In this document: positions 1 through 64,000 of the stretch, piece by piece | Numbering within the stretch: the stretch's first letter is position 1 | Layout: each line of letters begins with the position of its first letter | Source of the DNA: Leptonemataceae bacterium | Lineage (GTDB): Bacteria; Spirochaetota; Leptospiria; Leptospirales; Leptonemataceae | DNA: 64,000 nt | Direction of reading: 5' to 3' | Assembly (NCBI GenBank): GCA_965227295.1 | Contig: OZ245742.1 | Coordinates: 4,064,001-4,128,000 of the forward strand | Translations under genes and position numbers: made by a program | The notes under the pieces: model-generated | The model's database searches: none | Told to the model about the DNA's origin: nothing | The model's input: only the letters and a program-made list of their open reading frames with translations

Positions 1-429
1 TGGTGTCGCCGGTTCGGGGGACATGATGCGGGGTTGTGAGAAGCCCGTGGAGATTGCCGTCTCGCCGGCCAGGGTTTTGCGTACGGCGTTCAGGATGATG
101 TGTTCCTGTTCTTCTTTGATTACGTAGCCGCACGCCCCGCGGTTGAGGGCCTTGCGGATGAATTCCTGGTTCTTGTGGACCGTGAGGACGAGCACCTGGA
201 TGTCCGGAAAGCCGGCCTTCAGTCGCTCCAGCGCCGCGATGCCGTCCATGCCGGGCATGCTGAGATCCAGGATGACCAGGTCACAGGAGCGGCCGGCCAG
301 CAAGTCCAGCAGTTCCTTGCCGCTCCCGGCCTCACCGACCACTTCCAGGTCGGCCTCGGCTTCCAGCAACAGGCGGAGGCCGCTCCGTATCAGGAAATGG
401 TCGTCTGCGATAATGATTCTACGCCTCAT
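1..429 (-). CDS. NarL/FixJ-family response regulator (runs off the window edge)
   Basis: Manual minus-strand translation from ATG at 429 gives MRRRIIIADDHFLIRSGLRLLLEAE...DLVILDLSMPGMDG...VLTVH...GYVIKE, a receiver domain. Not in the ORF track because it is open at position 1. Confidence 0.9.
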   Translation of the reverse strand, partial: MRRRIIIADDHFLIRSGLRLLLEAEADLEVVGEAGSGKELLDLLAGRSCDLVILDLSMPGMDGIAALERLKAGFPDIQVLVLTVHKNQEFIRKALNRGACGYVIKEEQEHIILNAVRKTLAGETAISTGFSQPRIMSPEPATP

Positions 430-547
430 GGGTTGAGCCGGCCAAAATTATATTTTAGCTCCGCTGATAATTTGTAAATATATTAATGGTCGGCCGGCAC
501 TCTTTTCCGCTACCGCCAGGTGCGATTCGGCCGATATTATATACGAC

Positions 548-1579
548 ATGTTGCGACGTTTCGCGTTTTCGACGCTCTCCGTGTGCCTGGTGTTCGCCGC
601 CGCGGGCGAGCTTTTTGCCCAGGTCGATCGGGACCCCCGGGGCGATCGGACGGTGGATTTCTGGAGCCGCTACGGTGCGGTGGAACTGGAATTCGAACGC
701 ATCACGTTTTCCGCGAACGAGGACATCCCCGTACGTTTTCGGGTGAGCAATCGCGGTTATCGCGTCATTCGAATCTATCCTTCGGCCCGGCCGCTGTCCA
801 CGTTTCGTTTTCTCGTCACCAATCGCCAGGGCCAGGAGATTCCGGTTCATTTCAACTCGCGCCAGTTCAACAATCGCGAGCTCGGGGACCGAACGGTGGT
901 CAATCTCCAGGGTGAGATGGTCAAAGAAATCGTCCTGCACCCCGGCGAGAGCCTGGAAAAGACGTTGTACCTGAATGACTTCTATCGCCTTGAAGCCGGG
1001 CGGGAGTACCGCATTTCGGCTTATTTTTATCCGGATCAGCGGGATCAATACTTCGTGCGTTCGGCGGGCATTTCACGCATTCGCATCGACGAGCGGCGGA
1101 GCGACGGACGCCGGGACGGTCCGGAAAACGTCGACCTTCCCGACGGCGGTCGCACGCCGGAGTTGTCCCCCGAGGAAACGGTCTACCTGTTTCTGTCCGC
1201 GGAAATGCGCCGGAACTGGAAAAACTATTTGAAATATCTGGATCTGCCGCAGTACATTACGGCGTACGATCGTTTCGCATCCCGGTACGTCCAGGCGCGG
1301 GGCCACGAACGCCCGGATGTCCTCCGTTCGTTCGCGGACTATCTCACCGGCGATCCGGCCAACCGCCTGGTGCGCTTTCGCATCGAAGCGGTGGAGCCGG
1401 AACGCGACGGCGACGGACGGGTGCTGCCGAACGGGCGCTCGTTCGTGAAGGTGAAGGCCACCAGGGAGAGCGACGGTTTCACGGCCCGCTACGAATACAC
1501 ATACACCCTGGAACCGGGCCGCGGTCGCTCCGAGGGCTTCTGGAAGATCATCTACGTCAAGGCGCAATTGATTCGCTGA
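548..1579 (+). CDS. Exported hypothetical protein upstream of fliM
   Basis: 343-aa ORF with an N-terminal signal peptide (MLRRFAFSTLSVCLVFAAAGELFA) and host-like codon usage. Confidence 0.8.
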   Translation: MLRRFAFSTLSVCLVFAAAGELFAQVDRDPRGDRTVDFWSRYGAVELEFERITFSANEDIPVRFRVSNRGYRVIRIYPSARPLSTFRFLVTNRQGQEIPVHFNSRQFNNRELGDRTVVNLQGEMVKEIVLHPGESLEKTLYLNDFYRLEAGREYRISAYFYPDQRDQYFVRSAGISRIRIDERRSDGRRDGPENVDLPDGGRTPELSPEETVYLFLSAEMRRNWKNYLKYLDLPQYITAYDRFASRYVQARGHERPDVLRSFADYLTGDPANRLVRFRIEAVEPERDGDGRVLPNGRSFVKVKATRESDGFTARYEYTYTLEPGRGRSEGFWKIIYVKAQLIR

Positions 1580-1631
1580 TGGGAAGTGTTGGTCCACAAA
1601 CTGTTAGCGAGACAAATTTTAGAGTTACACC

Positions 1632-2657
1632 ATGACTGAAATCTTATCCCAGGATGAAATCGACGCGCTGCTCTCGGCGATCTCCTCCGGCGAGGTCGAT
1701 CCCGACGATTACTCCGCCGTGGGCGAACAAAAAAAGGTCAAGATCTACGACTTTCGCCGCCCGGACAAATTCTCGAAGGACCAGATCCGCACGCTCCAGA
1801 TGATGCACGAGACCTTCGCGCGTCTCACCACCACGGCGCTCTCGGCGCAGCTTCGCGCCCTCGTCGGCGTGCACGTGGGTTCGGTCGACCAGTTGACGTA
1901 CGAAGAATTCATTCGTTCGATTCCGAACCCCACGACCCTGGCCGTGATCAACATGGACCCGCTCCGCGGTTCGGCCGTCCTGGAGATCGACCCCAGCATT
2001 ACGTTTACGATCATCGACCGCCTCTTCGGCGGCCCCGGCGAACCCACGAAGATCACCCGGGAACTTTCGGACATTGAGATGTCCGTTATGGAAGGCATCA
2101 TCGTACGCATCCTCGGCAACTTACGGGAAGCCTGGTCGACGGTGATCGACCTGCGCCCGCGCCTGGGAAACATTGAAACGAACCCGCAGTTCGCGCAGAT
2201 CGTTCCGCCGAACGACATGGTGGTTTTGATCACGCTGGAAACGAAGGTCGGCGACGTGGAGGGCATGACGAACCTGTGTATCCCGTACATCACGATCGAG
2301 CCGATCATCTCCAAGCTGTCGGCGCAGTACTGGTACTCGTCCATTCGTCGCGGTGAGGCGGACGAGAACAAGGCCATCATCCAGGAACGCCTGGACCAGG
2401 TTACGATTCCGCTCCGCTGCGAAGTGGGCGAGGTGGAGTTGCCGTTGTCGGAAATCCTGGGTCTCGGTCCGGGGGACGTCGTTAAGTTGGGCGCAACGCA
2501 CATTAAGAGCGACATGACCGTGAAGGTGGGCGACCGCCAGAAGTTCAAGTGCCGGCCGGGTAAGATCGGCGGGCGGTTGTGCATTCAGATCGGTGAGACG
2601 ATTGACGACATCCCGGATGAACTGCTGGGATCTACGAAGTCCGAAGAAGAGATTTGA
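1632..2657 (+). CDS. fliM: Flagellar motor switch protein FliM
   Basis: LSQDEIDALL CheY-binding peptide, YDFRRPDKFSK, FGGPG, ETNPQF, C-terminal SpoA domain. Confidence 0.97.
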   Translation: MTEILSQDEIDALLSAISSGEVDPDDYSAVGEQKKVKIYDFRRPDKFSKDQIRTLQMMHETFARLTTTALSAQLRALVGVHVGSVDQLTYEEFIRSIPNPTTLAVINMDPLRGSAVLEIDPSITFTIIDRLFGGPGEPTKITRELSDIEMSVMEGIIVRILGNLREAWSTVIDLRPRLGNIETNPQFAQIVPPNDMVVLITLETKVGDVEGMTNLCIPYITIEPIISKLSAQYWYSSIRRGEADENKAIIQERLDQVTIPLRCEVGEVELPLSEILGLGPGDVVKLGATHIKSDMTVKVGDRQKFKCRPGKIGGRLCIQIGETIDDIPDELLGSTKSEEEI

Positions 2658-2783
2658 ACCACCGAGGCTCCGAGGACGCCGGGTTCCTTTTGTGAGGGGT
2701 GTTTACTCTGGTCTGTAGGTGGGCGTGTCGGCGTGGTGTATTCGCTGGACACGCGTCGTTACATTCAAAGCAATGAATACGAT

Positions 2784-2857
2784 CGGGCTTCGCTTCGCTG
2801 CGGTCTCGCGAAGACGCGAGACTGGCGCTTCGCGCCACCCTCCGGATCGCTAACGCG
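2784..2857. repeat. Multi-hairpin intergenic (REP-like) element, copy 1
   Basis: Hairpins gtctcgcg-aaga-cgcgagac and tggcg-cttcg-cgcca. Its reverse complement shares CGCGTTAGCG..TCCGGAGGG..CGAAGCCCG with 16456-16487. Confidence 0.55.
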
Positions 2858-3017
2858 GGAGTCTTGCCAACCATCCGGACATAGGTCACCCACCCCCTGT
2901 GGGTGGATCTTCTTCGGAGGAGGGTCGTAGAAGAAGTGATCCAGGCGAGCGGCGGCACGGCCGGAAGGCGGGGTATTATATCATAGAAACCTCCCCCCGT
3001 CCACCGAAAATGTCACA

Positions 3018-3198
3018 CCCCTGTGCTATGCTAAACTGGGGAGGTTTGCTTCCAGCCTGGCGGACGTTTAGTTTTGCTTTTGATTTTCCCATGTGCAGCC
3101 CGGAGGCATCCGATGGAGGACCGAGAACGCCGGTTTCGTCATCGAGCCAGATGGGAGTCCAGGGTAGCCTTCTCTCGTAGACCGCATAGCACCACAAG
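3018..3198. ncRNA. Candidate structured RNA, long irregular rod (6S-like shape)
   Basis: Nested pairings gtgctatgc/gcatagcac, ggggagg/ccttctc, cctgg/ccagg, tcccat/atggga, cgatg/catcg, accg/cggt, with a large asymmetric bubble. Confidence 0.4.
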
Positions 3199-3356
3199 TT
3201 ACTACTTCCTCCGGGCTTCGCATCCCGAAAGTTTGTCTTGTTACAAGATTGACTAATCCCTTAGTATTACTCCAGAAAACTTTACCGTGTTTACTTTTTA
3301 CGGTTTTTTTCTTGTGATCCGAACGCGCGCGAGTCAGAATTCATCAGAGGTGCGCC

Positions 3357-4379
3357 ATGACTGAAATCATCTCCCGTGAAGAACTCGAGAATCTGCTCGC
3401 CGCCATGCAGGCCGGCGATCCGGCGCGCCACGACACCGGGGAAGGGCCGCGCTCCGAACGCCCGCGGCGGGTGAAACCCTACGACTTTCTGCATCCGGAT
3501 CGTTTTGCCCGGGAGCAACTCAAGACCCTGGAAATGATCCACGAGAACTTTGCCCGCACGGCAAGCGCCGCGCTGTCCGCGCGTCTGCGCAGCATCGTGT
3601 CCATGCGCGTGGTGGACGTCACCCAGGTGAGCTTCGAAGAGTTCGTCCGCCTGGTGCCGAACCCGACGACCCTCGGCATCATCAACATGGAACCGCTGCG
3701 CGGTTCGGCGGTGCTGGAACTCGCACCGGAAATGAGCTTCGCCATTATCGATCGACTCTTCGGCGGCCGCGGCGAACCCGTGAAGCTGCACCGGGAAATC
3801 TCCGACATCGAAATGAACGCCCTCGAAACCGTGATCGTGCGGATGTTAGGCGACCTGCGCGAGTCCTGGGTGCAACTCGTCGATCTGCGGCCGCGCATCG
3901 CGCGCATCGAAACGAATCCGTACTTTACGCAGATCGTTCCGCCCCGGGACATGGCCGTGCTCATTGTCTTCGATACAAAGATCGGCGACATCGAGACGTT
4001 CGTTAACCTGTGCATTCCGTACATTACCATCGAGCCGATCATGAACAAACTCGCGCCGCACGAGTTCTATCGTCAGGGGGAGAGCAGCGGCGGCCACGAG
4101 ACGGCACTGAAAGAACGCCTGGACGAGATGCCCGTGTCGGTGCGTTGTGAAGTGGGCGAGGTGGAATTGCCGCTGAACACCGTGGCCGGCCTGGAAGTCG
4201 GCGACGTGGTGAAGATCGCGTCGACGCACGTGCACGATGACATGACGTTTATGATCGGCGAGCGCGCGAAGTTCAAGTGCCGGCCGGGTAAAATCCGCGG
4301 ACGTTTGTGCGTGCAGATCGGCGAGATGATCGAAGGCGTGCCCGACGAATTCTTGAAGTTCGCCGGGGATGAAGATTGA
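3357..4379 (+). CDS. fliM: Second, divergent FliM paralog
   Basis: Colinear with the upstream FliM (YDFLHPDRF, PNPTTLGIINMEPLRGSAVLE, FGGRG, NLCIPYITIEPI, FKCRPGK). Confidence 0.92.
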   Translation: MTEIISREELENLLAAMQAGDPARHDTGEGPRSERPRRVKPYDFLHPDRFAREQLKTLEMIHENFARTASAALSARLRSIVSMRVVDVTQVSFEEFVRLVPNPTTLGIINMEPLRGSAVLELAPEMSFAIIDRLFGGRGEPVKLHREISDIEMNALETVIVRMLGDLRESWVQLVDLRPRIARIETNPYFTQIVPPRDMAVLIVFDTKIGDIETFVNLCIPYITIEPIMNKLAPHEFYRQGESSGGHETALKERLDEMPVSVRCEVGEVELPLNTVAGLEVGDVVKIASTHVHDDMTFMIGERAKFKCRPGKIRGRLCVQIGEMIEGVPDEFLKFAGDED

Positions 4380-5496
4380 TGCGTCCGCGGTGATACCGTA
4401 CGATGATGGGATGATTTTTGAAAGCATCATCTATCAGAAACTGTTACAGTATGATCTGGTTCGCGCGCGAGTTCTCAAAGATTTTCGCAATCAACAGTAC
4501 GACGTAGAGATCGGCGAGGTCCTTTGCGCAAAACATTGCCTGACCCCGTCCGATCGAAGTCGTAAAATCCGGCTGGTGGGTACACCGGGTTCCTGGGGTT
4601 CGCGAACCCTGTGCAAGGGCGAAGATGTATTTCTGTTTTTGACTACGATTCATGGCTGTTTTTACCAGGATTCCTGGAGAGGTCATCTCATTGTCCGCAA
4701 TGATCGGGTCCTGTCGCAGATCGAAAGCATCGCAGAAGACCTGCATGCGCATACAACCGAGGGCGGCGACGGCCTCTATAGCGTGCCGCTGGCTCTCTTT
4801 GAGGAGCATCTGCGGAAGTGCATCCGTGAGATTGATCACATACCGCGAAGCAACTATCGAATCCCGCTGGGACACGAAAAAAAGTTGGCCGAAGGTCGGG
4901 TCGTGGTCTCCGGTTTCGGAGCTGCAGTCGTAGACATCGTTTCGGCCCTGGAGGCATACGGATGCCGGCGACTGGAAGCGATCGACGCCGGGGAAAGATG
5001 CGATCTAAGCGACGTCGCCTGCGTCGTTTGTCTGCTGGATCCGGACGATGAACGATTCCCGGCCCTGATTGGCAGAGCGCAGCAACACGGCGCACATGTC
5101 ATATTGCTGCTGAATCCAGGCTACGGTTGGGTGTTGCATCATATTCCGAAAGATTCCTGCCCGGCGCGTCTGCCCTGGTGCCGATTTCCGAAACTCAGTC
5201 CAGGGGCCGCGGTATTGCAGGAGATTGTCCGATTCGTAGGCGCGCGGAAAGGCATCCCGGTCTGGCTCCGTCGGGCCGCACGCGACCTGTCACGCGGCCG
5301 CTTACAGTGGAACGCGACGTCCGGCGAGCCTCCCGGCGATTTCATATGTGAGGAAGTACGGAGTGTCCTGTGTACATCGGCCTGGCCCGTGTTTCCAGTT
5401 CCGATCTTTCCTGGCGGCGAACCGTGGGTGAACGAGCATATCCCGCTCCGATTTCTGGGCCGGTTTCGAACCTGGCTCTCCACCGGCGTCTGGTAA
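4369..5496 (+). CDS. Hypothetical protein, probably two domains
   Basis: 375-aa ORF overlapping the fliM2 stop; the 5' half is visibly AT-richer than its flanks. Confidence 0.6.
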   Translation: MKIDASAVIPYDDGMIFESIIYQKLLQYDLVRARVLKDFRNQQYDVEIGEVLCAKHCLTPSDRSRKIRLVGTPGSWGSRTLCKGEDVFLFLTTIHGCFYQDSWRGHLIVRNDRVLSQIESIAEDLHAHTTEGGDGLYSVPLALFEEHLRKCIREIDHIPRSNYRIPLGHEKKLAEGRVVVSGFGAAVVDIVSALEAYGCRRLEAIDAGERCDLSDVACVVCLLDPDDERFPALIGRAQQHGAHVILLLNPGYGWVLHHIPKDSCPARLPWCRFPKLSPGAAVLQEIVRFVGARKGIPVWLRRAARDLSRGRLQWNATSGEPPGDFICEEVRSVLCTSAWPVFPVPIFPGGEPWVNEHIPLRFLGRFRTWLSTGVW

Positions 5497-5720
5497 ACCG
5501 GGGACCGGGGACTCGCCTTATGCCGCCCCGCGATTTGGCTTGCGATAAACACCAGATCCAGCGTGGCCAGGGCGGACGTCGCGAGACAACTGGCCAGAGC
5601 CGCCACGCTGGCCACGATCAGGGCGCGGCCTTCCATGCGGGGCAGCGTTTCGGAGCGGGCCTCGTTGGTTAAGACCCGAACGATCCGGTGGTACGTCTGC
5701 ACGGGACGACGTCCACGCCG

Positions 5721-6131
5721 TTACGGATTTTCCGGCATCTTCTGCGCCTTGTCCACGTGCAGTCCGGAACGGACCGCGCACACGGCCGTGGGTTCGGCGA
5801 TCATGAGGGCGTCCGGGTGATCCTGAGCGATTTTGCCCGAGCCGGAACGGAAGATGGTGCGCATGAGTTTAGCGAACGTGAACTTTTCTTCCCAGCCATC
5901 AATGACGCAACTACAGAACTTATCCCGGGTGGCCGCGTCTTTCTTTTTGATCTTCGGATCTTTCGCAATGTTGGCCCACAGCGCGTCCACGCAGAGTTCC
6001 AGGGCGACGTCGCGTTCTTCTTCGTTGAAATTGCCTTCGTCGGCGGAGAGTGGAGGCACTACGGCGGCCGCGGTGCCAACGACAAAGATACAGGCGAGAG
6101 TGAGGACGATGTGGAGTGGGCGATACTGCAT
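5721..6131 (-). CDS. Small exported Cys-containing hypothetical protein
   Basis: ATG 6131 MQYRPLHIVLTLACIFVVGTAAA signal peptide; C..CSC..C pattern. Confidence 0.65.
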   Translation of the reverse strand: MQYRPLHIVLTLACIFVVGTAAAVVPPLSADEGNFNEEERDVALELCVDALWANIAKDPKIKKKDAATRDKFCSCVIDGWEEKFTFAKLMRTIFRSGSGKIAQDHPDALMIAEPTAVCAVRSGLHVDKAQKMPENP

Positions 6132-6303
6132 GACGGCAGATTGCGACGGTGATGGGGTGGAGCAATAACTTTTACAAGGCCAATGCCCGGCAAGACCCTG
6201 CACCCGTGAGCCGCCTGAACGATGCAGGTCGATTTTCCCGGTCGCCGTTTCGGCGCGAAGTTGTTTGTGTTTCGTAGCCGCCCGTTTGCGGCACGAGCCT
6301 TAC

Positions 6304-7110
6304 ATGATCTTCGCCTTCGATCCATACAATCTTTTCTTCACGGCCGTCGTCACCGCCGGCCTCCAGGCCGTGCTCTTTCTCATGGCGGCGACGCTCAAGA
6401 CCGACAAATTCACCGACATTACTTACAGCTTAAACTTCGTCATCCTGGCCCTGGTGTTGTGCGCTGTCACCCTGGACGGTGAACCCCATCTCCGGCGCAT
6501 TCTGCTCACCGTGGCCGTCAGCGTGTGGGGCCTGCGCCTGGGTGCGTATTTATTGATTCGCATCTTCAAAATGGGCAAGGACGATCGTTTCGACGATAAG
6601 CGCGATTCGTTCTGGTCGTTCGCGAAGTTCTGGATCTTCCAGGCCCTCGTGGTATGGCTGATTCTATTGCCCGTTACGATCGCCATGAGCATCGTCCCGC
6701 AACCGGAGCCGGGCCTCCCGGACTACGTCGGCTTCGCGCTGTGGTTGATCGGCTTCGTCGTCGAAGCAGTGGCGGACCAGCAGAAGTTCGCGTTCAAGAA
6801 CGATGCGGCTAATTCCGGGAAGTGGATTCAGTCCGGCCTCTGGAAGTACTCGCGCCATCCGAATTACTTCGGCGAGACGTTGCTCTGGTGGGGCGTCTTC
6901 GTTCTGGCGTTGCCGGCATTGTTCGCCGCGCCGGTGTACATGCTCCTCGTTGCGTTGCTGGGTCCCGTGTGCATCACGCTGATTCTTTTGTTCGTGAGCG
7001 GCATTCCGTTGCTCGAAGAGAAGCACGAGAAACGCTACGGCGATCTCCCGGAGTACCAGGCCTACAAGGCGCGCACGAATTTGTTTGTGCCCTGGTTTCC
7101 GCGGGCGTGA
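6304..7110 (+). CDS. DUF1295 / steroid 5-alpha-reductase-like membrane protein
   Basis: WGLRLG, DDRFD, EAVADQQK, GLWKYSRHPNYFGE, SGIPLLE motifs. Confidence 0.92.
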   Translation: MIFAFDPYNLFFTAVVTAGLQAVLFLMAATLKTDKFTDITYSLNFVILALVLCAVTLDGEPHLRRILLTVAVSVWGLRLGAYLLIRIFKMGKDDRFDDKRDSFWSFAKFWIFQALVVWLILLPVTIAMSIVPQPEPGLPDYVGFALWLIGFVVEAVADQQKFAFKNDAANSGKWIQSGLWKYSRHPNYFGETLLWWGVFVLALPALFAAPVYMLLVALLGPVCITLILLFVSGIPLLEEKHEKRYGDLPEYQAYKARTNLFVPWFPRA

Positions 7111-8128
7111 GCAGTTCTTCGTGTCGCCGCCGTTGCCTGTGCATACGATAGAGTTCGCGAAGTTCTCGTTCGTTTTCCCGGCGCAGTTCTTCTAAGATCT
7201 GCTGACCACGCTCTTCGCGCAGCTCTCGTTCTTCCTGTTCGGTTTCGCTCTCACGTACGTTGCGCAGTTCCGCCGCATCTTCGCGGCGTGTATCCAGGCG
7301 AAAGCGCAGGGGCTCGAACACGAATGCACGCAGATCGCTCCGGCTTTCTTCCGCGCGATACTCCAGGACGTACTCGCGACCGGGGGCGAGCGATGGAAAG
7401 ATCAGCAGGGCCTTCGTTTCGCGGCCGGGTGCAAGAACGCTCCGCCGTTCGTGCCGGCGTTCCCCGCGACGCAGTCGGTTCTTCCGGTGCGCTTCCTCTT
7501 CGGCCGGGGAAAGCGTGTGCCGGAGAAACAAGGATGCATACCAGTCCGGTACCGGATGCGAGAAGCGCAGGGAATCTTTTTGCGCGAAGGCGTACTCGTA
7601 GACGTAAGGATAGTTCCCGAAACCGCCGTAGTTTTCCGAGTACTCCCGCGCATCGATGGGCCGGAAGATGCGATCGTCGCCGGTATCGCGGATCTGAAAC
7701 CAGTATGTATTCAGTCGGACCGGCGTGTCGCCGTAGTTCAGGACCGCGAGATACAGGGCCGTGACTTCCGGCGGGCTGCCGTCGGCGAAGTCGGGGTCCA
7801 GGCGCCTGGCCTCGCGGCGAAGCTGCTCCCGGGAGAGGAACAGGCCGCGGGTTTCGAACGGCCGGCTGGTGCTGCGGGTAGTCTTAAAGTATAGTGAACG
7901 AAAATTAGTGATACTGTGAATACTGTAAGTCGAGCCGTTCGGTTCCGCCCTGTAGGTGTAGTGAAGGGCGGGAGCTGAATAGCACTGTATAAATACGAGC
8001 AAAAAAGCAATTCCGGGGCTAGTCAATCTTGAGTAAGAATGAAACACAGTTAATCTCTTTTTATTAAGAAATAGTTTGCAAATATTAGTTTTCGCTGAAG
8101 GTGGATCATCCTTGGACACAGGCTTCAC
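6974..8128 (-). CDS. Hypothetical protein, possible lipoprotein with a C-terminal coiled coil (start uncertain)
   Basis: Long ORF with hydrophobic GIAFLLVFIQC segment and an E/R-rich tail; 3' end overlaps the DUF1295 gene. Confidence 0.6.
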   Translation of the reverse strand: MKPVSKDDPPSAKTNICKLFLNKKRLTVFHSYSRLTSPGIAFLLVFIQCYSAPALHYTYRAEPNGSTYSIHSITNFRSLYFKTTRSTSRPFETRGLFLSREQLRREARRLDPDFADGSPPEVTALYLAVLNYGDTPVRLNTYWFQIRDTGDDRIFRPIDAREYSENYGGFGNYPYVYEYAFAQKDSLRFSHPVPDWYASLFLRHTLSPAEEEAHRKNRLRRGERRHERRSVLAPGRETKALLIFPSLAPGREYVLEYRAEESRSDLRAFVFEPLRFRLDTRREDAAELRNVRESETEQEERELREERGQQILEELRRENERELRELYRMHRQRRRHEELLTPAETRAQTNSCAPCRPGTPGDRRSVSRASLRATECRSRTKESA

Positions 8129-8142
8129 GGGAGTGGTTTATC

Positions 8143-11100
8143 ATGCAGCCGGGTACGAATCTATCATCCAATCGAGTAAGTCGTCGGCGAGCGACGCTCC
8201 CATCTCTGCGAAGATGGAAGCAGTGGCATCGCCTCACGGCCGCGATCCTGTTCCTTACCTGTTTCGGCACATTTACCGGGCCGCATACCACGATTCAGGC
8301 GCAGCCGGTGCCGGTCCCGAGTCTGAATACCAATCCTTTTCAGAGCGGTGACTTTGATCCGTACTTTCAAAAAGCGCTCAGCAGCAATACCCAGGCCTCC
8401 TGGGAGTATATCGTAAGTCAGGGCCGCTATTCCCTGGCCGCGCAATGGGAGGCCGCCGTTGACACGGAGATTGCGAATCATCTCAGCGCGGTCGGCACCA
8501 GTGATCACTTCCACACCGTCGCGGAGTACCGCGACTATCTCAAAGACGAGCTGCAGTTACAAAAACAAACCGCCTTCGCCGCCTGGGAACTCTCCGCCGA
8601 TGTCATCATCGAAGGGCGCCGCGAATCTTTCCTGGCGGCCCTGGCAGCCGAGAAGCAACGCAAGACCCTCCAGGAATCCGACGACACCATCGACGAAGCG
8701 GACACCAGCGTGCCCGATATTTCCGACCAGCAGCGAGATTGGGAAGAAGAATTCGGCGACGCCGTGGACGACGGTTTCCAGCAATTCCAGAAGGCCCTGG
8801 GCGAGGTGCACTTCGAGTACACCAGCTTTCTCGGGGAACTCCAGCAGAAAGAAGACGAGTTCGAGGAATACCGCCTGCAGATCGAACACTACGAACAGGT
8901 CGTACGGGACGGCATCCAGCAGACGGTCTACAACCTCGACAACTATCTCCAGAGCAACGGTCTCTTCCATAAAGAAACCTGCGTGGCCGAGGGGGCCGCG
9001 GCGACCCAGACCCAGACGTGCACCACGGACATGAACACCTACAGCGATGCCGGCGACCGGCTGAATACGCTGATCCACGATCTCCAGGACGGCCTGGACC
9101 AGGACGCGCCGCTCTCGACGCTGGCCACGTTGATGAACGACTACCTGGAGGACGAGCACCAGATCGCCGAAGATCGGCGTGATTACTGGGACGGGCTCAT
9201 CCGCAATAACTACACGTACGATCGTGCCGGATTCGCGCTCAATAACAACGCCTACGGCGTCCCTGAAATCAGCCATGCGCTGGCGGTCCTCGGCGGCGGT
9301 ATGAACGCCGGCATTGCCGGAATGGTGGCGGCGAACAACGATCCGCGCGTCGTGGAGTCGGTCAACTGGGCGAACGTTCGCGGTTACTCGCATAGCTACA
9401 ACGTACACCCCGATCAGGTCGGCCACAGCGGTGCCGGTGAATCCTACAACCCGCACGGGGACAATGCCTTCCATTTTAACTGGGAACAAAAACACACTTA
9501 TGTGTACGCCTGCCCGGGACCGTACGGCATTGCATGGTGTCCGGGCGAGTATACCAGCCATCATACTTCGTACGAACAGTACGGTCACGTCCAGGTAAAC
9601 TACAACTGGTACGATCCTAACGCCGATGCCAACCACCAGATCTGGAGCGGCTACGTCAACGACATGGATCCGGTGCTCGCTCACTGGCGTGACAACATCG
9701 TACCGTCCATTCAGAATTGGGAAGCCCAGGTGGCGGAGTACACGGCGAACCACCAGGCCTATCTCGCGAGCGCCGCGGTCCAGCGGGAACAGGCCGCGCA
9801 GCAGTACAATGACAGCGTCAACCGTATCGTCGAAAGCCGCAATAAGTGGCTCACGCAAATGAGCGAGGAGTATCGCAAGGGCCGCAACGAATGGGTCGTC
9901 CTGGGCAAGACCACGGTAGAGCCCAACGCGGCGGCACCGGAGTTCGAAACGACGGCCGCAGCATTCTCGAACAAACTGAATGACATCGCCGCGGCCGGCG
10001 TCGTGCCGGAAATAGAGAAGCCGGATCTGAACGTTCTGGTGGATCTACACAAGAGCTTTCAGCAGGCCACCCAGGGCGTGGTCAACCTGGCCCTGGCCGG
10101 TCAATTAAACGACAACGTCGTCGAACAACGCAACGCCGTTGTGCAGGCCGTCGCGGAAAATATCGGCGCCAACTACTTCGAGAACATGACCGAGGAGCAG
10201 CGCCAGAAGGCTGCCGAAGATCGTGCCGCGCAAACCGGTGAGAGCATCCCGGAAGCCCTGGAGGCCTTGCGCCAGGACGCGGCCGAGCGTCAGTATAACG
10301 TTACCATCGACGAAAACGGCCGCATCATCGCCACGCGGGACATTGCGAGCGGGAACGCCAGCCGGACCGGTGGGAACGGGACTTCCGCCGACGACTACAC
10401 GGCAGAACAAATTGAGCAGCGCCTTGTGATTGCACCGCCGCCGGCGGTGAAGCTCGTGGCCACCGCCGGTCTCTTCGATACCTGGGATCACAACGAAGTG
10501 ATGACCGATCACTTCGACACCCAGGAGACGTACGGCGAATCGCTGACTAACTACTACGAGTACATCGGCGGTGAGACCGAGGCCGCGGACGAAGTGCGTG
10601 CGGAAAACCAGGCGATGTTTCAGGCCCAGGTCGAGGCCAACATCGTTGCGGCCAACAATCGTCGCTCCGGCGGCTGGAAGGCCTATGCCGAGGGCATCTT
10701 CCAGGGAGTCATGAGCGGACTGAGCATCGAGGCGGCGGCGCAACAGTTTCAGCACAACCAGTGGGCGGCCGAGGCGGCGCGGCTCACCGGCATCCCTATG
10801 GACTTCTTCGGCAGCGTACTCGCCGGCGGACGCTGGCAGGATGCACTAACTGATGCCACGGAGTACTTAGTAGAAGATTATACGGCGAAAGCCGTGGCGA
10901 AGGCCACCGGCCTGCCCATCGATTTTATCGGCGGCATGGTCAACGGCGCGTCTCTGGACATCAGCGGCGAGACCATGGGCGCCGCGTTCCAGAACTACAC
11001 GAACCAGGTGTGGTCCGAGACCCTGGAAGAACAAACGGGCATTCCCGGCCTGGGCGCGCTGGTGATGGAACGTATGCAGGAGCACATCGACGAGCGCGAG

Positions 11101-14100
11101 CGTGTGAACGACGAGCGCAACATGCTGGGTGCCCTGCTGACGCCGGCGGGCCCGTATGCGGCGGCCGCGTACGCGATGAAACATACGGAGTTCGGACGTG
11201 AAGCCACGAATTCCGCGCTGGGTGTTTTGAGCGGGCGCATCCCGATGGAAGCGATGGGCCTGCCGCCGGGCCTCGGAGTGAGCGGAGGTCTGACCGGGAT
11301 CATCGGCGGGCAATTGGGTTGTGACGTCTGCCAGGGACTGCCCGGCGGCATGATCCCCGCCGATGCGGACGAACTCTGGGATTCCGTCGACGACATGAGT
11401 GATATCGCGAACGGACGGGTGGACGGTCGCGATCTGGAAGAGAAGTACCGCGACCGCCTGGATCGTTACGCGGCGCAAAACCAGGCGGCCATGGACGGCT
11501 TTGAGAATATGACTCTCGCGGATCTGCCCGGTCGCATCGGCCAGGGCATTACCGGTTATCTTTCCGGGGCGATGGGCGCCGTCATGGGGCCGCTCGGTGC
11601 GCTCATGAATCCGCCGGACGAGTTTTCTCCGGCCGAGCTGGCTGTCCGCGAAAGTCTGATGCAACAGGTCGTCGACGTCACCGGTCAGAACGAAGCGTTC
11701 TTGATGTCGATGGCCCGGGGCGAGAGCGCCCAGGAAGCATTGTATGCCCAGGCCTACGACGACGCGGCCACCTCGATCTACGGCGACGACATCCCCCCGC
11801 AACTGCGCGCACAGGTCGTGGGCGCGGTTCGCCAGTACACCGAACATACTTTAGAAAGATTAGAATTCCAGCGCCAGCGTGAACGCGCGGCGAACGATCC
11901 CTGGAACATCTGGCGCGGTGCTCAATACGGCAGCAAGGATCAGCAGATGGCCCTCCAGGCCGCGGAGATCGGCGCGGGTGTTGCGGCCTCTGTGGCCACC
12001 GCGGGTTGGGCGGCGCCGGCCTTCATCAGCTACATGGCGGCCAAGGGTTCTTACATGGGTTCCCAGGATGGCGGCGGCGCCATCGGTGCGCTGGCCGGCG
12101 GCCTGTCGGTGGTCGTGTCGCAGATGACGCCGGTGCAGTTGGATCTGGCTTACAGCGAAGATAACGGCTTCGGCGGTTCGATCGGCTTCGGTTATCAGAT
12201 TGAGAACACGCCGCTTACCGTGGGGGCGAGCATTTCGTTCCAGGAGGGTGAGGGCATTACCGGTGCCGGGTTGAATGCGGGCGTTAAGATCGAAGACGAT
12301 GATTCGGATTTCAACGGCGTCGGCGGCGGTCTCAGCCTGAACTTCGATGGTCAGGGAACCTTTACCGGCGGTTCGCTCGGTGTGAACTACGGCGAAGAGA
12401 ACGAAGAAAACGATTCGTCCTGGGGTGTGAACGCCGGCCTTAACTTCGGATCCGATTTGAGTTATACGGGATTCTCGGCGGGGGCGAATGCATCGTTCGA
12501 AAACTTCCAGCCCAACGACATGTTCACCGAGTTTACGATGGGCATGGACTTCAACTTCAACCGCGAGGGGGACTTCTCCGTCGGCATCAATCAAACCATG
12601 TCCCACGGCTACGGCCTGGTCGGCGGCGTGAACGGCGTCAAACTCACGAACAACAATACGTTCAGCTTCAATCCCGACGGTAGCCTGGCCGACGTCAGCC
12701 AGAACATCGATCAGAGTCTCAGCAGGCTCAAGGCCGCGAAGGCGCGCGAGAACATCATGGAGCGCTGGGAGGAGATGGAGCAGCAGTACGACGACCTCAT
12801 CTTCAACAGCGACGGCATGGATCCGGACGAGTACGCGGAGCGTATGGCCGAGTTCGAAGAGGACATGCAGCATCTCCAGATGATGCGGCGCTGGGCGGAT
12901 CCGAAGTACGCGGCGCGGCAGACGGCGATTGAGCGGGCGCGGGAAGCGGGGGATACAGAAACGGCGAACCGTTTGATGATGGGCGGGGAGTTGACGAAGG
13001 CGGATTGGCTCAAATACATCACTTTGCATGAGGACAACAAGGCCGCGGGCGACAGTCGTGATGAAGACAGCTGGGTCGATACCATGCTGGGTAAGGTTGA
13101 GGACGGCATCCGCAATTTCTTCTGGCATCACAGTGACGATGCCGGCTACGTCGATGCAGAGGGCAACTATCATGAACGTACATGCTTTACTGCGGGAACT
13201 CTTATACGAGTACATCCCGACACGAAAGGCGCCTTCGAACGGAACGGGGCCTGGTTTAAGGAGATCGAAAACATTCGCGTCGGCGACGTTGTGCTGAGCT
13301 GGAATGAGGGTACCGGAGAGCTTTCTTATAACCCGGTTACTTTTATATTCGAAAACGAGACGACTCTGGTTCACACCATCAGTTACGAGGATGGAACAGT
13401 AGTAGAAACAACCTGGAATCACCCATTCTATATCGCCGGTCGTGGCTGGGTCGAGACAAAAGACCTACGAATCGGCCAGCATTCATACACCCCCCGCGAC
13501 CTTGGGTTTCCCCCTGTCTCTGTCAACAAGGCGGAAGGAAGCTGGTTTGGCGACATATCAGTGCGGGAAATCGGGCTAAAGATTACGGGAATTTCCCAGG
13601 AGCTTCGGCGCGAGACGGTGTACAATATTGAAGTCGATAAGGACCATACCTATTTCGTGACGGAATCTCAGGTTCTGGTGCACAACTATCTCCCGTTCAT
13701 TATCGGTGCAGCCGGGGTGATCCTTTTTCTCGGTGTTAACAGAGGCCTGGGAGAGGATGGTGATACGGACGAGGAATACCTTGAACAGCAGCTTATGGGT
13801 GCGGGTATTACTCTCGGTGCCGGCGTATGTGTGGCAGGCGGCTGCGCAGCACTGGCCACCTGGCTGGGCAACGCCTACAACAGCGCGGGTTCCTTTCAAC
13901 TCGCGTATCTGGCCGGAGGGGCTCCGAATCTGACGTATGCTCTGACTCGTCTACTCCAGAATCCCGCGAATGCGACACGACTGAATTTCGTATCGCAAAA
14001 TGGAACACGGTTTCGTATCCTGCCCTCGGCACTTAAGCACGTTCCAGAATTCACACGGAACGCAACTACACATTCGGTGCCTCTCCAACATCAGATGCGC

Positions 14101-14253
14101 TCGCAACAAATGTTTTCAAATATAGAACATGTTGTGAATCAGGGAATTCGATACGGTGAAAAAATCAATTACAGGGGATGGGAGTTCATATTTCAAAGAG
14201 CTCGTGATGGAGGCACCCCGGTTCTGATCCATGCCCAGCCGACAGGTATGTGA
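8143..14253 (+). CDS. Giant secreted TIGR04388-like protein with HINT domain and C-terminal toxin-like tip
   Basis: Signal peptide ending IQA-QPVPVPSL, long helical body, Gly-rich beta-strand repeats, CFTAGT...VLVHN HINT domain, ~188-aa tip. Confidence 0.88.
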   Translation: MQPGTNLSSNRVSRRRATLPSLRRWKQWHRLTAAILFLTCFGTFTGPHTTIQAQPVPVPSLNTNPFQSGDFDPYFQKALSSNTQASWEYIVSQGRYSLAAQWEAAVDTEIANHLSAVGTSDHFHTVAEYRDYLKDELQLQKQTAFAAWELSADVIIEGRRESFLAALAAEKQRKTLQESDDTIDEADTSVPDISDQQRDWEEEFGDAVDDGFQQFQKALGEVHFEYTSFLGELQQKEDEFEEYRLQIEHYEQVVRDGIQQTVYNLDNYLQSNGLFHKETCVAEGAAATQTQTCTTDMNTYSDAGDRLNTLIHDLQDGLDQDAPLSTLATLMNDYLEDEHQIAEDRRDYWDGLIRNNYTYDRAGFALNNNAYGVPEISHALAVLGGGMNAGIAGMVAANNDPRVVESVNWANVRGYSHSYNVHPDQVGHSGAGESYNPHGDNAFHFNWEQKHTYVYACPGPYGIAWCPGEYTSHHTSYEQYGHVQVNYNWYDPNADANHQIWSGYVNDMDPVLAHWRDNIVPSIQNWEAQVAEYTANHQAYLASAAVQREQAAQQYNDSVNRIVESRNKWLTQMSEEYRKGRNEWVVLGKTTVEPNAAAPEFETTAAAFSNKLNDIAAAGVVPEIEKPDLNVLVDLHKSFQQATQGVVNLALAGQLNDNVVEQRNAVVQAVAENIGANYFENMTEEQRQKAAEDRAAQTGESIPEALEALRQDAAERQYNVTIDENGRIIATRDIASGNASRTGGNGTSADDYTAEQIEQRLVIAPPPAVKLVATAGLFDTWDHNEVMTDHFDTQETYGESLTNYYEYIGGETEAADEVRAENQAMFQAQVEANIVAANNRRSGGWKAYAEGIFQGVMSGLSIEAAAQQFQHNQWAAEAARLTGIPMDFFGSVLAGGRWQDALTDATEYLVEDYTAKAVAKATGLPIDFIGGMVNGASLDISGETMGAAFQNYTNQVWSETLEEQTGIPGLGALVMERMQEHIDERERVNDERNMLGALLTPAGPYAAAAYAMKHTEFGREATNSALGVLSGRIPMEAMGLPPGLGVSGGLTGIIGGQLGCDVCQGLPGGMIPADADELWDSVDDMSDIANGRVDGRDLEEKYRDRLDRYAAQNQAAMDGFENMTLADLPGRIGQGITGYLSGAMGAVMGPLGALMNPPDEFSPAELAVRESLMQQVVDVTGQNEAFLMSMARGESAQEALYAQAYDDAATSIYGDDIPPQLRAQVVGAVRQYTEHTLERLEFQRQRERAANDPWNIWRGAQYGSKDQQMALQAAEIGAGVAASVATAGWAAPAFISYMAAKGSYMGSQDGGGAIGALAGGLSVVVSQMTPVQLDLAYSEDNGFGGSIGFGYQIENTPLTVGASISFQEGEGITGAGLNAGVKIEDDDSDFNGVGGGLSLNFDGQGTFTGGSLGVNYGEENEENDSSWGVNAGLNFGSDLSYTGFSAGANASFENFQPNDMFTEFTMGMDFNFNREGDFSVGINQTMSHGYGLVGGVNGVKLTNNNTFSFNPDGSLADVSQNIDQSLSRLKAAKARENIMERWEEMEQQYDDLIFNSDGMDPDEYAERMAEFEEDMQHLQMMRRWADPKYAARQTAIERAREAGDTETANRLMMGGELTKADWLKYITLHEDNKAAGDSRDEDSWVDTMLGKVEDGIRNFFWHHSDDAGYVDAEGNYHERTCFTAGTLIRVHPDTKGAFERNGAWFKEIENIRVGDVVLSWNEGTGELSYNPVTFIFENETTLVHTISYEDGTVVETTWNHPFYIAGRGWVETKDLRIGQHSYTPRDLGFPPVSVNKAEGSWFGDISVREIGLKITGISQELRRETVYNIEVDKDHTYFVTESQVLVHNYLPFIIGAAGVILFLGVNRGLGEDGDTDEEYLEQQLMGAGITLGAGVCVAGGCAALATWLGNAYNSAGSFQLAYLAGGAPNLTYALTRLLQNPANATRLNFVSQNGTRFRILPSALKHVPEFTRNATTHSVPLQHQMRSQQMFSNIEHVVNQGIRYGEKINYRGWEFIFQRARDGGTPVLIHAQPTGM
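13183..13686 (+). other. Polymorphic-toxin-type HINT (intein-like) autoprocessing domain
   Basis: CFTAGTLI start, IENIRVGDVVLS, TTWNHPFY, VYNIEVDKDHTYFV, terminal VLVHN. Confidence 0.93.
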
Positions 14254-14254
14254 A

Positions 14255-14791
14255 GTGTTCGGTTCAATCAAAACTGAATTTACGACCTCGGTGACGTGTG
14301 ACGGCTATGTACCTTTTCAGATCCGCTTCCTGACGCAACGGATTGAAACAGGTCCGATCGGCTGGATTCGCTATACGGACTCCCGGCATCTTCTGGAGAT
14401 CGGTGTTGATTTACAGAGTGGAATGCTACAGGATATTTCGTTAGTTCTGATTCCGTCCGAATGGGTGTTGTATGCAGACAACCGAGATGCAGCTCCAGAA
14501 ATAGTCCACGGCGTTTTGCCGATGATGGAGGAAGAGGCCCGGAAAAAGTGTTTCGGGACAGATATTTTCGCCGACCCGGGCACGCTAAAATACGATATTC
14601 AACAGGGTTTTCAACTCATGATAATGGATAAATATGTATCTTTGAATATCTCCCATAAAAAGGAATATCGGGTTCTGGGAGACGCCTCCGTTGGTATTGG
14701 CCTGACGGAGGCAGGGGAGCTTTCAGCTGTCTACCTGCGGGATATGAGTGCACAGGACCGAGAAATGATCCAGGTTGCAATCGGCGCATGA
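14255..14791 (+). CDS. Candidate cognate immunity protein (alternative start ATG 14231)
   Basis: Begins 1 nt after the toxin stop, shares the AT-richer composition of the tip, has no signal peptide. Confidence 0.65.
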   Translation: MFGSIKTEFTTSVTCDGYVPFQIRFLTQRIETGPIGWIRYTDSRHLLEIGVDLQSGMLQDISLVLIPSEWVLYADNRDAAPEIVHGVLPMMEEEARKKCFGTDIFADPGTLKYDIQQGFQLMIMDKYVSLNISHKKEYRVLGDASVGIGLTEAGELSAVYLRDMSAQDREMIQVAIGA

Positions 14792-14813
14792 ACGCCGCAA
14801 TCACGCGCAGACG

Positions 14814-15677
14814 ATGAAATTCAGACACGCTCTTAACGTCACAATTGCTCTTGTGCTCACCGCCTGCGGCCCGTCCGTCACCGTCGAAGACGCCGCGGAC
14901 GCCGCCGCGTTGAATCGGCTGGCGCGGCAGCACTATCAAAACGAGCAGTACGACAAAGCCGTCGAACTCTTCGATCGTGCCGAGGAACTCGATCCCACCA
15001 ACGCGCAATATCCCAACGATCGCGGCATGGCTCGACTGCGCCAGGGCAAGCCGTTACTGGCCGCCGTGGATTTTAAGCGGGCCATGAACATCGATCCGAA
15101 GCAGGCGATGTATCCGTACAATCGCGGCCTGGCCTACGTCCAGGCGGGCAAACGCCAACAGGCCGTCGCCGCGTTTGAAAGAGCCATTGAGCTGAACCCG
15201 AACTACTACGATCCGCCGGCGTATCTGGGATTGCTCAATTACAACGAACAGGATTACAAGAACGCGCGCAAGTACTGGGAGCAGGCCGTAAAGATCCACG
15301 ACAACGCCGAGCTGCGGACGAACCTGGGCACCCTCGCTATCGCCATGGAACATCCCATCAATGCCGAGGCGCATCTGCTGGAAGCGATTGCGCTGGATCC
15401 GGAGTTCGCTCTGGCCTACTACAACCTGGGCGTGCTGCGGCAGTCCCAGGAAAAATATGCCGCGGCGGAAAGCAATTACCGCAAAGCCCTGGAGCTGGAT
15501 CCGGCAAACGTACGGCCTTATCTCAATCTGGGCATTGTCCTGACGCAACTCGATCGCAAAGACGAGGCCGTTCAGAACTTCGAGACGTTCATTCGCAAGG
15601 CCCCGCCGCGGCAGTACATGCAGCAGATCATCGACGCCCGGGCTCGCATCAACAAACTTCAGTCCGACGAAAGCTAG
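14814..15677 (+). CDS. TPR-repeat lipoprotein
   Basis: LVLTAC lipobox; repeated YNRG/YNLG...A..LDP TPR units. Confidence 0.9.
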   Translation: MKFRHALNVTIALVLTACGPSVTVEDAADAAALNRLARQHYQNEQYDKAVELFDRAEELDPTNAQYPNDRGMARLRQGKPLLAAVDFKRAMNIDPKQAMYPYNRGLAYVQAGKRQQAVAAFERAIELNPNYYDPPAYLGLLNYNEQDYKNARKYWEQAVKIHDNAELRTNLGTLAIAMEHPINAEAHLLEAIALDPEFALAYYNLGVLRQSQEKYAAAESNYRKALELDPANVRPYLNLGIVLTQLDRKDEAVQNFETFIRKAPPRQYMQQIIDARARINKLQSDES

Positions 15678-16321
15678 CCGCGAATCCAACCGAACATAAA
15701 CACCGCGTACGGAATCATAAACCACGGCGCGAACCACACGATGAAAGCGCGCCCGCGACTTAAGTCGAAGCGTTTCCGAAAGCCGCTCATGCTAATCCAG
15801 CCTTCCCAGGCCAGGCCGATCAGTACGAGAACGATAACGGCCCACAGACGAACGAACGCCGCGGTGCCCGGCTCCTGTAGCGATGAGATCGGCATCAGGT
15901 TATTCCAGACGTGGATCAACACGCCGAAGACGATCATGGGCAGCACGCCGTGACCGGAGATGCCGAAGATCGGCGCCGCCTTTTGCGGAATGCCGAAGAC
16001 GGCCAGGGCGATGAAACGCACCACGAACAGCATACCCAGCACCGGAAACCAGTAGAGCGGGGCCCAGAGCGTATCCCAGGGAATGCGATACTGTAGTTGG
16101 CCGACGTCCTCGCTGAGATCGATGTTGCGTTGATCCAAAAACTGTTCGCCCGTGGCGGTGATGGCGGCCTGGTTCGCCCAGGCCGTGCCGAAGACCAGCA
16201 GCATGCCGACGACCAGGAACAACGCGAACGCGATGAGGAAATTTCTTAACAGTGCGCGGTCTTCGGTTACCGCTGCGAAATAGGCGGCGGGACGGTACAG
16301 GGCTTCGAGGGCGGGGATCAT
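15674..16321 (-). CDS. Yip1-like integral membrane protein
   Basis: ALYRPAAYF N-terminus, about five TM segments, C-terminal LSRGRAF. Confidence 0.7.
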   Translation of the reverse strand: MIPALEALYRPAAYFAAVTEDRALLRNFLIAFALFLVVGMLLVFGTAWANQAAITATGEQFLDQRNIDLSEDVGQLQYRIPWDTLWAPLYWFPVLGMLFVVRFIALAVFGIPQKAAPIFGISGHGVLPMIVFGVLIHVWNNLMPISSLQEPGTAAFVRLWAVIVLVLIGLAWEGWISMSGFRKRFDLSRGRAFIVWFAPWFMIPYAVFMFGWIRG

Positions 16322-16455
16322 CGCGCGGCCTCCGAAAGCAAAGTGGGCGTTTGTTGAGCTTGCACGGGAAAGTATGGTACGATTGTAATTTAACGCAAGG
16401 AAAAACCAACGATATTCGCGTAAGTTTGCGAGACCGTTAGCGATTGGAAGGGGTG

Positions 16456-16533
16456 CGCGTTAGCGTACGTCCGGAGGGCGAAGCCCGTAAGATCGGAGCC
16501 GTAAGGCGGAGCTCCGGGTCGCGCAAGGCGCGT
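16456..16533. repeat. Multi-hairpin intergenic (REP-like) element, copy 2
   Basis: cgcgttagcgtacgtccggagggcgaagcccg, followed by gcc-gtaa-ggc and cgcgc-aag-gcgcg hairpins. Confidence 0.55.
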
Positions 16534-16541
16534 CGCTACAT

Positions 16542-16916
16542 TCAGCGAAGGGGAACGCCCTGGACTACCGTACTTAGATCAAACCAAACGTTTCGATTCT
16601 TCAGGACTTGTATTTTGGGCGCCCCCGCCGCTGCGCGGTATCGAAACTTTGTCTGGCAATTCGGGCAATATAGCTTGATGCCCGGTAATAATGTCGGCTC
16701 ACGTATTAATTCGCAATCGCAAGTTCGGCAATGTAGTTTTTTCTGCGCGCGCCAGTATTCAACGGTGTAGAGTTGCGGGGGCGCCAAAAAGAGATACAGG
16801 CGAAATTCGTCGAATAATGCATGTTCCAATGAGGAATACGCTTTCCCAATCAGGAAGAGAGCACCTGTGCTGATCAGCGTGGTTGCCACGCCGGTTATAA
16901 TTTCATTGCGCTTCAT
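16542..16916 (-). CDS. Membrane-anchored zinc-ribbon hypothetical protein
   Basis: N-terminal TM segment, CRTC...CPNC; AT-rich; directly downstream of lepA. Confidence 0.6.
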   Translation of the reverse strand: MKRNEIITGVATTLISTGALFLIGKAYSSLEHALFDEFRLYLFLAPPQLYTVEYWRAQKKLHCRTCDCELIREPTLLPGIKLYCPNCQTKFRYRAAAGAPKIQVLKNRNVWFDLSTVVQGVPLR

Positions 16917-16934
16917 GAAGACAGGGGCCGGTCC

Positions 16935-18740
16935 TTACTCATCAGTCTTGAGGACCGCCAAAAACGCTTCTTGCGGAATGTCCACGTTGCCGATGGACTT
17001 CATCTTCTTCTTACCCTCTTTCTGTTTCTCGAGGAGCTTGCGTTTCCGCGAGATGTCGCCGCCGTAACACTTGGCCGTCACGTTCTTGCGCAGGGCCGAG
17101 ATGTTCTCGCGCGCGATGACCTTCGCGCCGATGGCGGCCTGGAGGGGAATCTGAAACTGGTGGCGCGGGATCAGCTCTTTCAGCTTCTCGATGAGCATGC
17201 GCCCGCGATGTTCCGCCGTGCTGCGGTGGACAATCATGGCCAGGGCGTCCACCGGCTGTGCGTTCACCAGGATGTCCACTTTCACCAGTTGGGATTCGCG
17301 GTACGGGCCGAGTTCGTAGTCCAGGGACGCGTAGCCGCGGGAGCAGGATTTCAGCTTGTCGTAAAACTCGAAGATGAGTTCCGCGAGAGGCACGGCGTAG
17401 ATTAACTGAATCTTGCCGTCTTCTAAATAAATGATGTTCTCCTGGACGCCGCGCTTTTCTTGCAGCAGGTTCATGACGTTGCCGAGGTAATCCTGGGGCG
17501 TCATGATCGACGCTTTCACGAACGGCTCGGTCATCTTCTCGATGGTGACGGGGGCCGGCCAGCGGGACGGGTTGTCGATCTCCATCTCCTCGCCCTTCGT
17601 GGTGACGACATGATACTTCACCGTGGGCGCCGTAGATATCAACGCCAGGTCGAACTCACGGCTCAGTCGTTCCTGGACGATCTCCAGGTGCAGCAGACCC
17701 AGGTAACCCACGCGAAAGCCGAAGCCCAGGGCCGGCGAGGACTCCGGTTCGAAGACCAGGGCCGCGTCGTTCAGCTTTAACTTCATGATGGCGTCTTTTA
17801 AGGCCGGGTAGTCCTCGCCGTTGACCGGGAAGAGGCCGGCAAAGACCATGGGTTTCGCTTCCTGATAACCGGGCAGGGCTTTCACGGCGCGTTTGTCCGC
17901 CAGGGTGACCGTATCGCCCACCGGCGTGTCCTCGACGCTCTTGATCCCGGCGATGATGTAGCCCACCTCGCCGGCGTACAACGCTTTGCCGGGTTTGTTT
18001 ACGATGGTGGTGATGCCCAGCTCGGTAACGGTAAACTCACGCCCGGTAGACATTACGTGGATGCGATCCTGTTTCTGAACGCTGCCGTCAAAAACGCGCA
18101 CCTTCATTACGGCGCCGGCGTAGCTGTCATAGTAGGAATCGTAGATGAGCGCGCGCAACGGCGCATCCACCTCGCCGCCCGGGGCCGGGATTTTCTGAGC
18201 GATGGCCTCAAGAATCGCCTGGACGTTCTCGCCGGTCTTGCCCGAAACGGGAATGGCCTCGTCCGGGTCCAGGCCCAGGCTGTGATCGATCAACTTGCGC
18301 GTGCGCTCGATGTCGGCGGCGGGCAGGTCGATCTTGTTGATGACCGGGATGATCGTAAGATCGGCTTCCATGGCGAGATAGAGGTTCGCCAGGGTTTGGG
18401 CCTCGACGCCCTGGGTGGCGTCGACGATCAAAAGCACGCCTTCGCAGGCGGCCAGGGAGCGCGAGACCTCGTACGAAAAATCCACGTGGCCGGGAGTATC
18501 GATGAGATTGTAGATATAAGTGTTGCCGTCGAACTCCGCGGTGTACAGAAACGAGGCGCTGTTGGACTTAATGGTAATGCCCCGCTCGCGCTCGATGTCC
18601 ATGGTATCCATGATCTGATCGCGCTTTGTCCGCGCGTCGGTGACCCGGGTAAGTTCGAGCAGACGATCGGCCAGCGTGGATTTCCCGTGGTCGATGTGAG
18701 CGATGATGCTGAAGTTGCGGATGTAAGGGCGTTTGTCCAT
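16935..18740 (-). CDS. lepA: Elongation factor 4 (LepA)
   Basis: [57 protein letters not shown]. Confidence 0.99.
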
Positions 18741-18935
18741 AAAACCCGGGCGGGCTTCCAGTTTTGTCCGGGCCGCGCCGCTGTCTTCCAAAAATCGGCA
18801 TGATCCCTGGAATGAAAGTTGCCCGGACGTATCAACACACATGGATGGGCGCCGCGCACGGCTCCCCGTAGAACCCGAAAACCCGCGCGGGATATTTCTG
18901 CTGGATTACACAGCCCGGTATGATTTCCAGGTAAT

Positions 18936-20258
18936 GTGGCGAAGAAGCTGAAAGCCAAACAGAAGCTCGGCAAGTACAAGATCGAGCGGGTCCTGGCCGA
19001 TGGCGGCTTTGCGCGGGTCTATCGGGCGCGGGATACCATCGAGGGTACGAAGGTCGCGCTTAAGATTCCGCACCAGAATCTCATGTCGCCTCAGGCCCTG
19101 GAGATCTTCAAGAAAGAGGTGCGGCTCACGGCGCGGCTGGATCATCCCAACATCCTGCCGCTGAAGAACGCCAACTTCATCGACGACATGTTCGTCATTA
19201 CCATTCCCCTGGCCCAGCAAACGCTCGAACAACGCCTGCGGACCCGGCTGTCGTTAAAGACCGCTCTGGAGTACACCGAGCAGATCCTGGAGGGTCTGGC
19301 CGAGGCGCACAGTGAAAGCATCATTCACTGCGACATGAAGCCCGAAAACATTTTACTGTTTCCGGAGAATCGCCTGCGCATTACGGATTTCGGCATCGCT
19401 CGCGTGGCCCGGCGTACGCTCATGGTCTCCGGTTCGGGCACGCTGGGTTATATCGCGCCGGAGCAGGCCATGGGCAAGGCCTCGTTCGCCTCGGACGTTT
19501 TCTCCACGGGCCTCGTTCTCTGGCGCATGTTCTCCGGCAAACTTCCGGAATGGCCCTTTCGTCAACCGCTGCCGGGCTACGAACGCCTGCGCAAGCGCCT
19601 GCATCCGAACTTCGTCGCGTTTCTGTTACGCGCGATCGACACTGAACCGTCGCGACGTTTTCCCGACGCCGGCGCCATGCTGCGCGCGTTCCAGCGGCTG
19701 AAACCCTCGGCACTGAAGCGCGGCGATAAAAAAAAGAAGCAGCAGGCCGCGGCGAAGGCCAGGCAGAAGAACGACTGGCGCTTCGTCCTCTTCAAGCAGT
19801 TCCAGCGTGAGTTCGGCAAACAACTTGAATCGAAGAATACCTGTGCGCGCTGTTCCGGGCCCATCGCCGAAACCATGCAGCATTGCCCCTGGTGCGGACA
19901 CGGGGTGGCAAAGCCGAAGTTCAAAGGCACCCCGCGTTTCCCGTACCAGTGCCCGCGTTGCGAACGCGGTGTCAAAGCGGACTGGAAGTTCTGCCCGCAC
20001 TGTTACGGCGGCGCCATCGGGCCCCAGAGCAACCGCGAGTTCTCGGATCGTCGCTACACCGGCCGTTGTTCCAACACAAAATGCGGCCGAAAAACACTCA
20101 TGCCGTTTATGCGTTACTGTCCCTGGTGCAATCGCAAAGTCCGCAAGCCCTGGACCATAGCCGGTTCGAGAGATCGCTGTAAGTCCTGCGGCTGGGGCGT
20201 GCTGGGTTCGTTCTGGAAGGTGTGCCCGTGGTGTAAGACGACGATCCGAAGAGGATAA
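18936..20258 (+). CDS. Hanks-type Ser/Thr kinase with four C-terminal zinc ribbons
   Basis: GGFARVY, VALK, HCDMKPEN, DFG, GTLGYIAPE; eight CxxC-type pairs in the tail. Confidence 0.93.
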   Translation: MAKKLKAKQKLGKYKIERVLADGGFARVYRARDTIEGTKVALKIPHQNLMSPQALEIFKKEVRLTARLDHPNILPLKNANFIDDMFVITIPLAQQTLEQRLRTRLSLKTALEYTEQILEGLAEAHSESIIHCDMKPENILLFPENRLRITDFGIARVARRTLMVSGSGTLGYIAPEQAMGKASFASDVFSTGLVLWRMFSGKLPEWPFRQPLPGYERLRKRLHPNFVAFLLRAIDTEPSRRFPDAGAMLRAFQRLKPSALKRGDKKKKQQAAAKARQKNDWRFVLFKQFQREFGKQLESKNTCARCSGPIAETMQHCPWCGHGVAKPKFKGTPRFPYQCPRCERGVKADWKFCPHCYGGAIGPQSNREFSDRRYTGRCSNTKCGRKTLMPFMRYCPWCNRKVRKPWTIAGSRDRCKSCGWGVLGSFWKVCPWCKTTIRRG

Positions 20259-20264
20259 TGGACT

Positions 20265-20362
20265 CCGAGGACCGAGGTACCGAGAAAAAGACTCTGAGGG
20301 AGCCCGATCGCCTGCACACTGCGACCATTCTCCCATCTTCTCCTCGGTACCTCGGTCCTCGG
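20265..20362. repeat. Perfect 20-bp inverted repeat between convergent genes
   Basis: ccgaggaccgaggtaccgag (20265-20284) and ctcggtacctcggtcctcgg (20343-20362). Confidence 0.85.
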
Positions 20363-20365
20363 TGG

Positions 20366-21514
20366 TTAACCTTCTTTCAGCAAATGTTTGGCAATAATGT
20401 TCCGTTGAATCTGATTACTTCCTTCGACGATCTGGGTCGCCTTCGCATCACGTAACAGCCGCTCTACCGGATACTCGCGCATGTAACCGTAGCCGCCGAA
20501 GTACTGCACCGCCTCCGTGGCCGCGAACATGGCCGTGTCGCTCGCGAACAACTTCGCGCGGCTCGCTTCTTTGGAAAACGGCGCGCCCGCGTCCTTGCGC
20601 CTGGCCGCATCCAGGACGAGCAGACGCGAGGCCGCAATGCGCGTGTCCATATCGGCCAGGGTCCACTGTAAACCCTGAAATTCGTTGAGGCTTTTGCCGA
20701 AGGCCGAGCGTTCGTTTCCGTACCGTACGCATTCATCGAGGGAGCGCCGGGCGATGCCCACCGACGTCGCGGCGATGGTGATCCGACCGGAGTCCAGGGC
20801 CTGCATCGCAATCGAGAAACCGTCGCCTTCGTTGCCGATCAAATAATTCGCCGGCACGCTGAGATCTTCAAAACGTAAGCTTGCGAGCGGCGACGAACGC
20901 CAGCCCAGTTTTTTCTCGGCCTTGCCGAACGAAAGCCCCGGGGCGTCGCCGGGAACGTAAAAGCACGAGATGTTTTTGTGATTCGGCGTGCCGGCATCGT
21001 TCCCGGTGCGCGCGAGGACCATGTAGGCATCCGCCGCGCCGCCGTGGGTAATGAACTGCTTGCTTCCGTTGATGATGTACTCATCGCCCCGGCGTTGGGC
21101 CGTCGTGCGCAGGGCTGCGGCGTCCGAACCGCAGTGCGCTTCCGTGAGGGCGAAGGCGCCCAGGTGTTCGCCGGCGGCGAGGGCCGGCATCCAGCGCTCG
21201 CGTTGTTCGGTCGTGCCGAAGCGTTCCAGGATGATTTGCGGCAGACCGTTAACCGCAATCGTAACCGCGAAGCTCGAGCTGGCCCAGGCAAGTTCTTCCA
21301 AAATAAGGGCGTAGACCGCGTAGCCCAGTCCGGCGCCGCCGTAGTCCTCGGGCGCCACGACGCCCGTGAGCCCGGCCGCCCCGGCCTTCGTAAAGAGGCC
21401 GCGATCGAAGTGTTCGCGTTCATCGTTTTCGGCCTCGACGGCTTCGATTTCTTTTTTCGCGAAGTCTCGCGCCAGTTCAATGAGAGTCTCGTGTTCCTGC
21501 AGTTCGGTGATCAT
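20366..21514 (-). CDS. Acyl-CoA dehydrogenase
   Basis: [62 protein letters not shown]. Confidence 0.96.
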
Positions 21515-21593
21515 ATCGAAGGCTCGCGCGACGGCATGCGCTGGCGAACATTTTTTAGCAGACAAGGACCGTCGCCGGAGTCCGGTGGAACGC

Positions 21594-22925
21594 ATGCCCC
21601 TGACTCGCTGGTCCATGTATGCCGTCTTCGCCGCCGCCGTACTGTTGTTTCTCGGTGTGCGCACCCTGGCGCCCCACGCCCAGATCGTCGGCGACGGCGT
21701 CGGCTATCACTTCTGGACCCACGGCCTCATCACCGGCAACCTGGATTTCTGCAGTTACGGCGGACTCCTGAAAGACGTGGGCGCTTTCGCGGTGGATGGG
21801 AACGGCAACTGTCAGATCAAGTACCCGCCTGGCCTGGCGGTGCTGCGCTTTCCGGTGATGTACTGGTTCGTCGATCCGCACACAAGCACGGCCATCTCGT
21901 ACGGTGAACACCAGGCTTCGTCGTACCTCGGCGCTCTCGCTCTGGCACTCACGATCTTTTTTTTGAGCATGATTTTACACGGCCAGGGAGTCCGCCCGCG
22001 GCGCGCGCAGTTCGTCGTCCTGAGCGGCGTCCTCGGCCTCGGCATGTATCATTACGCGATCATTGAAAACAGCATGTCCCACATCTACTCGGCTATGTTT
22101 CTTTCCGGCCTCGCCTGGATCGGCGAGCGCCTGTGGCGCCTGCGTCCCGGATTGCCCGACGCCCTGGCACCGACTCACGCGGCGCTCTTGCCGCTGCTTG
22201 CGTTCGTCTTTGCGTTCTTCGTGATTCAACTGCGCAACGTGAACGTGTTTCTGGTGGCGCTCTTGCTGGCGTTCTTCGGCCTCGCGTTTCTGCGCAGTCG
22301 CCGCGGATTGTTCGCTGCTCTGGCCGGCGGTGTCGGCGTACTCGCGGGCATAGTGGTGCAGTTGAGTTACAACGCGTACATCAAAGGCGGTTTCGCCCTG
22401 AGCAGCTACGAGGGCTCCGGCGGATTTTTGTGGGACCGGCCCATGATGTGGAGCGTCCTGTTCAGTTACTCCACGGGCATCTTTCCGTACTACCTGGTCC
22501 TGGCGGTGATGATGATCGTCGCCCTCAGCTACGGCCGCAGTCGTCCCCTGGCGCTGATCATGCTCGTCGTCGTTTTGTTTTACGCCGCGCTCTACGGCTA
22601 CTGGGAGCAGTGGGACCTGGGTCATTCCTTCGGACACCGCGGTTTCGTGGAGCTGTTCCCGCCGGTGATCATAGCATTCGGTCTCGCCGCGGAAGAGATG
22701 GATGATTTGCCCTGGCAGGCCGTGGTGCTTGTCTGCACGGTCGTGGTGCTCGCAACGATTAACGCCATGTTCGCCTACTACTTCGGGCAACTACCGCATC
22801 AATATGCCACGGGTGCGGAGTTCCGGAGCGCCGTGTTCGCCTTCGGAAACATTCCGGCCTGGGCCTACACCCAACACGTTGCCTGGTTGCTCGTGGCCGC
22901 CCTGGCATTGCGAAAGTCGGCGTGA
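21594..22925 (+). CDS. Polytopic membrane protein, probable GT-C-fold glycosyltransferase
   Basis: First-loop GDGVGY, KYPPG, SHIYS, many TM helices, [12 protein letters not shown]. Confidence 0.65.
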
Positions 22926-23359
22926 GTCTTTCATTTTCTGAAACAGCAAGGGGATTATTGTCCCAATACACGTCTCACCTTGAAGGGTCAAGGTCGGACG
23001 CAGGCTGCGCTTTTTGGAATATAGTTCTTGCGGTAAGAATCAGCCGCAGCCACCGTTCATTCATCTTGGAAGACAGCGCGTTCATCCGGAAGCTGAGAGA
23101 AGAAGGCATCCAGAGCCTCGACCTCCCCGACGACTTCCCCCGCATCGAGTTCGATCGAAGCGGCTTCCCCATCGTTCCCGGCGACGTCGTTGCGGAAATC
23201 GAACGGCGAAATCAGGTGCGCCTGGACCTTCACAACGAACTTCCGCTGGTCATCATCCTCTGGTACCTGCGCAAGCGTCAGGACGGCTACCGCGAGCCCA
23301 TCCTCGAAGAATCCATCGAGGAAGTCGTGCAGGAAGACTTCCAGAACTCCTTGAACTGA
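22922..23359 (+). CDS. Hypothetical protein (true start may be TTG 23066)
   Basis: Host-like codon usage from ~23066 onward (EDSAFIRKLREEGIQ...). Confidence 0.6.
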   Translation: MSLSFSETARGLLSQYTSHLEGSRSDAGCAFWNIVLAVRISRSHRSFILEDSAFIRKLREEGIQSLDLPDDFPRIEFDRSGFPIVPGDVVAEIERRNQVRLDLHNELPLVIILWYLRKRQDGYREPILEESIEEVVQEDFQNSLN

Positions 23360-23804
23360 TCGCCCATTCAAACCCCGGGCAATGCGGGTACAGGCGTCGC
23401 TCACTCCTCCGATGGATTTCGTGCGATCGATCTGAGCCAGAAAACCTCCGGCAGTGACGCCCCGGGAGCCGGCTTCCTCCACGTCGCTGAGAGAACCGAG
23501 TATGCGGACGTAATACACGTCGATCTCGTTTTCGATCTCCATGATCTTACGAATGCGATCGTTGGCGCCGACCTCGGGCGGTCGGATCCCCGGAAACAGC
23601 ATTGGCACCAGAATTAACATTCGATAAAAAAAAGCTAACGCTCGGGCGTCGCCGAAGACGACTGCAGAATTACGGTGAAGGCGGTGCCGATCCCCACGAA
23701 TAGAATGACGCTTACCTTGACAGGGAAACGATTCCGCAACCGAATAACCGAGCACTTTTCGGATTGCGAAATGAACACGATTCCGAAAATAGTAAATAAC
23801 TTTA

Positions 23805-25388
23805 ATGGAATTCGAATCGACCTCTCTCCGCATCGTGCGACGACTTATGATCGGCGCTTTTATCTTCAGCACGGCCTGCACCGGTGCCGCCGCTCCGGCG
23901 GACTGTTCCTTCGGCCAGGCCTGCGATCCGCTGACGTTACTCATTAATTACAACTTCGTGACCGTACCGGTCACCCCCAACGACTTCAACGGCGACGGTT
24001 ACTCTGACGTTGTCGTCGGCGCGGCCCAGAGCGGCGGCCCCAGCACCGGCTATGCCGATTTCATCTTCGGGAACGCGGACTTCTTCACGAGCCGCCAGAC
24101 CGCGCGAATCACGGGTACGGATACGGTGAACGGGCAGTTCGGCCTCGTCGGCGGCATCGGCGATGTGAATAACGACGGGATCGATGATGTGGCTTTCGGA
24201 GAGATCGGTGCCGGTCAGGGGCGGGGCTTCGTGTTTCTCGGCCGCCACGTATGGCCGGAGAACCAGACCTCGGACGCGGCCACGTGTATCATCGAGTCCG
24301 AGAACATTACCGCCACGGATTACCTCGCGTCGCACATCGCACGCCTCGGCGATCTGAACGGGGACAACATCGACGATTTTGCGGTGGCCGCCACAAACCT
24401 CTTGAACACGGGCGGTGCGAACATCCTCTATGTTTTCTTCGGCGGCAGCACTCTGAACTGCGATACGACGCAGCCGTCCCTGGAAATCGCCGGCGGCGGC
24501 GGGACCGGCCTCGGGGTGGCCGCTTTCGACTGGAACGGCGACGGCCGACGCGATCTCATCGTCGGGGCACCGCGGGCCACCGGGGCGGCGGCGGACAGCG
24601 GTCAGGTCTACGTCTACTTCGGCGATGATCAACTCTACGGCGGCGGTTCGTTCGGCATCAGCGATGCGGACCTGGTCATTTCCGGGGTCGCTCCGGATCG
24701 CATCGGCCGCGGGATCGCGGATCTTGGAGACATCAACCTGGACGGTTACGACGACGTGCTCATCGGGGCGCCGGCGGGATCGACAACCACCGACGACGGT
24801 CGGGCGTATCTTCTGTTCTGCGGCCCGACGATGACCGGTTTTCCCGAGAATACTCTGATCAGCGAGTTGCCCGGTGTCGTGACGTTCACCGGTGAAAACA
24901 TCCTTACCACGGGCGCGGATTACTTCGGGCAGTCCGTCGAGCTTTTGCCGGATTACAACGGCGACGGATATCGGGACTTCATTATTACAGCCTCCAAATC
25001 GGACGGAAACCCCGCCTCCGAGCGCGCCTACATGTACTCCTACTCGCCGTCCCTGAGCGGGACGGTCACATTCTCTTCCGCCTATGCAATCATCACGAGC
25101 ACCGACAAATTCGGCTGGATGGTCGCGTCGCCGGGGGACCTCAATAACGACGGCATTGCCGACTTTGCCGTGTCCCACTTCAACTATCCCACCGGCCCGC
25201 GGAATGGGGTGTTGCGCTTCTTTCGCGGCCAATCATACACCGGCAGCTTCGCGGACACCGAGAACGCGTTTTCGTTCGAAGGGGCCGGGACCAATGATTT
25301 CTACGGGGTTTCGGTCACGCGGGGTTATGAAGATGTGGAACCGTACCTTCAGTCGCCGTATTTTTCCGGGTTGCAAATCCATCCGTAG
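23805..25388 (+). CDS. FG-GAP (integrin-alpha-like) repeat lipoprotein
   Basis: FIFSTAC lipobox; repeated D(F/V/L)NGDG.DD...GAP motifs. Confidence 0.92.
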   Translation: MEFESTSLRIVRRLMIGAFIFSTACTGAAAPADCSFGQACDPLTLLINYNFVTVPVTPNDFNGDGYSDVVVGAAQSGGPSTGYADFIFGNADFFTSRQTARITGTDTVNGQFGLVGGIGDVNNDGIDDVAFGEIGAGQGRGFVFLGRHVWPENQTSDAATCIIESENITATDYLASHIARLGDLNGDNIDDFAVAATNLLNTGGANILYVFFGGSTLNCDTTQPSLEIAGGGGTGLGVAAFDWNGDGRRDLIVGAPRATGAAADSGQVYVYFGDDQLYGGGSFGISDADLVISGVAPDRIGRGIADLGDINLDGYDDVLIGAPAGSTTTDDGRAYLLFCGPTMTGFPENTLISELPGVVTFTGENILTTGADYFGQSVELLPDYNGDGYRDFIITASKSDGNPASERAYMYSYSPSLSGTVTFSSAYAIITSTDKFGWMVASPGDLNNDGIADFAVSHFNYPTGPRNGVLRFFRGQSYTGSFADTENAFSFEGAGTNDFYGVSVTRGYEDVEPYLQSPYFSGLQIHP

Positions 25389-25584
25389 GCGGGAGCGCCG
25401 ATTCTGGTCAGACATCATCTGCGGAACAATGTTGGCCAGGGTTCACTTTTTTTCCGAACCGTACGGCAAAATTGGTAAAAATGTGAGAGAATCCCTGGCA
25501 TTGTTGTTGGTTTAAGAGTATGTGCGTATGATCTTCCGTCTAATTTTGAAGGAAGTCGCAGCCGTCTGAGGACAGAAGAGCGGG

Positions 25585-28500
25585 ATGAAACGGGCCCTCG
25601 TTATACTTTCGTTGTCGGTATTCACCAACTGTTGGGCCGGACACCCTGTGACCGGGCTACTGGGTGCCCTGGGCGGCACCGGTGCCGGGGGAAGTGGGAC
25701 CGGCGATCTACTGACCCTGACGGCCCTGATCGGTGGGGCGGGTGCCGGCGGCTCCGCCTCCGCCTCTCCGGGGTTCACCGCCAGCACCACGAATCTTATC
25801 GTCAGCGAGAGCGGGAGTTCGGCCAGCTTTGATCTACGATTGAACGCGGCCCCGAACGGTCTGGTCGTCGTGGACGTCGCCATGTCCGACTATACCGAGG
25901 CCACATGCGGGGCCGGCAGCCTGGTATTCACCACGTCGAACTGGTCCGAGGCGCAGACCGTCACCGTCACCGGCGTGGACGACACGACGGCCGACGGCAA
26001 TCAGAACGTTACGGTGCTGCTGACATTGGGCAGCAGCACCAGCGACACCAGCGGCTACGCGGACCTCGATCCGGACGATGTAATCGTCGTAAACTCGGAC
26101 GATGACCAGCCGGGAGTTACCGTAAGTCCCACGTCGGTGAACGTATCCGAAACCGCGACCGTCGATTCGTTCAGCGTCGTGCTGAATACGGAACCGGACA
26201 ACAACGTCGTCGTAGACATTGCAAACCCCGACACCGGCGAGGCGAGTATCAGCGCCGCGAGCCTGACGTTCACCGTCGCCGATTGGGATACTCCTCAATC
26301 CGTCAACGTCACCGGCGTGGACGATGCCCTGAGTGACGGCGCGCAGGTCTTTTCCCTGGCGCTCACGATCAACGGCGGCTCCACCTTTGATACCACCGGT
26401 TACGCCGGCCTCGATCCGGATGATGTTACGGTCACCAACTCGGACGACGACAGCCCGGGCTTTACCGTGGTGGGCGGGCCGGTCACGAGCGTGGAGGGGG
26501 GCACCGCGCAGAACTTTACGATCCGTCCCAACACTCAGCCGGCCGGGGCAAACATCGTGAGCGTCTCCCTCGTGAGCAACGATACCACCGAGGCAACGGT
26601 GTCTCCGTCGACCATCACCTGGAACAACGGCGACTGGACGACGGCCAAATCAGTGACCGTCACGCCCGTGGACGACAGCTTAACCGACGGCGCCCAGGCC
26701 TTTACTGTGGACTTCAGCCCGGCGGCGAGTACCGCGGCCGGGTATGCCGGGCTCCCCACGCAGTCCGTAAACGTTACGAACAACGACAATGATTCACCGG
26801 GCTTCATGACGACGGGTACGCCGGTGAGCACAACGGAAGGCGGCAGCGGTGTGTCGTTTATGATTCGCCCGGCCACCGAACCTTCCGGTGCTAATATCGT
26901 CAGCATAACAGTTAGCAGCAACGACACAAGCGAGGGCACCGTATCGGCGACACCGGTGACCTGGAGCAGCGCCGACTGGACCACGTACAAATCCGTCACC
27001 GTCACGCCGGTGGACGACAGTCTCACCGACGGCGCCGTGGGCTACACGCTCACCATCAATCCCGCCGCCAGTTCCGAGGCGGCTTACGCCGGCATGGGGA
27101 CTTCGACGGTGAACGTCACGAACAACGACGACGATTCCGCGGGTTTCATTTATACCAGCACGCCGGTGAGCACCGCCGAGGGCGGTGGTGCCGTGACGTT
27201 TACCGTTCGACCGCAAACGCAACCGGCGGTGGGCAACAACGTAAGTCTTTCGATCAGCAGTTCGGATACCAGCGAGGTCACGGTGTCGCCGAGCAACGTG
27301 AGCTGGAGCAACGCCACCTGGAGCTCGGCTACGACTATCACCGTCACGCCGGTGGACGACAGCCTCACCGACGGCGCGGTCGCTTATACCATCAACCTGA
27401 ATCCGTCCGGCAGCACGGAATCCTCGTACTCCGGACTCGGGACACAGACCGTCAACGGAACACACGCCGACAACGATACTGCGGGCTTCAGCATGACCGG
27501 CGTACCCGTAACGACTGCCGAGGGCGGCGGCTCCGTAACCTTCAACATCCGGCCGGATACGGAACCGTCCGGCGGGAACACCATTGTTGCGAACTTTGTA
27601 AGCAACGACACATCGGAAGGAACGGTAACGTCCTCGGTCTCCTGGACCAGCGCCGACTGGACGACGTACAAACCCGTTACGGTCACCCCGGTGCAGGATG
27701 CCGTGGCGGACGGTGCGATCGGTTATACGATCTCCGTATCCGGCGGCGGGACCGAGTCGAGTTACGGCAGTGTGAATACCAGCGTGAACGTTACGAACAA
27801 CGACGATGACGCCGTGGGTTACAACATCTCCGCGATCAGCGGCGGCACCACCGAGTCGGGCGGCACGGCGACATTTACGGTGAGCCTTACCTCGGAGCCG
27901 ACAGGCACGGTGAACATCGGTCTCAGCAGCAGTAATACGGCCGAAGGTACCGTGGGAACTTCCGTTTCGTTCAACGCGGGCGACTGGAGTTCGGCGAAGA
28001 CCGTCACGGTCACCGGCGTGGACGACGGCGCGGTGGACGGTAACGTTACTTATTCGATCATTACGGCGATCCCGACGGGAAGCGACACGTCCGGTTATCT
28101 TTCGAGCAATCCGGCGGATGTTAGCGTGGTAAACTGGGACGACGAAACCCGTCGGATCTTTGCGACGACGAACCAGTGGATCGGCGGCAGCATCGGCGGC
28201 ACGGCCGGCGCGGACTCTAAGTGTACCACCGAAGCCGCGAGCCGCGGTTATCCGGGAACCTGGAAGGCATTGATCGCGCAGCCCAACGCCAGTTATCCGC
28301 CGTTGCGCAGAGCGTGTACTACCTCCAACTGTACGACGGACGAGGGCATTGATTGGGTACTCTACGCGAACTTGACTTATTACCGTGCGGATGACGATGC
28401 CCTGATCGGAACCACGAACAGCGGGCGCATTTTCATCTTCCCGTTGACGAACGCCTTCGCAACGTCCCTCCCGCGGACCTGGACGAGTTTCTACGCCGAC

Positions 28501-28665
28501 TGGGTCGGCGGCGCGACGAACTTCAATTGCAACGGTTGGACGGATACGTCGGCGGGCCTGTTCGGCGGCATCAGCGATCCCAATGTTACGAGTAGCTCTT
28601 CGATTTATGGCGGCGGCTACAGTTGCCAGTCCGGAACCGCGCGTCTGATTTGCGCCGAGCAATAG
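25585..28665 (+). CDS. Surface lipoprotein with seven Calx-beta/cadherin-like repeats and a C-terminal DUF1554 (Len/endostatin-like) domain
   Basis: SVFTNC lipobox; ~114-aa repeats with VTVT(G/P)VDD..DG; C-terminal GG..GADSKC...WKALI...RRACTTSNC...DWVL...CNGW...LICAEQ. Confidence 0.9.
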   Translation: MKRALVILSLSVFTNCWAGHPVTGLLGALGGTGAGGSGTGDLLTLTALIGGAGAGGSASASPGFTASTTNLIVSESGSSASFDLRLNAAPNGLVVVDVAMSDYTEATCGAGSLVFTTSNWSEAQTVTVTGVDDTTADGNQNVTVLLTLGSSTSDTSGYADLDPDDVIVVNSDDDQPGVTVSPTSVNVSETATVDSFSVVLNTEPDNNVVVDIANPDTGEASISAASLTFTVADWDTPQSVNVTGVDDALSDGAQVFSLALTINGGSTFDTTGYAGLDPDDVTVTNSDDDSPGFTVVGGPVTSVEGGTAQNFTIRPNTQPAGANIVSVSLVSNDTTEATVSPSTITWNNGDWTTAKSVTVTPVDDSLTDGAQAFTVDFSPAASTAAGYAGLPTQSVNVTNNDNDSPGFMTTGTPVSTTEGGSGVSFMIRPATEPSGANIVSITVSSNDTSEGTVSATPVTWSSADWTTYKSVTVTPVDDSLTDGAVGYTLTINPAASSEAAYAGMGTSTVNVTNNDDDSAGFIYTSTPVSTAEGGGAVTFTVRPQTQPAVGNNVSLSISSSDTSEVTVSPSNVSWSNATWSSATTITVTPVDDSLTDGAVAYTINLNPSGSTESSYSGLGTQTVNGTHADNDTAGFSMTGVPVTTAEGGGSVTFNIRPDTEPSGGNTIVANFVSNDTSEGTVTSSVSWTSADWTTYKPVTVTPVQDAVADGAIGYTISVSGGGTESSYGSVNTSVNVTNNDDDAVGYNISAISGGTTESGGTATFTVSLTSEPTGTVNIGLSSSNTAEGTVGTSVSFNAGDWSSAKTVTVTGVDDGAVDGNVTYSIITAIPTGSDTSGYLSSNPADVSVVNWDDETRRIFATTNQWIGGSIGGTAGADSKCTTEAASRGYPGTWKALIAQPNASYPPLRRACTTSNCTTDEGIDWVLYANLTYYRADDDALIGTTNSGRIFIFPLTNAFATSLPRTWTSFYADWVGGATNFNCNGWTDTSAGLFGGISDPNVTSSSSIYGGGYSCQSGTARLICAEQ

Positions 28666-28771
28666 CAGGGTGCGCCGCAATTGGAGTTCGGCGCATACCG
28701 GCGTTGCTGAAAGAAGTTTGCGTATAAGTTTTGGCGTGGACGACGACGCAGTAGTCCGATCATTTACGCAC

Positions 28772-29080
28772 ATGAACGAAGCAAACTCCGGCGAGTCGAT
28801 CCTGATTGAATACGTGGACGAAGGCCACAAGGGCGCCTTCGTCGTACGCCGCGACGGCGTACGATTGGCGGAGCTCACCTACACCGGCGCGGGCGATACC
28901 GTGATTTTTGATCACACTCACGTGGACGACGTACTGCGCGGCCAGGGCGTCGGCGTAAAACTCGTGGAAGCCGCCGTTGCCTGGGCTCGCGAGAATCACA
29001 AGGCCGTAATCGCCCTGTGTCCGTTTGCCAAAGCCACGTTCGAGAAACGGGCGGATTTGCGAGATGTGTTGAAAGGTTGA
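28772..29080 (+). CDS. GNAT acetyltransferase, YjdJ-like
   Basis: AELTY, FDHTHVDDVLRGQGVG, ALCPFA. Confidence 0.92.
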   Translation: MNEANSGESILIEYVDEGHKGAFVVRRDGVRLAELTYTGAGDTVIFDHTHVDDVLRGQGVGVKLVEAAVAWARENHKAVIALCPFAKATFEKRADLRDVLKG

Positions 29081-29087
29081 GATGGTC

Positions 29088-29306
29088 TCAACGAACGCGC
29101 ATGGAGTCAAAAAACATGCGAAAGATCTTTTTCCCGTCTTGATTCACGTCGTCAGGGGCGAAACCCAGGGAATAGATCTTACGAGAGTGCACCAGTGTTG
29201 CATAGCCCTGCAGCTGGCTGAGGATCAAGAGACAGACCGTCTTCGAGTTGGACTTTTTCCAGACACCGCTTTTCTGTATTGATTGAACGAGGGAACGCGC
29301 CAGGTT
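29088..29306 (-). pseudogene. Possible 3' remnant of a TetR-family regulator
   Basis: Open frame directly after a TAG, with no ATG start: NLARSLVQSIQKSGVWKKSNSKTVCLLILSQLQGYATLVHSRKI...; resembles TetR C-terminal helices. Confidence 0.3.
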
Positions 29307-29373
29307 CTAAGCTGAAAGTCATATTTGATCAACGACGGTTTGGGAATATGCGGACGGATCCATCAGGCTACTA

Positions 29374-30102
29374 ATGCGTACACCAGCTTTCACAATTACG
29401 ATCGCCTTGCTTGCTGTGTCATGTGACTATGCTGCTGGAACGCGGGCCTGTGAGCCGCGGTTCGTGACGGCTTCATCGTTGTTGATCCGCACACAGCCCT
29501 CGGCGAACGCGGCGCGCATTGGAGTTCTTCCGGAAGGGGCGCTGGTTCAGACGTGCCGAACCGAAAACAAAGAAACCATCGGCGGACTCACGGATGTCTG
29601 GCACGAGGTGGACGGAGAAAAACAGGGCTTCGTTTTTGGTGCGTATCTTGCGACTCCGTCGGATGAAGTGTATGAGCTACAGGACGGCGCCACTGTTCGC
29701 ATGGTATATGCCGAAGATCGCTTCAGTCGCGTCTACGTCCTCGACGCCACGCAAAAGCCGGTCTGTCGATTTGAGTATGAATACGGTGAACCGATCATGA
29801 TCGTGCCGTCTCCTGCCGGCACATTCGTTTTGATCAGCCCTGGCACCGGCGCGGTGCGATAGATTCAAATCATCGATCCTTTCTCCTGCGCGCTCGTGGT
29901 GGATAAGATCGGCATGCTCGACGTACGGCCGCATTGGGATGGCGAGTCACTTCGCTTTCAAGAAGCGCAAACCGATCGCAACGGTTGCAGGTTAATTGAG
30001 TATCGCTTTGAACGCGGGGTATTGCAGAAGACCGGTAAATGTGATGAATCCTTCAAAAACGATCTACTACGAAGTCTTCAGTCCGGACGGCGCGAGTTGT
30101 GA
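29374..30102 (+). pseudogene. SH3b-domain lipoprotein interrupted by one in-frame TAG (29860-29862)
   Basis: LLAVSC lipobox; SLLIRTQPS...W..V...GFVFGAYL SH3b; the frame continues open after the TAG to 30102. Confidence 0.7.
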
Positions 30103-30284
30103 GTGCGATGGGCCCGGGTTTCTGTGCGAGCCTGCGCTCAGGTGGCACATCATCTTAATAGAATATGCGGAGCAGTTAGCCTTGTTTCAGGCGAAGTGAC
30201 GCCGGCGATTTTCTTCTTGTTTATTCAGGATTACTGTGAAAGATGCTAGGTCTGTCATGCGGGAAGGAGGCTTAGATCTGGCTT

Positions 30285-31469
30285 ATGAATTCATTTCAGG
30301 ATGACTTAAAGGTGCACAAGGCGCTATTTATGCGCGGGGCTTCATGCGCTTTCTTCAAACTCCCCGCGTCGATATCCCGCGCTATCCTTCTTCTCTCGTT
30401 GAGTGCGGCATTCGCCTATTGCGGAGGCTCCCCCGTACGCGAGGACTTCCAGAAAATTCAGCGCATACATTTACTCGGTGTAGCAGTTGTCGGCCCTTCG
30501 TATGTTACAGAGGCCTGGCAACCGCCTGCTGCGCCGGGCGATTTCGGCGGCAGTCGATCCCTCACGCAGATGCAGGATATGGCTACGGGGGGGACCGGTG
30601 GTGATACCGGCTTCGTTGACGGTGAGTTACACATTGATTCTGAAAATTACGGTGCGGTCGGTAATTTTCCCGTAAGTGGCACGTGCAAAGACTGCGACCG
30701 GGCCGCCCGCTACCGCATTTCCTTCGCGGCCGCGAGGGCGGCAGCCGGCACCGCCCTGCAGGATCGCCTCTATGCCAATGCATCGGCTCCATTCGTCGAT
30801 GCCGCCAACAGCCGGAAACTAAACGGCTTTCGAAGTGCCCAGGAGCTTCTCGAAAACGCGTTGGGACCCCGAGTTGACCTGCCCGATCCCCTTGCCGCAC
30901 TCAAAAAATACGAAAGCACCATTCAGTCACCGGCCTTTCGGGAATTCATCGCCGCTCATCCCGAAGACGCTTTTGTCTATGTAATGGTTTTTCTTTCGCC
31001 CCGCCTGATTCCGCAAACCATCAGTACGCAGGGTTCGGAACCGGTCCGCGACCCGGCCACGGGACAGCTAACCGACAAATATATCATGAAAATCGATGTG
31101 AATGTCGGTTGGGATTCCCTGGCCTTAAACGCTCGCACACGACCAGACATGCGCTACGGAAACAAGCCTGACACGAATCTTCTGAATCCGGGCAACCAGG
31201 GTTGCCTGCCCACGATCTTCACGATTCGTGATTTTAGTAGCGAACCAGCGAAATTTGGCGGTAGTTCGGCCAAATTCATTTCGGTAAATTGGTTCGACAT
31301 CGCACGCAAAGATGCTCGCCGGAACGTATTTCGCATTCAGGGATCTGTGCGGGGTGGAGACGCAACGACAGACCGCAATTTACGTGCAAGCCTACAGAAC
31401 GTAATGGGCCCGCTGGGTGATGAATTGGTTATCCGACTCAATGACTACATCGCGGCTGTAAGGAATTAG
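30285..31469 (+). CDS. Hypothetical lipoprotein (start uncertain)
   Basis: 394-aa ORF with LLLSLSAAFAYC lipobox-like segment. Confidence 0.7.
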   Translation: MNSFQDDLKVHKALFMRGASCAFFKLPASISRAILLLSLSAAFAYCGGSPVREDFQKIQRIHLLGVAVVGPSYVTEAWQPPAAPGDFGGSRSLTQMQDMATGGTGGDTGFVDGELHIDSENYGAVGNFPVSGTCKDCDRAARYRISFAAARAAAGTALQDRLYANASAPFVDAANSRKLNGFRSAQELLENALGPRVDLPDPLAALKKYESTIQSPAFREFIAAHPEDAFVYVMVFLSPRLIPQTISTQGSEPVRDPATGQLTDKYIMKIDVNVGWDSLALNARTRPDMRYGNKPDTNLLNPGNQGCLPTIFTIRDFSSEPAKFGGSSAKFISVNWFDIARKDARRNVFRIQGSVRGGDATTDRNLRASLQNVMGPLGDELVIRLNDYIAAVRN

Positions 31470-31486
31470 ACAACCGGCTCGACACC

Positions 31487-32258
31487 TGTCATCGGCTACA
31501 TAGTGTGGAAGACCGGCGGCTGGAAAGAGACCCGGCCGCTTATTGTCGAGCTGATCGTCGATGCCCGCGAGAAACACCCGTCGTGGGTGGCACGTTCAGA
31601 AGGTTTTTGAGCGCGTCTTTCAGGAGTTCGGTATGCCCGATGCCATCCGATCCGATAACGGCTCTCCATTTGCGTCTCGCGGTCTTGCGGGACTCACGCC
31701 GTTTGCCGTGTGGTTGTTGAAGTTAGGGATCAGACTGGAACGGATCGAGCCCGGCAAGCCGTATCAAAACGGTCGCCATGAGCGGATGCATCTCACGTTA
31801 AAGCAGCATACGGCATTGCCGCCGCGGTCATCCTTGAAAGCACAACAGGCTGCCTTCGATGCCTTTCGCGAGGAGTACAACGAAGTGCGGCCGCATCATG
31901 CGCTGGATCTGAAAACGCCAGCGAGTTTGTACTGTGAATCGAATCGGGAGTATCCAGGAAAGCTTCCGCCGGTTGAGTATCCGACAAGCATGGAACCGTT
32001 CGTTGTTTCGGACGAAGGAACCATTCGCTATCTGACATACCGCAACCTGGTTTCTTCGTTACGCGGAGAAACAGTGGGTCTTGAGGAAATCTCCGAAAGG
32101 CACAGACGGATACACTTTGCGAACGCGGTGCTCGGAGTGCTGGATGCATACACCGGAAAATTACTTGCATACAAGAACCCCATGACGATAATACAAGAGA
32201 ACCAGGTGTAACCCATCGTCCCGGTTTGATGTGTTACCAATCAGCCAGTTTATTCACA
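31487..32258 (+). mobile_element. Internally deleted IS481-family element
   Basis: TGT...ACA ends; right end carries two GT(A/T)ACC boxes; C-terminal transposase part retained (IRSDNGSPF, PYQNGRHERMH, YNEVRPH); N-terminus reduced to short patches. Confidence 0.8.
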
Positions 32259-32344
32259 AGACGGTCCGGTCCGGTTAGATAGGTAACAAGACATTCCTGG
32301 CACATAGGTAACAGATTTCAGTCTCGACATCGGAGGAAAATCCG

Positions 32345-33541
32345 ATGCCGTGGAAGGAGTCTAATGTGCAGGAAGAAAGAGTTAAGTTCGTTGCCGCGTG
32401 GAAGACCGGCGGCTGGACGATGACCGATCTCTGCCGGGAATTCGGAATCAGCCGAAAGACCGGATACAAGTACCTCGAACGATACCAGGAAGAGGGCGTG
32501 GACGGCCTGAAATGCAAGTCCCGCGCCCGCAAATTCCATCCGAACGCCACCCGCCCGGAGCTGGTGGAACTCATCATCGATATGCGCCAGCAGCATCCTT
32601 CGTGGGGGCCGCGTAAGTTGCTCGCACGTCTGCGCGGTCGCTATCCGAGAATCAAAGACAGCGACTGGCCGTGTCACTCGACGATCTCAGAAATCCTGAA
32701 ACGCGCGGGCCTTGTGCGCCAGGTGAAGAAGCGCCGCCGTGCTCCGCCGACGTTGTTTCCGTTCGCGCACGTCGGCAATCCGAATGATCTCTGGTGCGCG
32801 GATTTCAAAGGTCATTTCACCGTCGGGAACGGCGAGCGCTGCGATCCCTTAACCATCACTGATGCGCACTCACGCTTTCTGCTGGATTGCCGGGCCGTCA
32901 TGGCCACGAACACAAAGAACGTACAGAAGGTCTTCGAGAAAGTCTTTCAGGAATACGGACTGCCGCGAGCCATCCGCACGGACAACGGCTCACCGTTCGC
33001 AGCAACCGCGCTGGGCGGCCTTAGCAGGCTTTCGGTGTGGTGGTTGAAGCTGGGGATCTCGCTGGAGCGCATAGAGCCCGGGAAACCGCAGCAGAACGGC
33101 CGTCACGAGCGTATGCACCTGACTTTGAAGAAAGAGACCGCATTGCCGCCCATGTCGTCTCTGAGGCGCCAGCAGCAGGAATTTGACCGGTTTCGGGAGG
33201 AATACAACGTGGAACGGCCACATGAGGCACTTTCATACCGTGCGCCGGCAGATGTCTACAAGCGCTCTCGCCGGCGTTTCCCGAAGAAGGTGCCGGAACT
33301 GCACTATCCCACGCACATGGAGTCGACGGTGGTCTCGGACGAAGGCACGATCCGGTATGGGATTCACCGGGTGTTTCTGAGTTCTGCGCTCCGGGGCGAG
33401 CGGATCGGGCTGGAGGAAATCGATGAGCGGCACCGGCGGATTAATTTTGCCCACGCCGTGCTGGGGGTGCTGGACGTGTATACTGGAAAAGTCTTGAAGT
33501 ATGATTCGCCGAAGTACGCGCGGGTGGCTTTAGAGAAATAG
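32345..33541 (+). CDS. IS481-family transposase
   Basis: MPWKE, LCREFGISRKTGYKY HTH, WGPRKL, WCADFKG, RTDNG.PF, QNGRHERMH (DDE). Confidence 0.96.
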   Translation: MPWKESNVQEERVKFVAAWKTGGWTMTDLCREFGISRKTGYKYLERYQEEGVDGLKCKSRARKFHPNATRPELVELIIDMRQQHPSWGPRKLLARLRGRYPRIKDSDWPCHSTISEILKRAGLVRQVKKRRRAPPTLFPFAHVGNPNDLWCADFKGHFTVGNGERCDPLTITDAHSRFLLDCRAVMATNTKNVQKVFEKVFQEYGLPRAIRTDNGSPFAATALGGLSRLSVWWLKLGISLERIEPGKPQQNGRHERMHLTLKKETALPPMSSLRRQQQEFDRFREEYNVERPHEALSYRAPADVYKRSRRRFPKKVPELHYPTHMESTVVSDEGTIRYGIHRVFLSSALRGERIGLEEIDERHRRINFAHAVLGVLDVYTGKVLKYDSPKYARVALEK

Positions 33542-33568
33542 GATCTTTCGTATTATACCTTACTAAAC

Positions 33569-33595
33569 AATTCAGCCGGAACAAGCGGCTGAATT
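33569..33595. terminator. 10-bp stem-loop between transposase and passenger gene
   Basis: aattcagccg-gaacaag-cggctgaatt. Confidence 0.45.
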
Positions 33596-33615
33596 CAAAC
33601 GAAAGGAAGCTTTAA

Positions 33616-33885
33616 ATGAAAAAGTACCAACCTATATTTCCGACCGTTACGGTCTTGCTGTCGCTGGATGCTCCGGGAGACAATTCGAGCATCGTAAGGC
33701 GAGTTCTTGAAGATCAAGGCTGGACGCACACAGGTGTTGAATCGACCTACGAAAGTCGATTATACTCGGAACGCGTTGGCGAGGAAGTAAATCGTCATCT
33801 CGATCTGGCCGGAAAAGAACTTGGCCGGAAGATAGTCGATGCCGTCTGGCTACAATCTGATAGTGCGATCATTCGGCGAAGGTAA
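33616..33885 (+). CDS. Small passenger protein, Cas2/VapD-like ferredoxin-fold candidate
   Basis: AAGGA RBS; VLLSLD-helix-GW-xxxx-VESTYE pattern. Confidence 0.6.
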   Translation: MKKYQPIFPTVTVLLSLDAPGDNSSIVRRVLEDQGWTHTGVESTYESRLYSERVGEEVNRHLDLAGKELGRKIVDAVWLQSDSAIIRRR

Positions 33886-33896
33886 GGACTTTGCGA

Positions 33897-33927
33897 GCCG
33901 CAGGTCCCGGGCTACGGGGCCTGCGGC
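33897..33927. terminator. GC-rich hairpin after the passenger gene
   Basis: gccgcaggtccc-gggctac-ggggcctgcggc. Confidence 0.5.
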
Positions 33928-34107
33928 CGTATCCGAAGATCCTCAAGCACAAGAAAGTACTCAGTAAACGCTTCCAATCATGCCGAAGAATGGAATAAGT
34001 AACAGTACGGATCTGTCACCCATGTGACCGGACAGAAGTGTTACCTATGTACCCGACCATACAAAACGGTCCCCACCCCGTGTGACATAAGATAGATTAT
34101 CGGAAGT

Positions 34108-36459
34108 GTGCGACACGAAGTCGCTATCCTGAAGTTCAGGAGACTAAAGTAGAACAAAAGAAGGTTAACCTGATGGCCCAGTGGCGGGCATCATTCCCAA
34201 CCGGCACATGCGAACCCCGGCAACGGATCGTGTGAAGCTGCTGGTAGATCGTAATGGACGTTCCGAACCCCCGGAACCCCTGCGAGCGGGAAAGTCGAAA
34301 ATGGCGAACGAAAGTGAATCTGATCAGCTCCGTTATAATGACCTCGCAATTCGGGGGAATCGGCGAGCTTGCAGACCCGGGAACCCGCGATGCTACCACG
34401 CGGACGCAGCCTCCCCATAGTGTCTGCCGGAGTAAGTGCAGGCGCCTGCCCTCGACGTATCTTCGGATAGTGAAACGTGGTAAGCCCGATGAAGTCCCGT
34501 GCCCTCACGTGCGGGTAAGTCGATCGCAAGAAAGGCCGAACTCTTCAGCGGGTAAAGGATCACCGAAAAAGCAAACGTCCGCAGGTCGAAAGGCCACGGG
34601 AACCCATAACCGGCGGAATAGATCATCTGATCGAGTTGAAAGACTGCTGACTTCGGTGTGGTGGTTCACTGAGTGCATCTGTGAGGCCGACTAAGGATAG
34701 TCGAGTTTTGACGCTGTGAACAACAGTGAAAACAGAATATCCGCGACCGTTTGGAATTCCGTCGATTGGCGGAAGACCGAACGAGAAGTGCGTCGTCTGA
34801 GGCAGAGAATCTACAGAGCCGAAAAATCAGGGAACGCGCGCAAGGTTCGTTCCCTGCAAAAGCTCATGCTGCGAAGCCATTCGAACCGGCTGCTGTCGGT
34901 CAGGCGGGTGACGCAGCATAATCGAGGAAAGAATACGCCGGGCGTCGATAAGCTTCTGGTGAAGACGCCCACACAACGGGCCCGACTGGTTGACTCTTTG
35001 GCTTCTCTGGAGCCATGGAAGCCGGTCCCCGTTCGCAGGGTTTACATTCCGAAGGCGAACGGCAAACGACGACCTCTGGGAATTCCGGTGATACGTGACC
35101 GCGCGCTCCAGGCCGTGGTCAAAAACGCACTGGAGCCCCAATGGGAGGCCCGGTTTGAAGCCTGTTCGTACGGCTTTCGGCCGGGGCGACGTGCTCACGA
35201 TGCCATCACTTTGATTTCCAGACGAATTGCGCGCAGAGCGCACAAACCCTGGGTCATCGATGCGGACATCGAGAGTGCATTTGATCGCATCTCCCATGAT
35301 TTTCTTCTAAAGAAGATTGGAGGTTTTCCGGCACGCGAGCTGGTCAAACAATGGCTCAAAGCCGGAGTCGTCGAAGCGGACGGTCTGCTTGTTCCCACGG
35401 GTGAAGGCACTCCCCAGGGCGGCGTAATCTCGCCCCTGCTCGCCAACATTGCGCTGGACGGCATGGAAGACCTGATTCCGGCCGGACGTCTGGTACGCTA
35501 CGCGGACGATCTAATCGTCTTCTGCAAAACGAGAGCCGAGGCCGAAGCCATCGAAGACATGATGCAATCATGGCTCGGGAAGCGCGGTCTACGGCTCTCG
35601 CCGGAGAAAACACGCATTACGCATGTGACCGAAGGATTCGACTTCTTGGGCTTCCATGTGAGGGTGTTGAGAACTCCGGCCCGCAAACGCAGAAAGGCGA
35701 CGCTGACTCCCGATGTTCGCGACGAATACAAGGTCCGGATCTGGCCCGCGAAAAAAGGCCAACTGGCCTTACGCGGTAAGGTTCGCTCCATTGTTCGTCA
35801 GCATCGGGCCGCTCCCCAGGCGGCGCTGGTTCGAAATCTGACGCCGGTACTTCGCGGCTGGGCCAACTACTACAAGTACTGCTCGGCTACAAAGACCTTC
35901 GCGAAACTGGACCACTACACATGGTGGCTCCTGTGGCGCTGGGCTCTGCACCGACATCCGAAGAAAGGCCGGCGCTGGCTCAAGAAGAGATACTGGGGTC
36001 AATATGCGAAAGGCCGACGGGATCACTGGGTCTTTGGGGAACCGACAGAAAGCGGCTTCGTTCACCTCGCCAAACTGGCCTGGACGAATATCGAACGATA
36101 CCAGATGGTGAAAGGAGACTCCTCCCCCGATGACCCGGATCTGGTTTCGTACTGGGAAGATCGTCGACGCCAGGGTGCTAAAAACCTGCGAGCGTATTTT
36201 AAGATCCTCTATATTCTGCAAAAGGGCCTCTGCCCGCACTGCGGCGGAGAACTGGACAACGGTGAGGAACTTCACCGGCATCACAAGAATCCGCGCTCAG
36301 CAGGCGGAGAAGATGTCTTGCAGAATCTGGAGCTTGTGCACCTGATGTGTCATCAGCAGGTGCATTCAAAGGCGCGAACTGCTTGAGCCGTATGCGGGGA
36401 AACTCGCACGTACGGTTCTTAGAGGGGGTTGGCCCGGAAACGGGCTGACCCTACTCGAC
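34108..36459 (+). mobile_element. Complete group II intron (IIB/chloroplast-like IEP class)
   Basis: 5' GTGCG at 34108; domain V GAGCCGTATGCGGGGAAACTCGCACGTACGGTTC; domain VI with bulged A; ends CTACTCGAC. Confidence 0.93.
34716..36386 (+). CDS. ltrA: Group II intron reverse transcriptase/maturase with HNH endonuclease
   Basis: [74 protein letters not shown]. Confidence 0.97.
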
Positions 36460-36465
36460 CACATT

Positions 36466-37262
36466 TTGCCTCATGATAAAAAGTACTCGTAATCAGCGCT
36501 GTTGCCTCAACTAAATATGTACTCCTGCTATTCCTGATGGAATGGGACTTCCGCATGGGAACCTCCGGAGTACACGATGAGGCTGACCATGAACGAACGA
36601 CGTACCCTGACGAAGGTGTTCGCCGACCGGTACCGTAAGGCCGGGAAAAAAGACAAGATTCTGCTGCTCAATGAGTTTGTCGTACTGACCGGCTACAATC
36701 GCAGCTACGCCACCCGCGCGCTCAGAGACTTCAAGCCCGTGCGCGCCGTTCGTAAGAAACGACCCTCGCGTGTCGTCTATGACTCCGACGTGCGGCTGGC
36801 ACTGGAGAAGATCTGGACAGTGCTCGATTATGTCTGCGGCAAACGCCTTGTGGCCGTTTTACCCGAGGTACTCGAAAAGCTGATCGCCCTCGATGAGATC
36901 AAAGTCTCGCGCGATGTGAAAGCAAAGCTCGTGCGTATCTCTGCGGCCACCGCCGACCGCCTGCTTGCCGGCGCCCGGGATCGGCTCGGCCCCTGCCGTG
37001 ATTCGCCGCAACGTCGGCTACTTTCGCTACGAAGAGGCCCACCGGAAAATCCTCGCCGAACTTTATGACAACCTGAACCTGTATGCGAATTTCTTTCAGC
37101 CGATTATGATGCCAACGGTGAGCAATACCGCCCCCGGCCGCCGGGCGCCTCGACGATACCACGAAGGCCGCGAACACTTTCATGGACCGCGTGCGACTGC
37201 AGCGGCTGAAGAGCGACATGCAAAAACTCTGGGATCGCCGCGCCGCGGCTGACCTTTCGAGT
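36466..37262 (+). pseudogene. Eroded transposase/integrase element (ISNCY-like) lacking its catalytic core
   Basis: N-terminus MRLTMNERR..RYRKAGKKDK..TGYNRSYA..CGKRL..ISAATADRLL; frameshifted C-terminal patch VGYFRYE..LNLYANFFQP; two ttgcctca..gtactc end boxes at 36466 and 36502. Confidence 0.75.
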
Positions 37263-37343
37263 GTGCGACACGAAGTCGCTATCCTTTGGCCCGGTGGCGG
37301 GCATCATTCCCAACCGGCACATGCGAACTCCGGCAACGGATCG
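37263..37343 (+). mobile_element. 5' fragment of the same group II intron
   Basis: gtgcgacacgaagtcgctatcct is identical to 34108-34130; the rest nearly matches 34174-34230 after a ~40-nt internal gap. Confidence 0.9.
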
Positions 37344-37666
37344 ATCCGATACCGGCGACATCAGCTCGATGACGCAGGATATTTCAGGGGCCATCATAAA
37401 TTGATGGAGGCGCCTCGGCTTTCCCACCGCGGGTGGTACGAGACTGCGCTTCGAAGTCAGCCTCATGTCTTCCGACGCGAAACTCCGGCCGCTGCTAACG
37501 CTCAACAATCTACACCTTTCGCTCAAAGATATCGCGGATCCCTCTCCCGGGTTGATTTTCCCGCGGCTTTGCCAAAAAAAACTTGCTCGCAGCCCCGAGT
37601 TCACAGCCTGCTCATCCCTCCGAAAACGCCACGTTTCGGCCGCGGCAGCGCGCTAACTGTATTCTA

Positions 37667-38695
37667 ATGAAAGACCAACTCATATGCATCACCGGCGGCG
37701 GCGGCTTCATCGGTGGTCATTTGATCGCCGATCTCCGGCGCGCGGGCTTCCGTCGCATCCGGGCCGTGGACTGTAAGCCCCTGGAGTCCTGGCACCAGAG
37801 ATTCGACGATGTCGAGAACCTGGTCCTGGACCTGATGCAACCCGGGCAATGTTCTCGGGCCGCCCGGGACGCGTTCAGCATTTACAACCTGGCGTCGGAC
37901 ATGGGCGGCATGGGTTTCATTGAAAACAACCGGGCCCTGTGCATGCTCTCGGTAATGATCAACACCCGGATGCTTACGGCGGCGCGAGAAGCCGGCACCG
38001 CGAACTACTTTTTCTCTTCTTCCGCCTGCGTCTACAGCGCGGAAAAACAGGCCTCGCCGGAAGTTACGGCCCTGAAAGAATCGGACGCCTACCCGGCCAT
38101 GCCCGAGGACGGCTACGGCTGGGAGAAACTATTTTCGGAGCGCATGTGCCGCCACTTCCGCGAAGACTTCGGCCTGTCCACACGCATCGCGCGTTATCAC
38201 AACGTCTATGGTCCGCTCGGTACCTTCGAAGGCGGACGGGAGAAGGTCCCCGCGGCCATGTGTCGTAAGATTATCGCGGCAAAACTCAGCGGCCACCAGC
38301 AGATCGAAATCTGGGGCGACGGTTCCCAGACCCGGAGCTTCACCTTTGTGGACGACTGCGTCATCGGCACCCGTAAGATCATGGAATCTGATGTTACGGA
38401 GCCGCTGAACCTCGGTTCCAGCCGGCTCGTGAGCATCAACCAGCTCGTGGACATAATCGAAGACATCGCGGGGGTGCGACTTAAGCGCATTTACAAACCG
38501 GACGCGCCGCGGGGAGTGGCCGGCCGGAACAGCGACAACACGCTCATCCGGGAACGCCTGGGCTGGGAGCCCTCTATCTCCCTGGCCGACGGCCTGGAGC
38601 GAACCTACGCCTGGATTTACGATCAAATGCGCGACCGCTATCCCGGGCGATCGGCTGCCCCGGTGAAGGCGAGCGGAGCCCGGCGCCCGGCTTAA
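37667..38695 (+). CDS. NAD-dependent epimerase, GDP-mannose 3,5-epimerase-like
   Basis: TGGGGFIG, LASDMGGMGFI, SSSACVY, YGWEKLFSE, GREKVPAAMCRK, GRNSDNT. Confidence 0.88.
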   Translation: MKDQLICITGGGGFIGGHLIADLRRAGFRRIRAVDCKPLESWHQRFDDVENLVLDLMQPGQCSRAARDAFSIYNLASDMGGMGFIENNRALCMLSVMINTRMLTAAREAGTANYFFSSSACVYSAEKQASPEVTALKESDAYPAMPEDGYGWEKLFSERMCRHFREDFGLSTRIARYHNVYGPLGTFEGGREKVPAAMCRKIIAAKLSGHQQIEIWGDGSQTRSFTFVDDCVIGTRKIMESDVTEPLNLGSSRLVSINQLVDIIEDIAGVRLKRIYKPDAPRGVAGRNSDNTLIRERLGWEPSISLADGLERTYAWIYDQMRDRYPGRSAAPVKASGARRPA

Positions 38696-39976
38696 ATGAG
38701 AATCGTAAAGGTCAGCGAGTTCTACGCGTCCATCGGGCAGAGTACGGACTGCTTTTATTCCTTCTTTTATCTGGACCAAACGCTCTTTTCCGTTCACCGC
38801 CGGCACCGGCTGTTTTCATACCACAATTGGCCGCGCAGCCAATCCGAGAACCTGAGCCAGATCGTACTCACCGGGTACGCGAACAAAGACCCCGGGAAAA
38901 TCGAGTCCGAAGAAGTGCTATGCGACGGGAACGATCCGCGCGTTGTCTCCAATGGAAGCGAGGCCTTCGTGCTTTCCGAGGGCGCGGTGCATTCCGGTGT
39001 GGATTTTACCTTAACCAGGCTACCCTCCCGTGAACAAACCCGACTAAAGCGAGGCCCCGGCGTGCCTCCCGGTAAAAACTGGCAGCCCTTTCTGCGGGAC
39101 GGCCGGTTGTGTGTGGTGGACAGCATTGCCCCGTTCCGAACAAAGCAGATAAACATCACTTCGGGAGAAGTTACGCGCAGTCAGGAGTGGCCCCTGGATC
39201 TTGACCTGCCGGCGGCCCACGACGACTATCCCATTCTGCGCGGCGGTTCGAACGCGATTCTGCACGAGGACACCCTGTACGGCTGGGGTCACGCCACCGT
39301 CCGGCCGTACATGCACCAGCCGTACATCTGGAAGCTGAGCGATGCGGGCCCCACGGTCAGTTTTCTGAATCTACACGGGATGTTCCGCGATCGGGGCTAC
39401 AGCATCGTCGACCCCACCTCGTTCTTCGAATGGGACGCCGATCATTTCGCCCTGGGCCTGTCCTGTTCCCAACGGGACTGGTTTCATCCCCAGTGGTTTC
39501 TCAACGTTCTGGTGCTCATCGAGAAACATGTGTTCTTTCGTACCACGCCTTTCGCTCTGAACTGCGACACGCTGCGAAGTTCCATCATCTTCCACGCCGA
39601 CGACCTGGACAGTCTCATCGATTCCGTGTCTCAGAACGGCGGCATCTCTAACAACGGTCACAAGGGCTGCCTGGTTTGCGGCCCCAGCCGGACCATTGAT
39701 CTCAGCAAACGCTGGGCCATTGAACTTTGCTACTCCAGTATGGCGGCGACGTCGAAACGAGTCGGAGATTTCGATGTCCTCTTAAACATAGACGGGGTTG
39801 ACAGGATTGTCGCGAGCACGCACATCTTCGGCACGGTCGGCGAGTCGCAACGAGTGCGCCTTACCTTCGACCTCAGACATGCGGCCGGGTCGGCTCTGAT
39901 TCAAACGCGAGTATTCACCCGGCGCCGGTCGGCCGTCACCGCCTACTTTTTCGAACTCATCCATGAAAACCAATAA
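38696..39976 (+). CDS. Beta-propeller glycan enzyme candidate (GT91/GH130-like) with C-terminal CBM-like domain
   Basis: NDPRV, GKNWQPF, LRGGSN, DPTS; paralog of 45098-46609. Confidence 0.6.
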   Translation: MRIVKVSEFYASIGQSTDCFYSFFYLDQTLFSVHRRHRLFSYHNWPRSQSENLSQIVLTGYANKDPGKIESEEVLCDGNDPRVVSNGSEAFVLSEGAVHSGVDFTLTRLPSREQTRLKRGPGVPPGKNWQPFLRDGRLCVVDSIAPFRTKQINITSGEVTRSQEWPLDLDLPAAHDDYPILRGGSNAILHEDTLYGWGHATVRPYMHQPYIWKLSDAGPTVSFLNLHGMFRDRGYSIVDPTSFFEWDADHFALGLSCSQRDWFHPQWFLNVLVLIEKHVFFRTTPFALNCDTLRSSIIFHADDLDSLIDSVSQNGGISNNGHKGCLVCGPSRTIDLSKRWAIELCYSSMAATSKRVGDFDVLLNIDGVDRIVASTHIFGTVGESQRVRLTFDLRHAAGSALIQTRVFTRRRSAVTAYFFELIHENQ

Positions 39977-41189
39977 CGAAAAAGGAAGATCGTTCGTAGT
40001 GGATTTCGGCTGCTGCCTGCCCTTCGGCCATAACCTCTACAGCGTAAAACTTTACCAGAAGCGCGAGGAAGCCCGGCAGCGCGAAACAAAGGCGATCGTG
40101 TGTCGCCGGGCCAAATCCTACGAGAGCTTCCAGCTCAAGAATTTCTTTTTTACGTTACCGGTACTCTACCCGGAAGTCATCGTAGACGCCGAACAGAACA
40201 AGCTCAAACGCATTCTCCTGCGAATCTCCCAGGGCCTGTCGTTTTTGCTCGGCGGCGCACTCATCCGGGACCTGCGCGCGAACCTCGCCGTCCGGCGTAT
40301 GTTCCGGCGGCACCGCATCGGCCCGGACGACCTGATCATCTTTCCCAGTGCGGACTACTACGGGACCAGGGCGCTCCTGAAGAAATTTCAGAAGATCCCG
40401 ATGTCGGCCCGGCCTCGCATGCATCTGCGCTTCATTGGCGTGCTGGAGCTGGCCCGGCATTCGTTTCGCAACAGCCTGCTGGATCTCACCACGCGCCTGA
40501 ATCAAATTCCCGACCGTGTCACGGTCAGCGCGGAAGTACCCCGTTATGCTCGCTATCTGGATACGATTCTGCCGGGTCGCTCCGTAATCGCGGAACCGTT
40601 CCCCGTCGAAACGAAAGCGCTTCCCGCGGCGAAGGCCGACAGGTCCCGGAAGCGGCAGCAGTTCACGCTGCTCTTGCCGGGTGTCAACCGCGCGGACAAG
40701 GGCTACTTCGAGCTTTTTAATCTGGCGAAGGAACTCTTCTTTCGTTTTCCGAACGTGAAGATCGTTATTCAGGACATGAAGAAGTGGGACCGGCACTTCC
40801 GGAAGAAGTACCAGCGAAAGCTCCAACGCCTGGTGAACGTGGAGCTCCTGCCGCCGATCCTGTCCCGGGAAGAAATCATGGAATCGTACCGCAGAGCGGA
40901 TCTCATTCTCCTGCACTACGAGCCCTCGGTGTACTTCTTTCGAGGTTCGGCGATTCACTACGAAGCCATTGCGAATCGCATCCCCGTGCTGGCCAGGAAA
41001 GGGTCCGGCTTTGTCCAGGAAGTCGAAAGCTGGTCTTCCGGCTGGACCTACGAAACCAAGCCGGAACTATTTGCGCGTCTGGAAGAGATCATGAACTACA
41101 CGCCGCCCGGTATCGAAAAGAAGATGGATGCCGCGTTTTCAAAATTCGAGCAGGAAGTACATGAAGCGACTCTTCATTATCTGTCATAA
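39963..41189 (+). CDS. GT-B glycosyltransferase
   Basis: FGHN, NRADKGY, YRRADLILL, SAIHYEAIANRIPVL. Confidence 0.75.
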   Translation: MKTNNEKGRSFVVDFGCCLPFGHNLYSVKLYQKREEARQRETKAIVCRRAKSYESFQLKNFFFTLPVLYPEVIVDAEQNKLKRILLRISQGLSFLLGGALIRDLRANLAVRRMFRRHRIGPDDLIIFPSADYYGTRALLKKFQKIPMSARPRMHLRFIGVLELARHSFRNSLLDLTTRLNQIPDRVTVSAEVPRYARYLDTILPGRSVIAEPFPVETKALPAAKADRSRKRQQFTLLLPGVNRADKGYFELFNLAKELFFRFPNVKIVIQDMKKWDRHFRKKYQRKLQRLVNVELLPPILSREEIMESYRRADLILLHYEPSVYFFRGSAIHYEAIANRIPVLARKGSGFVQEVESWSSGWTYETKPELFARLEEIMNYTPPGIEKKMDAAFSKFEQEVHEATLHYLS

Positions 41190-42327
41190 GGACCATCTGG
41201 TCTCGGGCTCCTACGCTTTTTTTCAGGAGCTGCTGCAAGACGAGTTCGCGATTGAGATCATCGTGTACGACTTTCGCCTGCATTTTATCGAGACCCTGGT
41301 GAAGGCGCATCCCGACGCCGTCTACTTCCTGTTTCAGACGGAATTTCTCGCGCCCTGGTTCCTCACCCGGGGCATCAAGACGGTGGTCTTTCCCATGTTC
41401 GACGGCTGCGCCAACGCGCCGCCGGGTTACTTTCGCGTGCTGGATAACGCGTACGTGTTCAACTTTTCGAAGAAGCTGCACGCCCGCTGCACGAAGTCGG
41501 GCATCGTATCGTATCCGCTGACGTACTACCCGCCCGTGAAGACGAAGCCGGTCTCCTGGAAGGCGAAACAGGACCGACTATTCTACTGGCTACGCCGGCC
41601 GCTGGAAAAAATGCCGGAACACCGCATCGTGGAATTCTTCTCGCCGTATGTCGGCGGTTTTCACATTCACGACCGCCCGGACGGCTACAACTTCCTGAGT
41701 TCCACTTCGCGGAGCCCGGACCAATTCACCGCGACTTCGGACTGGTTCGAACAGCGCCAGGAGCTGGACCAAATCGTCGCGAATTCCAGGTTCTATCTCG
41801 CTCCACGACTGAGCGAAGGCATCGGCATGGCTTTTCTCGAGGCCATGTCCATGGGCTGCGTGGTGTTCGCGAACAACAACTCCACCCACGACCAGTACAT
41901 CTACCACGGCCACAACGGTTTCCTCATCGACTTTGAGTCGAAAGACAACGCCCTCATTCGCGCGCAGATTCGCGACGCCTTCGAGATCATTCGATCCGGT
42001 AAGCCCATCGGCGAAAACGCCCGGGAGTTTATGCGGACGGGACGGCCGGTATGGATCCGGCAGGCGGAACACCTGCGGACGATGGCCGTCGCGCTGCATG
42101 CAGCGCCGCCGGCCCGGCCGGGAGACTACACCGTGATCGAGCGCCTGCTCGGACGTTTGCTGGCGCAGGTCTACTATGTCGCTCACGCCTACGGTTACTA
42201 TGTCCTCGCCCTGGTGGCCGAGCGCATTGGAACCTTCGCCCCGTTAAGGAACAAAAGCTGGCTGTTAAAGTTGATTCGCACGGCGCGGAAACCGGTGCGA
42301 GCGGTGCTGGGTGGGAAATGGCAGTGA
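41161..42327 (+). CDS. GT4-like glycosyltransferase
   Basis: APRLSEGIGMAFLEAMSMG (EX7E), YIYHGHNGFL. Confidence 0.85.
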   Translation: MKRLFIICHKDHLVSGSYAFFQELLQDEFAIEIIVYDFRLHFIETLVKAHPDAVYFLFQTEFLAPWFLTRGIKTVVFPMFDGCANAPPGYFRVLDNAYVFNFSKKLHARCTKSGIVSYPLTYYPPVKTKPVSWKAKQDRLFYWLRRPLEKMPEHRIVEFFSPYVGGFHIHDRPDGYNFLSSTSRSPDQFTATSDWFEQRQELDQIVANSRFYLAPRLSEGIGMAFLEAMSMGCVVFANNNSTHDQYIYHGHNGFLIDFESKDNALIRAQIRDAFEIIRSGKPIGENAREFMRTGRPVWIRQAEHLRTMAVALHAAPPARPGDYTVIERLLGRLLAQVYYVAHAYGYYVLALVAERIGTFAPLRNKSWLLKLIRTARKPVRAVLGGKWQ

Positions 42328-43088
42328 GGCACTTCGCCGAATTAGTCGCTTACACCGTTCTGTTCAACCTGAAAGCGGCGACCAGAAACTACGCCCTGGG
42401 CTACCTGTGGTGGATCATCGAACCGGTCTTGCATCTGCTGATCCTGTTTCTGGTCTTCGGCGTTTTTTTTGGCCAGAGCGCCCAGGAGCACTACATTCCC
42501 TTCTTGCTGTGCGGCCTGGTGCCCTGGATCTGGTTCCACAAATCCGTCTCGGGCGGCATGGGCTCGATTGTCAGCGGCCGTAGCATCATCATGGACGCGG
42601 ACATTCCCAAAGTATTTTTCCCCACCGTGGCGATCCTGCAGGACTTCACGCGGGAGCTGATCGTGCTTGCCTGTCTCATCGTGACGCTGCTCATCGCCGG
42701 CGTTGCGCCACGCTCCGCCTGGCTCTTCCTGCCGGTTGTGATCGCGCTCCAGTTGATCCTGATCGCCTCCGTGGTTTACCTGCTCTCCATCGGCCTGCCC
42801 TATCTCCTGGACCTGGGGCAAATCATGCCGGCGCTGCTGCAGGTGTTGATGTTCGGCTCGGGTACTTTTTACGATTATCGCGATATGCCGGAAGCCTTTC
42901 AGCCACTCTTCCTGCTGAACCCCGTCGCCCTGCTCATCGGAATGTACCGGGATGTGCTGATCCACGGCACGCCCATCAATTTACAGGACTGCGCTTATAT
43001 CCTGGGGATCGCCGGCGTACTCGGGCTCATGAATCTCGCGCTGTATCGGACACTGGATAAAGACGTGCCCAGAATTTTGTTTCGTTAA
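42318..43088 (+). CDS. wzm: ABC-2 polysaccharide exporter permease
   Basis: LGYLWWIIEP, GLVPWIWF, LNPV...YRDVL. Confidence 0.9.
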   Translation: MAVRHFAELVAYTVLFNLKAATRNYALGYLWWIIEPVLHLLILFLVFGVFFGQSAQEHYIPFLLCGLVPWIWFHKSVSGGMGSIVSGRSIIMDADIPKVFFPTVAILQDFTRELIVLACLIVTLLIAGVAPRSAWLFLPVVIALQLILIASVVYLLSIGLPYLLDLGQIMPALLQVLMFGSGTFYDYRDMPEAFQPLFLLNPVALLIGMYRDVLIHGTPINLQDCAYILGIAGVLGLMNLALYRTLDKDVPRILFR

Positions 43089-43090
43089 CT

Positions 43091-43801
43091 ATGCACCCCT
43101 TACTGGAATTGGAAAACGTTTCTTTCTCGTATAGAACGGGCCACTCGATCTTCTCGAAATGGAAGACACGCAAACGAGTCTTACAGGATCTTTCCTTCGA
43201 CATTCTGCGGGGCGAAACGCTGGGAATCCTGGGGCGAAACGGTGCCGGCAAGAGTACCCTCTTGCGGTTGTTGTCCGGGATCGTGGTCCCGGACAGTGGA
43301 AACATCATCAAAAATTGCCGGAAGGTCAGCCTGCTGTCCATCGAGCTGGGATTCTCCGGGCAGCTCACCGGTATCGAGAACATTTTTCTGAGCGGCCTGT
43401 ATAACTCGTTCTCCAAACGCGAGATCAGCGCACTGATGCCCGAGATCATCGCCTTCGCGGACATCGGCAACGCCATCCACGATCCGCTGATCACATACTC
43501 TTCCGGGATGCGCGCCCGGCTCGGTTTTTCCATCGCGTATTTTCTGAAGCCGGACCTGCTCTTGATCGACGAGATCCTCGGCGTCGGGGACATTGATTTC
43601 CAGGTAAAATCGGAACGACTCATGAAAGCGAAGATTCAGTCCGATCAAACCGTGGTCCTGGTCACGCATGATCCGAACCTGGTTCGGAGCGTGTGTACGC
43701 GCGCACTCTGGATCGAAAACGGCCGGCTTCAATCCGTCGGTCCCACCGGGCAGGTGGTCGATGAATACCTGGCTCATATGCTCCCGGAAGAGAGTCGCTG
43801 A
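43091..43801 (+). CDS. wzt: ABC polysaccharide exporter ATPase, no C-terminal CBM (KpsT-like length)
   Basis: GRNGAGKST, YSSGMRARLGF, LLIDEILGVGD, VTHD. Confidence 0.93.
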   Translation: MHPLLELENVSFSYRTGHSIFSKWKTRKRVLQDLSFDILRGETLGILGRNGAGKSTLLRLLSGIVVPDSGNIIKNCRKVSLLSIELGFSGQLTGIENIFLSGLYNSFSKREISALMPEIIAFADIGNAIHDPLITYSSGMRARLGFSIAYFLKPDLLLIDEILGVGDIDFQVKSERLMKAKIQSDQTVVLVTHDPNLVRSVCTRALWIENGRLQSVGPTGQVVDEYLAHMLPEESR

Positions 43802-43802
43802 C

Positions 43803-45101
43803 ATGTACGGTTCGATGAAACACATCCTCGCCCGGGCCATCCAGGTTTTCCGGCGGCTCCGGGCGCGGATCACCGGCCGGACTTCCGGGGACAATCATGC
43901 AACGATACACTTTCGATTTCGCGATCGAACCTTTACACTCAACGCCGGCACGCCCGCCCTGAACGTAATCGATACCATCGCTCCGGACGGTTCGTATGAG
44001 CCCTGGGTGTTGAAGTATCTGGAAATTACCTCGGACTATTTCGGTCCCGACAAAGACGCGGTGGATATTGGAGCGAACATCGGCATCGTTTCGCTCGCTC
44101 TGGCCGGCTTGCAGCATCAGGGCAACGTCGTCGCCATTGAGCCGGTATCGTTCTTGTTTGCTTGTCTGCAATCCAACCTGGAACAGAACCAGGTCCCGAA
44201 CGTCACAGCCCGCCGGGCGATCATAGATGACCGGGATGGGATGGTACGCGAAATCCAGGTCCCCGCGGGAGCGCCCGGGGGAGCCACCGTCGCGGGCAGC
44301 CCGGATAGAACACGCATCATCGCGCATTCCGAAACGGTACCCACCGCAAAGCTGGACACGTATCTACGGGAACAACATCCCGGACTACATGTTAAGATCT
44401 TGAAAATCGACGTGGAGAACTGGGAACTCCCGGTACTGAACGGAGCGGCGGAAACCATCCGGAGCGATGATCCTGTTACCCTGATTGAATTCAACGTACA
44501 ACATCGTTCTCTCGAGGTGGAGCGCGGCGGCTTTGACCTGTATCAGCGCCTGTCGTCCCTGTTTAAGCACCTGTTTTTGATCGACCGACTGCATCATGAT
44601 CTGATACCGATCCGGTCCTACGCGGAACTGCGCGGAGCCATGCTCACCGGACACTTTGTCGAAGACCTGCTCTGCTTCAACGACGCGAACTTTCTGGAGC
44701 ACCTTCGCCCTCATGTTTCGGCCCCCCGCTTCCCGACCTACTTCGCGGGAAAGCTCACGCTGAGCCGGAGCGGCCGGGAAAGCATCGTCAGTCTTTCACA
44801 CTATCCCGACAACTGGTGTCACGGGCACGATTTTTTTCTCCATGCCCGGGTTCCCGTTCACATCACGCTGACCAACGCGGGCCCGCACGAGAAGGTTCGC
44901 TTGCGGATCGCCGACGGCAATGCAGTCAGCGAATTCACGCTGGCGCGCCAGCCGGTGGAGCGCGTCTACGGCGTAAACGATGACGGCACTTTCATTCACG
45001 TCTTCGTGGAGCAAATCTTCAGCGCGGCCGGGTACTTTCAAAACGAAGACCCCCGCGAACCTGGCATACAGATTTCCGTACGGGAAGGCTCTTCAGAGTG
45101 A
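43803..45101 (+). CDS. FkbM-family methyltransferase
   Basis: VDIGANIG, AIEP, LKIDVENWELPVLNGA. Confidence 0.9.
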   Translation: MYGSMKHILARAIQVFRRLRARITGRTSGDNHATIHFRFRDRTFTLNAGTPALNVIDTIAPDGSYEPWVLKYLEITSDYFGPDKDAVDIGANIGIVSLALAGLQHQGNVVAIEPVSFLFACLQSNLEQNQVPNVTARRAIIDDRDGMVREIQVPAGAPGGATVAGSPDRTRIIAHSETVPTAKLDTYLREQHPGLHVKILKIDVENWELPVLNGAAETIRSDDPVTLIEFNVQHRSLEVERGGFDLYQRLSSLFKHLFLIDRLHHDLIPIRSYAELRGAMLTGHFVEDLLCFNDANFLEHLRPHVSAPRFPTYFAGKLTLSRSGRESIVSLSHYPDNWCHGHDFFLHARVPVHITLTNAGPHEKVRLRIADGNAVSEFTLARQPVERVYGVNDDGTFIHVFVEQIFSAAGYFQNEDPREPGIQISVREGSSE

Positions 45102-46609
45102 GCGAGAACTTCGTAAACCGAACGTTACCCGTGTCGAGAATCATCGACCGGTTTCACAGGTACCCCGTAAAGGTCCTGTGGCACGAAACGTTTTGGGCCG
45201 AGGCGGATTCTATTTTCGCGGCGTTCTATTCGTTCTGCAAGGTCGGCGAGAAGTACGTCTCTTTGCACGGGGAAATGAAAATCGAAACGTTTCACCAGCG
45301 ACGCAAAGCCGGCGCGAAAATCGCGGAGCTGTACAAAACCGAATACGAACTTACAGACAACGGACTGGTGCCCACGGGCCGGCGTCGCATCGGTCTGGGC
45401 GCGGACCCCCGGATGGTCAGCGACGGCGAAAACTGTTATGCCTACGTCATCGGCTACGGAGAGGCCGGCCATCCGGCCTTTCTCTACGTCGAAAAGGACG
45501 ACTCCCTGCGCCCGCTCCAGGCCCCGGACGATTTTTTCTGGGGCAAGAACTGGCAGCCGTATCTGGAAGACGGCCGGCTGTTTATCGTTCACGAGCTGAC
45601 TCCGTATCGAATCTATGAAGTCGACCTGGCAACCTGCGTTCTGGAGGAAGTGCACCAGGGACGAACGGACCCGGGACTTTCGGCCCATCATACGCACTAC
45701 TCGATGTTACGCGGCGGCGCCAACGCCATCGCCGAAAATGATTACGTCTACGGGATCGGCCGGGCGTCGACACAACCCTACAAACACTTTCCGTTTCTCT
45801 GGTCGAGTTACCGGCGGGAAGCCCCCGTCGTCCAGTTCATCGATATCTTTTGCGGTCTTGTCGAGAAAGGCTTCAGCATTCTCGATCCCACCTCTATGTG
45901 GAAGGACGGCGCGGGCCTGGCCTTTGGACTGGCCTGCTCCGAAACGTGTTGGTTTTTCGAGCAACGTTTCCTGAACCTGCTGCTGTTCATCGACGCGGAA
46001 GGCAAGTATCCGAATTTGCCGACGCTGGATGATTTTTTGACAGACTTCGAGGATCACTACACCAACGGCACGCCGCGCCTGGAAAGACACATCTTTCACT
46101 GCGATCAAATGCAGCACGACGTCGCCCATACGTTCGAATACGGTGTCCGGTCCAGCGGCATGCCCGGCGCCCTGGTCTACGGGCCGTACATTCGCCCGGC
46201 CAGAGCGATGTTCCTCGCCGTCGAGTTGACCTATCTGACCATGCACCCGGCCGGAGGCTGCCCCGGGGTCTTTGATATCATGCTATCGCGAGAGGATGAT
46301 ACCGGCGAGGTCGAGTTCGTCCGGGCCGCAGAGTGCCGCCTGGAAAACACGGATCGTGAGATCGCGTCCGCGATGCTCTACCTCGACACCGGCAAATACA
46401 TCGGATGGAAAATAGAATTTCGAGTCATCGTGAACGAAGGTATCGAGCTCAACGCCTTTCATGTTCGAACACAAGAAATCCCGGGCCCGATCCCTGCGCC
46501 GGCACAGACGCCGCAAAAACAAACAGACGACGCCGGTCACTCGCGCTCTTTCACGGAGACGATGTTTCACAAGGCGATGAGCTTGCTCCACTTTTTGCGG
46601 CCGCGATGA
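45098..46609 (+). CDS. Second beta-propeller glycan enzyme candidate with C-terminal CBM-like domain
   Basis: ADPRM, GKNWQPY, LRGGAN, DPTS, GALVYGPY. Confidence 0.6.
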   Translation: MSENFVNRTLPVSRIIDRFHRYPVKVLWHETFWAEADSIFAAFYSFCKVGEKYVSLHGEMKIETFHQRRKAGAKIAELYKTEYELTDNGLVPTGRRRIGLGADPRMVSDGENCYAYVIGYGEAGHPAFLYVEKDDSLRPLQAPDDFFWGKNWQPYLEDGRLFIVHELTPYRIYEVDLATCVLEEVHQGRTDPGLSAHHTHYSMLRGGANAIAENDYVYGIGRASTQPYKHFPFLWSSYRREAPVVQFIDIFCGLVEKGFSILDPTSMWKDGAGLAFGLACSETCWFFEQRFLNLLLFIDAEGKYPNLPTLDDFLTDFEDHYTNGTPRLERHIFHCDQMQHDVAHTFEYGVRSSGMPGALVYGPYIRPARAMFLAVELTYLTMHPAGGCPGVFDIMLSREDDTGEVEFVRAAECRLENTDREIASAMLYLDTGKYIGWKIEFRVIVNEGIELNAFHVRTQEIPGPIPAPAQTPQKQTDDAGHSRSFTETMFHKAMSLLHFLRPR

Positions 46610-46635
46610 TGGAACACGGAGCTGAGAGGTCGATG

Positions 46636-47340
46636 TTAACAACATCCACTGCCCGGCCCCCCGCTCTCTTCCTCCTGCGCGCAACGAATGCGTTCGTAGG
46701 CCAATGCGCCCAGGCAGGTACCTGCAACGGGAACAATCATATACAACCACAGCATATCCAGCTCGCCGCTCAACAACGCCGGCCCGAGAGAGCGCGCTGG
46801 ATTCATGGACGCGCCGGTGAGCGGGCCGCCGACGAACGCACAGACCGTCACCGTGGTACCAATGGCAATGCCCGCGAGTTCGCCGACGGCGCGGGCATCC
46901 GTCGCCACGCTGATGATCACAAACATCAGCGCGAAGCTGAGCAAAAGTTCGAGAAAGATGCCGGGGCCGATGCCGGTGTTCAGCGCGGTTGCGCCGAAAG
47001 AATGTCCGATCCCCCAGACAAAACGATGCGCCAGGGAGGCCAGCACGGCGCCGAGACATTGCGAAAAAATGTAGCCCGGGATCCGCGAGACATCCAGGCG
47101 ACCGCTCATCCAGAACGCGATGGTGACCGCGGGATTAAAATGCGCGCCGGAGATGTGACCGACGGCGTAGATCATGATCGCCACCGTCGCGCCGAAGACC
47201 ACCGGGATCGCCGGGCCCGGTTCCGTCATTCCGGTCTCGGCCAGGATGACGGAACCGCAGCCGAAGAACACGAGAAAGAAGGTTCCGATCAACTCGGCGT
47301 AGTAATGCGGAAGCGTGAGATGCGAACGCAGCCAGGCCAT
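46636..47340 (-). CDS. MIP-family channel (aquaporin/NIP-like)
   Basis: AELIGTF, ISGAHFNPAVT, GASMNPARSLGP; ends in CC. Confidence 0.95.
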   Translation of the reverse strand: MAWLRSHLTLPHYYAELIGTFFLVFFGCGSVILAETGMTEPGPAIPVVFGATVAIMIYAVGHISGAHFNPAVTIAFWMSGRLDVSRIPGYIFSQCLGAVLASLAHRFVWGIGHSFGATALNTGIGPGIFLELLLSFALMFVIISVATDARAVGELAGIAIGTTVTVCAFVGGPLTGASMNPARSLGPALLSGELDMLWLYMIVPVAGTCLGALAYERIRCAQEEESGGPGSGCC

Positions 47341-47387
47341 GCGTTCATCGTTTAATTGCGATGAATGCCGTCAAGGACTCCGCAACC

Positions 47388-48692
47388 CTACAGCATCGCA
47401 CTCAGCCGGCGTAGATAGCGAATGTACTCGAAGTGCCGGACCGCCGCCTTGTGTCGTTCGTTGCGCATGTATTTCACGCCGCCGGACAGTTCGGGTCGGT
47501 GGCCGTTCTTGAGCGCGATCAATTTGCGCGCCCCGCGTTTTCCTTTGCGCTGCGCCTGGATGAAACGGGCGATTACTTCGGATTGATAGTACGCCGGCAC
47601 GTTGAAGCTCCCGTCATTTACATAGAGGCCGACCATGAACAGGTTCTCGAAGTCCGGCGCAAAAAAATGTGCGAACAGGTCCGGGTAGGTTTTGTTCCAG
47701 TTCAAGTGCTCTTTGTCGATGAACGGATACGTATAGCGATACCCGGTCGCGTAGATGACCGTATCCGCCTCGATGCTGGTTCCGTCGCTGAAGTGCACGG
47801 TACGATCCTCGAAACGTTCAATGTCCGGACGCACGTCGATTCGGCCGTGGCTCAGATAATAAAACATCAGTGAGTTGATGACCGGATGCGATTCGTAGAG
47901 TTTATGATCCGGCGCCGGCATGCCGACCCGCGTCATATCACCGTAGAGTCTGCGCAGCATCCACGGTTCCACGCGCTGGCGGATCCATACCGGCGTGCGC
48001 AGTTTCGCGAACAGGTGGCCGATGGCGTCCGCCGGAAGACCGAAGATGTGCTTGGGAACGAAGTAGTAGCCGCGGCGAACACTCAGGCTGGTCGAGCGCG
48101 CGTGTAACGCCGCTTCCACGGCGATGTCGCAGCCGGAGTTACCCGCGCCCACAATCACCACGCGTTTGTCCTTGATCTGCGCGGGTTTCTTGTAATGGAG
48201 CGAGTGAAAGAGTTCTCCCGTAAAGGTACCTTCGTAACGCGGCATCTTCGGATTCCAGTTGTGTCCCGTGGCAATGACCACGCCGCCGTACAGACGCGTC
48301 TCCCCGCCGTCCAGATGAACCCGAAAACAATCACCCTCCGGTTCGACGTTTTCCACCGTGCGGTTAAACTCGATCTTTTGTCCGACACCGAGGTGACGCG
48401 CATACGAACGCAGGTATTTCAAAACGAGCGTATGATGCGGGTAATCCGGATAGTCTTCGGGCATCGGGAAGTCCGGAAAACCGGACAGCCGGCTCGATGA
48501 AATGAAGTGCGTCGATTCGTAGATCGGATTCGCGGGATTGCCGTAGTCCCAGAGCCCGCCGGTATCCGCCGATCGTTCCAGGCAATCGAAGGCGATGTCG
48601 TACTTCAAAAAATTGGCGCACGCGGCCAATCCGGCGGCGCCGGCTCCGATGATGCAGTAACGTTCCGATCGATCAATCATTGTTTCATTCAT
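47388..48692 (-). CDS. Flavin-containing monooxygenase (class B FMO)
   Basis: GAGAAG, GGLW, FTGELFHSLHYK fingerprint, GAGNSGCD, ATGY; ATGA overlap with the MFS stop. Confidence 0.93.
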   Translation of the reverse strand: MNETMIDRSERYCIIGAGAAGLAACANFLKYDIAFDCLERSADTGGLWDYGNPANPIYESTHFISSSRLSGFPDFPMPEDYPDYPHHTLVLKYLRSYARHLGVGQKIEFNRTVENVEPEGDCFRVHLDGGETRLYGGVVIATGHNWNPKMPRYEGTFTGELFHSLHYKKPAQIKDKRVVIVGAGNSGCDIAVEAALHARSTSLSVRRGYYFVPKHIFGLPADAIGHLFAKLRTPVWIRQRVEPWMLRRLYGDMTRVGMPAPDHKLYESHPVINSLMFYYLSHGRIDVRPDIERFEDRTVHFSDGTSIEADTVIYATGYRYTYPFIDKEHLNWNKTYPDLFAHFFAPDFENLFMVGLYVNDGSFNVPAYYQSEVIARFIQAQRKGKRGARKLIALKNGHRPELSGGVKYMRNERHKAAVRHFEYIRYLRRLSAML

Positions 48693-49930
48693 ATAATTTC
48701 TCCTGTAGGTTTTTCCGCCGATACGAACATCATCAGCAGGCCGGCCGTGCCGAAGCCGCCGAGGCCGAAGAACAACGCGGCGTACATCGGATGGCTTCCG
48801 AAGAGTTCGTAACCGATCAAAGGAAACAACGCGCCGCCGGCGTAGGAACAGGCGGTGGCCAGGCCGAGGGCCGCCCCGGAACGGCGCGGGTCTCCGAGAA
48901 TTTCGTGATTCATAAACAGCGCGAAGTAGATGCCGATGGCTCCCGTGGTAAATCCCTGGAGGCCGAGAAAGATCCACAGCGCAAAGGCGCCCGGGGTTTG
49001 CGCCGTCCACCAGGTGGCGAGTAACATCAACCCGCTGAGCCCCGTGGAAACGAGAAAGATCACCCGGCGATAACCGAGCGCATCGCTTAAGTACGGAACC
49101 AACACACAACCGGACACGAAGGCGAGCGTCGCCACGGCCGGGGCCGAACCCGCCGCTTCCGCGGACCAGCCGCTTCGTTCGAGGTAGTACGGCAGCAGTC
49201 CGGAAATACCGAGATACGCCCCGGTAAACAGAAAGTAGATCGCGCACAGCGTGTAGGTATCCCGACACGCGAGCAACTCCCTGGCGCTGTGGCGCAGCGC
49301 TTCGCCGACGGTGTTCTCTGCCTGTGCCGGCGGCCGGGTATCGTGGACGCTGTAGAGCCAGGCGAACGAAATCACCGCGGCCGCCCCGGCGAAGACGAGT
49401 AACGTAACATGCCAGCCGCCGAACCAGGCGGAGAGCGGAGCGGCCAGAACCGTCGCCAGTGCCGCACCGAATCCGTAACTGGCGAACAGAATGCCCTGGG
49501 CCAGCGCGCTGTGTTCGTCGGGAAAGTACGCCGCGACGAGTTTCGGAAGATTCACATAGGCCACCGCGGATGCGAAACCGTAGAGCGCCATGAAAGCGGC
49601 AAACAACGGATACTCATCGGACACGCCCCGGAGTCCGGCAAAGAGGGCGGCGGCAAACAACGCCGCCGCCCCCGCATACTTGAGGCCGAAGCGATCCGTC
49701 AAAGAACCGCCCAGGATGGAACCGGGAATGGACGCCAGGGGAATCCAGGCCCAGGCCTGATTGAGTTCGCGCATGGACATGTGCGTCTTCTGCGTCATTT
49801 CGTAAAAGAGCGCCGGCATGCACATGTAGAGCATGCCCAGGGAAACCAGGTGCGCGAGGGACGCGATGCTCAGCATGCTCCAGCGCTCCGATGCGTATCG
49901 AAACGGAGTGATGATTGCGGAAGTGGACAT
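48689..49930 (-). CDS. MFS transporter
   Basis: About 12 TM segments; GGSLTDRFG and YLSDALG motifs. Confidence 0.9.
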   Translation of the reverse strand: MSTSAIITPFRYASERWSMLSIASLAHLVSLGMLYMCMPALFYEMTQKTHMSMRELNQAWAWIPLASIPGSILGGSLTDRFGLKYAGAAALFAAALFAGLRGVSDEYPLFAAFMALYGFASAVAYVNLPKLVAAYFPDEHSALAQGILFASYGFGAALATVLAAPLSAWFGGWHVTLLVFAGAAAVISFAWLYSVHDTRPPAQAENTVGEALRHSARELLACRDTYTLCAIYFLFTGAYLGISGLLPYYLERSGWSAEAAGSAPAVATLAFVSGCVLVPYLSDALGYRRVIFLVSTGLSGLMLLATWWTAQTPGAFALWIFLGLQGFTTGAIGIYFALFMNHEILGDPRRSGAALGLATACSYAGGALFPLIGYELFGSHPMYAALFFGLGGFGTAGLLMMFVSAEKPTGEII

Positions 49931-49937
49931 CTCTCAA

Positions 49938-51500
49938 TCAACTCCGCGAAATCATCTGTAAGTACGCGCTGATAAACCGTTGTACGGGAAGTTCCAGGAG
50001 CGAATACCGACCTGGCCGGTAGTAACGGGAACGCACGCCGGCGTGGTTGTCCTCGGTAATGCGCGTGTCCTGTTCGATGGTATGGCGCCACATCCAGGTG
50101 AGCCGATCCAGGTCGTAGTCGCGCCCCGCCTCGGCCCCGCCGTCTACGAGCCAGGTGACGGTGACTTCGGTTTTCTCCGGAGCGAGGGGCGTGAAACGAA
50201 ACAGCGTCGCATGATCCGCGGCGGCACTGACAAAGTGAATCGGCCCGAGGGCCACGACGGTTTCCCCGCCGTCGAATTCCCGGAAGTTACCCATGAGCGG
50301 GGCAATGGGTTTTCCGTCCTCGCTCAGGGTCTCAAAACCCTCACGAATGGGCTGGCGATAACATACGATGGGTTGTTCGGTGAGGACCCGGGTGACGTGA
50401 TCGCTCATGCCGACGATGCCGTTCTTTGCGCGGACGCCCTCCTCCCAGTGCGCGGTTAATTTTTGATAGGCTTCGATATCTCTCTGTTTTCCCAGGGAGT
50501 TCCCGGCCGCGTGGGCGTTGACCTTGCAGTACTGCGGATGCGTCGGCACGCAGTGGTAACATTCCAGAAAGTTCTCGCTGACCAGCTTCCAGTTGGCCCG
50601 CACGACCGTGCGATCGATGTGCGCGACCCGCGCATCACCAAAGCCGTGCGGCCCGAGGTACTCGTCCAGCATCGAAGACGCCCGGGAAAAATCCGGTGGC
50701 ACGCCGTCGCGTTTCAGGTTGATGAAGATCATCCCGTGGACCAACTGCACATGGCAGGCCATAAGACCGTTCGCCGCCGGATCAAAATCCGCGGGCATGG
50801 CCCGGGCGCCTTTCAACGAGCCGTTGAGATCGTACGACCAGGCATGGTACGGGCAGACCAGCGTCCGCGTTTTACCGGTAGGATTTGTACAGATGTGCGA
50901 GCCGCGATGGCGACAGACGTTGTGGAAGGCGCGCACGTCCCCGTCCTGGTCGCGCAGAATGATGATGGAATCCCCGGCCACATCGAATAGAAAGTAACAA
51001 CCGGTCTCCGGGATCTGAGATACATGGCCCGCATACAACCAGAGGTGCTGGAAGACGTAACGCACGTCCGTCTCGAAGACGTCGTTGTGAGTGTAAAATT
51101 CACGCGGCAGGCTGTAGCCGTGTTCGTACGCGGCAATCCACTGCCGGATGCCTTCGTTCCCGGCCGGCGCGGCCGAAGGCTCCGCAGCAATATCTTCGAA
51201 GTTCGTTTCATTGTCGGCGGATTCCATCGTAAACGCTTCGACCAGTCCCTCCTCGATGGTCTTTTCGACGATGGAACGGAACGGCCGCATGAGCAGGCTC
51301 AGTTCAATGTCGATGTCGACGCGCTGTGCTCCCAGGCGGACCTCGCCCTGGATGCCCGTGCCGGCAATGCGACAGTGATCCCCTTCCCACGTACTGTTGA
51401 TGCCTTCGTCCTGTTGCATGCGTTGCAGAAAGAGACGGACGCGCTCTTTCGCTTCTTGTGCAGAGACTGAAAAGTCTCGTGCGATCGTGATCTGAGTCAT
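49938..51500 (-). CDS. Rieske non-heme iron oxygenase alpha subunit (GbcA/choline monooxygenase-like) with N-terminal PHA_gran_rgn-like domain
   Basis: CRHRG...CPYH Rieske motif, NWK..ENFLECYHC..TH, EQD; N-terminal ~95 aa TWEGD..GTGIQG..IELSLLMRPF. Confidence 0.9.
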   Translation of the reverse strand: MTQITIARDFSVSAQEAKERVRLFLQRMQQDEGINSTWEGDHCRIAGTGIQGEVRLGAQRVDIDIELSLLMRPFRSIVEKTIEEGLVEAFTMESADNETNFEDIAAEPSAAPAGNEGIRQWIAAYEHGYSLPREFYTHNDVFETDVRYVFQHLWLYAGHVSQIPETGCYFLFDVAGDSIIILRDQDGDVRAFHNVCRHRGSHICTNPTGKTRTLVCPYHAWSYDLNGSLKGARAMPADFDPAANGLMACHVQLVHGMIFINLKRDGVPPDFSRASSMLDEYLGPHGFGDARVAHIDRTVVRANWKLVSENFLECYHCVPTHPQYCKVNAHAAGNSLGKQRDIEAYQKLTAHWEEGVRAKNGIVGMSDHVTRVLTEQPIVCYRQPIREGFETLSEDGKPIAPLMGNFREFDGGETVVALGPIHFVSAAADHATLFRFTPLAPEKTEVTVTWLVDGGAEAGRDYDLDRLTWMWRHTIEQDTRITEDNHAGVRSRYYRPGRYSLLELPVQRFISAYLQMISRS

Positions 51501-51544
51501 AGTTTCCCCCGACAGCATTTGAAGTTCGTCGGACTGTAAGCGAT

Positions 51545-51680
51545 CGTGAACGACGAGTCAATATGCGGCGGAGTGAATGACAAAACATCGGCATGTCTGA
51601 CAGTACCGGGACGACTGACGTTCAGTACGTGATGTTGTCGTTCGTTGCCCCCACCGTTGACCGGCCCTGCCGTTCCGGCG
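51545..51680. promoter_or_regulatory. Divergent promoter region with repeated (GT)CGTTC-like boxes, candidate LytTR sites
   Basis: cgttc at 51619, 51639 and 51671 (+); gtgaacgac 51546 and gtgaatgac 51573 (-); a LytTR gene lies nearby. Confidence 0.4.
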
Positions 51681-51727
51681 TATATTCTTCAAAACGAAAG
51701 CGCAGAGCTTTCCGGAGGAAGCTGTAA

Positions 51728-52120
51728 TTGAAAACTCTCAGACCATTTTTCTTATTCGTGGATATCGGATTTATCATCTACTGGGTGATCACGTTCTGGA
51801 AGTTGATACCGGGTGAATATCTCTTCCCGGATTATCACAACGTGCTCATGGTCACCTGGAACTGGTCCTTTTTCCCGCTGGACATTTTCGTTTCGCTGAC
51901 CGGGCTCACGAGCGTGTACTTCTACGGTCGCGATCACGAGCTGTGGAAACCGCTGGCCCTGCTGTCCCTGGTGTTGACGTTCACGTCCGGCCTGCAGGCC
52001 ATCGCGTTCTGGACGATCCAGGGCTGGTTCGATTGGAGCTGGTGGTTGCCCAACCTGTTCCTAATGATCTACCCGCTGTTTTTTATTCCCCGCTTCGTGC
52101 GGGAGTACGGTCGGTCTTAG
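51728..52120 (+). CDS. YvaD/DUF5360-like membrane protein
   Basis: DIGFIIYW, WNWSFFPLD, SGLQAIAFW, WWLPNLFLMIYP; GGAGG RBS with TTG start. Confidence 0.8.
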   Translation: MKTLRPFFLFVDIGFIIYWVITFWKLIPGEYLFPDYHNVLMVTWNWSFFPLDIFVSLTGLTSVYFYGRDHELWKPLALLSLVLTFTSGLQAIAFWTIQGWFDWSWWLPNLFLMIYPLFFIPRFVREYGRS

Positions 52121-52121
52121 T

Positions 52122-52934
52122 TCAGCGGGCGTTGCGAAGTACGGCGCGCAGTTCGTTTAAGTAACTGCGGCCGACCGGAATCACACTATCGTCCTCGTCG
52201 CGCAGACGCAGGACGTACGTGCCGCCGAAGGCGTGTTCCACGTTTTCGATGAAGTCCAGGTTCGCGGCGAAAGACTTGTGCACGCGTACGATGTTGGGCG
52301 GCGCGTGTTCGAGTAATGATTTGAGGAGCCGGCTCGTTTCGTAATCGCGGGTTAACGTATGGATCGTCGACTTCTTACCCCGCGACGCCACGTACAGAAT
52401 GTCGGCAAACGGAATCGCAATGCTTGCGGATCGTTCACGAATTTCCAGTTTCGAGCGGCCCGGAGCATCGGTGTCGGGATTCCTCAGCAAAGAATTCGGG
52501 CGAGCCTGAAACTTCCGCACGGCGGCCTGTAGTTTTCGCGTGGAATCGTAAAGCCGAATGAAGTAGGCGCTCGTTGCGAAGACCAACAGCGCGGGAATGA
52601 AGAAGATGTATACATAGTCCGAAAACTGCAGCGTATCCGGGGCGATGGCGAACGTAGTCAGCGTCACGGAAATCGTGGTAACACAGGCGGCGGTAAACAA
52701 CGCGGCAAGCAGCAGGCTCAGTGCAAAACGCGTTCGCGATTCATTGTTCCCCTCACGGTACTTCCGTGAGAAAAGAGCGGCGGAACCGAAGATCAAAAAA
52801 GTATTCACGCTGGCGATGAAGACGCGCTGTGCCAGCGTGAGGCAACCGTCGTCGTAGCGAAAGAGTCCGATCACGGACCCCGTAACGATGCTGAACACCA
52901 GGAGCTGCGCAGTGTAGAGAAAGTACGTGAACAT
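52122..52934 (-). CDS. Membrane-anchored LytTR-family regulator
   Basis: Four TM segments, then RVHKSFAANL...IPVGRSY LytTR domain; no receiver domain. Confidence 0.88.
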   Translation of the reverse strand: MFTYFLYTAQLLVFSIVTGSVIGLFRYDDGCLTLAQRVFIASVNTFLIFGSAALFSRKYREGNNESRTRFALSLLLAALFTAACVTTISVTLTTFAIAPDTLQFSDYVYIFFIPALLVFATSAYFIRLYDSTRKLQAAVRKFQARPNSLLRNPDTDAPGRSKLEIRERSASIAIPFADILYVASRGKKSTIHTLTRDYETSRLLKSLLEHAPPNIVRVHKSFAANLDFIENVEHAFGGTYVLRLRDEDDSVIPVGRSYLNELRAVLRNAR

Positions 52935-52983
52935 CGCCGGAATTGAGAATCAGCGAGCCGCGCATAACGGCAAGCAGAAACCT

Positions 52984-54537
52984 TCAAACGCGAAAGTGGC
53001 GGATCAACTCCGAAACCTGCTCGCCGCCCCGGCGCACGTCTGCGCCGATCGTCTTAATCTCCAGGGCCTCGTCACTGATGGCCTGGGTGTCGTTGGAAAG
53101 GCTCATGATACTGTCGGCGATCTCCCGGGCCGAGCGGCGTTCTTCATCGACGGCGCGGGTAAGGTCCACGGCGAACTGATTCGCGGAGTTCACGAACGCT
53201 TCGATGCGTTCCGAGCGCCGGCCCTCCTCTTCGACGATACCGGCAATCTCCGTCACACCGACTTCCATGCGACGCACGGAATCGCCCACCTCTCGAATAC
53301 CGTCCACGGCGCGTTCGACCTCGGCCGTCCCGTCGGTAACGGAGACCACCGTGGCATTCACGTAATTGCCGATTTCTTTTACGCTGTGCGCGGTCTGATC
53401 GGCCAGCCTGGAGATTTCGTCCGCGACGACTGCGAATCCGCGACCCTGCTCGCCGGCCCGGGCCGCTTCGATAGCGGCGTTCAGCGAAAGTAAGTTGATG
53501 CGTTCGGAAATGTCCCGAATGATGTCGATGATGTTGCCGATTTCCTCGGAGCTGTTGCGGATCTCCTTCATCGATTGAATGGCCTGGCCGACCTTGCGCT
53601 CGCTGTCCCCGGCCAGGTCGGAGCATTGTTTCGAAACCCCGGCCAGTCCCCCGGCCGATTCCCGGGCCCGGCCCAGGCCCGCGGCCAGATCCCGGGAATC
53701 TCCGGCAATGAGCTTAATATCTTCTTTCTGCTTGTTAACGTTGTTGCCGGTAACTTCAAAGGACGCGGTCAGTTGTTCCACCGCCGATGAGATCTCTTCC
53801 GCCGCCGCGGCCTGGCTCGACGCGTTGTCGGACATGCGTTCGGCGGAATCGGCCAGTCGCCGGGCCAGGTCCTGCTGCGCTTCGTTTTGTGTTCGCACCT
53901 GGAACAGAATGCCCCACAGACTCACCGACAGACTGTTTACGGAATCGTAGATCCGCCGGAACAAGAATCCGGCGCCTTTCTGCTCGTGGGCGTCGCGCAG
54001 GCCGATCAAATCTCCCCGCAACAGCAGGCCCAGGGCCCCTTCGATGCGCCGGATCGCGGCGGCGGTTCCGGTCAGGATTGGTACGAAGCGCTCCAGGATG
54101 CGCCGGAAGCGGGATTGTTCGAGGCGATCCCGGCGCCAGGCTTTGCGATATAGAGCTTCCCAGCGCCGGATCTCCGCTTCTCCGGCCCGGCGGCGGACGG
54201 ACATGTACCCGGTAATCGCGCCGTTTTCATGAACCGGTGTGACCATAGCTTCTACCCAGTAGAAGTTACCGCTGCTGGCCCGGTTCTTCACGATGCCCCG
54301 CCAGGCGTTGCCCGCTTTGATCGTCTCCCAGAGGTCCGCGAAGACGGCCGGGGGAACGTCCGGATGGCGGACGATGTTGTGCGCTTTGCCGATCATGTCT
54401 TCCGGGGCAAATTCACTGAGCCGGGCGAAGTCCGGGCTCACGTAAACGATGCGCCCTTTGAGATCGGTACGAGAAATGATTACGTCCGAGTCCCGAACGG
54501 GATTTTCCTGGTCTGTAACGGGGAGATTCTGCCTCAC
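52984..54537 (-). CDS. PAS-domain methyl-accepting chemotaxis protein (Aer-like)
   Basis: SRTDLKGRI..HNIVRHPD..W.G.VKNR PAS; INLLSLNAAIEAARAGEQGRGFAVVADEI. Confidence 0.94.
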   Translation of the reverse strand: MRQNLPVTDQENPVRDSDVIISRTDLKGRIVYVSPDFARLSEFAPEDMIGKAHNIVRHPDVPPAVFADLWETIKAGNAWRGIVKNRASSGNFYWVEAMVTPVHENGAITGYMSVRRRAGEAEIRRWEALYRKAWRRDRLEQSRFRRILERFVPILTGTAAAIRRIEGALGLLLRGDLIGLRDAHEQKGAGFLFRRIYDSVNSLSVSLWGILFQVRTQNEAQQDLARRLADSAERMSDNASSQAAAAEEISSAVEQLTASFEVTGNNVNKQKEDIKLIAGDSRDLAAGLGRARESAGGLAGVSKQCSDLAGDSERKVGQAIQSMKEIRNSSEEIGNIIDIIRDISERINLLSLNAAIEAARAGEQGRGFAVVADEISRLADQTAHSVKEIGNYVNATVVSVTDGTAEVERAVDGIREVGDSVRRMEVGVTEIAGIVEEEGRRSERIEAFVNSANQFAVDLTRAVDEERRSAREIADSIMSLSNDTQAISDEALEIKTIGADVRRGGEQVSELIRHFRV

Positions 54538-54646
54538 ACGTCCAACGTTAGTAATAACGCATGCGCAGGCGAATGATTTTACATCCCGGGTGTGGATTCC
54601 GGCGGATCTATCCTGAGACGGGAAACATTCCCGGCCGCTCCCCGTC

Positions 54647-55483
54647 TCACCGGCTTCCCCCCAGGGTCTCCTCGAACGCCTGGGGATCCCGGCCGGTAAG
54701 GTCCTTTACCGCCGAAGAAAGCGACTCCATCTCTCCGGCCGCCATGGCCAGGTACGTGCCGATCCACACGTCCTGTTCCCACTGCGGGACGTCGAACTCC
54801 GCCCGCCATTTGCGGCCGTCGGCCTCGCTTTCTTCTTCGTACGTAAACTTCCGGCCGAGAACTTTCGAGAGCCGCGCCGCCGTGGCATCCAGGTCCAGGG
54901 CCTCGGGACCCGTAAGTTCGTACCGCTGAGAGTTAGCCGGCGGCTGGACGAGCAGTTGGGCGGCGACCCGCGCCACATCGTCTCGCGCCACCCAGGCGAC
55001 CTTGCCGTTCCCGGCCGGCCCGCGGATGCGATCCTGGTCGTCGGTGAGATGCGGGGCGATGTCCTGGTAGAGCGAATCCTGCAATGATGAAAAAGATATG
55101 CCGCTCGCTTCGAGATACAGCTCCGTTTGATGATGATCGCGGCCGTACGGAAACTTCGACTCCGGCGTGGCGCATTGAAACGAAGTGTACACCAGGTGCC
55201 GGACGCCCGCTGCGGCCGCGGCGTCGATGGCGTTCTTGTGCAAGAGTGCGCGCTTCATCGGCTCCGCGTATACCGAGACGATCAGCGCCGCCTGTACGCC
55301 GTCCATTGCTGACGCGAGGCTCTCCGGTTTTTCGTACTCGCCGGTAACGATTTCGCACGACTGCAAATCATCCGGCACGCGCGACGGATCTCGCGCGAGG
55401 AGCCGCACCCGCGCTCCGTCCTTGTGTAAGATTCTTGCAACGCGACTGCCGACGGCGCCGCTGCTTCCGGTAACGAGGATCAT
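54647..55483 (-). CDS. NmrA/YtfG-like NAD(P)H-binding SDR protein
   Basis: ILVTGSSGAVG, DHHQTE, VARDDVA, YELTGPE. Confidence 0.9.
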   Translation of the reverse strand: MILVTGSSGAVGSRVARILHKDGARVRLLARDPSRVPDDLQSCEIVTGEYEKPESLASAMDGVQAALIVSVYAEPMKRALLHKNAIDAAAAAGVRHLVYTSFQCATPESKFPYGRDHHQTELYLEASGISFSSLQDSLYQDIAPHLTDDQDRIRGPAGNGKVAWVARDDVARVAAQLLVQPPANSQRYELTGPEALDLDATAARLSKVLGRKFTYEEESEADGRKWRAEFDVPQWEQDVWIGTYLAMAAGEMESLSSAVKDLTGRDPQAFEETLGGSR

Positions 55484-55541
55484 GGGCCTTGAGACGCGTG
55501 TTCGGCGCGACGGTTACGTGAAACGTTCCACACGCCCGAAA

Positions 55542-55973
55542 TCAACCATCCTCCGTAAGAAACAACGGGAAGGCCGGCCGTCCCAGGGGTTTCGCCGCCA
55601 GCGAAAGCAACAGCATTTCGCTATCGTCGGGAGCAATGCGATTCGAATGAATGACACCGCAACCGCGACATCGATGCAGCAGGACCCATTCGTCGCTGCG
55701 TACCCATATGGCGATCGGTTCCATGATGCTGCCGCAGTCCGCGGCCCGATCCCCCGGGCGATGATCTACGTGCAGGCTGTGCAAACAGAGCGGACAATGA
55801 TTGCGTTGCGTCGTACCGGAATGCGCCGGGCCGATTAGAGCCCGACACTTGCGGCAGCGAAAGTCAGCGCCGGCCTTCTGTTTCTGATGAGGCTTCGGTG
55901 CGTGATCGTGGGCGGAACGCCCGCGTTTTACTGGAATCTTCTCGAAAGAGAAGTCATCGGATTTTCGTATCAT
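55542..55973 (-). CDS. RNHCP domain protein
   Basis: FRCRKC, QRNHCPLCLHSLHVD..PGDR, HRCRGCG, NRIAPDD. Confidence 0.93.
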   Translation of the reverse strand: MIRKSDDFSFEKIPVKRGRSAHDHAPKPHQKQKAGADFRCRKCRALIGPAHSGTTQRNHCPLCLHSLHVDHRPGDRAADCGSIMEPIAIWVRSDEWVLLHRCRGCGVIHSNRIAPDDSEMLLLSLAAKPLGRPAFPLFLTEDG

Positions 55974-56211
55974 CTCCTGTAACGGCGAGGATGGGCTGGA
56001 GGCCCGGGACAGGAGTGAGTCCGCGCAGGCGAAGCTTGCGAGCAGAACACAACGAGAGAAGGCCGCCGTCGGCCGTTACGAAGTATTATTGTGGGCTGCC
56101 CGGAGTCGCGGTGCGCCGACCCTTACGAATGATTGGCCGCGATAAACACGACACCAGGGGAATCCAGGGCGGCCGTTCCGTCAATCGCTTTCGCCGACGC
56201 GGCAAGATACA

Positions 56212-59200
56212 TCACGCCGACGGTACATTTTGCCGGCGCTCGTCCCTGGTCTCCAGCGCGCGCACGGCAATGTTGCACGTATCGTGGAGCGCGCCCGAGG
56301 TAAATCGATCCAGGCGTTCCAGCCAGGCGGCGGGTAGTTTGCTTTCCACCATCCGAAACAGGTTCAGGTCCGCAGGCACTGCGCTCATTAACAGGAGCTC
56401 GCGGGAAACGGCGAGCTGTAAGATGCAGCCGCGCACCAGGTCACTCAGCAGTTCCGTCTCCCGCGGATTGTGCGAGCCGCCGTAGCTGCGTTCCATCATC
56501 AGCACCTGACCGCTTTCTTCCAGGTGCACCGGGCGCACCTCCTGTTGTTTGGCGCGATCGATGCCGACCTCGTACTGCTTCGCAATCTGCGCGATCATCT
56601 CCGCCACCCGATCCAGATAACGCCGGGTGACCTCGTTTTTTTCCGAGCGCAGGTCGATGGACAGGCGCGCCTTCGAACTGCTGCGAATGTAGCTCACGTG
56701 ATCCATGCGGCAGAGGCGGACGCCCTCCCCGCCGCGTTCCACGTTCTTTGCTAATGTTGTCGCAGCGTAAGCTTGCAGATCGCGCACAAGATCTTCGCGT
56801 TGTTCCTCGTCCAGGCGATCCCCTTCCACGGCCAGGGAAAAACTCACCGAGCCCGGGATGACGTTGCGGTTCGTACCCGGTTGCAGGCGCACGTTACCGG
56901 CCACGGCGCGGAATTCTCGATCGTCTCCTGCGCTTGCGTCCAACTCCTGGACGAGTTCAATGAACTTATGCGTGAACCGGCCCGCGGCCACCCCCGGATC
57001 CCGACGATCGTACGTCGGCGTGGCGCCGGCGTGATTCATCTCCCCCTCGAACGTCCAGCGCGTCGCCAGGTTCGTCTCCTCGTGACAGGTAGAAGTATCC
57101 GAGGTCTCCGACTCGTCCTGGTGCTCGCCCTCGAGGATGCCCACGGTCAGACGCACGTCGTCGTCGCCTTCCAGGAATTCCAGAACCAGTTCCCGCAGAC
57201 GGCGGTTCATTTCCAGTGCCGCGGCCTCGGCCTGATCGCCTTCGAAGAAGAAGTCCTCCTGGTAGATGCCCATGATCGTACCCACCATCACGATGGGCAC
57301 GCCGTTGCGGTCGAGGATCGGCCCCTGTTCGATGTGACGTTCGTAGCTGTGCGGTGAATAGAACTCCGTGGGATCATAGCACGCTTCGAGTAACTCCGCA
57401 AAGTCCGTGGGCGTATGACCGTCGGCGGAGGCCTCGGGTTTCGGCAGATCATTCAACAGCTGGATGTCGCCGCTTTGTTGAACGGCGGCCAGTTGCACGA
57501 GCATGTGATGCAATAGATCGCCCCAGCGTTCGCCGTTGCCGTTGGTCATATCGTGGATGAGTTCCGGTGTCGCCCGCCCGGCCACCGCCGCACTGCCGGG
57601 CATGGATACGCCCTGGCCGGTAAACGTCATCTCCTCGCCGATGAACGCGCTCACCAACAGACGCACAGGGCGGTCTTTCGTAACGATGGTATGACTGCAG
57701 TACTGCTCGAGGTCGTGCAACGTGTGGGCCGTTTCGATGCCGGACAGGACGCCCAGGCGGCCGTCGAATTTGCCCCCGTCGTTCACCGTATCGATGTGCG
57801 AACCGTGGGCGACGGTGTGGCGCAGCACGTCCGCGATCTTAAGTTCCCCGGAACGGATCTTAGCGTCTTCGCCGGGAGCCAGAAGCAAACCGTGCAGATT
57901 GCCCACCCGGTCCACGGCCACGGAGAGCCCCGCCGCCTGCATGTCCTGGATCGTAAGAATCGTGGAACGCACGAATCCCGGCGTAAGCGCCCGGGCGTCA
58001 ATGCGGCCGTCCTCTTCTTTGGAGACCGCGCCGAGACGGTCGATGCGGCGGCGCAGTCGCACCCCGACGCCGCGCAAGCGTTCCAGTTCGCGGACATCAC
58101 TCAGGAACCTGCTGATGTCCGCGCCTTCTTCCAGTTCCCGGCCGATATGATTCAGAGTATTGTAGTATACGATCACGCAGGCCACGTCCGCGAGGACTTC
58201 CAGTTCCTGCTCGGACCAACGCGCGTCTTCGCGAACGATGTGTTCGAGGTTCGTATCGCGTACGAGCTGGCGCAGTTCCGCGAGTATGGCGGGCACGTCA
58301 CCGCTGCGTTCCTCCCGGGCGTATATCAACAGCCGCGCGAGGTCCGCGAAGGCGTCTCCGCGTCCCGTGCGGCGATCCCGATCGTCGTCCCGGGGCGTGG
58401 GATCGTGGTGGCCCATGTGTTCGACGGTGATGTTGTTCGCGTAGGTCCACGTTTCCGGATCGCCGATGCTGCCCGGCTCGGCTCCGCTGAGCCGGCGCAC
58501 GAGATCCGCATGATCCTTAAGTTCTATTGCACGTAAGTTAATCTCGGAGGCGTCGCATTCCAGAAGCTCGCTGATGTGGTGACGCTGTTCGATGGTGAGT
58601 TCGTGTTCGTCCAGGCGGAAGTGGCCGAGGAGCGGCGCACGAAAGACCAGGGCGTCCGGGGAGTGCAGGAACTCCCGCACGAGAGCCACCGGGAACGGCT
58701 CGTTGACGTACAGGGTCGGATCGATCACCCGTTCCACGGCCCGGCCGTTGTCCTCGTCCCAGAACGTGCAGACGGTGAAGATGTGCGTGCGCGCGATGGC
58801 GAACTGTACGCGCTCCTCGTGATGCAACACGTAGTTTCCGGCGTGAATCTCACCGGCTTCGATCTCCACGTCAGGACACGTCTCCACGAGCATCTTTCGC
58901 AGCCGCGGATCGTTGAGGTCTCCCAGACTGTGCAGAGGATTATCGAGAACGAGGGCGTGCTTGCGTTTTTCGAGATCGCCCTCCTGCAGGGCCGCCGGCG
59001 ACATGTTGCGTTCCATAATCAGGCCGCGAGCCAGAGCATAGGACGGAATGCCCAGTTGCACAAGATACTCGATGATGAGCGACGCCTTCTTACCGCAGCC
59101 GTACTCCGCCACGGAGTACGGCAGGGCCAGATACGCCAGGATCAGATCAAAGATGTCGTCCTGCTCATGCAACATCGGCAGGCCCGTGGAGGCGTCGCGA

Positions 59201-59247
59201 TCTATACTTACCGGAAGGGTCTCAGGTTTCGAACCGAATACGAGCAT
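56212..59247 (-). CDS. Fusion of a protein-glutaminase-like domain and an M20 (HyuC/allantoate amidohydrolase-like) hydrolase
   Basis: YGCGKKA / THIFTV / VIDPTL at the N-terminus; GSHIDTV..GGKFDGRLG, GEE, HIEQGP, NHAGATP, SHNPRE, SGALHD. Confidence 0.85.
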   Translation of the reverse strand: MLVFGSKPETLPVSIDRDASTGLPMLHEQDDIFDLILAYLALPYSVAEYGCGKKASLIIEYLVQLGIPSYALARGLIMERNMSPAALQEGDLEKRKHALVLDNPLHSLGDLNDPRLRKMLVETCPDVEIEAGEIHAGNYVLHHEERVQFAIARTHIFTVCTFWDEDNGRAVERVIDPTLYVNEPFPVALVREFLHSPDALVFRAPLLGHFRLDEHELTIEQRHHISELLECDASEINLRAIELKDHADLVRRLSGAEPGSIGDPETWTYANNITVEHMGHHDPTPRDDDRDRRTGRGDAFADLARLLIYAREERSGDVPAILAELRQLVRDTNLEHIVREDARWSEQELEVLADVACVIVYYNTLNHIGRELEEGADISRFLSDVRELERLRGVGVRLRRRIDRLGAVSKEEDGRIDARALTPGFVRSTILTIQDMQAAGLSVAVDRVGNLHGLLLAPGEDAKIRSGELKIADVLRHTVAHGSHIDTVNDGGKFDGRLGVLSGIETAHTLHDLEQYCSHTIVTKDRPVRLLVSAFIGEEMTFTGQGVSMPGSAAVAGRATPELIHDMTNGNGERWGDLLHHMLVQLAAVQQSGDIQLLNDLPKPEASADGHTPTDFAELLEACYDPTEFYSPHSYERHIEQGPILDRNGVPIVMVGTIMGIYQEDFFFEGDQAEAAALEMNRRLRELVLEFLEGDDDVRLTVGILEGEHQDESETSDTSTCHEETNLATRWTFEGEMNHAGATPTYDRRDPGVAAGRFTHKFIELVQELDASAGDDREFRAVAGNVRLQPGTNRNVIPGSVSFSLAVEGDRLDEEQREDLVRDLQAYAATTLAKNVERGGEGVRLCRMDHVSYIRSSSKARLSIDLRSEKNEVTRRYLDRVAEMIAQIAKQYEVGIDRAKQQEVRPVHLEESGQVLMMERSYGGSHNPRETELLSDLVRGCILQLAVSRELLLMSAVPADLNLFRMVESKLPAAWLERLDRFTSGALHDTCNIAVRALETRDERRQNVPSA

Positions 59248-59336
59248 AGGGTAAGCTTAGCGCGGCCCCACGGATTAGTCAACCGCAGCACAACGGCCCC
59301 GACCGTCGACATGCCGGCCGAGCGAGAAGTCTCGCT

Positions 59337-59825
59337 CTAACCGGCGTTCTTTTTTGATTGTCTGGACGATTTTTTGGCGGCGGTTTTCTTGCGCGCGGAT
59401 GCCTGAGGTTTCGTTGCGGCCGGCCGTGAGCGTTTCCCGGGCTGCGCCTCTTCCACGGCTTTGAGGGCGGCCAGGCAGATGGCCCGGGCGGCGGTGGGCG
59501 CGACGGCCTTGAAGAGCAGGGCCGCGGCCTTGCTTTTGCCCGGTTGTTTGATCAGCGTGCACTCGAAGTTCCCGTCCAGCTCCGGACGTTGCGACAGACA
59601 TTCGAGGCGAATTTTCTTTGCGGCCAGCGCCGTGAGCACCTCTTCGACAGCCGTGGAGGCGTCGTCGGAGTACGCGGGAATAAAACCATGACCGCGGCTG
59701 TGACGGAAGCCGTATTCGCCGCGGTCCGGCCAGAGGCGATCGTGGCGATTGCGGACCCAGCCCATGACGTGTTCGGCCACCCGGGCGTCGAGCTTGAAGT
59801 CGCTATGTTCGATGGGTCTGCGCAC
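59337..59825 (-). CDS. Phage ABA-sandwich (BC1872-like) domain protein with Lys-rich tail (start uncertain)
   Basis: LDARVAEHVMGW...PAYSDD...APTAARAICLAALKAV. Confidence 0.65.
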   Translation of the reverse strand: MRRPIEHSDFKLDARVAEHVMGWVRNRHDRLWPDRGEYGFRHSRGHGFIPAYSDDASTAVEEVLTALAAKKIRLECLSQRPELDGNFECTLIKQPGKSKAAALLFKAVAPTAARAICLAALKAVEEAQPGKRSRPAATKPQASARKKTAAKKSSRQSKKNAG

Positions 59826-59927
59826 TGCTATAAGTATCGGCCGGCGCGCGTTTCGCGGCCGTGCGAATCCGGGAAAATATTTACGAAAATCGATTGCGGG
59901 CCGGCTCGCGGGGATCACAGTCCGGGC

Positions 59928-60830
59928 ATGCGCATTTCGATCATCGTGCCCACTCTCAACGAAGAAGAGTTCCTTCCGGTCTTGCTTGAGTCCGTAAAAA
60001 AACAGTCCTTCACGGATTACGAAATCATTGTGGCCGATGCAGGCTCCACGGATCGCACCGCGAAAATCGCGAAGAGTTACGGGGCGCAGGTGGTGCCCGG
60101 CGGCATGCCCGGTCCGGGACGGAACCGCGGCGCCGAGGTGGCCCAGGGGGAGTTCTTATTCTTCTTCGATGCCGACGTCGAACTGGAGGACCGCGACTTT
60201 CTTGCGAAGGCTCTCTCCGAACTGGACGAACGTTTCCTGGACGTGGCCACCTGCGAGTTCTGGCCGAAATCGGACCTGCGCCTGGACGACGTCATGTTTC
60301 GTGTCACGAATCTTTCCATGAAAATGAACGAGTCTATCAGCCCGCGCGCACCGGGCTTCTGTATCCTGATCACCCGGCGCCTCTTCCGACGCATCAATGG
60401 ATTCGACGAAACACTGAAGCTGGCCGAGGACCACGATCTCGTGCAGCGCGCCGCGGAGTTTCGCACGTTTCGCGTACTGAAAAATTCTTCTATTAAAGTG
60501 AGCATCCGCCGCCTGGAAAAAGAAGGCCGCTTCGCCCTCACGCAAAAGTATCTCCAGGTGGAAATGCATCTGCTCTTTAAGGGCAACATTCGCGACGAAA
60601 TCGTGGAATACGAGTTCGGCAACTTCGGAAACGAGAAAGACGGCAAGGGCATTCTGGATCGCCTGGAAAGCTCGATCATCGATCTGGAAAAGGCCTACGA
60701 TCGGCAGTTCGGCAAGAACGCGGACGGCGATACGGCGGACGACAAGACCGGCGACTCCGCCTTCGAAAAACTGCGTTCCGGCTTCGACAGCGCCGTGAAG
60801 TCCCTGGGCGATCTGCTAAAGGTACGATGA
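59928..60830 (+). CDS. GT2 glycosyltransferase
   Basis: ISIIVPTLNEE, DAGSTD, RNRGA, FFDAD, GFDE..AED. Confidence 0.93.
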   Translation: MRISIIVPTLNEEEFLPVLLESVKKQSFTDYEIIVADAGSTDRTAKIAKSYGAQVVPGGMPGPGRNRGAEVAQGEFLFFFDADVELEDRDFLAKALSELDERFLDVATCEFWPKSDLRLDDVMFRVTNLSMKMNESISPRAPGFCILITRRLFRRINGFDETLKLAEDHDLVQRAAEFRTFRVLKNSSIKVSIRRLEKEGRFALTQKYLQVEMHLLFKGNIRDEIVEYEFGNFGNEKDGKGILDRLESSIIDLEKAYDRQFGKNADGDTADDKTGDSAFEKLRSGFDSAVKSLGDLLKVR

Positions 60831-60837
60831 TCGAACG

Positions 60838-62538
60838 TTAGAGTCCGATGCCGAACGCCGAGTTCCCCTGCTCGCCGGTAATCGTGACGTCGGCATCGGC
60901 CGGCCCGCTGACATGGGCAAACCCCGGCCGGCCGTAGAAAATATAAATGCGCCCCTGGAAGAGTCCGAGCCCGCCGTCGAGGCGGTGCGCGCCGACGACC
61001 AGGTCCGCAATCCCGTCGCGATTCAGGTCCGCCGTCGCGGCGATGTTCCCGAAGCCGCCGTTGGCCGTATCCCCCACCAGGATCTGTGTCGCGGCCGCAT
61101 CCGTAAAAGTGGCCGGCGGTGTTCCGTCATAAATGTACAGTCTTCCCAGCGAAGACGAAAACGACGGAGCAAAGTATACGATCTCATCGACGTTATCGCC
61201 GTCCGTATCGAAACACTGGATGATGGTGCCGCTCGTCGGTTTGCCGGACGCGTCGGCGGCCGAGTCCAGGCGGTCGAAGCTCGCGACAGACGAGCCCATA
61301 AAGAAGTACATCTGCGGCGAGACGCTGCTTTCCACGGCGAAATCCGTTACGCCGTCGTTGTTGATATCACAGGCCTCCGGTGCGGTACCGAACTCATCCG
61401 CGAGAGTTCCGGTAAACGTTGCCGCAGATAAACTTAGCGCAGAACCGGACAGACCGTCCGTACGCCCGTGAATGACGTACGCGCGGCCGTTATTGGCGCC
61501 GGAGGCGTAGCCCGCGGCACCGACGATCAGGTCCGCGAAATTGTCGTCGTTGAAGTATCCGATGTCCGAAGCCACGGCGAGGGTGTCGCCGGTGTTTTCC
61601 GCATCCAGCAGAAAGTCCGCCGCCTGGGCGTTGCGGCTGCTGATGCCCGACGCCGTACCGTAGTGGAGAAAAAGATTGTTCTGCCCCTGAATACGCGCGG
61701 CAAGATCCGCGAAGCCGTCGCCGTTCAAATCGCCGACGGATATGGACCGGGCCTGGCCGAAGAACGCGGTGGTCTGAGATTCGATCAGGGTGTTCGCGGT
61801 ACTCACGCTCCGATCGCCGGAGAACCGCGTGCTGCCTCCGTGAAAGATGTAGACCGCGCCGGCGCTGCCCACGGGAACCGAGCGATCCCGCGCGGGCACG
61901 AAGATATCGGCATAACCGTCGCCGTTCACGTCGCCGAAGAGAATGCGGCTGCCGAAGTTCTCGCCGCTCACCACGCCGGAAATCGTCGCGTCGGCGGACG
62001 CGGCGGAGGTCACCGAAGAAAACGAGCTGTCCGGTGAATAGAAGATATAGACCCGCCCCTCGTTCGTTGCGTTTGTATCGTAGAGTTCGGCTCCAACCAC
62101 CAGGTCCGCGTAGCCGTCGCCGTCCAGGTCGCGATTTTCACCGGTGCGCACGGTGGCGCTGACCGTAGCGGACTCGTTCCAGAACACGGACGACGTGCGG
62201 ATGAAGACGGCGTGACTCGTCCCGGGCCGCACCGACGGCCAGCGAAAGCGCCAGGAAGTACCGTCCGCATCGAAGGTGGCCGGTTGATAAGCCCCGCCGT
62301 CGATGGAGACCTCGACACCCCGGCCGCCGGAGAGCGCCGGCACGGTGCCGGTAATGAAGCCGCTGTTGATTTGCCCGCCTTCGACGAGATTCACGTTCTC
62401 CGGCCCGAGGGGTTTGCCCCAGATGAAAAATGCCGCGGGCTGGCAGAACACGTCCGCGGCGGTGCAACTGCTCTCCGTCCCGCTGCAGTGCGCGCCCAGG
62501 AACAGTGCGCAGCTAAAAACTAAAGTTGCTCGAATCAT
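60838..62538 (-). CDS. FG-GAP repeat lipoprotein with N-terminal Ig-like domain
   Basis: FLGAHC lipobox; repeated D(L/V)(N/D)GDG(Y/F)AD..VGA motifs. Confidence 0.9.
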   Translation of the reverse strand: MIRATLVFSCALFLGAHCSGTESSCTAADVFCQPAAFFIWGKPLGPENVNLVEGGQINSGFITGTVPALSGGRGVEVSIDGGAYQPATFDADGTSWRFRWPSVRPGTSHAVFIRTSSVFWNESATVSATVRTGENRDLDGDGYADLVVGAELYDTNATNEGRVYIFYSPDSSFSSVTSAASADATISGVVSGENFGSRILFGDVNGDGYADIFVPARDRSVPVGSAGAVYIFHGGSTRFSGDRSVSTANTLIESQTTAFFGQARSISVGDLNGDGFADLAARIQGQNNLFLHYGTASGISSRNAQAADFLLDAENTGDTLAVASDIGYFNDDNFADLIVGAAGYASGANNGRAYVIHGRTDGLSGSALSLSAATFTGTLADEFGTAPEACDINNDGVTDFAVESSVSPQMYFFMGSSVASFDRLDSAADASGKPTSGTIIQCFDTDGDNVDEIVYFAPSFSSSLGRLYIYDGTPPATFTDAAATQILVGDTANGGFGNIAATADLNRDGIADLVVGAHRLDGGLGLFQGRIYIFYGRPGFAHVSGPADADVTITGEQGNSAFGIGL

Positions 62539-62541
62539 AAG

Positions 62542-63894
62542 TTAACGTTTTAGAAAGTCGCGGTACCACAGCCCGCTGTCTTTGATGGTTCGTTTCTGCG
62601 TTTCGAAATCGACATGCACGATGCCGAAACGTTTTGCGTAGCCTTCGCGCCATTCCAGGTTGTCCAGCAGGCTCCAGGCGAAGTAGCCCGTGAGATTGAC
62701 GCCTTCCTGCTGCGCCTGGAGACAGCGCGCGAGATAGTTCCGATAATAGGCGACGCGGCGTTCGTCGCGCACGCGGCCGTCCGCCCCGGGCCCTTCCGGA
62801 AACGCCGCGCCGTTTTCAGTGATCATGAGCGCGGGAATTTCCGGATAGTCGCCGAACTTTTTCAGGATTTGATAGATGCCCGGAGGATAGATTTCCCAGC
62901 CCATGTCCGTACGCTCGGCGTGTTTCGGTAACTTCTGCTCGCGGAACTTTAAGAACGGCACGTACCAGGCCGGACGCACCACGGCGCGGGAGTAATGGTT
63001 GATACCCAGGAAGTGAAACGGAAACTGCACGGTGTCCATGTCGCCGTCTTCGATGTAGCGTTCCATTTTGCGCAGCACGGGCAAGGACTCCACGGGATAG
63101 CCGCGACCGACGACCGGGTCCACGTAGAGGCGATTGAAAAACGCGTCGTGACGCTCCAGGGCCCGTATGTCCCGCGGCCCGTCGGAGCGCGGGTAGCCGG
63201 CGAGCGTGGAAATCGTGGTGCCGATGTTTGCGCCCGGACGTTCGGCGGCCACGGCCCGGGCAGCGCGGCCCTGGGCGAGCATGCAGTAGTGTGATGCCTT
63301 GAGCAGCGTTCGCAGGCCGAAGCGTTGCGGGGGGAAGTACCGAATGCCGTAGCCGAGCATGAGAAAGACGAAGGGTTCGTTGATGATGATCCAGTCTTCG
63401 ACAAGATCGCCCAACTCCCTTGCACACGTTTGCGCATACTCCGCGAAGTGGTCGGCGATTTCCCGCGAGGCCCAGCCGCCGCGGCGTTCCAGTTCCAGTG
63501 GCAGGTCCCAGTGATACAACGTGGCATAAGGACGGATGCCGGCGGAGTGCAGTGCTTCGGCCAGGCGTTTGTAAAAGTCCATGCCCTTCGCATTCAAACC
63601 GCCCGCGCGCGTGCCGTCGGGAAAAACACGTGGCCACGAGATGGAAAAACGATACGCATCCAGGCCCAACTCGCTCATGAGCGCGACGTCTTCGCGCACA
63701 CGATGATAATGATCGCAGGCGACGTTGCCGGTGTCGCCGTTTTTGATTTTCCCGCGCCGGGCAAAATCGTCCCAGATGGACGGTCCCTTGCCGTCTTCGT
63801 CATGGGCCCCTTCGATCTGATACGAGGCCGTGGCCGCGCCCCATACGAAATCCTTTCCGAAATCCGAGGCGCGCAGTTCCGTGACTTCGTTCAT
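62542..63894 (-). CDS. GH1 beta-glucosidase
   Basis: WGAATASYQIEG, YRFSISWPR, TLYHWDLP, INEP, ITENG, DNLEW. Confidence 0.96.
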   Translation of the reverse strand: MNEVTELRASDFGKDFVWGAATASYQIEGAHDEDGKGPSIWDDFARRGKIKNGDTGNVACDHYHRVREDVALMSELGLDAYRFSISWPRVFPDGTRAGGLNAKGMDFYKRLAEALHSAGIRPYATLYHWDLPLELERRGGWASREIADHFAEYAQTCARELGDLVEDWIIINEPFVFLMLGYGIRYFPPQRFGLRTLLKASHYCMLAQGRAARAVAAERPGANIGTTISTLAGYPRSDGPRDIRALERHDAFFNRLYVDPVVGRGYPVESLPVLRKMERYIEDGDMDTVQFPFHFLGINHYSRAVVRPAWYVPFLKFREQKLPKHAERTDMGWEIYPPGIYQILKKFGDYPEIPALMITENGAAFPEGPGADGRVRDERRVAYYRNYLARCLQAQQEGVNLTGYFAWSLLDNLEWREGYAKRFGIVHVDFETQKRTIKDSGLWYRDFLKR

Positions 63895-64000
63895 GCGTAC
63901 GCAGAGTACAGACGAAGCACGAGCACCGCAACAGGAAATATCATGCAAAACCGAAGCATCTTTTCGTCGGCGGCTCCGGCTTCGTCGGGAATTTCGTGCT

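Follow-up and report, generated by a model that had tools for sequence, protein, structure and literature searches.

The stretch of 64,000 nucleotides analyzed here (the window) very probably (about 80%) carries, from a spirochaete of the Leptospirales type, a toxin-immunity locus of the polymorphic kind, in which a Sec-exported giant protein of the TIGR04388 family continues into a PT-HINT domain and an exchangeable RNase tip of the EC869 family and is followed by a CdiI-like gene. The evidence comprises the family memberships, a pattern of constant carriers with variable tips, the homology of both the tip and the small gene to a characterized cognate pair, the replacement of the cassette in a syntenic locus, and a break in base composition. 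Much is known of polymorphic toxins on carriers of the CdiA, Rhs, LXG and MafB types, each with a known secretion machine, and TIGR04388 is to our knowledge a database name with no described function. An earlier note, made from the DNA sequence, had called the locus "Spirochaete-type", which agrees with the taxonomy of the relatives that were found (Leptospira hartskeerlii and MAGs of Leptospiraceae and Leptospirales), and the elements that it listed are all present, namely a signal peptide (by reading), a carrier of ∼1680 aa, a HINT domain, a Tyr, a 188-aa tip and a small gene starting one nucleotide on. To these are now added the names of the toxin and immunity families, as well as an internal 12-strand beta domain and conserved neighboring genes that bear on delivery. 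The features are as follows.

8143..14253, + strand: gene of the entire polymorphic toxin, 2036 aa, with signal peptide, carrier (TIGR04388), PT-HINT and toxin tip, from the open reading frame, its translation and the TIGR04388 and PT-HINT scores
8143..8301, + strand: signal peptide for Sec, residues 1-53 with the cut after I-Q-A, presumed from by-eye reading and hydropathy
8284..10212, + strand: best match to the TIGR04388 model, residues 48-690, from the NCBIfam profile
12133..12723, + strand: candidate outer-membrane barrel, residues 1331-1527, rich in Gly and Asn and with 12 amphipathic antiparallel beta strands, from AF2, Foldseek and dyad hydrophobicity
13183..13686, + strand: PT-HINT autoprotease domain, C1681 to H1847-N1848, +1 Tyr, from Pfam, alignment and codons
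13687..14250, + strand: variable tip, 188 aa, residues 1849-2036, where carrier similarity stops at 1848
13696..13857, + strand: two hydrophobic Gly/Ala-rich segments, residues 1852-1870 and 1887-1905, possible membrane-entry element, from hydropathy
13984..14244, + strand: predicted BECR-fold tRNase domain of the CdiA-CT EC869 family, residues 1948-2034, from phmmer, profile, AF2 and Foldseek
14038-14040 and 14230-14232, + strand: putative catalytic His1966 and His2030, from alignment to CdiA-CT EC869
14255..14791, + strand: putative immunity gene, 178 aa, CdiI EC869 family, from the PDB match, gene position and complex prediction
14814..15677, + strand: TPR lipoprotein, conserved neighbor of TIGR04388 genes and possible accessory factor, from TPR families and lipobox
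15674..16321, - strand: polytopic membrane protein, 215 aa, conserved neighbor of TIGR04388 genes, from homologs beside other carriers

Carrier, HINT domain and exchangeable tips

The toxin reading frame runs from an ATG at 8143 to a TGA at 14251-14253, its 2036-aa product is identical to a protein database entry (P0003), and both this frame and that of the small gene are intact. The program that listed the open reading frames placed the start of the toxin gene at a GTG at 8101, an extension upstream of the ATG. Read by eye and with no predictor, the N-terminus is Sec-like, with a basic n-region, a hydrophobic LTAAILFLTCFGTF (Kyte-Doolittle peak 1.16, residues 33-51) and then I-Q-A followed by Q, and the QPVP (residues 54-57) right after the presumed cleavage site is invariant in an alignment of four proteins (A3). 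The profile search that the earlier note had suggested places the carrier, residues 1-1680, in NCBIfam TIGR04388 ("Lepto_longest") with 320.2 bits against a cut-off of 45 (E 2.8e-95), in three stretches of which residues 48-690 are the best, and the domain that follows in Pfam PT-HINT (PF07591) with 54.8 bits against a gathering cut-off of 27.7.

The HINT domain opens with TGC (Cys) at 13183 and closes with CAC AAC (His-Asn) ending at 13686, after which comes TAT (Tyr). Its catalytic set is complete, consisting of C1681, the block B residues T1757-W-N-H1760 and H1847-N1848, all of them invariant in the four-protein alignment. Two intein profiles also match, Intein_splicing over residues 1708-1848 with 28.4 bits (below its cut-off of 35.8) and intein_Cterm over residues 1826-1848 with 22 bits (above its cut-off of 15.6). 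Of 13 relatives, five have Y at +1, three Q, two D and one each E, G and A, and none has C, S or T. Since a Tyr at this position cannot support splicing, cleavage after Asn1848 by asparagine cyclization is proposed, and such autoproteolysis would free the tip. HINT is a processing protease of many toxin families, those of spirochaetes included, according to the tables of Zhang et al. 2012 (PMC3482391), and the arrangement described there, in which a pretoxin HINT is immediately followed by a variable C-terminal toxin and this by an immunity gene, is the one found in the window.

Carriers of this type are constant and their ends are not. Among 13 HINT-bearing relatives all 78 carrier pairs are similar, as against one of the 78 tip pairs, and every carrier-to-carrier alignment ends at residue 1848/1849, which supports the view put forward in the note that TIGR04388 proteins serve as carriers of swappable toxins. 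In the four-protein alignment invariant columns are dense up to N1848 and only two lie beyond it, and the same source contig holds two more HINT-bearing paralogs with different tips. In a syntenic locus (L001), with 50% identity in the carrier and 39% in the downstream TPR gene, a DUF6883 tip scoring 51.3 bits occupies the slot between them together with a DUF4926 gene scoring 74.4 bits, and in two other loci (L002 and L005) other small open reading frames lie at +4 and -4 nt from the toxin gene. Hence the immunity gene changes together with the tip, being CdiI-like in the window, DUF4926 behind DUF6883 in L001 and different again in L002 and L005. In a further locus (L006) the downstream open reading frame is doubtful.

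The composition of the DNA follows the cassette in part. The carrier has a GC of 0.607 and a GC3 of 0.765, the HINT domain 0.512 and 0.577, the tip 0.527 and 0.500, the small gene 0.489 and 0.522, and the next gene, back at the level of its surroundings, 0.590 and 0.745, as had been remarked for the AT-rich stretch from the HINT domain to the small gene. This stretch, 13183-14791 (1609 nt), has a GC of 0.508, where stretches of the same size average 0.588 (sd 0.025) across the window, and it is the lowest of its size in the window, all equally low ones overlapping it. The HINT protein sequence is of carrier type (46-53% identity to near-full-length TIGR04388 HINTs with an upstream carrier, and 31-34% to the copies in L002 and L005), yet its GC3 is already low, so that the boundaries of composition and homology differ. 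Because the codon composition has already shifted within the HINT domain, the DNA-level exchange boundary does not lie sharply at its end.

The predicted tRNase tip and its putative immunity gene

The tip consists of two parts. Its first ∼85 residues are modeled by AF2 with a pLDDT below 50 and hold the Gly/Ala-rich segments (Kyte-Doolittle 1.71 and 1.77 over 19 residues), and a comparable hydrophobic segment occurs in six of the 13 tips. The last ∼87 of the 188 residues are the EC869-like part, modeled with a pLDDT of 84-97. The single tip sequence finds the tRNA nuclease CdiA (7vmc_B) in the PDB by phmmer with E 9.5e-8, and a profile from alignment A1 finds the same chain with E 1.9e-58. It is also the top Foldseek match (E 1.5e-5, rmsd 2.1 Å over 82 columns), ahead of RelE/ParE toxins. 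Tip residues H118 and H182, which are His1966 and His2030 of the whole protein, are close to invariant in A1 and correspond to His216 and His281 of CdiA-CT EC869 (residue numbers of the latter rest on a chain-numbering offset of 21 inferred from the alignment), and mutation of these histidines lowered the toxicity of that enzyme (PMC9071432). The family-invariant W-E is likewise retained. By homology, then, the C-terminal domain of the tip is a tRNase of the CdiA-CT EC869 family that keeps both implicated histidines. The EF-Tu contacts of CdiA-CT EC869 are, under the same inferred offset, Y220, L221, Q235, M237 and Y284. In the tip their places are taken by F, a gap, Q, R and P, and because the contacts are thus only partly kept, EF-Tu dependence and tRNA targets are not transferable from the EC869 enzyme.

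The same domain is found on many other proteins. An exhaustive phmmer search returned 51 proteins at E ≤ 1e-3, that of the window included, ranging from 54 to 2474 aa, and all but two of the 50 others have the match at their extreme C-terminus. A Pfam scan of 41 of these 50 homologs found nine with PT-HINT, PT-TG, LXG, PT-VENN, RHS or SpvB/TcdB. The domain stands behind RHS in four of them (P0026, P0035, P0045 and P0050) and behind LXG and PT-TG in another (P0056), toxins of the Rhs/T6SS and LXG/T7SS types that share this C-terminal domain with the window protein and differ from it in carrier and secretion route. The claim that the tip is a toxin domain is therefore strengthened both by its homology to the CdiA-CT EC869 tRNase and by its recurrence at the C-terminus behind other delivery modules.

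The small gene begins with a GTG at 14255, one base past the toxin stop, and an AGGT precedes it by 7 nt. With an ATG at 14231 as the alternative start, the product would have 186 aa and the gene would overlap the toxin gene by 23 nt, and this is the version listed in the protein database (P0002). Against the PDB its product has a single match at E ≤ 10, with E 2e-5, to the 179-aa chain 7vmc_C ("Contact-dependent inhibitor I"), the partner of the very toxin that the tip resembles, in an alignment that spans just residues 10-78 of 178 (against 14-81). Following a CdiA-like toxin of Duffyella that has the same tip domain, there is a 179-aa open reading frame that resembles the small protein of the window. 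A word-indexed search of 5.8 billion proteins returned no relative of the small protein except itself, and tblastn against plasmids found none. The predicted complex of tip and small protein reaches an ipSAE of 0.79 (runs 0.78, 0.79 and 0.79; best of three controls 0.01), beyond a pass mark that 116 of 157 solved complexes and two of 215 mismatched pairs attained. The runs share at least 73% of contacts with a partner pLDDT of at least 84, and the predicted interface takes in K117, H118 and H182 of the tip. The prediction resembles the solved 7VMC and may reflect the memory of the model, because a similar complex has already been solved. Homology, gene position and the predicted complex together support the small gene as a cognate-type immunity gene, a probable CdiI EC869 homolog, in line with what the note had proposed.

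The closest known system is thus the CdiA-CT/CdiI pair of E. coli EC869 (PDB 7VMC), which belongs to contact-dependent growth inhibition, type Vb. The toxin domains are homologous in sequence and fold, the downstream proteins are homologous and of near-equal length (178 versus 179 aa), the order from toxin to immunity gene is the same and nearly gapless, and the interface predicted for the window pair covers the catalytic face as described for CdiI (PMC9071432). The carriers, in contrast, are different. The window toxin has no TPS domain, FHA repeats or PT-VENN by Pfam, none of these families and no CdiB is found in the 50 other open reading frames scanned in the window, the N-terminal half of the tip shows no relation to the CdiA-CT entry domain (match not significant), and, whereas the CT of CdiA is demarcated by VENN, the window protein would use HINT for its release.

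Delivery and alternative readings

In agreement with the note, a Pfam search of the 50 other larger open reading frames of the window (20 + 30) found no T6SS, CdiB/POTRA, Rhs or phage-tail families. What may bear on delivery is a domain inside the carrier that has no sequence-family match and is modeled by AF2, from an eight-row alignment (A4), as twelve strands of 8-16 residues joined by short turns, with helices on both flanks. The block of the strand region has a pLDDT of 65-91, mostly 70-91, and the whole 291-aa model a mean of 66. Its 197 residues contain only three Lys or Arg, and the dyad hydrophobicity of the strands is 2.85 against 1.28 ± 0.27 in shuffled sequences, 0 of 2000 shuffles reaching that value. 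The top Foldseek matches are outer-membrane barrels with weak scores (E 1.1e-3 or worse, TM 0.3-0.48; 0 matches at E ≤ 1e-3), among them NanC, KdgM, FapF and the EspP barrel, and the matches of high probability (0.9-1.0), which include nine of the top ten, are outer-membrane or organellar outer-membrane barrels. The OspA single-layer sheet (rank 9) and Rhs shells have a probability of ≤ 0.25. The domain therefore weakly resembles outer-membrane barrels and is a candidate export barrel, through which delivery could possibly proceed. With autotransporters and inverse autotransporters (type Va/Ve), which have 12-strand barrels, the protein would share a signal peptide, a domain modeled as 12 amphipathic antiparallel strands (with weak barrel matches) and flanking helices, but the beta domain of the window protein lies in mid-protein, preceded by ∼1270 aa and followed by ∼500 aa, and matches no sequence family.

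Two neighboring genes accompany these carriers. The first encodes a TPR lipoprotein (lipobox read as L-T-A-C) that is 39% identical to the product of the gene after the L001 carrier, and in another locus (L003) a TPR lipoprotein gene precedes the carrier. The second, on the opposite strand, encodes a 215-aa polytopic membrane protein. In both L001 and L003 a homolog of it is encoded immediately upstream of the carrier, and that of L003 reaches 23.2 bits with Yip1, below the cut-off of 28.6; the window copy has 0 Pfam matches. A more elaborate scheme makes the TIGR04388 giants a delivery class of their own in Leptospirales, each a single polypeptide with an internal 12-strand barrel in the outer membrane, a coiled-coil stalk and surface-exposed HINT and toxin, with release by HINT, a Gly/Ala-rich entry element, and the TPR lipoprotein and Yip1-like protein as helpers. 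This is a tentative scheme and, taken as a whole, an unlikely one. By the classification of Zhang et al. 2012 (PMC3482391) the window protein would fall in generic Sec export, TIGR04388 not being among the trafficking classes in the tables consulted and the word Leptospira occurring 0 times in the 300,000 characters of text searched. The large protein LA_3725 of Leptospira interrogans, described as having one N-terminal transmembrane segment and a PT-HINT near the C-terminus, was interpreted as being of the polymorphic-toxin type (PMC4751964), and it resembles the window protein by that description, a single paragraph with no analysis of tip, immunity or delivery.

The same toxin-immunity pair could also sit on a carrier that does not export itself, and we place this at not far below even odds. 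The beta domain would then be a soluble or surface sheet, and exit would be by Sec and some other route, perhaps involving the TPR lipoprotein and the Yip1-like protein, or by lysis or vesicles. The marginal barrel matches and the low mean confidence of a model built on so few sequences point in this direction, alternating hydrophobicity also fits an amphipathic sheet outside the membrane, and a lipoprotein and a membrane protein are conserved companions of the carrier in the window as well as in L001 and L003. Against this, it is barrels that are matched with high probability, and not the OspA sheet or Rhs shells, and the short turns and the scarcity of Lys and Arg along the twelve strands speak against it as well.

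Readings that give up the toxin-immunity locus itself, or its bacterial target, fare much worse. If splicing or diversification of a structural surface protein were the task of the HINT domain, as a true intein or a bacterial intein-like domain, the last 188 aa would be the protein's own non-toxic C-terminus; the two intein profile matches are what recommends this, and it is barely credible given the Tyr at +1, the lack of C, S or T there in the relatives, post-HINT sequences that are unrelated among them, and a post-HINT part that is homologous to a characterized tRNase and followed by a homolog of that tRNase's immunity protein. The BECR fold is common to the RelE/ParE toxins of TA systems and no export machinery was identified in the window, as would suit an inactive relic, or a toxin-antitoxin-like or regulatory module acting inside the producer with no role in interbacterial competition. 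That is very unlikely, however, since the frames are intact, both candidate catalytic histidines and the W-E are retained, the protein places a signal peptide, a 1680-aa carrier and a releasing protease ahead of the domain, and elsewhere this domain is borne by delivery proteins of the CdiA, Rhs and LXG types. There is an equally slight chance that the toxin is aimed at eukaryotes, either a host or a grazer, and that the small gene serves only for self-protection during synthesis. Some relatives are from Leptospira, and lysates with a Leptospiraceae-specific polymorphic toxin domain, PT8, harmed fungi according to a preprint (bioRxiv 10.1101/2021.10.19.465003), but CdiA-CT EC869 uses bacterial EF-Tu/EF-Ts and bacterial tRNA, and CdiI neutralizes it in bacterial competition (PMC9071432).

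Proposed action and significance

As a polymorphic toxin, the giant protein would be exported by Sec and then displayed or released, possibly passing the outer membrane through its own 12-strand beta domain in a type-V-like manner. HINT would cut after Asn1848 to give a free tip, and the hydrophobic Gly/Ala-rich segment may aid the tip across the membrane of a neighboring cell. By analogy with the EC869 enzyme, the RNase would there cut the acceptor stem of particular tRNAs and so stop translation, both substrate and toxicity being modeled on that enzyme, which requires EF-Tu, EF-Ts and GTP, a need that is uncertain for the window tip. Sibling cells would be shielded by the 178-aa CdiI-like protein, which is predicted to cover the catalytic face.

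A well-characterized toxin-immunity pair, the EC869-type tRNase and CdiI, is thus found on a giant spirochaete family, and TIGR04388 gains a testable role as a carrier of exchangeable toxins, which would explain why several paralogs with different ends occur in one genome. The question of how a tRNase enters a neighbor from a diderm spirochaete with neither T6SS nor CdiB becomes a concrete one, and if the internal beta domain is indeed an export barrel, it would represent a new architecture for type-V-like secretion. Since TIGR04388 is also present in Leptospira, these findings bear on the competition of leptospires in soil, water and hosts.

The HINT domain, the tip and the gene behind it

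The locus is read here, at a probability of about 0.8, as a polymorphic toxin in which a TIGR04388 carrier with exchangeable ends would release, by means of a HINT domain, an EC869-type tRNase tip, with a CdiI-type immunity gene directly downstream. The carrier occupies residues 1-1680 of the toxin protein, the HINT domain C1681 to N1848 and the tip the last 188 residues (1849-2036).

Table. Toxin gene and small gene
8143-14253, + strand: toxin gene, 2036 aa, ATG at 8143 to TGA at 14251-14253 (ORF and translation)
14255-14791, + strand: small gene, 178 aa, GTG start one base past the toxin stop, AGGT seven bases 5'

An alternative in-frame ATG at 14231, the start used in the database version, would lengthen the small protein by eight residues. 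A promoter and terminator scan of the locus gave results indistinguishable from shuffles, with no plus-strand terminator between its three genes, and Rfam had no match at the locus. Divergent from the toxin gene is a 384-aa ORF (6974-8128, - strand) with an Arg/Glu-rich C-terminal part; neither Pfam nor the fetched loci gave a match for it, and the stretch is perhaps not a genuine gene along its whole length.

The earlier note had proposed a TIGR04388-like carrier and a complete HINT domain followed by Tyr, and both are borne out. The toxin protein scores 320.2 bits against a cut-off of 45 in TIGR04388 (NCBIfam) and 54.8 bits against 27.7 in PT-HINT (Pfam), and a match to the intein C-terminal model stops exactly at residue 1848. 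Its N-terminus, read by eye as a basic stretch, LTAAILFLTCFGTF, then I-Q-A and, past the presumed signal cleavage site, Q, reads as a putative Sec signal peptide, and the QPVP after that site is invariant across four carriers. The HINT catalytic set is all present (C1681, T-W-N-H at 1757-1760 as the TxxH motif, H-N at 1847-1848) and the +1 residue is Tyr. Across 13 HINT-bearing proteins of this kind the position is taken by Y, Q, D, E, G or A, without a single C, S or T, which, judged from sequence, would exclude canonical splicing and fits cleavage, as had been expected of such a +1 residue.

The tip and the small protein have no match in Pfam or NCBIfam even at E ≤ 1; both were identified only through a sequence search of the PDB. 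The tip alone matches 7vmc_B, "tRNA nuclease CdiA", at E 9.5e-8, and a 35-sequence tip profile does so at E 1.9e-58. Its AlphaFold2 model (mean pLDDT 66.6, but 84-97 across the last 50 residues) has 7vmc_B as its top Foldseek match (E 1.5e-5, rmsd 2.1 Å over 82 columns), followed by RelE/ParE toxins. The 7VMC structure shows EF-Tu, CdiA-CT and CdiI of E. coli EC869 in complex. The toxin is described as a BECR-fold tRNase which, aided by EF-Tu, EF-Ts and GTP, cleaves specific tRNAs in their acceptor region, and its toxicity was lowered by mutation of His216 and His281 (PMC9071432). H118 and H182 of the tip (1966 and 2030 of the protein) align with these two residues, with the numbering offset taken from the alignment, and they are nearly invariant across the tip family. 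The proposal that the tip is a toxin is supported by its homology to this tRNase in both sequence and modeled fold. The EF-Tu contacts Y220, L221, Q235, M237 and Y284 of the EC869 toxin, however, correspond to F, a gap, Q, R and P in the tip, and since they are only partly kept, the EF-Tu dependence of that toxin may or may not extend to the tip. The first ~85 residues of the tip, where model confidence is low, contain two hydrophobic Gly/Ala-rich segments (Kyte-Doolittle 1.71 and 1.77), and such a segment is present in 6 of 13 tips. That the tip is a diverged DUF6883 domain, like that of the database protein P0005, was considered and rejected (best BLASTP E 1.2).

An exhaustive phmmer search with the tip over 1.84 billion representative proteins returned 51 proteins at E ≤ 1e-3, the window's own included. 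Tip residues ~100-186 match the extreme C-terminus in 48 of the 50 others, which range from 54 to 2474 aa, and the aligned domain keeps K-H, S-Q, W-E and H-A motifs. P0034 (Ig repeats) and P0058 (Big_9/cadherin repeats) were matched internally, are spurious and were removed from alignments and counts. When 41 of the 50 were scanned with Pfam (the nine shortest being omitted), nine had modules typical of polymorphic toxins, 29 had no family and one had a sub-threshold match.

Table. Modules typical of polymorphic toxins in tip homologues (Pfam)
PT-HINT: P0011, P0048
PT-TG: P0022
LXG plus PT-TG: P0056
PT-VENN: P0039
RHS: P0035, P0045, P0050
SpvB/TcdB/RHS: P0026

For the small gene, which the earlier note took for an immunity gene from its start 1 nt after the toxin stop, the sole PDB match of the product at E ≤ 10 is 7vmc_C, "Contact-dependent inhibitor I" (E 2e-5; residues 10-78 against 14-81, total lengths 178 and 179 aa). 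In that structure 7vmc_C is the immunity partner of 7vmc_B, the chain to which the tip is matched, which points to a putative cognate CdiI. A word-indexed search for relatives of the small protein found only the protein itself, and tblastn of it against plasmids gave no match. The tip domain was found in five plasmid records. In one of them, from Duffyella gerundensis, it forms the end of a CdiA-like protein with haemagglutinin repeats, and the product of the 179-aa ORF directly after it resembles the small protein (pairwise BLASTP, 37.7 bits, residues 12-76); this match is modest, because tblastn over all fetched loci did not recover the ORF. At a Cupriavidus plasmid locus, inspection downstream of the toxin showed no CdiI-like ORF. 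Complex prediction for tip residues 86-188 with the small protein gave 0.79 (runs 0.78, 0.79 and 0.79; best control 0.01), a mark attained by 116 of 157 complexes of solved structure and by 2 of 215 mismatched pairs, but with 7VMC already solved this pass expresses likeness to 7VMC and does not demonstrate binding. Agreement between runs is at least 73% of contacts, partner pLDDT is at least 84, and the predicted interface takes in K117, H118 and H182 of the tip. The ESM Atlas was uninformative on the small protein (unnamed clusters at 0.91, recognition below the usual mark).

Constant carriers and exchangeable ends

Six relatives emerged from a search with residues 1-1850, and 14 proteins, nine of them TIGR04388-type, from one with a four-protein profile; the sources of the carrier relatives are Leptospiraceae and Leptospirales MAGs and Leptospira hartskeerlii. 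In the alignment of four carriers, which was also used for the genome scan for related loci, invariant columns are dense up to N1848 and only two lie beyond, and in BLASTP of the window protein against the ORFs of seven fetched loci every carrier alignment stops at 1848 or 1849. Across 13 proteins of the carrier type with a HINT end (one of them, P0061, with a sub-threshold PT-HINT score), the regions before the tip are similar in 78 of 78 pairs at E ≤ 1e-3 and the tips in 1 of 78, namely the window protein and P0011, an N-terminally truncated carrier that is only 29% identical to the window's yet has the same tip family. The expectation of a constant carrier with variable tips therefore holds. 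Three TIGR04388-type proteins (P0062, P0064 and P0065) share a 5,938,550-bp source contig with the window's protein; two of them combine PT-HINT with tips, 437 and 367 aa long, that are unrelated. One of these two ends in a D-G-H-H-R motif that looks ParB-like, by eye only, and the third paralogue has no HINT. A metagenomic protein of 3411 aa, P0009, has a PhageMin_Tail domain and three tandem HINT domains (~1892-2028, 2032-2168 and 2171-2307) and is unrelated to the carrier outside HINT.

The exchange is seen most directly at L001, a MAG locus syntenic with the window, where the carrier is 50% identical and the next conserved gene encodes a TPR lipoprotein that is 39% identical. In the slot between these two genes the window has the tRNase tip and the CdiI-like gene, whereas at L001 the slot is filled by a DUF6883 tip (51.3 bits) and a DUF4926 gene of 65 aa (74.4 bits) that overlaps the carrier-gene stop by four bases. 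At two further loci, L002 and L005, the tips are different ones and small ORFs come next, at +4 and -4 nt; the ORF after the tip at L006 is doubtful. L005, a Leptospiraceae MAG contig, has the end of a HINT-bearing carrier at 156-2129 and the start of a second TIGR04388 gene in 3236-6316, in tandem, with a 178-aa ORF (2126-2662) between them that overlaps the first stop by 4 nt; L001 also has a second TIGR04388 gene (18623-21463).

The AT-richer composition reported from HINT through the small gene, with a return to host-like values, was confirmed: G+C/GC3 goes from 0.607/0.765 in the carrier to ~0.49-0.53/0.50-0.58 from HINT through the small gene and back to 0.590/0.745 in the TPR gene, and the low stretch is the lowest-GC 1.6 kb of the 64-kb window (58.9% G+C overall). 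Arrival of the HINT domain with the cassette is disfavoured at the protein level, as the window HINT is closer to those of near-full-length TIGR04388 proteins (46-53% identity; 31-34% for the L002 and L005 copies) than to those of two other proteins that carry this tip (38% and 31%). The GC3 drop begins already near residues 1620-1700 while the HINT protein is carrier-type, and hence the exchange has no sharp DNA boundary at the HINT end.

The gene content of the window, which includes two FliM paralogues, a DUF1554 protein and LepA (Pfam), fits a Leptospirales-type spirochaete. The FG-GAP and Calx-beta/DUF1554 proteins are probably surface or secreted proteins.

Table. Other features of the window
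1632-2657 and 3357-4379, + strand: FliM paralogues (FliM plus FliMN_C domains), 700 bp between them
23805-25388 and 25585-28665, + strand, and 60838-62538, - strand: FG-GAP repeat proteins and a 1026-aa Calx-beta/DUF1554 protein
31561-32211, + strand: ORF with integrase core domain, truncated copy, adjacent to the next ORF
32345-33541, + strand: ORF with integrase core domain, full IS481-type transposase with HTH and leucine-zipper domains
34716-36386, + strand: group II intron ORF with reverse transcriptase, maturase and HNH domains
36383-36459, + strand: Rfam Intron_gpII match after the intron ORF, 65.9 bits against a gathering score of 40

Delivery leads and what is new

In line with the earlier note, which saw no T6SS, CdiB, Rhs or phage-tail genes in the window, a Pfam scan of 50 other ORFs detected none of these families. 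One lead on delivery lies within the carrier, in a stretch (residues 1331-1527) with much Gly, Asn and aromatic side chains. Modelled by AlphaFold2 from eight sequences, residues 1255-1545 show 12 antiparallel strands with short turns and flanking helices (pLDDT mostly 70-91 in the strands, mean 66), and the strands alternate hydrophobic and polar residues (2.85 against 1.28 ± 0.27 in shuffles, 0 of 2000 of which equal it). Foldseek gave no match to this model at E ≤ 1e-3; its best high-probability matches (1.1e-3 to 1e-2) are all outer-membrane barrels, with TM-scores of only 0.3-0.48 (TamA, Wzi, NanC, FapF, BamA, KdgM and the EspP barrel). The ESM Atlas result for the beta-rich part is at chance level (0.77). 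Self-export by a type-V-like mechanism is put forward as a tentative candidate, to which we give somewhat less than even odds. A second lead is that genes for a TPR lipoprotein and a polytopic membrane protein adjoin TIGR04388 genes in the window, in L001 and in a third locus, L003, in varying order; the membrane protein is Yip1-like in one copy only and below threshold (23.2 bits against a cut-off of 28.6). These two proteins may be accessory factors.

Table. TPR lipoprotein and polytopic membrane protein genes
Window: 14814-15677, + strand, TPR lipoprotein; 15674-16321, - strand, polytopic membrane protein
L001: 7142-7732 and 14265-15128, the two proteins
L003: 6170-7330 and 7338-7910, the two proteins

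The principle itself was known already, as were the pretoxin domain and the families to which toxin and immunity protein belong. The 2012 catalogue of polymorphic toxins treats HINT as a processing protease and has spirochaetes among its lineages, with no mention of Leptospira in the accessible part of its text (PMC3482391). LA_3725 of L. interrogans, a large PT-HINT protein of the polymorphic-toxin kind, is covered in one paragraph (PMC4751964), and a preprint describes the validated toxin domain PT8 as specific to Leptospiraceae (bioRxiv 10.1101/2021.10.19.465003). No mention of "TIGR04388" was found in the literature searched. What is new is an EC869-type toxin-immunity pair on an uncharacterised giant carrier family, together with the question of how that carrier delivers, and the finding would be of greater interest if the internal beta domain is an export barrel.

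Follow-up and report, generated by a model that had tools for sequence, protein, structure and literature searches.

Within the window (the whole stretch of 64,000 nucleotides of Leptonemataceae DNA analysed here), we identified an intact insertion sequence of the IS481 family, IS-A (32263..34063, + strand, 1801 bp, ends ±1), which occurs as a single copy in its genome. The best overall account of this element, to which we assign a probability of roughly 0.7, is that IS-A is the dif-proximal of two stacked IS481-type copies, that its clade selects dif, and that it carries foreign passenger DNA in a variable slot. Under this account, IS-A would sit in the two-copy stack on the XerD-arm side of the terminus dif, and the placement of its clade would reflect target-site selection for dif, mirroring the dif and xrs targeting of one IS1202 subgroup. 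An 89-aa open reading frame in the passenger DNA (ORF89) would be expressed from signals of its own and be dispensable for both transposition and dif targeting, since clade members without ORF89 show the same placement.

Judged by its transposase sequence, IS-A belongs to the IS481 family: the protein scored 236 bits against the NCBIfam IS481 equivalog NF033577 (cut-off 224) and matched the Pfam families rve, rve_3 and LZ_Tnp_IS481. Its DDE triad, assigned by position in the rve match, comprises D153, D213 and E255 in the motifs CADF, RTDNG and NGRHER, while its C-terminus deviates from the clade ending ...Y.NPM.I... The inverted ends are two-part and 49–53 nt long. An inverted-repeat search returned arms at 32272-32316 and 34011-34055 (45 nt, 76% complementary), a pairing that gapped alignment widened to 32268-32316 versus 34011-34058, and each end contains two direct subrepeats of the ATAGGTAACA type that are likely to act as transposase-binding sites. 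Measured against the 5'-TGT...ACA-3' criterion of the IS481 family, the right end finishes in ...ACA and the left end starts with GGT, as does the left end of the relative of IS-A in the same-genus sister genome G001.

Both limits of the element are supported by comparison with other DNA. At 32263, the G001 element opens with the same GGTCC... letters and the match to a read-set contig begins; at the other side, a different read-set contig matches up to 34063 and then runs into unlike DNA. The initial annotation had placed an IS481 element at 32263..34063 with its right end about 520 nt after the transposase stop, and this was borne out by the inverted ends, the family profile and the limits from G001 and the contigs, the measured distance being 522 nt. 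Because the right end keeps the spacing from dif that is standard in the clade, the whole 1.8-kb element appears to be bounded by ends of the working type. No other copies of its hairpins, ends or spacer were found elsewhere in the genome. Among 61 relatives the best reached 67-68% DNA identity, the best in contigs reached 66% (genome contigs) and 65% (metagenome contigs) amino acid identity, 401 genomes of the phylum contained nothing closer, and viral contigs held no match to the right end.

IS-A appears to be flanked by a short imperfect duplication, AAGAC/AAAAC, alike at four of five positions (three of four, AGAC/AAAC, if the element ends at 34063); the exact junction is blurred because GGTCC is common to the first bases of the element and to the spacer. 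In G001, the end of the older copy runs straight into the spacer and dif, IS-A being absent, and the two flanks in the window, minus one AAGAC/AAAAC copy, rebuild the G001 sequence, an empty-site comparison that fits the duplication. A 12-nt duplication (32256-67 and 34061-72) was considered and dropped, given that GGTCC is the element's own left end, as in G001; this reading is also excluded by the contigs that fix the ends at 32263 and 34063, and a 12-17-nt target duplication equal to the spacer was not found in 21 loci and the window. Similarly, 34039-34063 was rejected as the left end of a downstream element: its outer subrepeat matches the left end of IS-A itself, and the corresponding subrepeat in G001 matches the left end of the older copy.

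Beyond the spacer lies a 28-bp site that, from its position, looks like a dif at the replication terminus. It consists of a XerD-type arm (34080-34090), a centre (34091-34096) and a XerC-type arm (34097-34107), named from the consensus in PMC10132070, where the XerD consensus is printed as TTATGTTAAAT; like that consensus, the reverse complement of the left arm starts with TTATGT. The site is unique in its genome (G000) at up to 4 substitutions in 18 fixed letters, in a search in which 12 other places need exactly 4 substitutions. Cumulative GC skew reaches its maximum at window position 36444, with the skew flipping from +0.0235 to -0.024 across it, and the 2.3-kb gap between this maximum and the site arises because an intron is inserted between them. 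The genome encodes XerD (373 bits, over the cut-off) together with a second Xer paralogue. The motif was present in 139 of 156 Leptospirales genomes, with conserved arms and a variable centre, and a control with the reversed pattern gave a count above zero in a single genome. G041 carries the motif once per contig on its three contigs, G047 on two of its three, and some genomes have more than one site (three in G001, eight in G075).

Table 1. Features in and around IS-A, in window coordinates.
Feature	Position	Strand	Basis
IS-A', older IS481-type copy, 5' truncated	31561..32257	+	Pfam rve_3/rve; NCBIfam IS481 97.5 bits, partial; aa identity
Left copy of putative short imperfect target duplication, AAGAC	32258..32262	.	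Comparison with AAAAC at 34063-34067
Left inverted repeat, two subrepeats	32263..32316	+	Repeat search and gapped alignment
DDE transposase, 398 aa	32345..33541	+	ORF, Pfam, NCBIfam; motifs CAD(153)F, RTD(213)NG, NGRHE(255)R
Foreign 3' slot	33517..33908	+	49.0% GC versus 58.5% for 32263-33516; contig comparison
Promoter-like site (TTTAGA, 16 nt, TATTAT) upstream of ORF89	33529..33556	+	9 of 12 positions; consensus match only
Upstream hairpin, 10-bp stem	33569..33595	+	z -4.54; 0 of 200 shuffles fold as well
ORF89, orphan 89-aa ORF, possible passenger gene	33616..33885	+	ORF call, RBS, composition, homology searches
G+C-rich hairpin, 13-bp stem, 5-nt loop	33897..33927	+	z -4.95; 0 of 200 shuffles fold as well
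3' segment common to close IS-A relatives	33909..34010	+	Contigs of two other read sets: X3 from 33909, X7 from 33917
Right inverted repeat, two subrepeats	34011..34063	+	Repeat search and gapped alignment
Spacer from IS-A to dif, 16 nt (right duplication copy plus 12 nt)	34064..34079	.	Sequence; locus comparison
Dif-like Xer site (putative), 28 bp	34080..34107	.	Uniqueness, GC skew, Xer genes, motif conservation
Group II intron, RT-maturase-HNH ORF 34716..36386	34108..36462	+	Pfam RVT_1, RVT_N, GIIM, HNH; Rfam
IS-B remnant, IS1202-type element	36463..37261	+	DNA identity to G001 copy; position rule

Mobile DNA flanks this site on both sides. Outside IS-A, and farther from dif, lies the older copy IS-A', comprising a transposase fragment (31561..32211) with one internal TGA and a right end extending to about 32257, whose repeat (32207-32241) begins immediately after the stop codon. 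The fragment is 65% identical at the amino acid level to residues 177-390 of the IS-A transposase, and IS-A' shows 76% DNA identity to a full copy in G001. We infer that IS-A is the younger of the stacked pair, by analogy with stacked IS1202-family copies, in which the dif-proximal one arrives last. On the other side, a group II intron (Rfam Intron_gpII at 36383-36459, 65.9 bits) is inserted directly after the XerC-type arm, and G001 and G002 show the site without the intron. Behind the intron, IS-B retains a transposase fragment (36577..37068; Pfam rve; 56 bits against NCBIfam IS481, below the cut-off of 224) before it is cut by a second intron fragment from 37262, and has 76% DNA identity to an intact G001 copy encoding a 450-aa rve protein. 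With the intron removed, the IS-B left end lies 5 nt from the XerC-type arm, agreeing with the rule published for such elements (bioRxiv 10.1101/2022.12.17.520857, PMC10132070), and five variable nucleotides followed by a conserved left end recur in the window, G001, G002, G007 and several Leptospira loci. This match to the position rule provisionally places IS-B in the type of the ISAba32/ISAjo2 subgroup.

A stretch of about 470 nt follows the IS-A transposase and contains ORF89, its ribosome-binding site (RBS) and two hairpins; about 390 nt of compositionally foreign DNA here are most likely passenger DNA in a slot that varies among close relatives. The foreign DNA has 49% GC compared with 58.5-59% (GC3 0.478 versus 0.729), the foreign slot begins within the last 8-10 transposase codons, and searches with the slot DNA were negative both against 156 Leptospirales genomes and against the rest of the genome that carries it. 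Read set X3 contains contigs 90-95% identical to IS-A that cover 32263-33516 and 33909-34063 with unlike DNA between, and one 653-nt X3 contig connects 33262-33516 to 33965-33994; this variation was read from the contigs of one foreign read set, matched at 85% likeness, with 30 nt on the shorter side of the joint. The inverted-repeat partner that pairs best ends 22-98 nt past the stop in 17 of 22 related loci; of the other five, two have no downstream DNA and three gave weak pairs only, although by eye these three have clade-type right-end repeats within about 100 nt of the stop. The G001 element has tandem right ends (stop, first end, 24 nt, second end) and is bounded by the outer one, indicating that internal DNA between the transposase and a farther end does arise in this lineage.

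Several claims of the initial annotation bear on this stretch. The 89-aa ORF is present with its own RBS (AAGGAAG, 6 nt before the ATG), and the two hairpins said to bracket it are both real, each being more stable than all 200 shuffles. The outer stem of the upstream hairpin pairs with bases directly before the RBS; no T run follows the downstream hairpin, which was not called a terminator. Rfam returned nothing for the cargo at E <= 0.1, and the slot region contains three promoter-like sites, compared with 0.9 ± 0.9 in shuffles. As to expression, no RNA data set was listed as containing the stretch, and a run from another study with the same species label gave no match, an outcome that, according to the tool, does not prove absence. 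The idea of a transporter IS held in part: the ORF lies inside the ends, but the element is single-copy and no copy with the same cargo was found in any collection searched. As for the alternative that other copies would end right after the transposase, leaving the ORF chromosomal, such copies do exist at up to 68% DNA identity, but ORF89 is not chromosomal flank, because it lies between the element's ends and the sister genome has the site without IS-A.

The odds that ORF89 makes a protein are about even. A strong contender, which we hold to be only somewhat less probable than its converse, is that the 3' stretch is non-coding filler gained or reshuffled at the right end, for example through a second, farther right end like the tandem pair in G001, and that ORF89 is a chance ORF. 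In 5000 first-order simulations of a 461-nt stretch of this composition, an ORF of at least 89 aa arose in 4.5% (ATG only) to 10.7% (any start) of cases, so that ORF89 is weakly significant by length alone. Its host codon score is 0.005 bits per codon, compared with 0.228 for the transposase and level with its reverse frame (0.052), and close relatives of IS-A hold unlike DNA in the slot. Against a chance origin, the RBS is suitably spaced and closely preceded by a promoter-like site, and the GC content by codon position (0.60/0.41/0.48) follows the order GC1 > GC3 > GC2 typical of coding DNA. Moreover, the language-model recognition score of 2626 exceeds the tool's mark of 2300 and falls in a range which, by the tool's figures, is reached by 91 of 100 real proteins and 9 of 100 shuffled or reversed sequences, and ORF89, which lies between two strong hairpins, accounts for 270 of some 390 foreign bases.

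Homology searches weigh on the side of a chance ORF, nothing searched having contained a homologue of ORF89. A word-indexed search of 5.8 billion proteins returned ORF89 itself only. A HMMER scan of 1.84 billion representatives gave, beyond itself, one match to a repetitive 1027-aa protein (E 1.5e-5, 33 residues), which we took as spurious because that protein matches many unrelated Pfam models. No relative was found in metagenome contigs, in a six-frame search of 156 Leptospirales genomes or in 242 fetched loci (861,698 bases), and tblastn was negative for phages and gave one plasmid match at E 0.7. The best ESM Atlas score was 0.81, to unnamed clusters. A 97-aa ORF in G030 (E 0.037 per genome, 37% over 54 aa), itself an orphan without a Pfam family, and a 57-aa ORF in G046, a weak lead of similar kind, were both dropped because they are not significant after counting the 156 genomes searched.

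Since the element with this cargo is known from a single copy, the cargo could have entered after IS-A inserted. In its full form, this explanation holds that the DNA joined the resident element by secondary insertion or recombination and was never mobile within the IS. It draws on the lack of a second insertion site that would show co-mobility, on the hexamer GGATCT at both edges of the stretch (33541-46 and 34008-13), and on breakpoints that fall within the last transposase codons and in a hairpin. However, the read-set relatives from another organism also have about 367 unlike nucleotides between the transposase and the shared right segment, which makes a filled slot a feature of the lineage rather than of one site, and the surroundings of the stretch showed neither repeats nor the ends of another mobile element. 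We regard late entry as unlikely, and retain the reading of passenger DNA in a variable slot.

Placement beside dif is shared well beyond the window. A full dif-like site was found downstream of 19 of 36 distinct Leptospirales clade copies (at least 54% transposase identity), the other 17 not being beside a recognisable site, compared with 1 of 104 more distant relatives and 1 of 34 in the upstream control. The clade right end repeatedly lies 16-18 nt from the site, always in the same orientation, and among the listed loci (22 rows) the outer subrepeat starts 41-43 nt before it. At least six loci, by eye, have an IS481 copy and dif without IS1202-type DNA. From this positional pattern, the Leptospirales IS481 clade is probably dif-seeking.

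The same pattern could instead have been inherited from one ancient insertion in an ancestor of the Leptospirales, followed by vertical descent and divergence with the hosts. Related genomes are non-independent samples, and the spacer between element and dif is alike in the window, G001, G002 and G007, so that within this genus and its nearest relatives the pattern reflects at least partly shared ancestry. Against inheritance as the whole explanation, spacers are wholly different between distant loci while the distance is kept, and an IS481 end is absent from most of the family's dif sites that were sampled, namely from 22 of the first 27 listed (the rule flags 2 with one, and 3 were added by eye). 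Copies also occur at sites on three contigs, presumably three replicons, of one genome, and G041 has two different end types bordering an identical native flank, on C2 and C3. Finally, the tandem copies are stacked with the intact one nearest dif, as described for targeted IS1202-family insertions. Purely vertical descent thus seems quite improbable to us, and target-site selection is the preferred reading.

A more ambitious version joins these elements into one: a second, independent dif-seeking IS481 clade, placed 16-18 nt away on the XerD side and provided with an exchangeable 3' cargo slot, in which ORF89 encodes a working protein, belonging to a new family, that acts at dif or in defence or as a toxin. 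ORF89 might then, for example, modulate XerD/FtsK, block further insertions or be a small defence or toxin gene; we consider this whole conjunction very improbable.

Least probable, to the point of being hardly credible, is the proposal of the initial annotation that ORF89 is a stand-alone Cas2/VapD-like ferredoxin-fold nuclease serving as a toxin, defence gene or transposase accessory. ORF89 resembles Cas2/VapD (Pfam PF09827) in size, loosely in a low-confidence predicted order of strand, helix, strand, helix, helix, strand that would suit an alpha/beta sandwich, and in a few motif letters: inspection by eye places a hydrophobic strand with a terminal D, a G, S-x-Y-E and D-S-x-x-I in the order of conserved Cas2 columns, and the only stretch aligned by hhalign sets LQSDSAII against the Cas2 DS..I strand. 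This parallel is not above chance, and there is no statistical similarity. Against an alignment of 20 Leptospirales Cas2 domains, hhalign gave a probability of 0.2% over 8 columns, and an unfiltered HMM of this alignment gave -1.4 bits, a score equalled or exceeded by 1070 of 2000 ORF89 shuffles. Pfam, PADLOC and PHROGs returned nothing at E up to 10, and NCBIfam nothing at E up to 0.001. At the invariant Cas2 columns Y7, D8, Q29, S31, F33 and D58, ORF89 has L, D, E, S, Y and D in a by-eye register without statistical support, leaving Y7 and Q29 unmatched and one position conservative. The single-sequence AlphaFold model is unusable (mean pLDDT 43.9); the Foldseek check made with it against the PDB, for the ferredoxin-like beta-alpha-beta-beta-alpha-beta fold of Cas2/VapD, gave no match at E <= 0.001, its best rows being methyltransferases and nucleoside diphosphate kinases (TM 0.22-0.31), and the sole PDB sequence match was a coat protein at E 0.075. 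The suggested echo of a Cas1-Cas2 pairing likewise found no footing, the genome lacking cas genes and any Cas2 match at all. By sequence, then, ORF89 is not detectably Cas2/VapD-like.

As a cargo-carrying IS481 element, IS-A is a typical representative of an established class; what sets it apart is its address beside dif. Clade copies at such sites include those on both chromosomes and the third contig of a Leptospira genome. If the targeting is confirmed, Xer-site targeting would have arisen at least twice among related DDE transposases, providing a second system in which to study how transposases locate recombinase sites. Such targeting would also account for the accumulation of mobile DNA around the terminus in these genomes and give annotators of Leptospira and its relatives a simple landmark for dif, and the variable 3' slot would then offer a way to park small genes beside it.

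Cargo-carrying IS481 elements and, for the IS1202 family, dif targeting are already known. ISArsp12 and ISPfr21 are IS481 members that carry an ArsR regulator and a permease (PMC6305408), and TnRErm46/ISRe46 of Rhodococcus equi is an IS481-type element with cargo, many insertion sites and a 6-bp duplication (PMC6794481). Like IS-A, these encode an IS481-type DDE transposase and have additional DNA enclosed by the inverted repeats, but their cargo consists of recognisable genes, whereas that of IS-A is one orphan 89-aa ORF in one copy only. ISArsp8 provides a precedent within the family for long inverted repeats that are two-part and measure about 50 nt (PMC6305408).

The closest parallel in placement comes from the IS1202 family, whose ISAba32/ISAjo2 subgroup is directed to dif and to plasmid xrs/pdif sites in a fixed orientation, with the left end 5-6 bp from the XerC arm and a duplication of about 5 bp; successive insertions of this subgroup stack so that the site-proximal copy arrives last (bioRxiv 10.1101/2022.12.17.520857; PMC10132070). 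In the available text of these sources, the IS1202 family alone is named as targeting Xer sites, and IS481 figures merely as a distant relative; dif targeting by an IS481 clade on the XerD side thus appears undescribed in the literature searched. IS-A resembles the ISAba32/ISAjo2 elements in its fixed orientation and distance from a Xer site (at chromosomal dif and on other replicons), its stacking and the shortness of its apparent duplication. In contrast to these IS1202 elements, IS-A is a true member of the IS481 family, over the NCBIfam cut-off, and its clade uses the arm opposite to that of the IS1202 family, the sole IS family for which Xer-site targeting has been reported to date: IS-A lies on the XerD-arm side, 16-18 nt away, rather than 5-6 nt away on the XerC side, and presents its right, transposase-distal end to the Xer site, where ISAba32 and ISAjo2 present their left.

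We observed a nest of mobile DNA at 31.5–37.3 kb of the window, in which an intact element, IS-A, encodes a 398-aa transposase that scores 236 bits against the NCBIfam IS481 equivalog (cut-off 224), matches the Pfam families rve, rve_3 and LZ_Tnp_IS481, and has acidic residues D153, D213 and E255 within their motifs, as expected. The ends of IS-A pair over 45–49 nt with 76% complementarity, with two subrepeats per end. The outer limits proposed in the initial annotation proved correct to within a base in three comparisons: on the left, a relative in the same-genus sister genome G001 begins with identical GGTCC... letters, and the match of a contig from another read set begins at 32263; on the right, a contig from a third read set matches to 34063, with unlike DNA beyond.

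Features of the mobile-DNA nest and its surroundings (window coordinates)
Feature	Position	Description
394-aa ORF	30285-31469	no Pfam family; just upstream of the IS stack
IS-A'	31561..32211	transposase fragment; IS481-type copy, 5'-truncated, one internal TGA
IS-A	32263-34063	intact element
Promoter-like site	33529-33556	
ORF89	33616..33885	89-aa ORF within IS-A
Spacer		16 nt between IS-A and the Xer-type site
Xer-type site	34080-34107	28 bp; predicted dif
Group II intron	34108-36462	RT-maturase-HNH ORF 34716..36386
IS-B remnant	from 36463	second DDE element; cut at 37262 by second intron fragment
Second group II intron copy	37262-37345	5' part; starts inside IS-B

In G001, the right end of an older copy runs straight into the spacer and the Xer-type site, and the window flanks of IS-A reconstitute this arrangement once the element and one of the two copies of a short duplication are removed. 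Measured against G001, IS-A therefore counts as an insertion and ORF89 lies within it, confirming the earlier observation of an IS481-family element enclosing this ORF. The target duplication reads AAGAC vs AAAAC (4/5), or 3/4 with the end at 34063. A longer duplication around IS-A was looked for and none was found; a 12-nt candidate was dropped, since GGTCC forms the first five bases of IS-A itself. IS-A is single-copy in its own genome, where no further piece of its cargo, ends or spacer was found.

From transposase stop to right end, IS-A spans 522 nt. Across 22 related loci examined for this distance, two of them without downstream DNA, the best inverted-repeat partner ends 22–98 nt past the stop in 17, and three gave weak pairs only, with clade-type right-end repeats located by eye at no more than about 100 nt from the stop; measured against relatives with DNA identities of up to 68%, the 522 nt of IS-A is thus an exception. 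The G+C content of 33517–33908 is 49.0%, compared with 58.5% in the rest of IS-A and 59.8% in the genome, and GC3 is 0.478 in ORF89 vs 0.729 in the transposase, whose last 8–10 codons already diverge from the clade's usual C-terminus. In a comparison at 85% likeness, contigs from X3, a read set of another organism, are 90–95% identical to IS-A and cover 32263–33516 and 33909–34063, leaving the stretch between uncovered. One 653-nt X3 contig runs from 33262–33516 through about 367 unlike letters into 33965–33994, the shorter side of this joint being only 30 nt, and another carries 233 unlike letters ahead of 33909. From these sequence comparisons, we read the 3' stretch of IS-A as a putative slot whose content would differ among close relatives.

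A same-genus relative of IS-A in G001 (L119, G001:C1:150000-160000, reverse complement 3222-4616) sits inside an older IS copy, not at dif. This element has two tandem right ends separated by 24 nt, the outer of which is the boundary, so in this lineage internal DNA does come to separate a transposase from an end lying further out.

ORF89 is an orphan. No relative was found among 5.8 billion clustered proteins, by HMMER over 1.84 billion representatives (where one extra match was a repetitive protein), in metagenome contigs, plasmids or phages, in six frames of 156 Leptospirales genomes or in 242 fetched loci; there was no match in Pfam, PADLOC or PHROGs (E up to 10) or NCBIfam (E up to 0.001), and the sole match among PDB sequences was a coat protein (E 0.075). 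The initial annotation had interpreted the ORF as Cas2/VapD-like from a parallel of motifs. Against an alignment of 20 Cas2 domains from Leptospirales genomes, hhalign gave a probability of 0.2% over 8 columns, and the unfiltered Cas2 HMM gave -1.4 bits, matched or beaten by 1070 of 2000 ORF89 shuffles. Hence the resemblance of motifs does not exceed chance, and reading ORF89 as Cas2/VapD-like finds no support. Cas2 is absent from the source genome altogether. A single-sequence AlphaFold model of ORF89 was unusable (pLDDT 43.9), and Foldseek on that model returned nothing at E <= 0.001.

Evidence on ORF89 as a gene is balanced. The RBS and both hairpins described earlier are indeed present; the G+C hairpin 3' of the ORF lacks a T run, and the analysis did not classify it as a terminator. 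That ORF89 arose by chance and is not a real gene is a distinct possibility, somewhat short of even odds: such an ORF arises at random with a 4.5–10.7% chance, by host codon usage it does not outscore the reverse frame, and it lacks relatives for a test of conservation, whereas the RBS together with the promoter-like site, a coding-type GC1/2/3 pattern and a language-model recognition score within the range of real proteins speak for a gene. A 97-aa orphan ORF in another Leptospirales genome (L120, G030:C228, 71-361, minus strand), likewise without relatives, shares ...GW....ES.Y.S...V..HLD...KEL with ORF89; a pairwise comparison gives 37% over 54 aa at E 2e-6, short of significance given a search of 156 genomes. 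As an insertion sequence, IS-A belongs to the IS481 family, and its 3' slot is compositionally foreign and contains an orphan ORF of uncertain reality.

The 28-bp site beside IS-A, in which conserved 11-nt arms flank a variable 6-nt centre, is unique in the genome, which encodes XerD (over cut-off) and a second Xer paralogue. Cumulative GC skew reaches its maximum at window 36444 (skew +0.0235 before, -0.024 after), 2.3 kb from the site, a distance that corresponds to the inserted intron. Of 156 Leptospirales genomes, 139 carry the dif-like motif, in most cases in one to three copies, while a reversed-pattern control had no match in any but one of the 156; in two Leptospira genomes it is present once per contig, on all three contigs of G041 and on two of three in G047. 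The reverse complement of the left arm begins like the XerD consensus as printed in the accessible part of PMC10132070. On this uniqueness, skew, gene content, occurrence and arm likeness, we call the site a predicted dif, with its XerD-type arm towards IS-A.

Some genomes carry several such sites. The three in G001 (L252, L257, L260) have identical left flanks (older IS end, spacer and XerD-type arm) with differing centres and right flanks, and G075 has eight, several sharing a centre, at spacings of only 2.6–4.3 kb. The pattern resembles Xer-mediated shuffling or cassettes of the dif-module type.

The result to follow up is the putative dif-seeking habit of IS-A's clade. Of 36 distinct clade copies whose transposase identity is 54% or higher and that have 150 nt or more of sequence downstream, 19 have a full dif-like site on that side, vs 1 of 104 more distant relatives; the upstream control gave 1 of 34. 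Among the loci listed, the outer subrepeat begins 41–43 nt before the site despite differing ends and spacers, and in G041 the same native flank is abutted by two different end types on two contigs. At least six loci, judged by eye, have an IS481 copy and dif without any DNA of the type of IS-B, the second DDE element in the window, so IS481 placement at dif is independent of IS-B. At 12 sites in five genomes, an IS481-type end was present at eight by a simple rule and at two more by eye, with a remnant at one and none at one. The first 27 sites listed from the window's family include 22 with no IS481-type end (the rule flagged two, one being the window, and three more were seen by eye); naked sites are therefore common, and dif is not part of the element. 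We put at roughly 70% the probability that dif is the chosen target of this IS481 clade, on the XerD side and with the right end 16–18 nt away, as judged from position. One old insertion beside dif, inherited vertically, would explain some of what is seen within the window's genus but not the pattern as a whole, and we consider this alternative improbable.

At some dif sites (L259, G047:C2; L266, G010:C1), the last 12–20 nt of an IS481-type right end stand at the usual distance with no full copy, which suggests that old IS481 copies at dif are deleted up to their tips. In the window, truncated IS-A' lies outside and intact IS-A next to dif, with a 5-nt repeat between them, and from this order IS-A would be the youngest layer of the pile.

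On the other arm, the group II intron follows immediately on the last base of the XerC-type arm and is followed without a gap by IS-B's 5-nt spacer. The second intron copy comprises 23 identical nt followed by 57 nt at 96%, and the genome contains, at other places, two relatives with 69% identity. A 7347-nt contig from X1, the likely source read set, matches window 32228–32257 and 34084–34110, departing IS-A' at 32257 and re-entering at 34084 (3 mismatches) after 7275 other letters, at a depth of 114 vs 222 for the IS-A path; the assembled genome holds no second copy of 32045–32257. This contig may represent a different arrangement, another replicon or another strain present in the sample.

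In the accessible texts, IS481 members with passenger genes are already published, namely ISArsp12 and ISPfr21 (PMC6305408) and TnRErm46 (PMC6794481), and a cargo-carrying IS-A is therefore a known kind of element; the case for IS-A as such an element is weak, because there is a single copy and thus none from which co-mobility of the cargo could be inferred. Placement at dif has a different precedent. A full-text search found Xer-site targeting for the IS1202 family only, in papers whose supplements, which list surveyed insertions, could hold exceptions. IS481 is named solely as a distant relative in the accessible part of bioRxiv 10.1101/2022.12.17.520857, does not occur in the main text of PMC10132070, and is mentioned once in PMC12907356, as a passenger of a dif module. 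IS-B, whose intact G001 copy encodes a 450-aa rve protein only distantly IS481-like, starts its left end 5 nt from the XerC-type arm, a spacing that equals the position rule of the ISAba32/ISAjo2 subgroup of the IS1202 family in the accessible text of these reports (bioRxiv 10.1101/2022.12.17.520857; PMC10132070). In the part of the preprint available, Siguier and co-workers describe tandem IS1202-family copies and infer that the site-proximal copy was inserted last (bioRxiv 10.1101/2022.12.17.520857), and the stacking of IS-A' and IS-A at dif resembles this published stacking.
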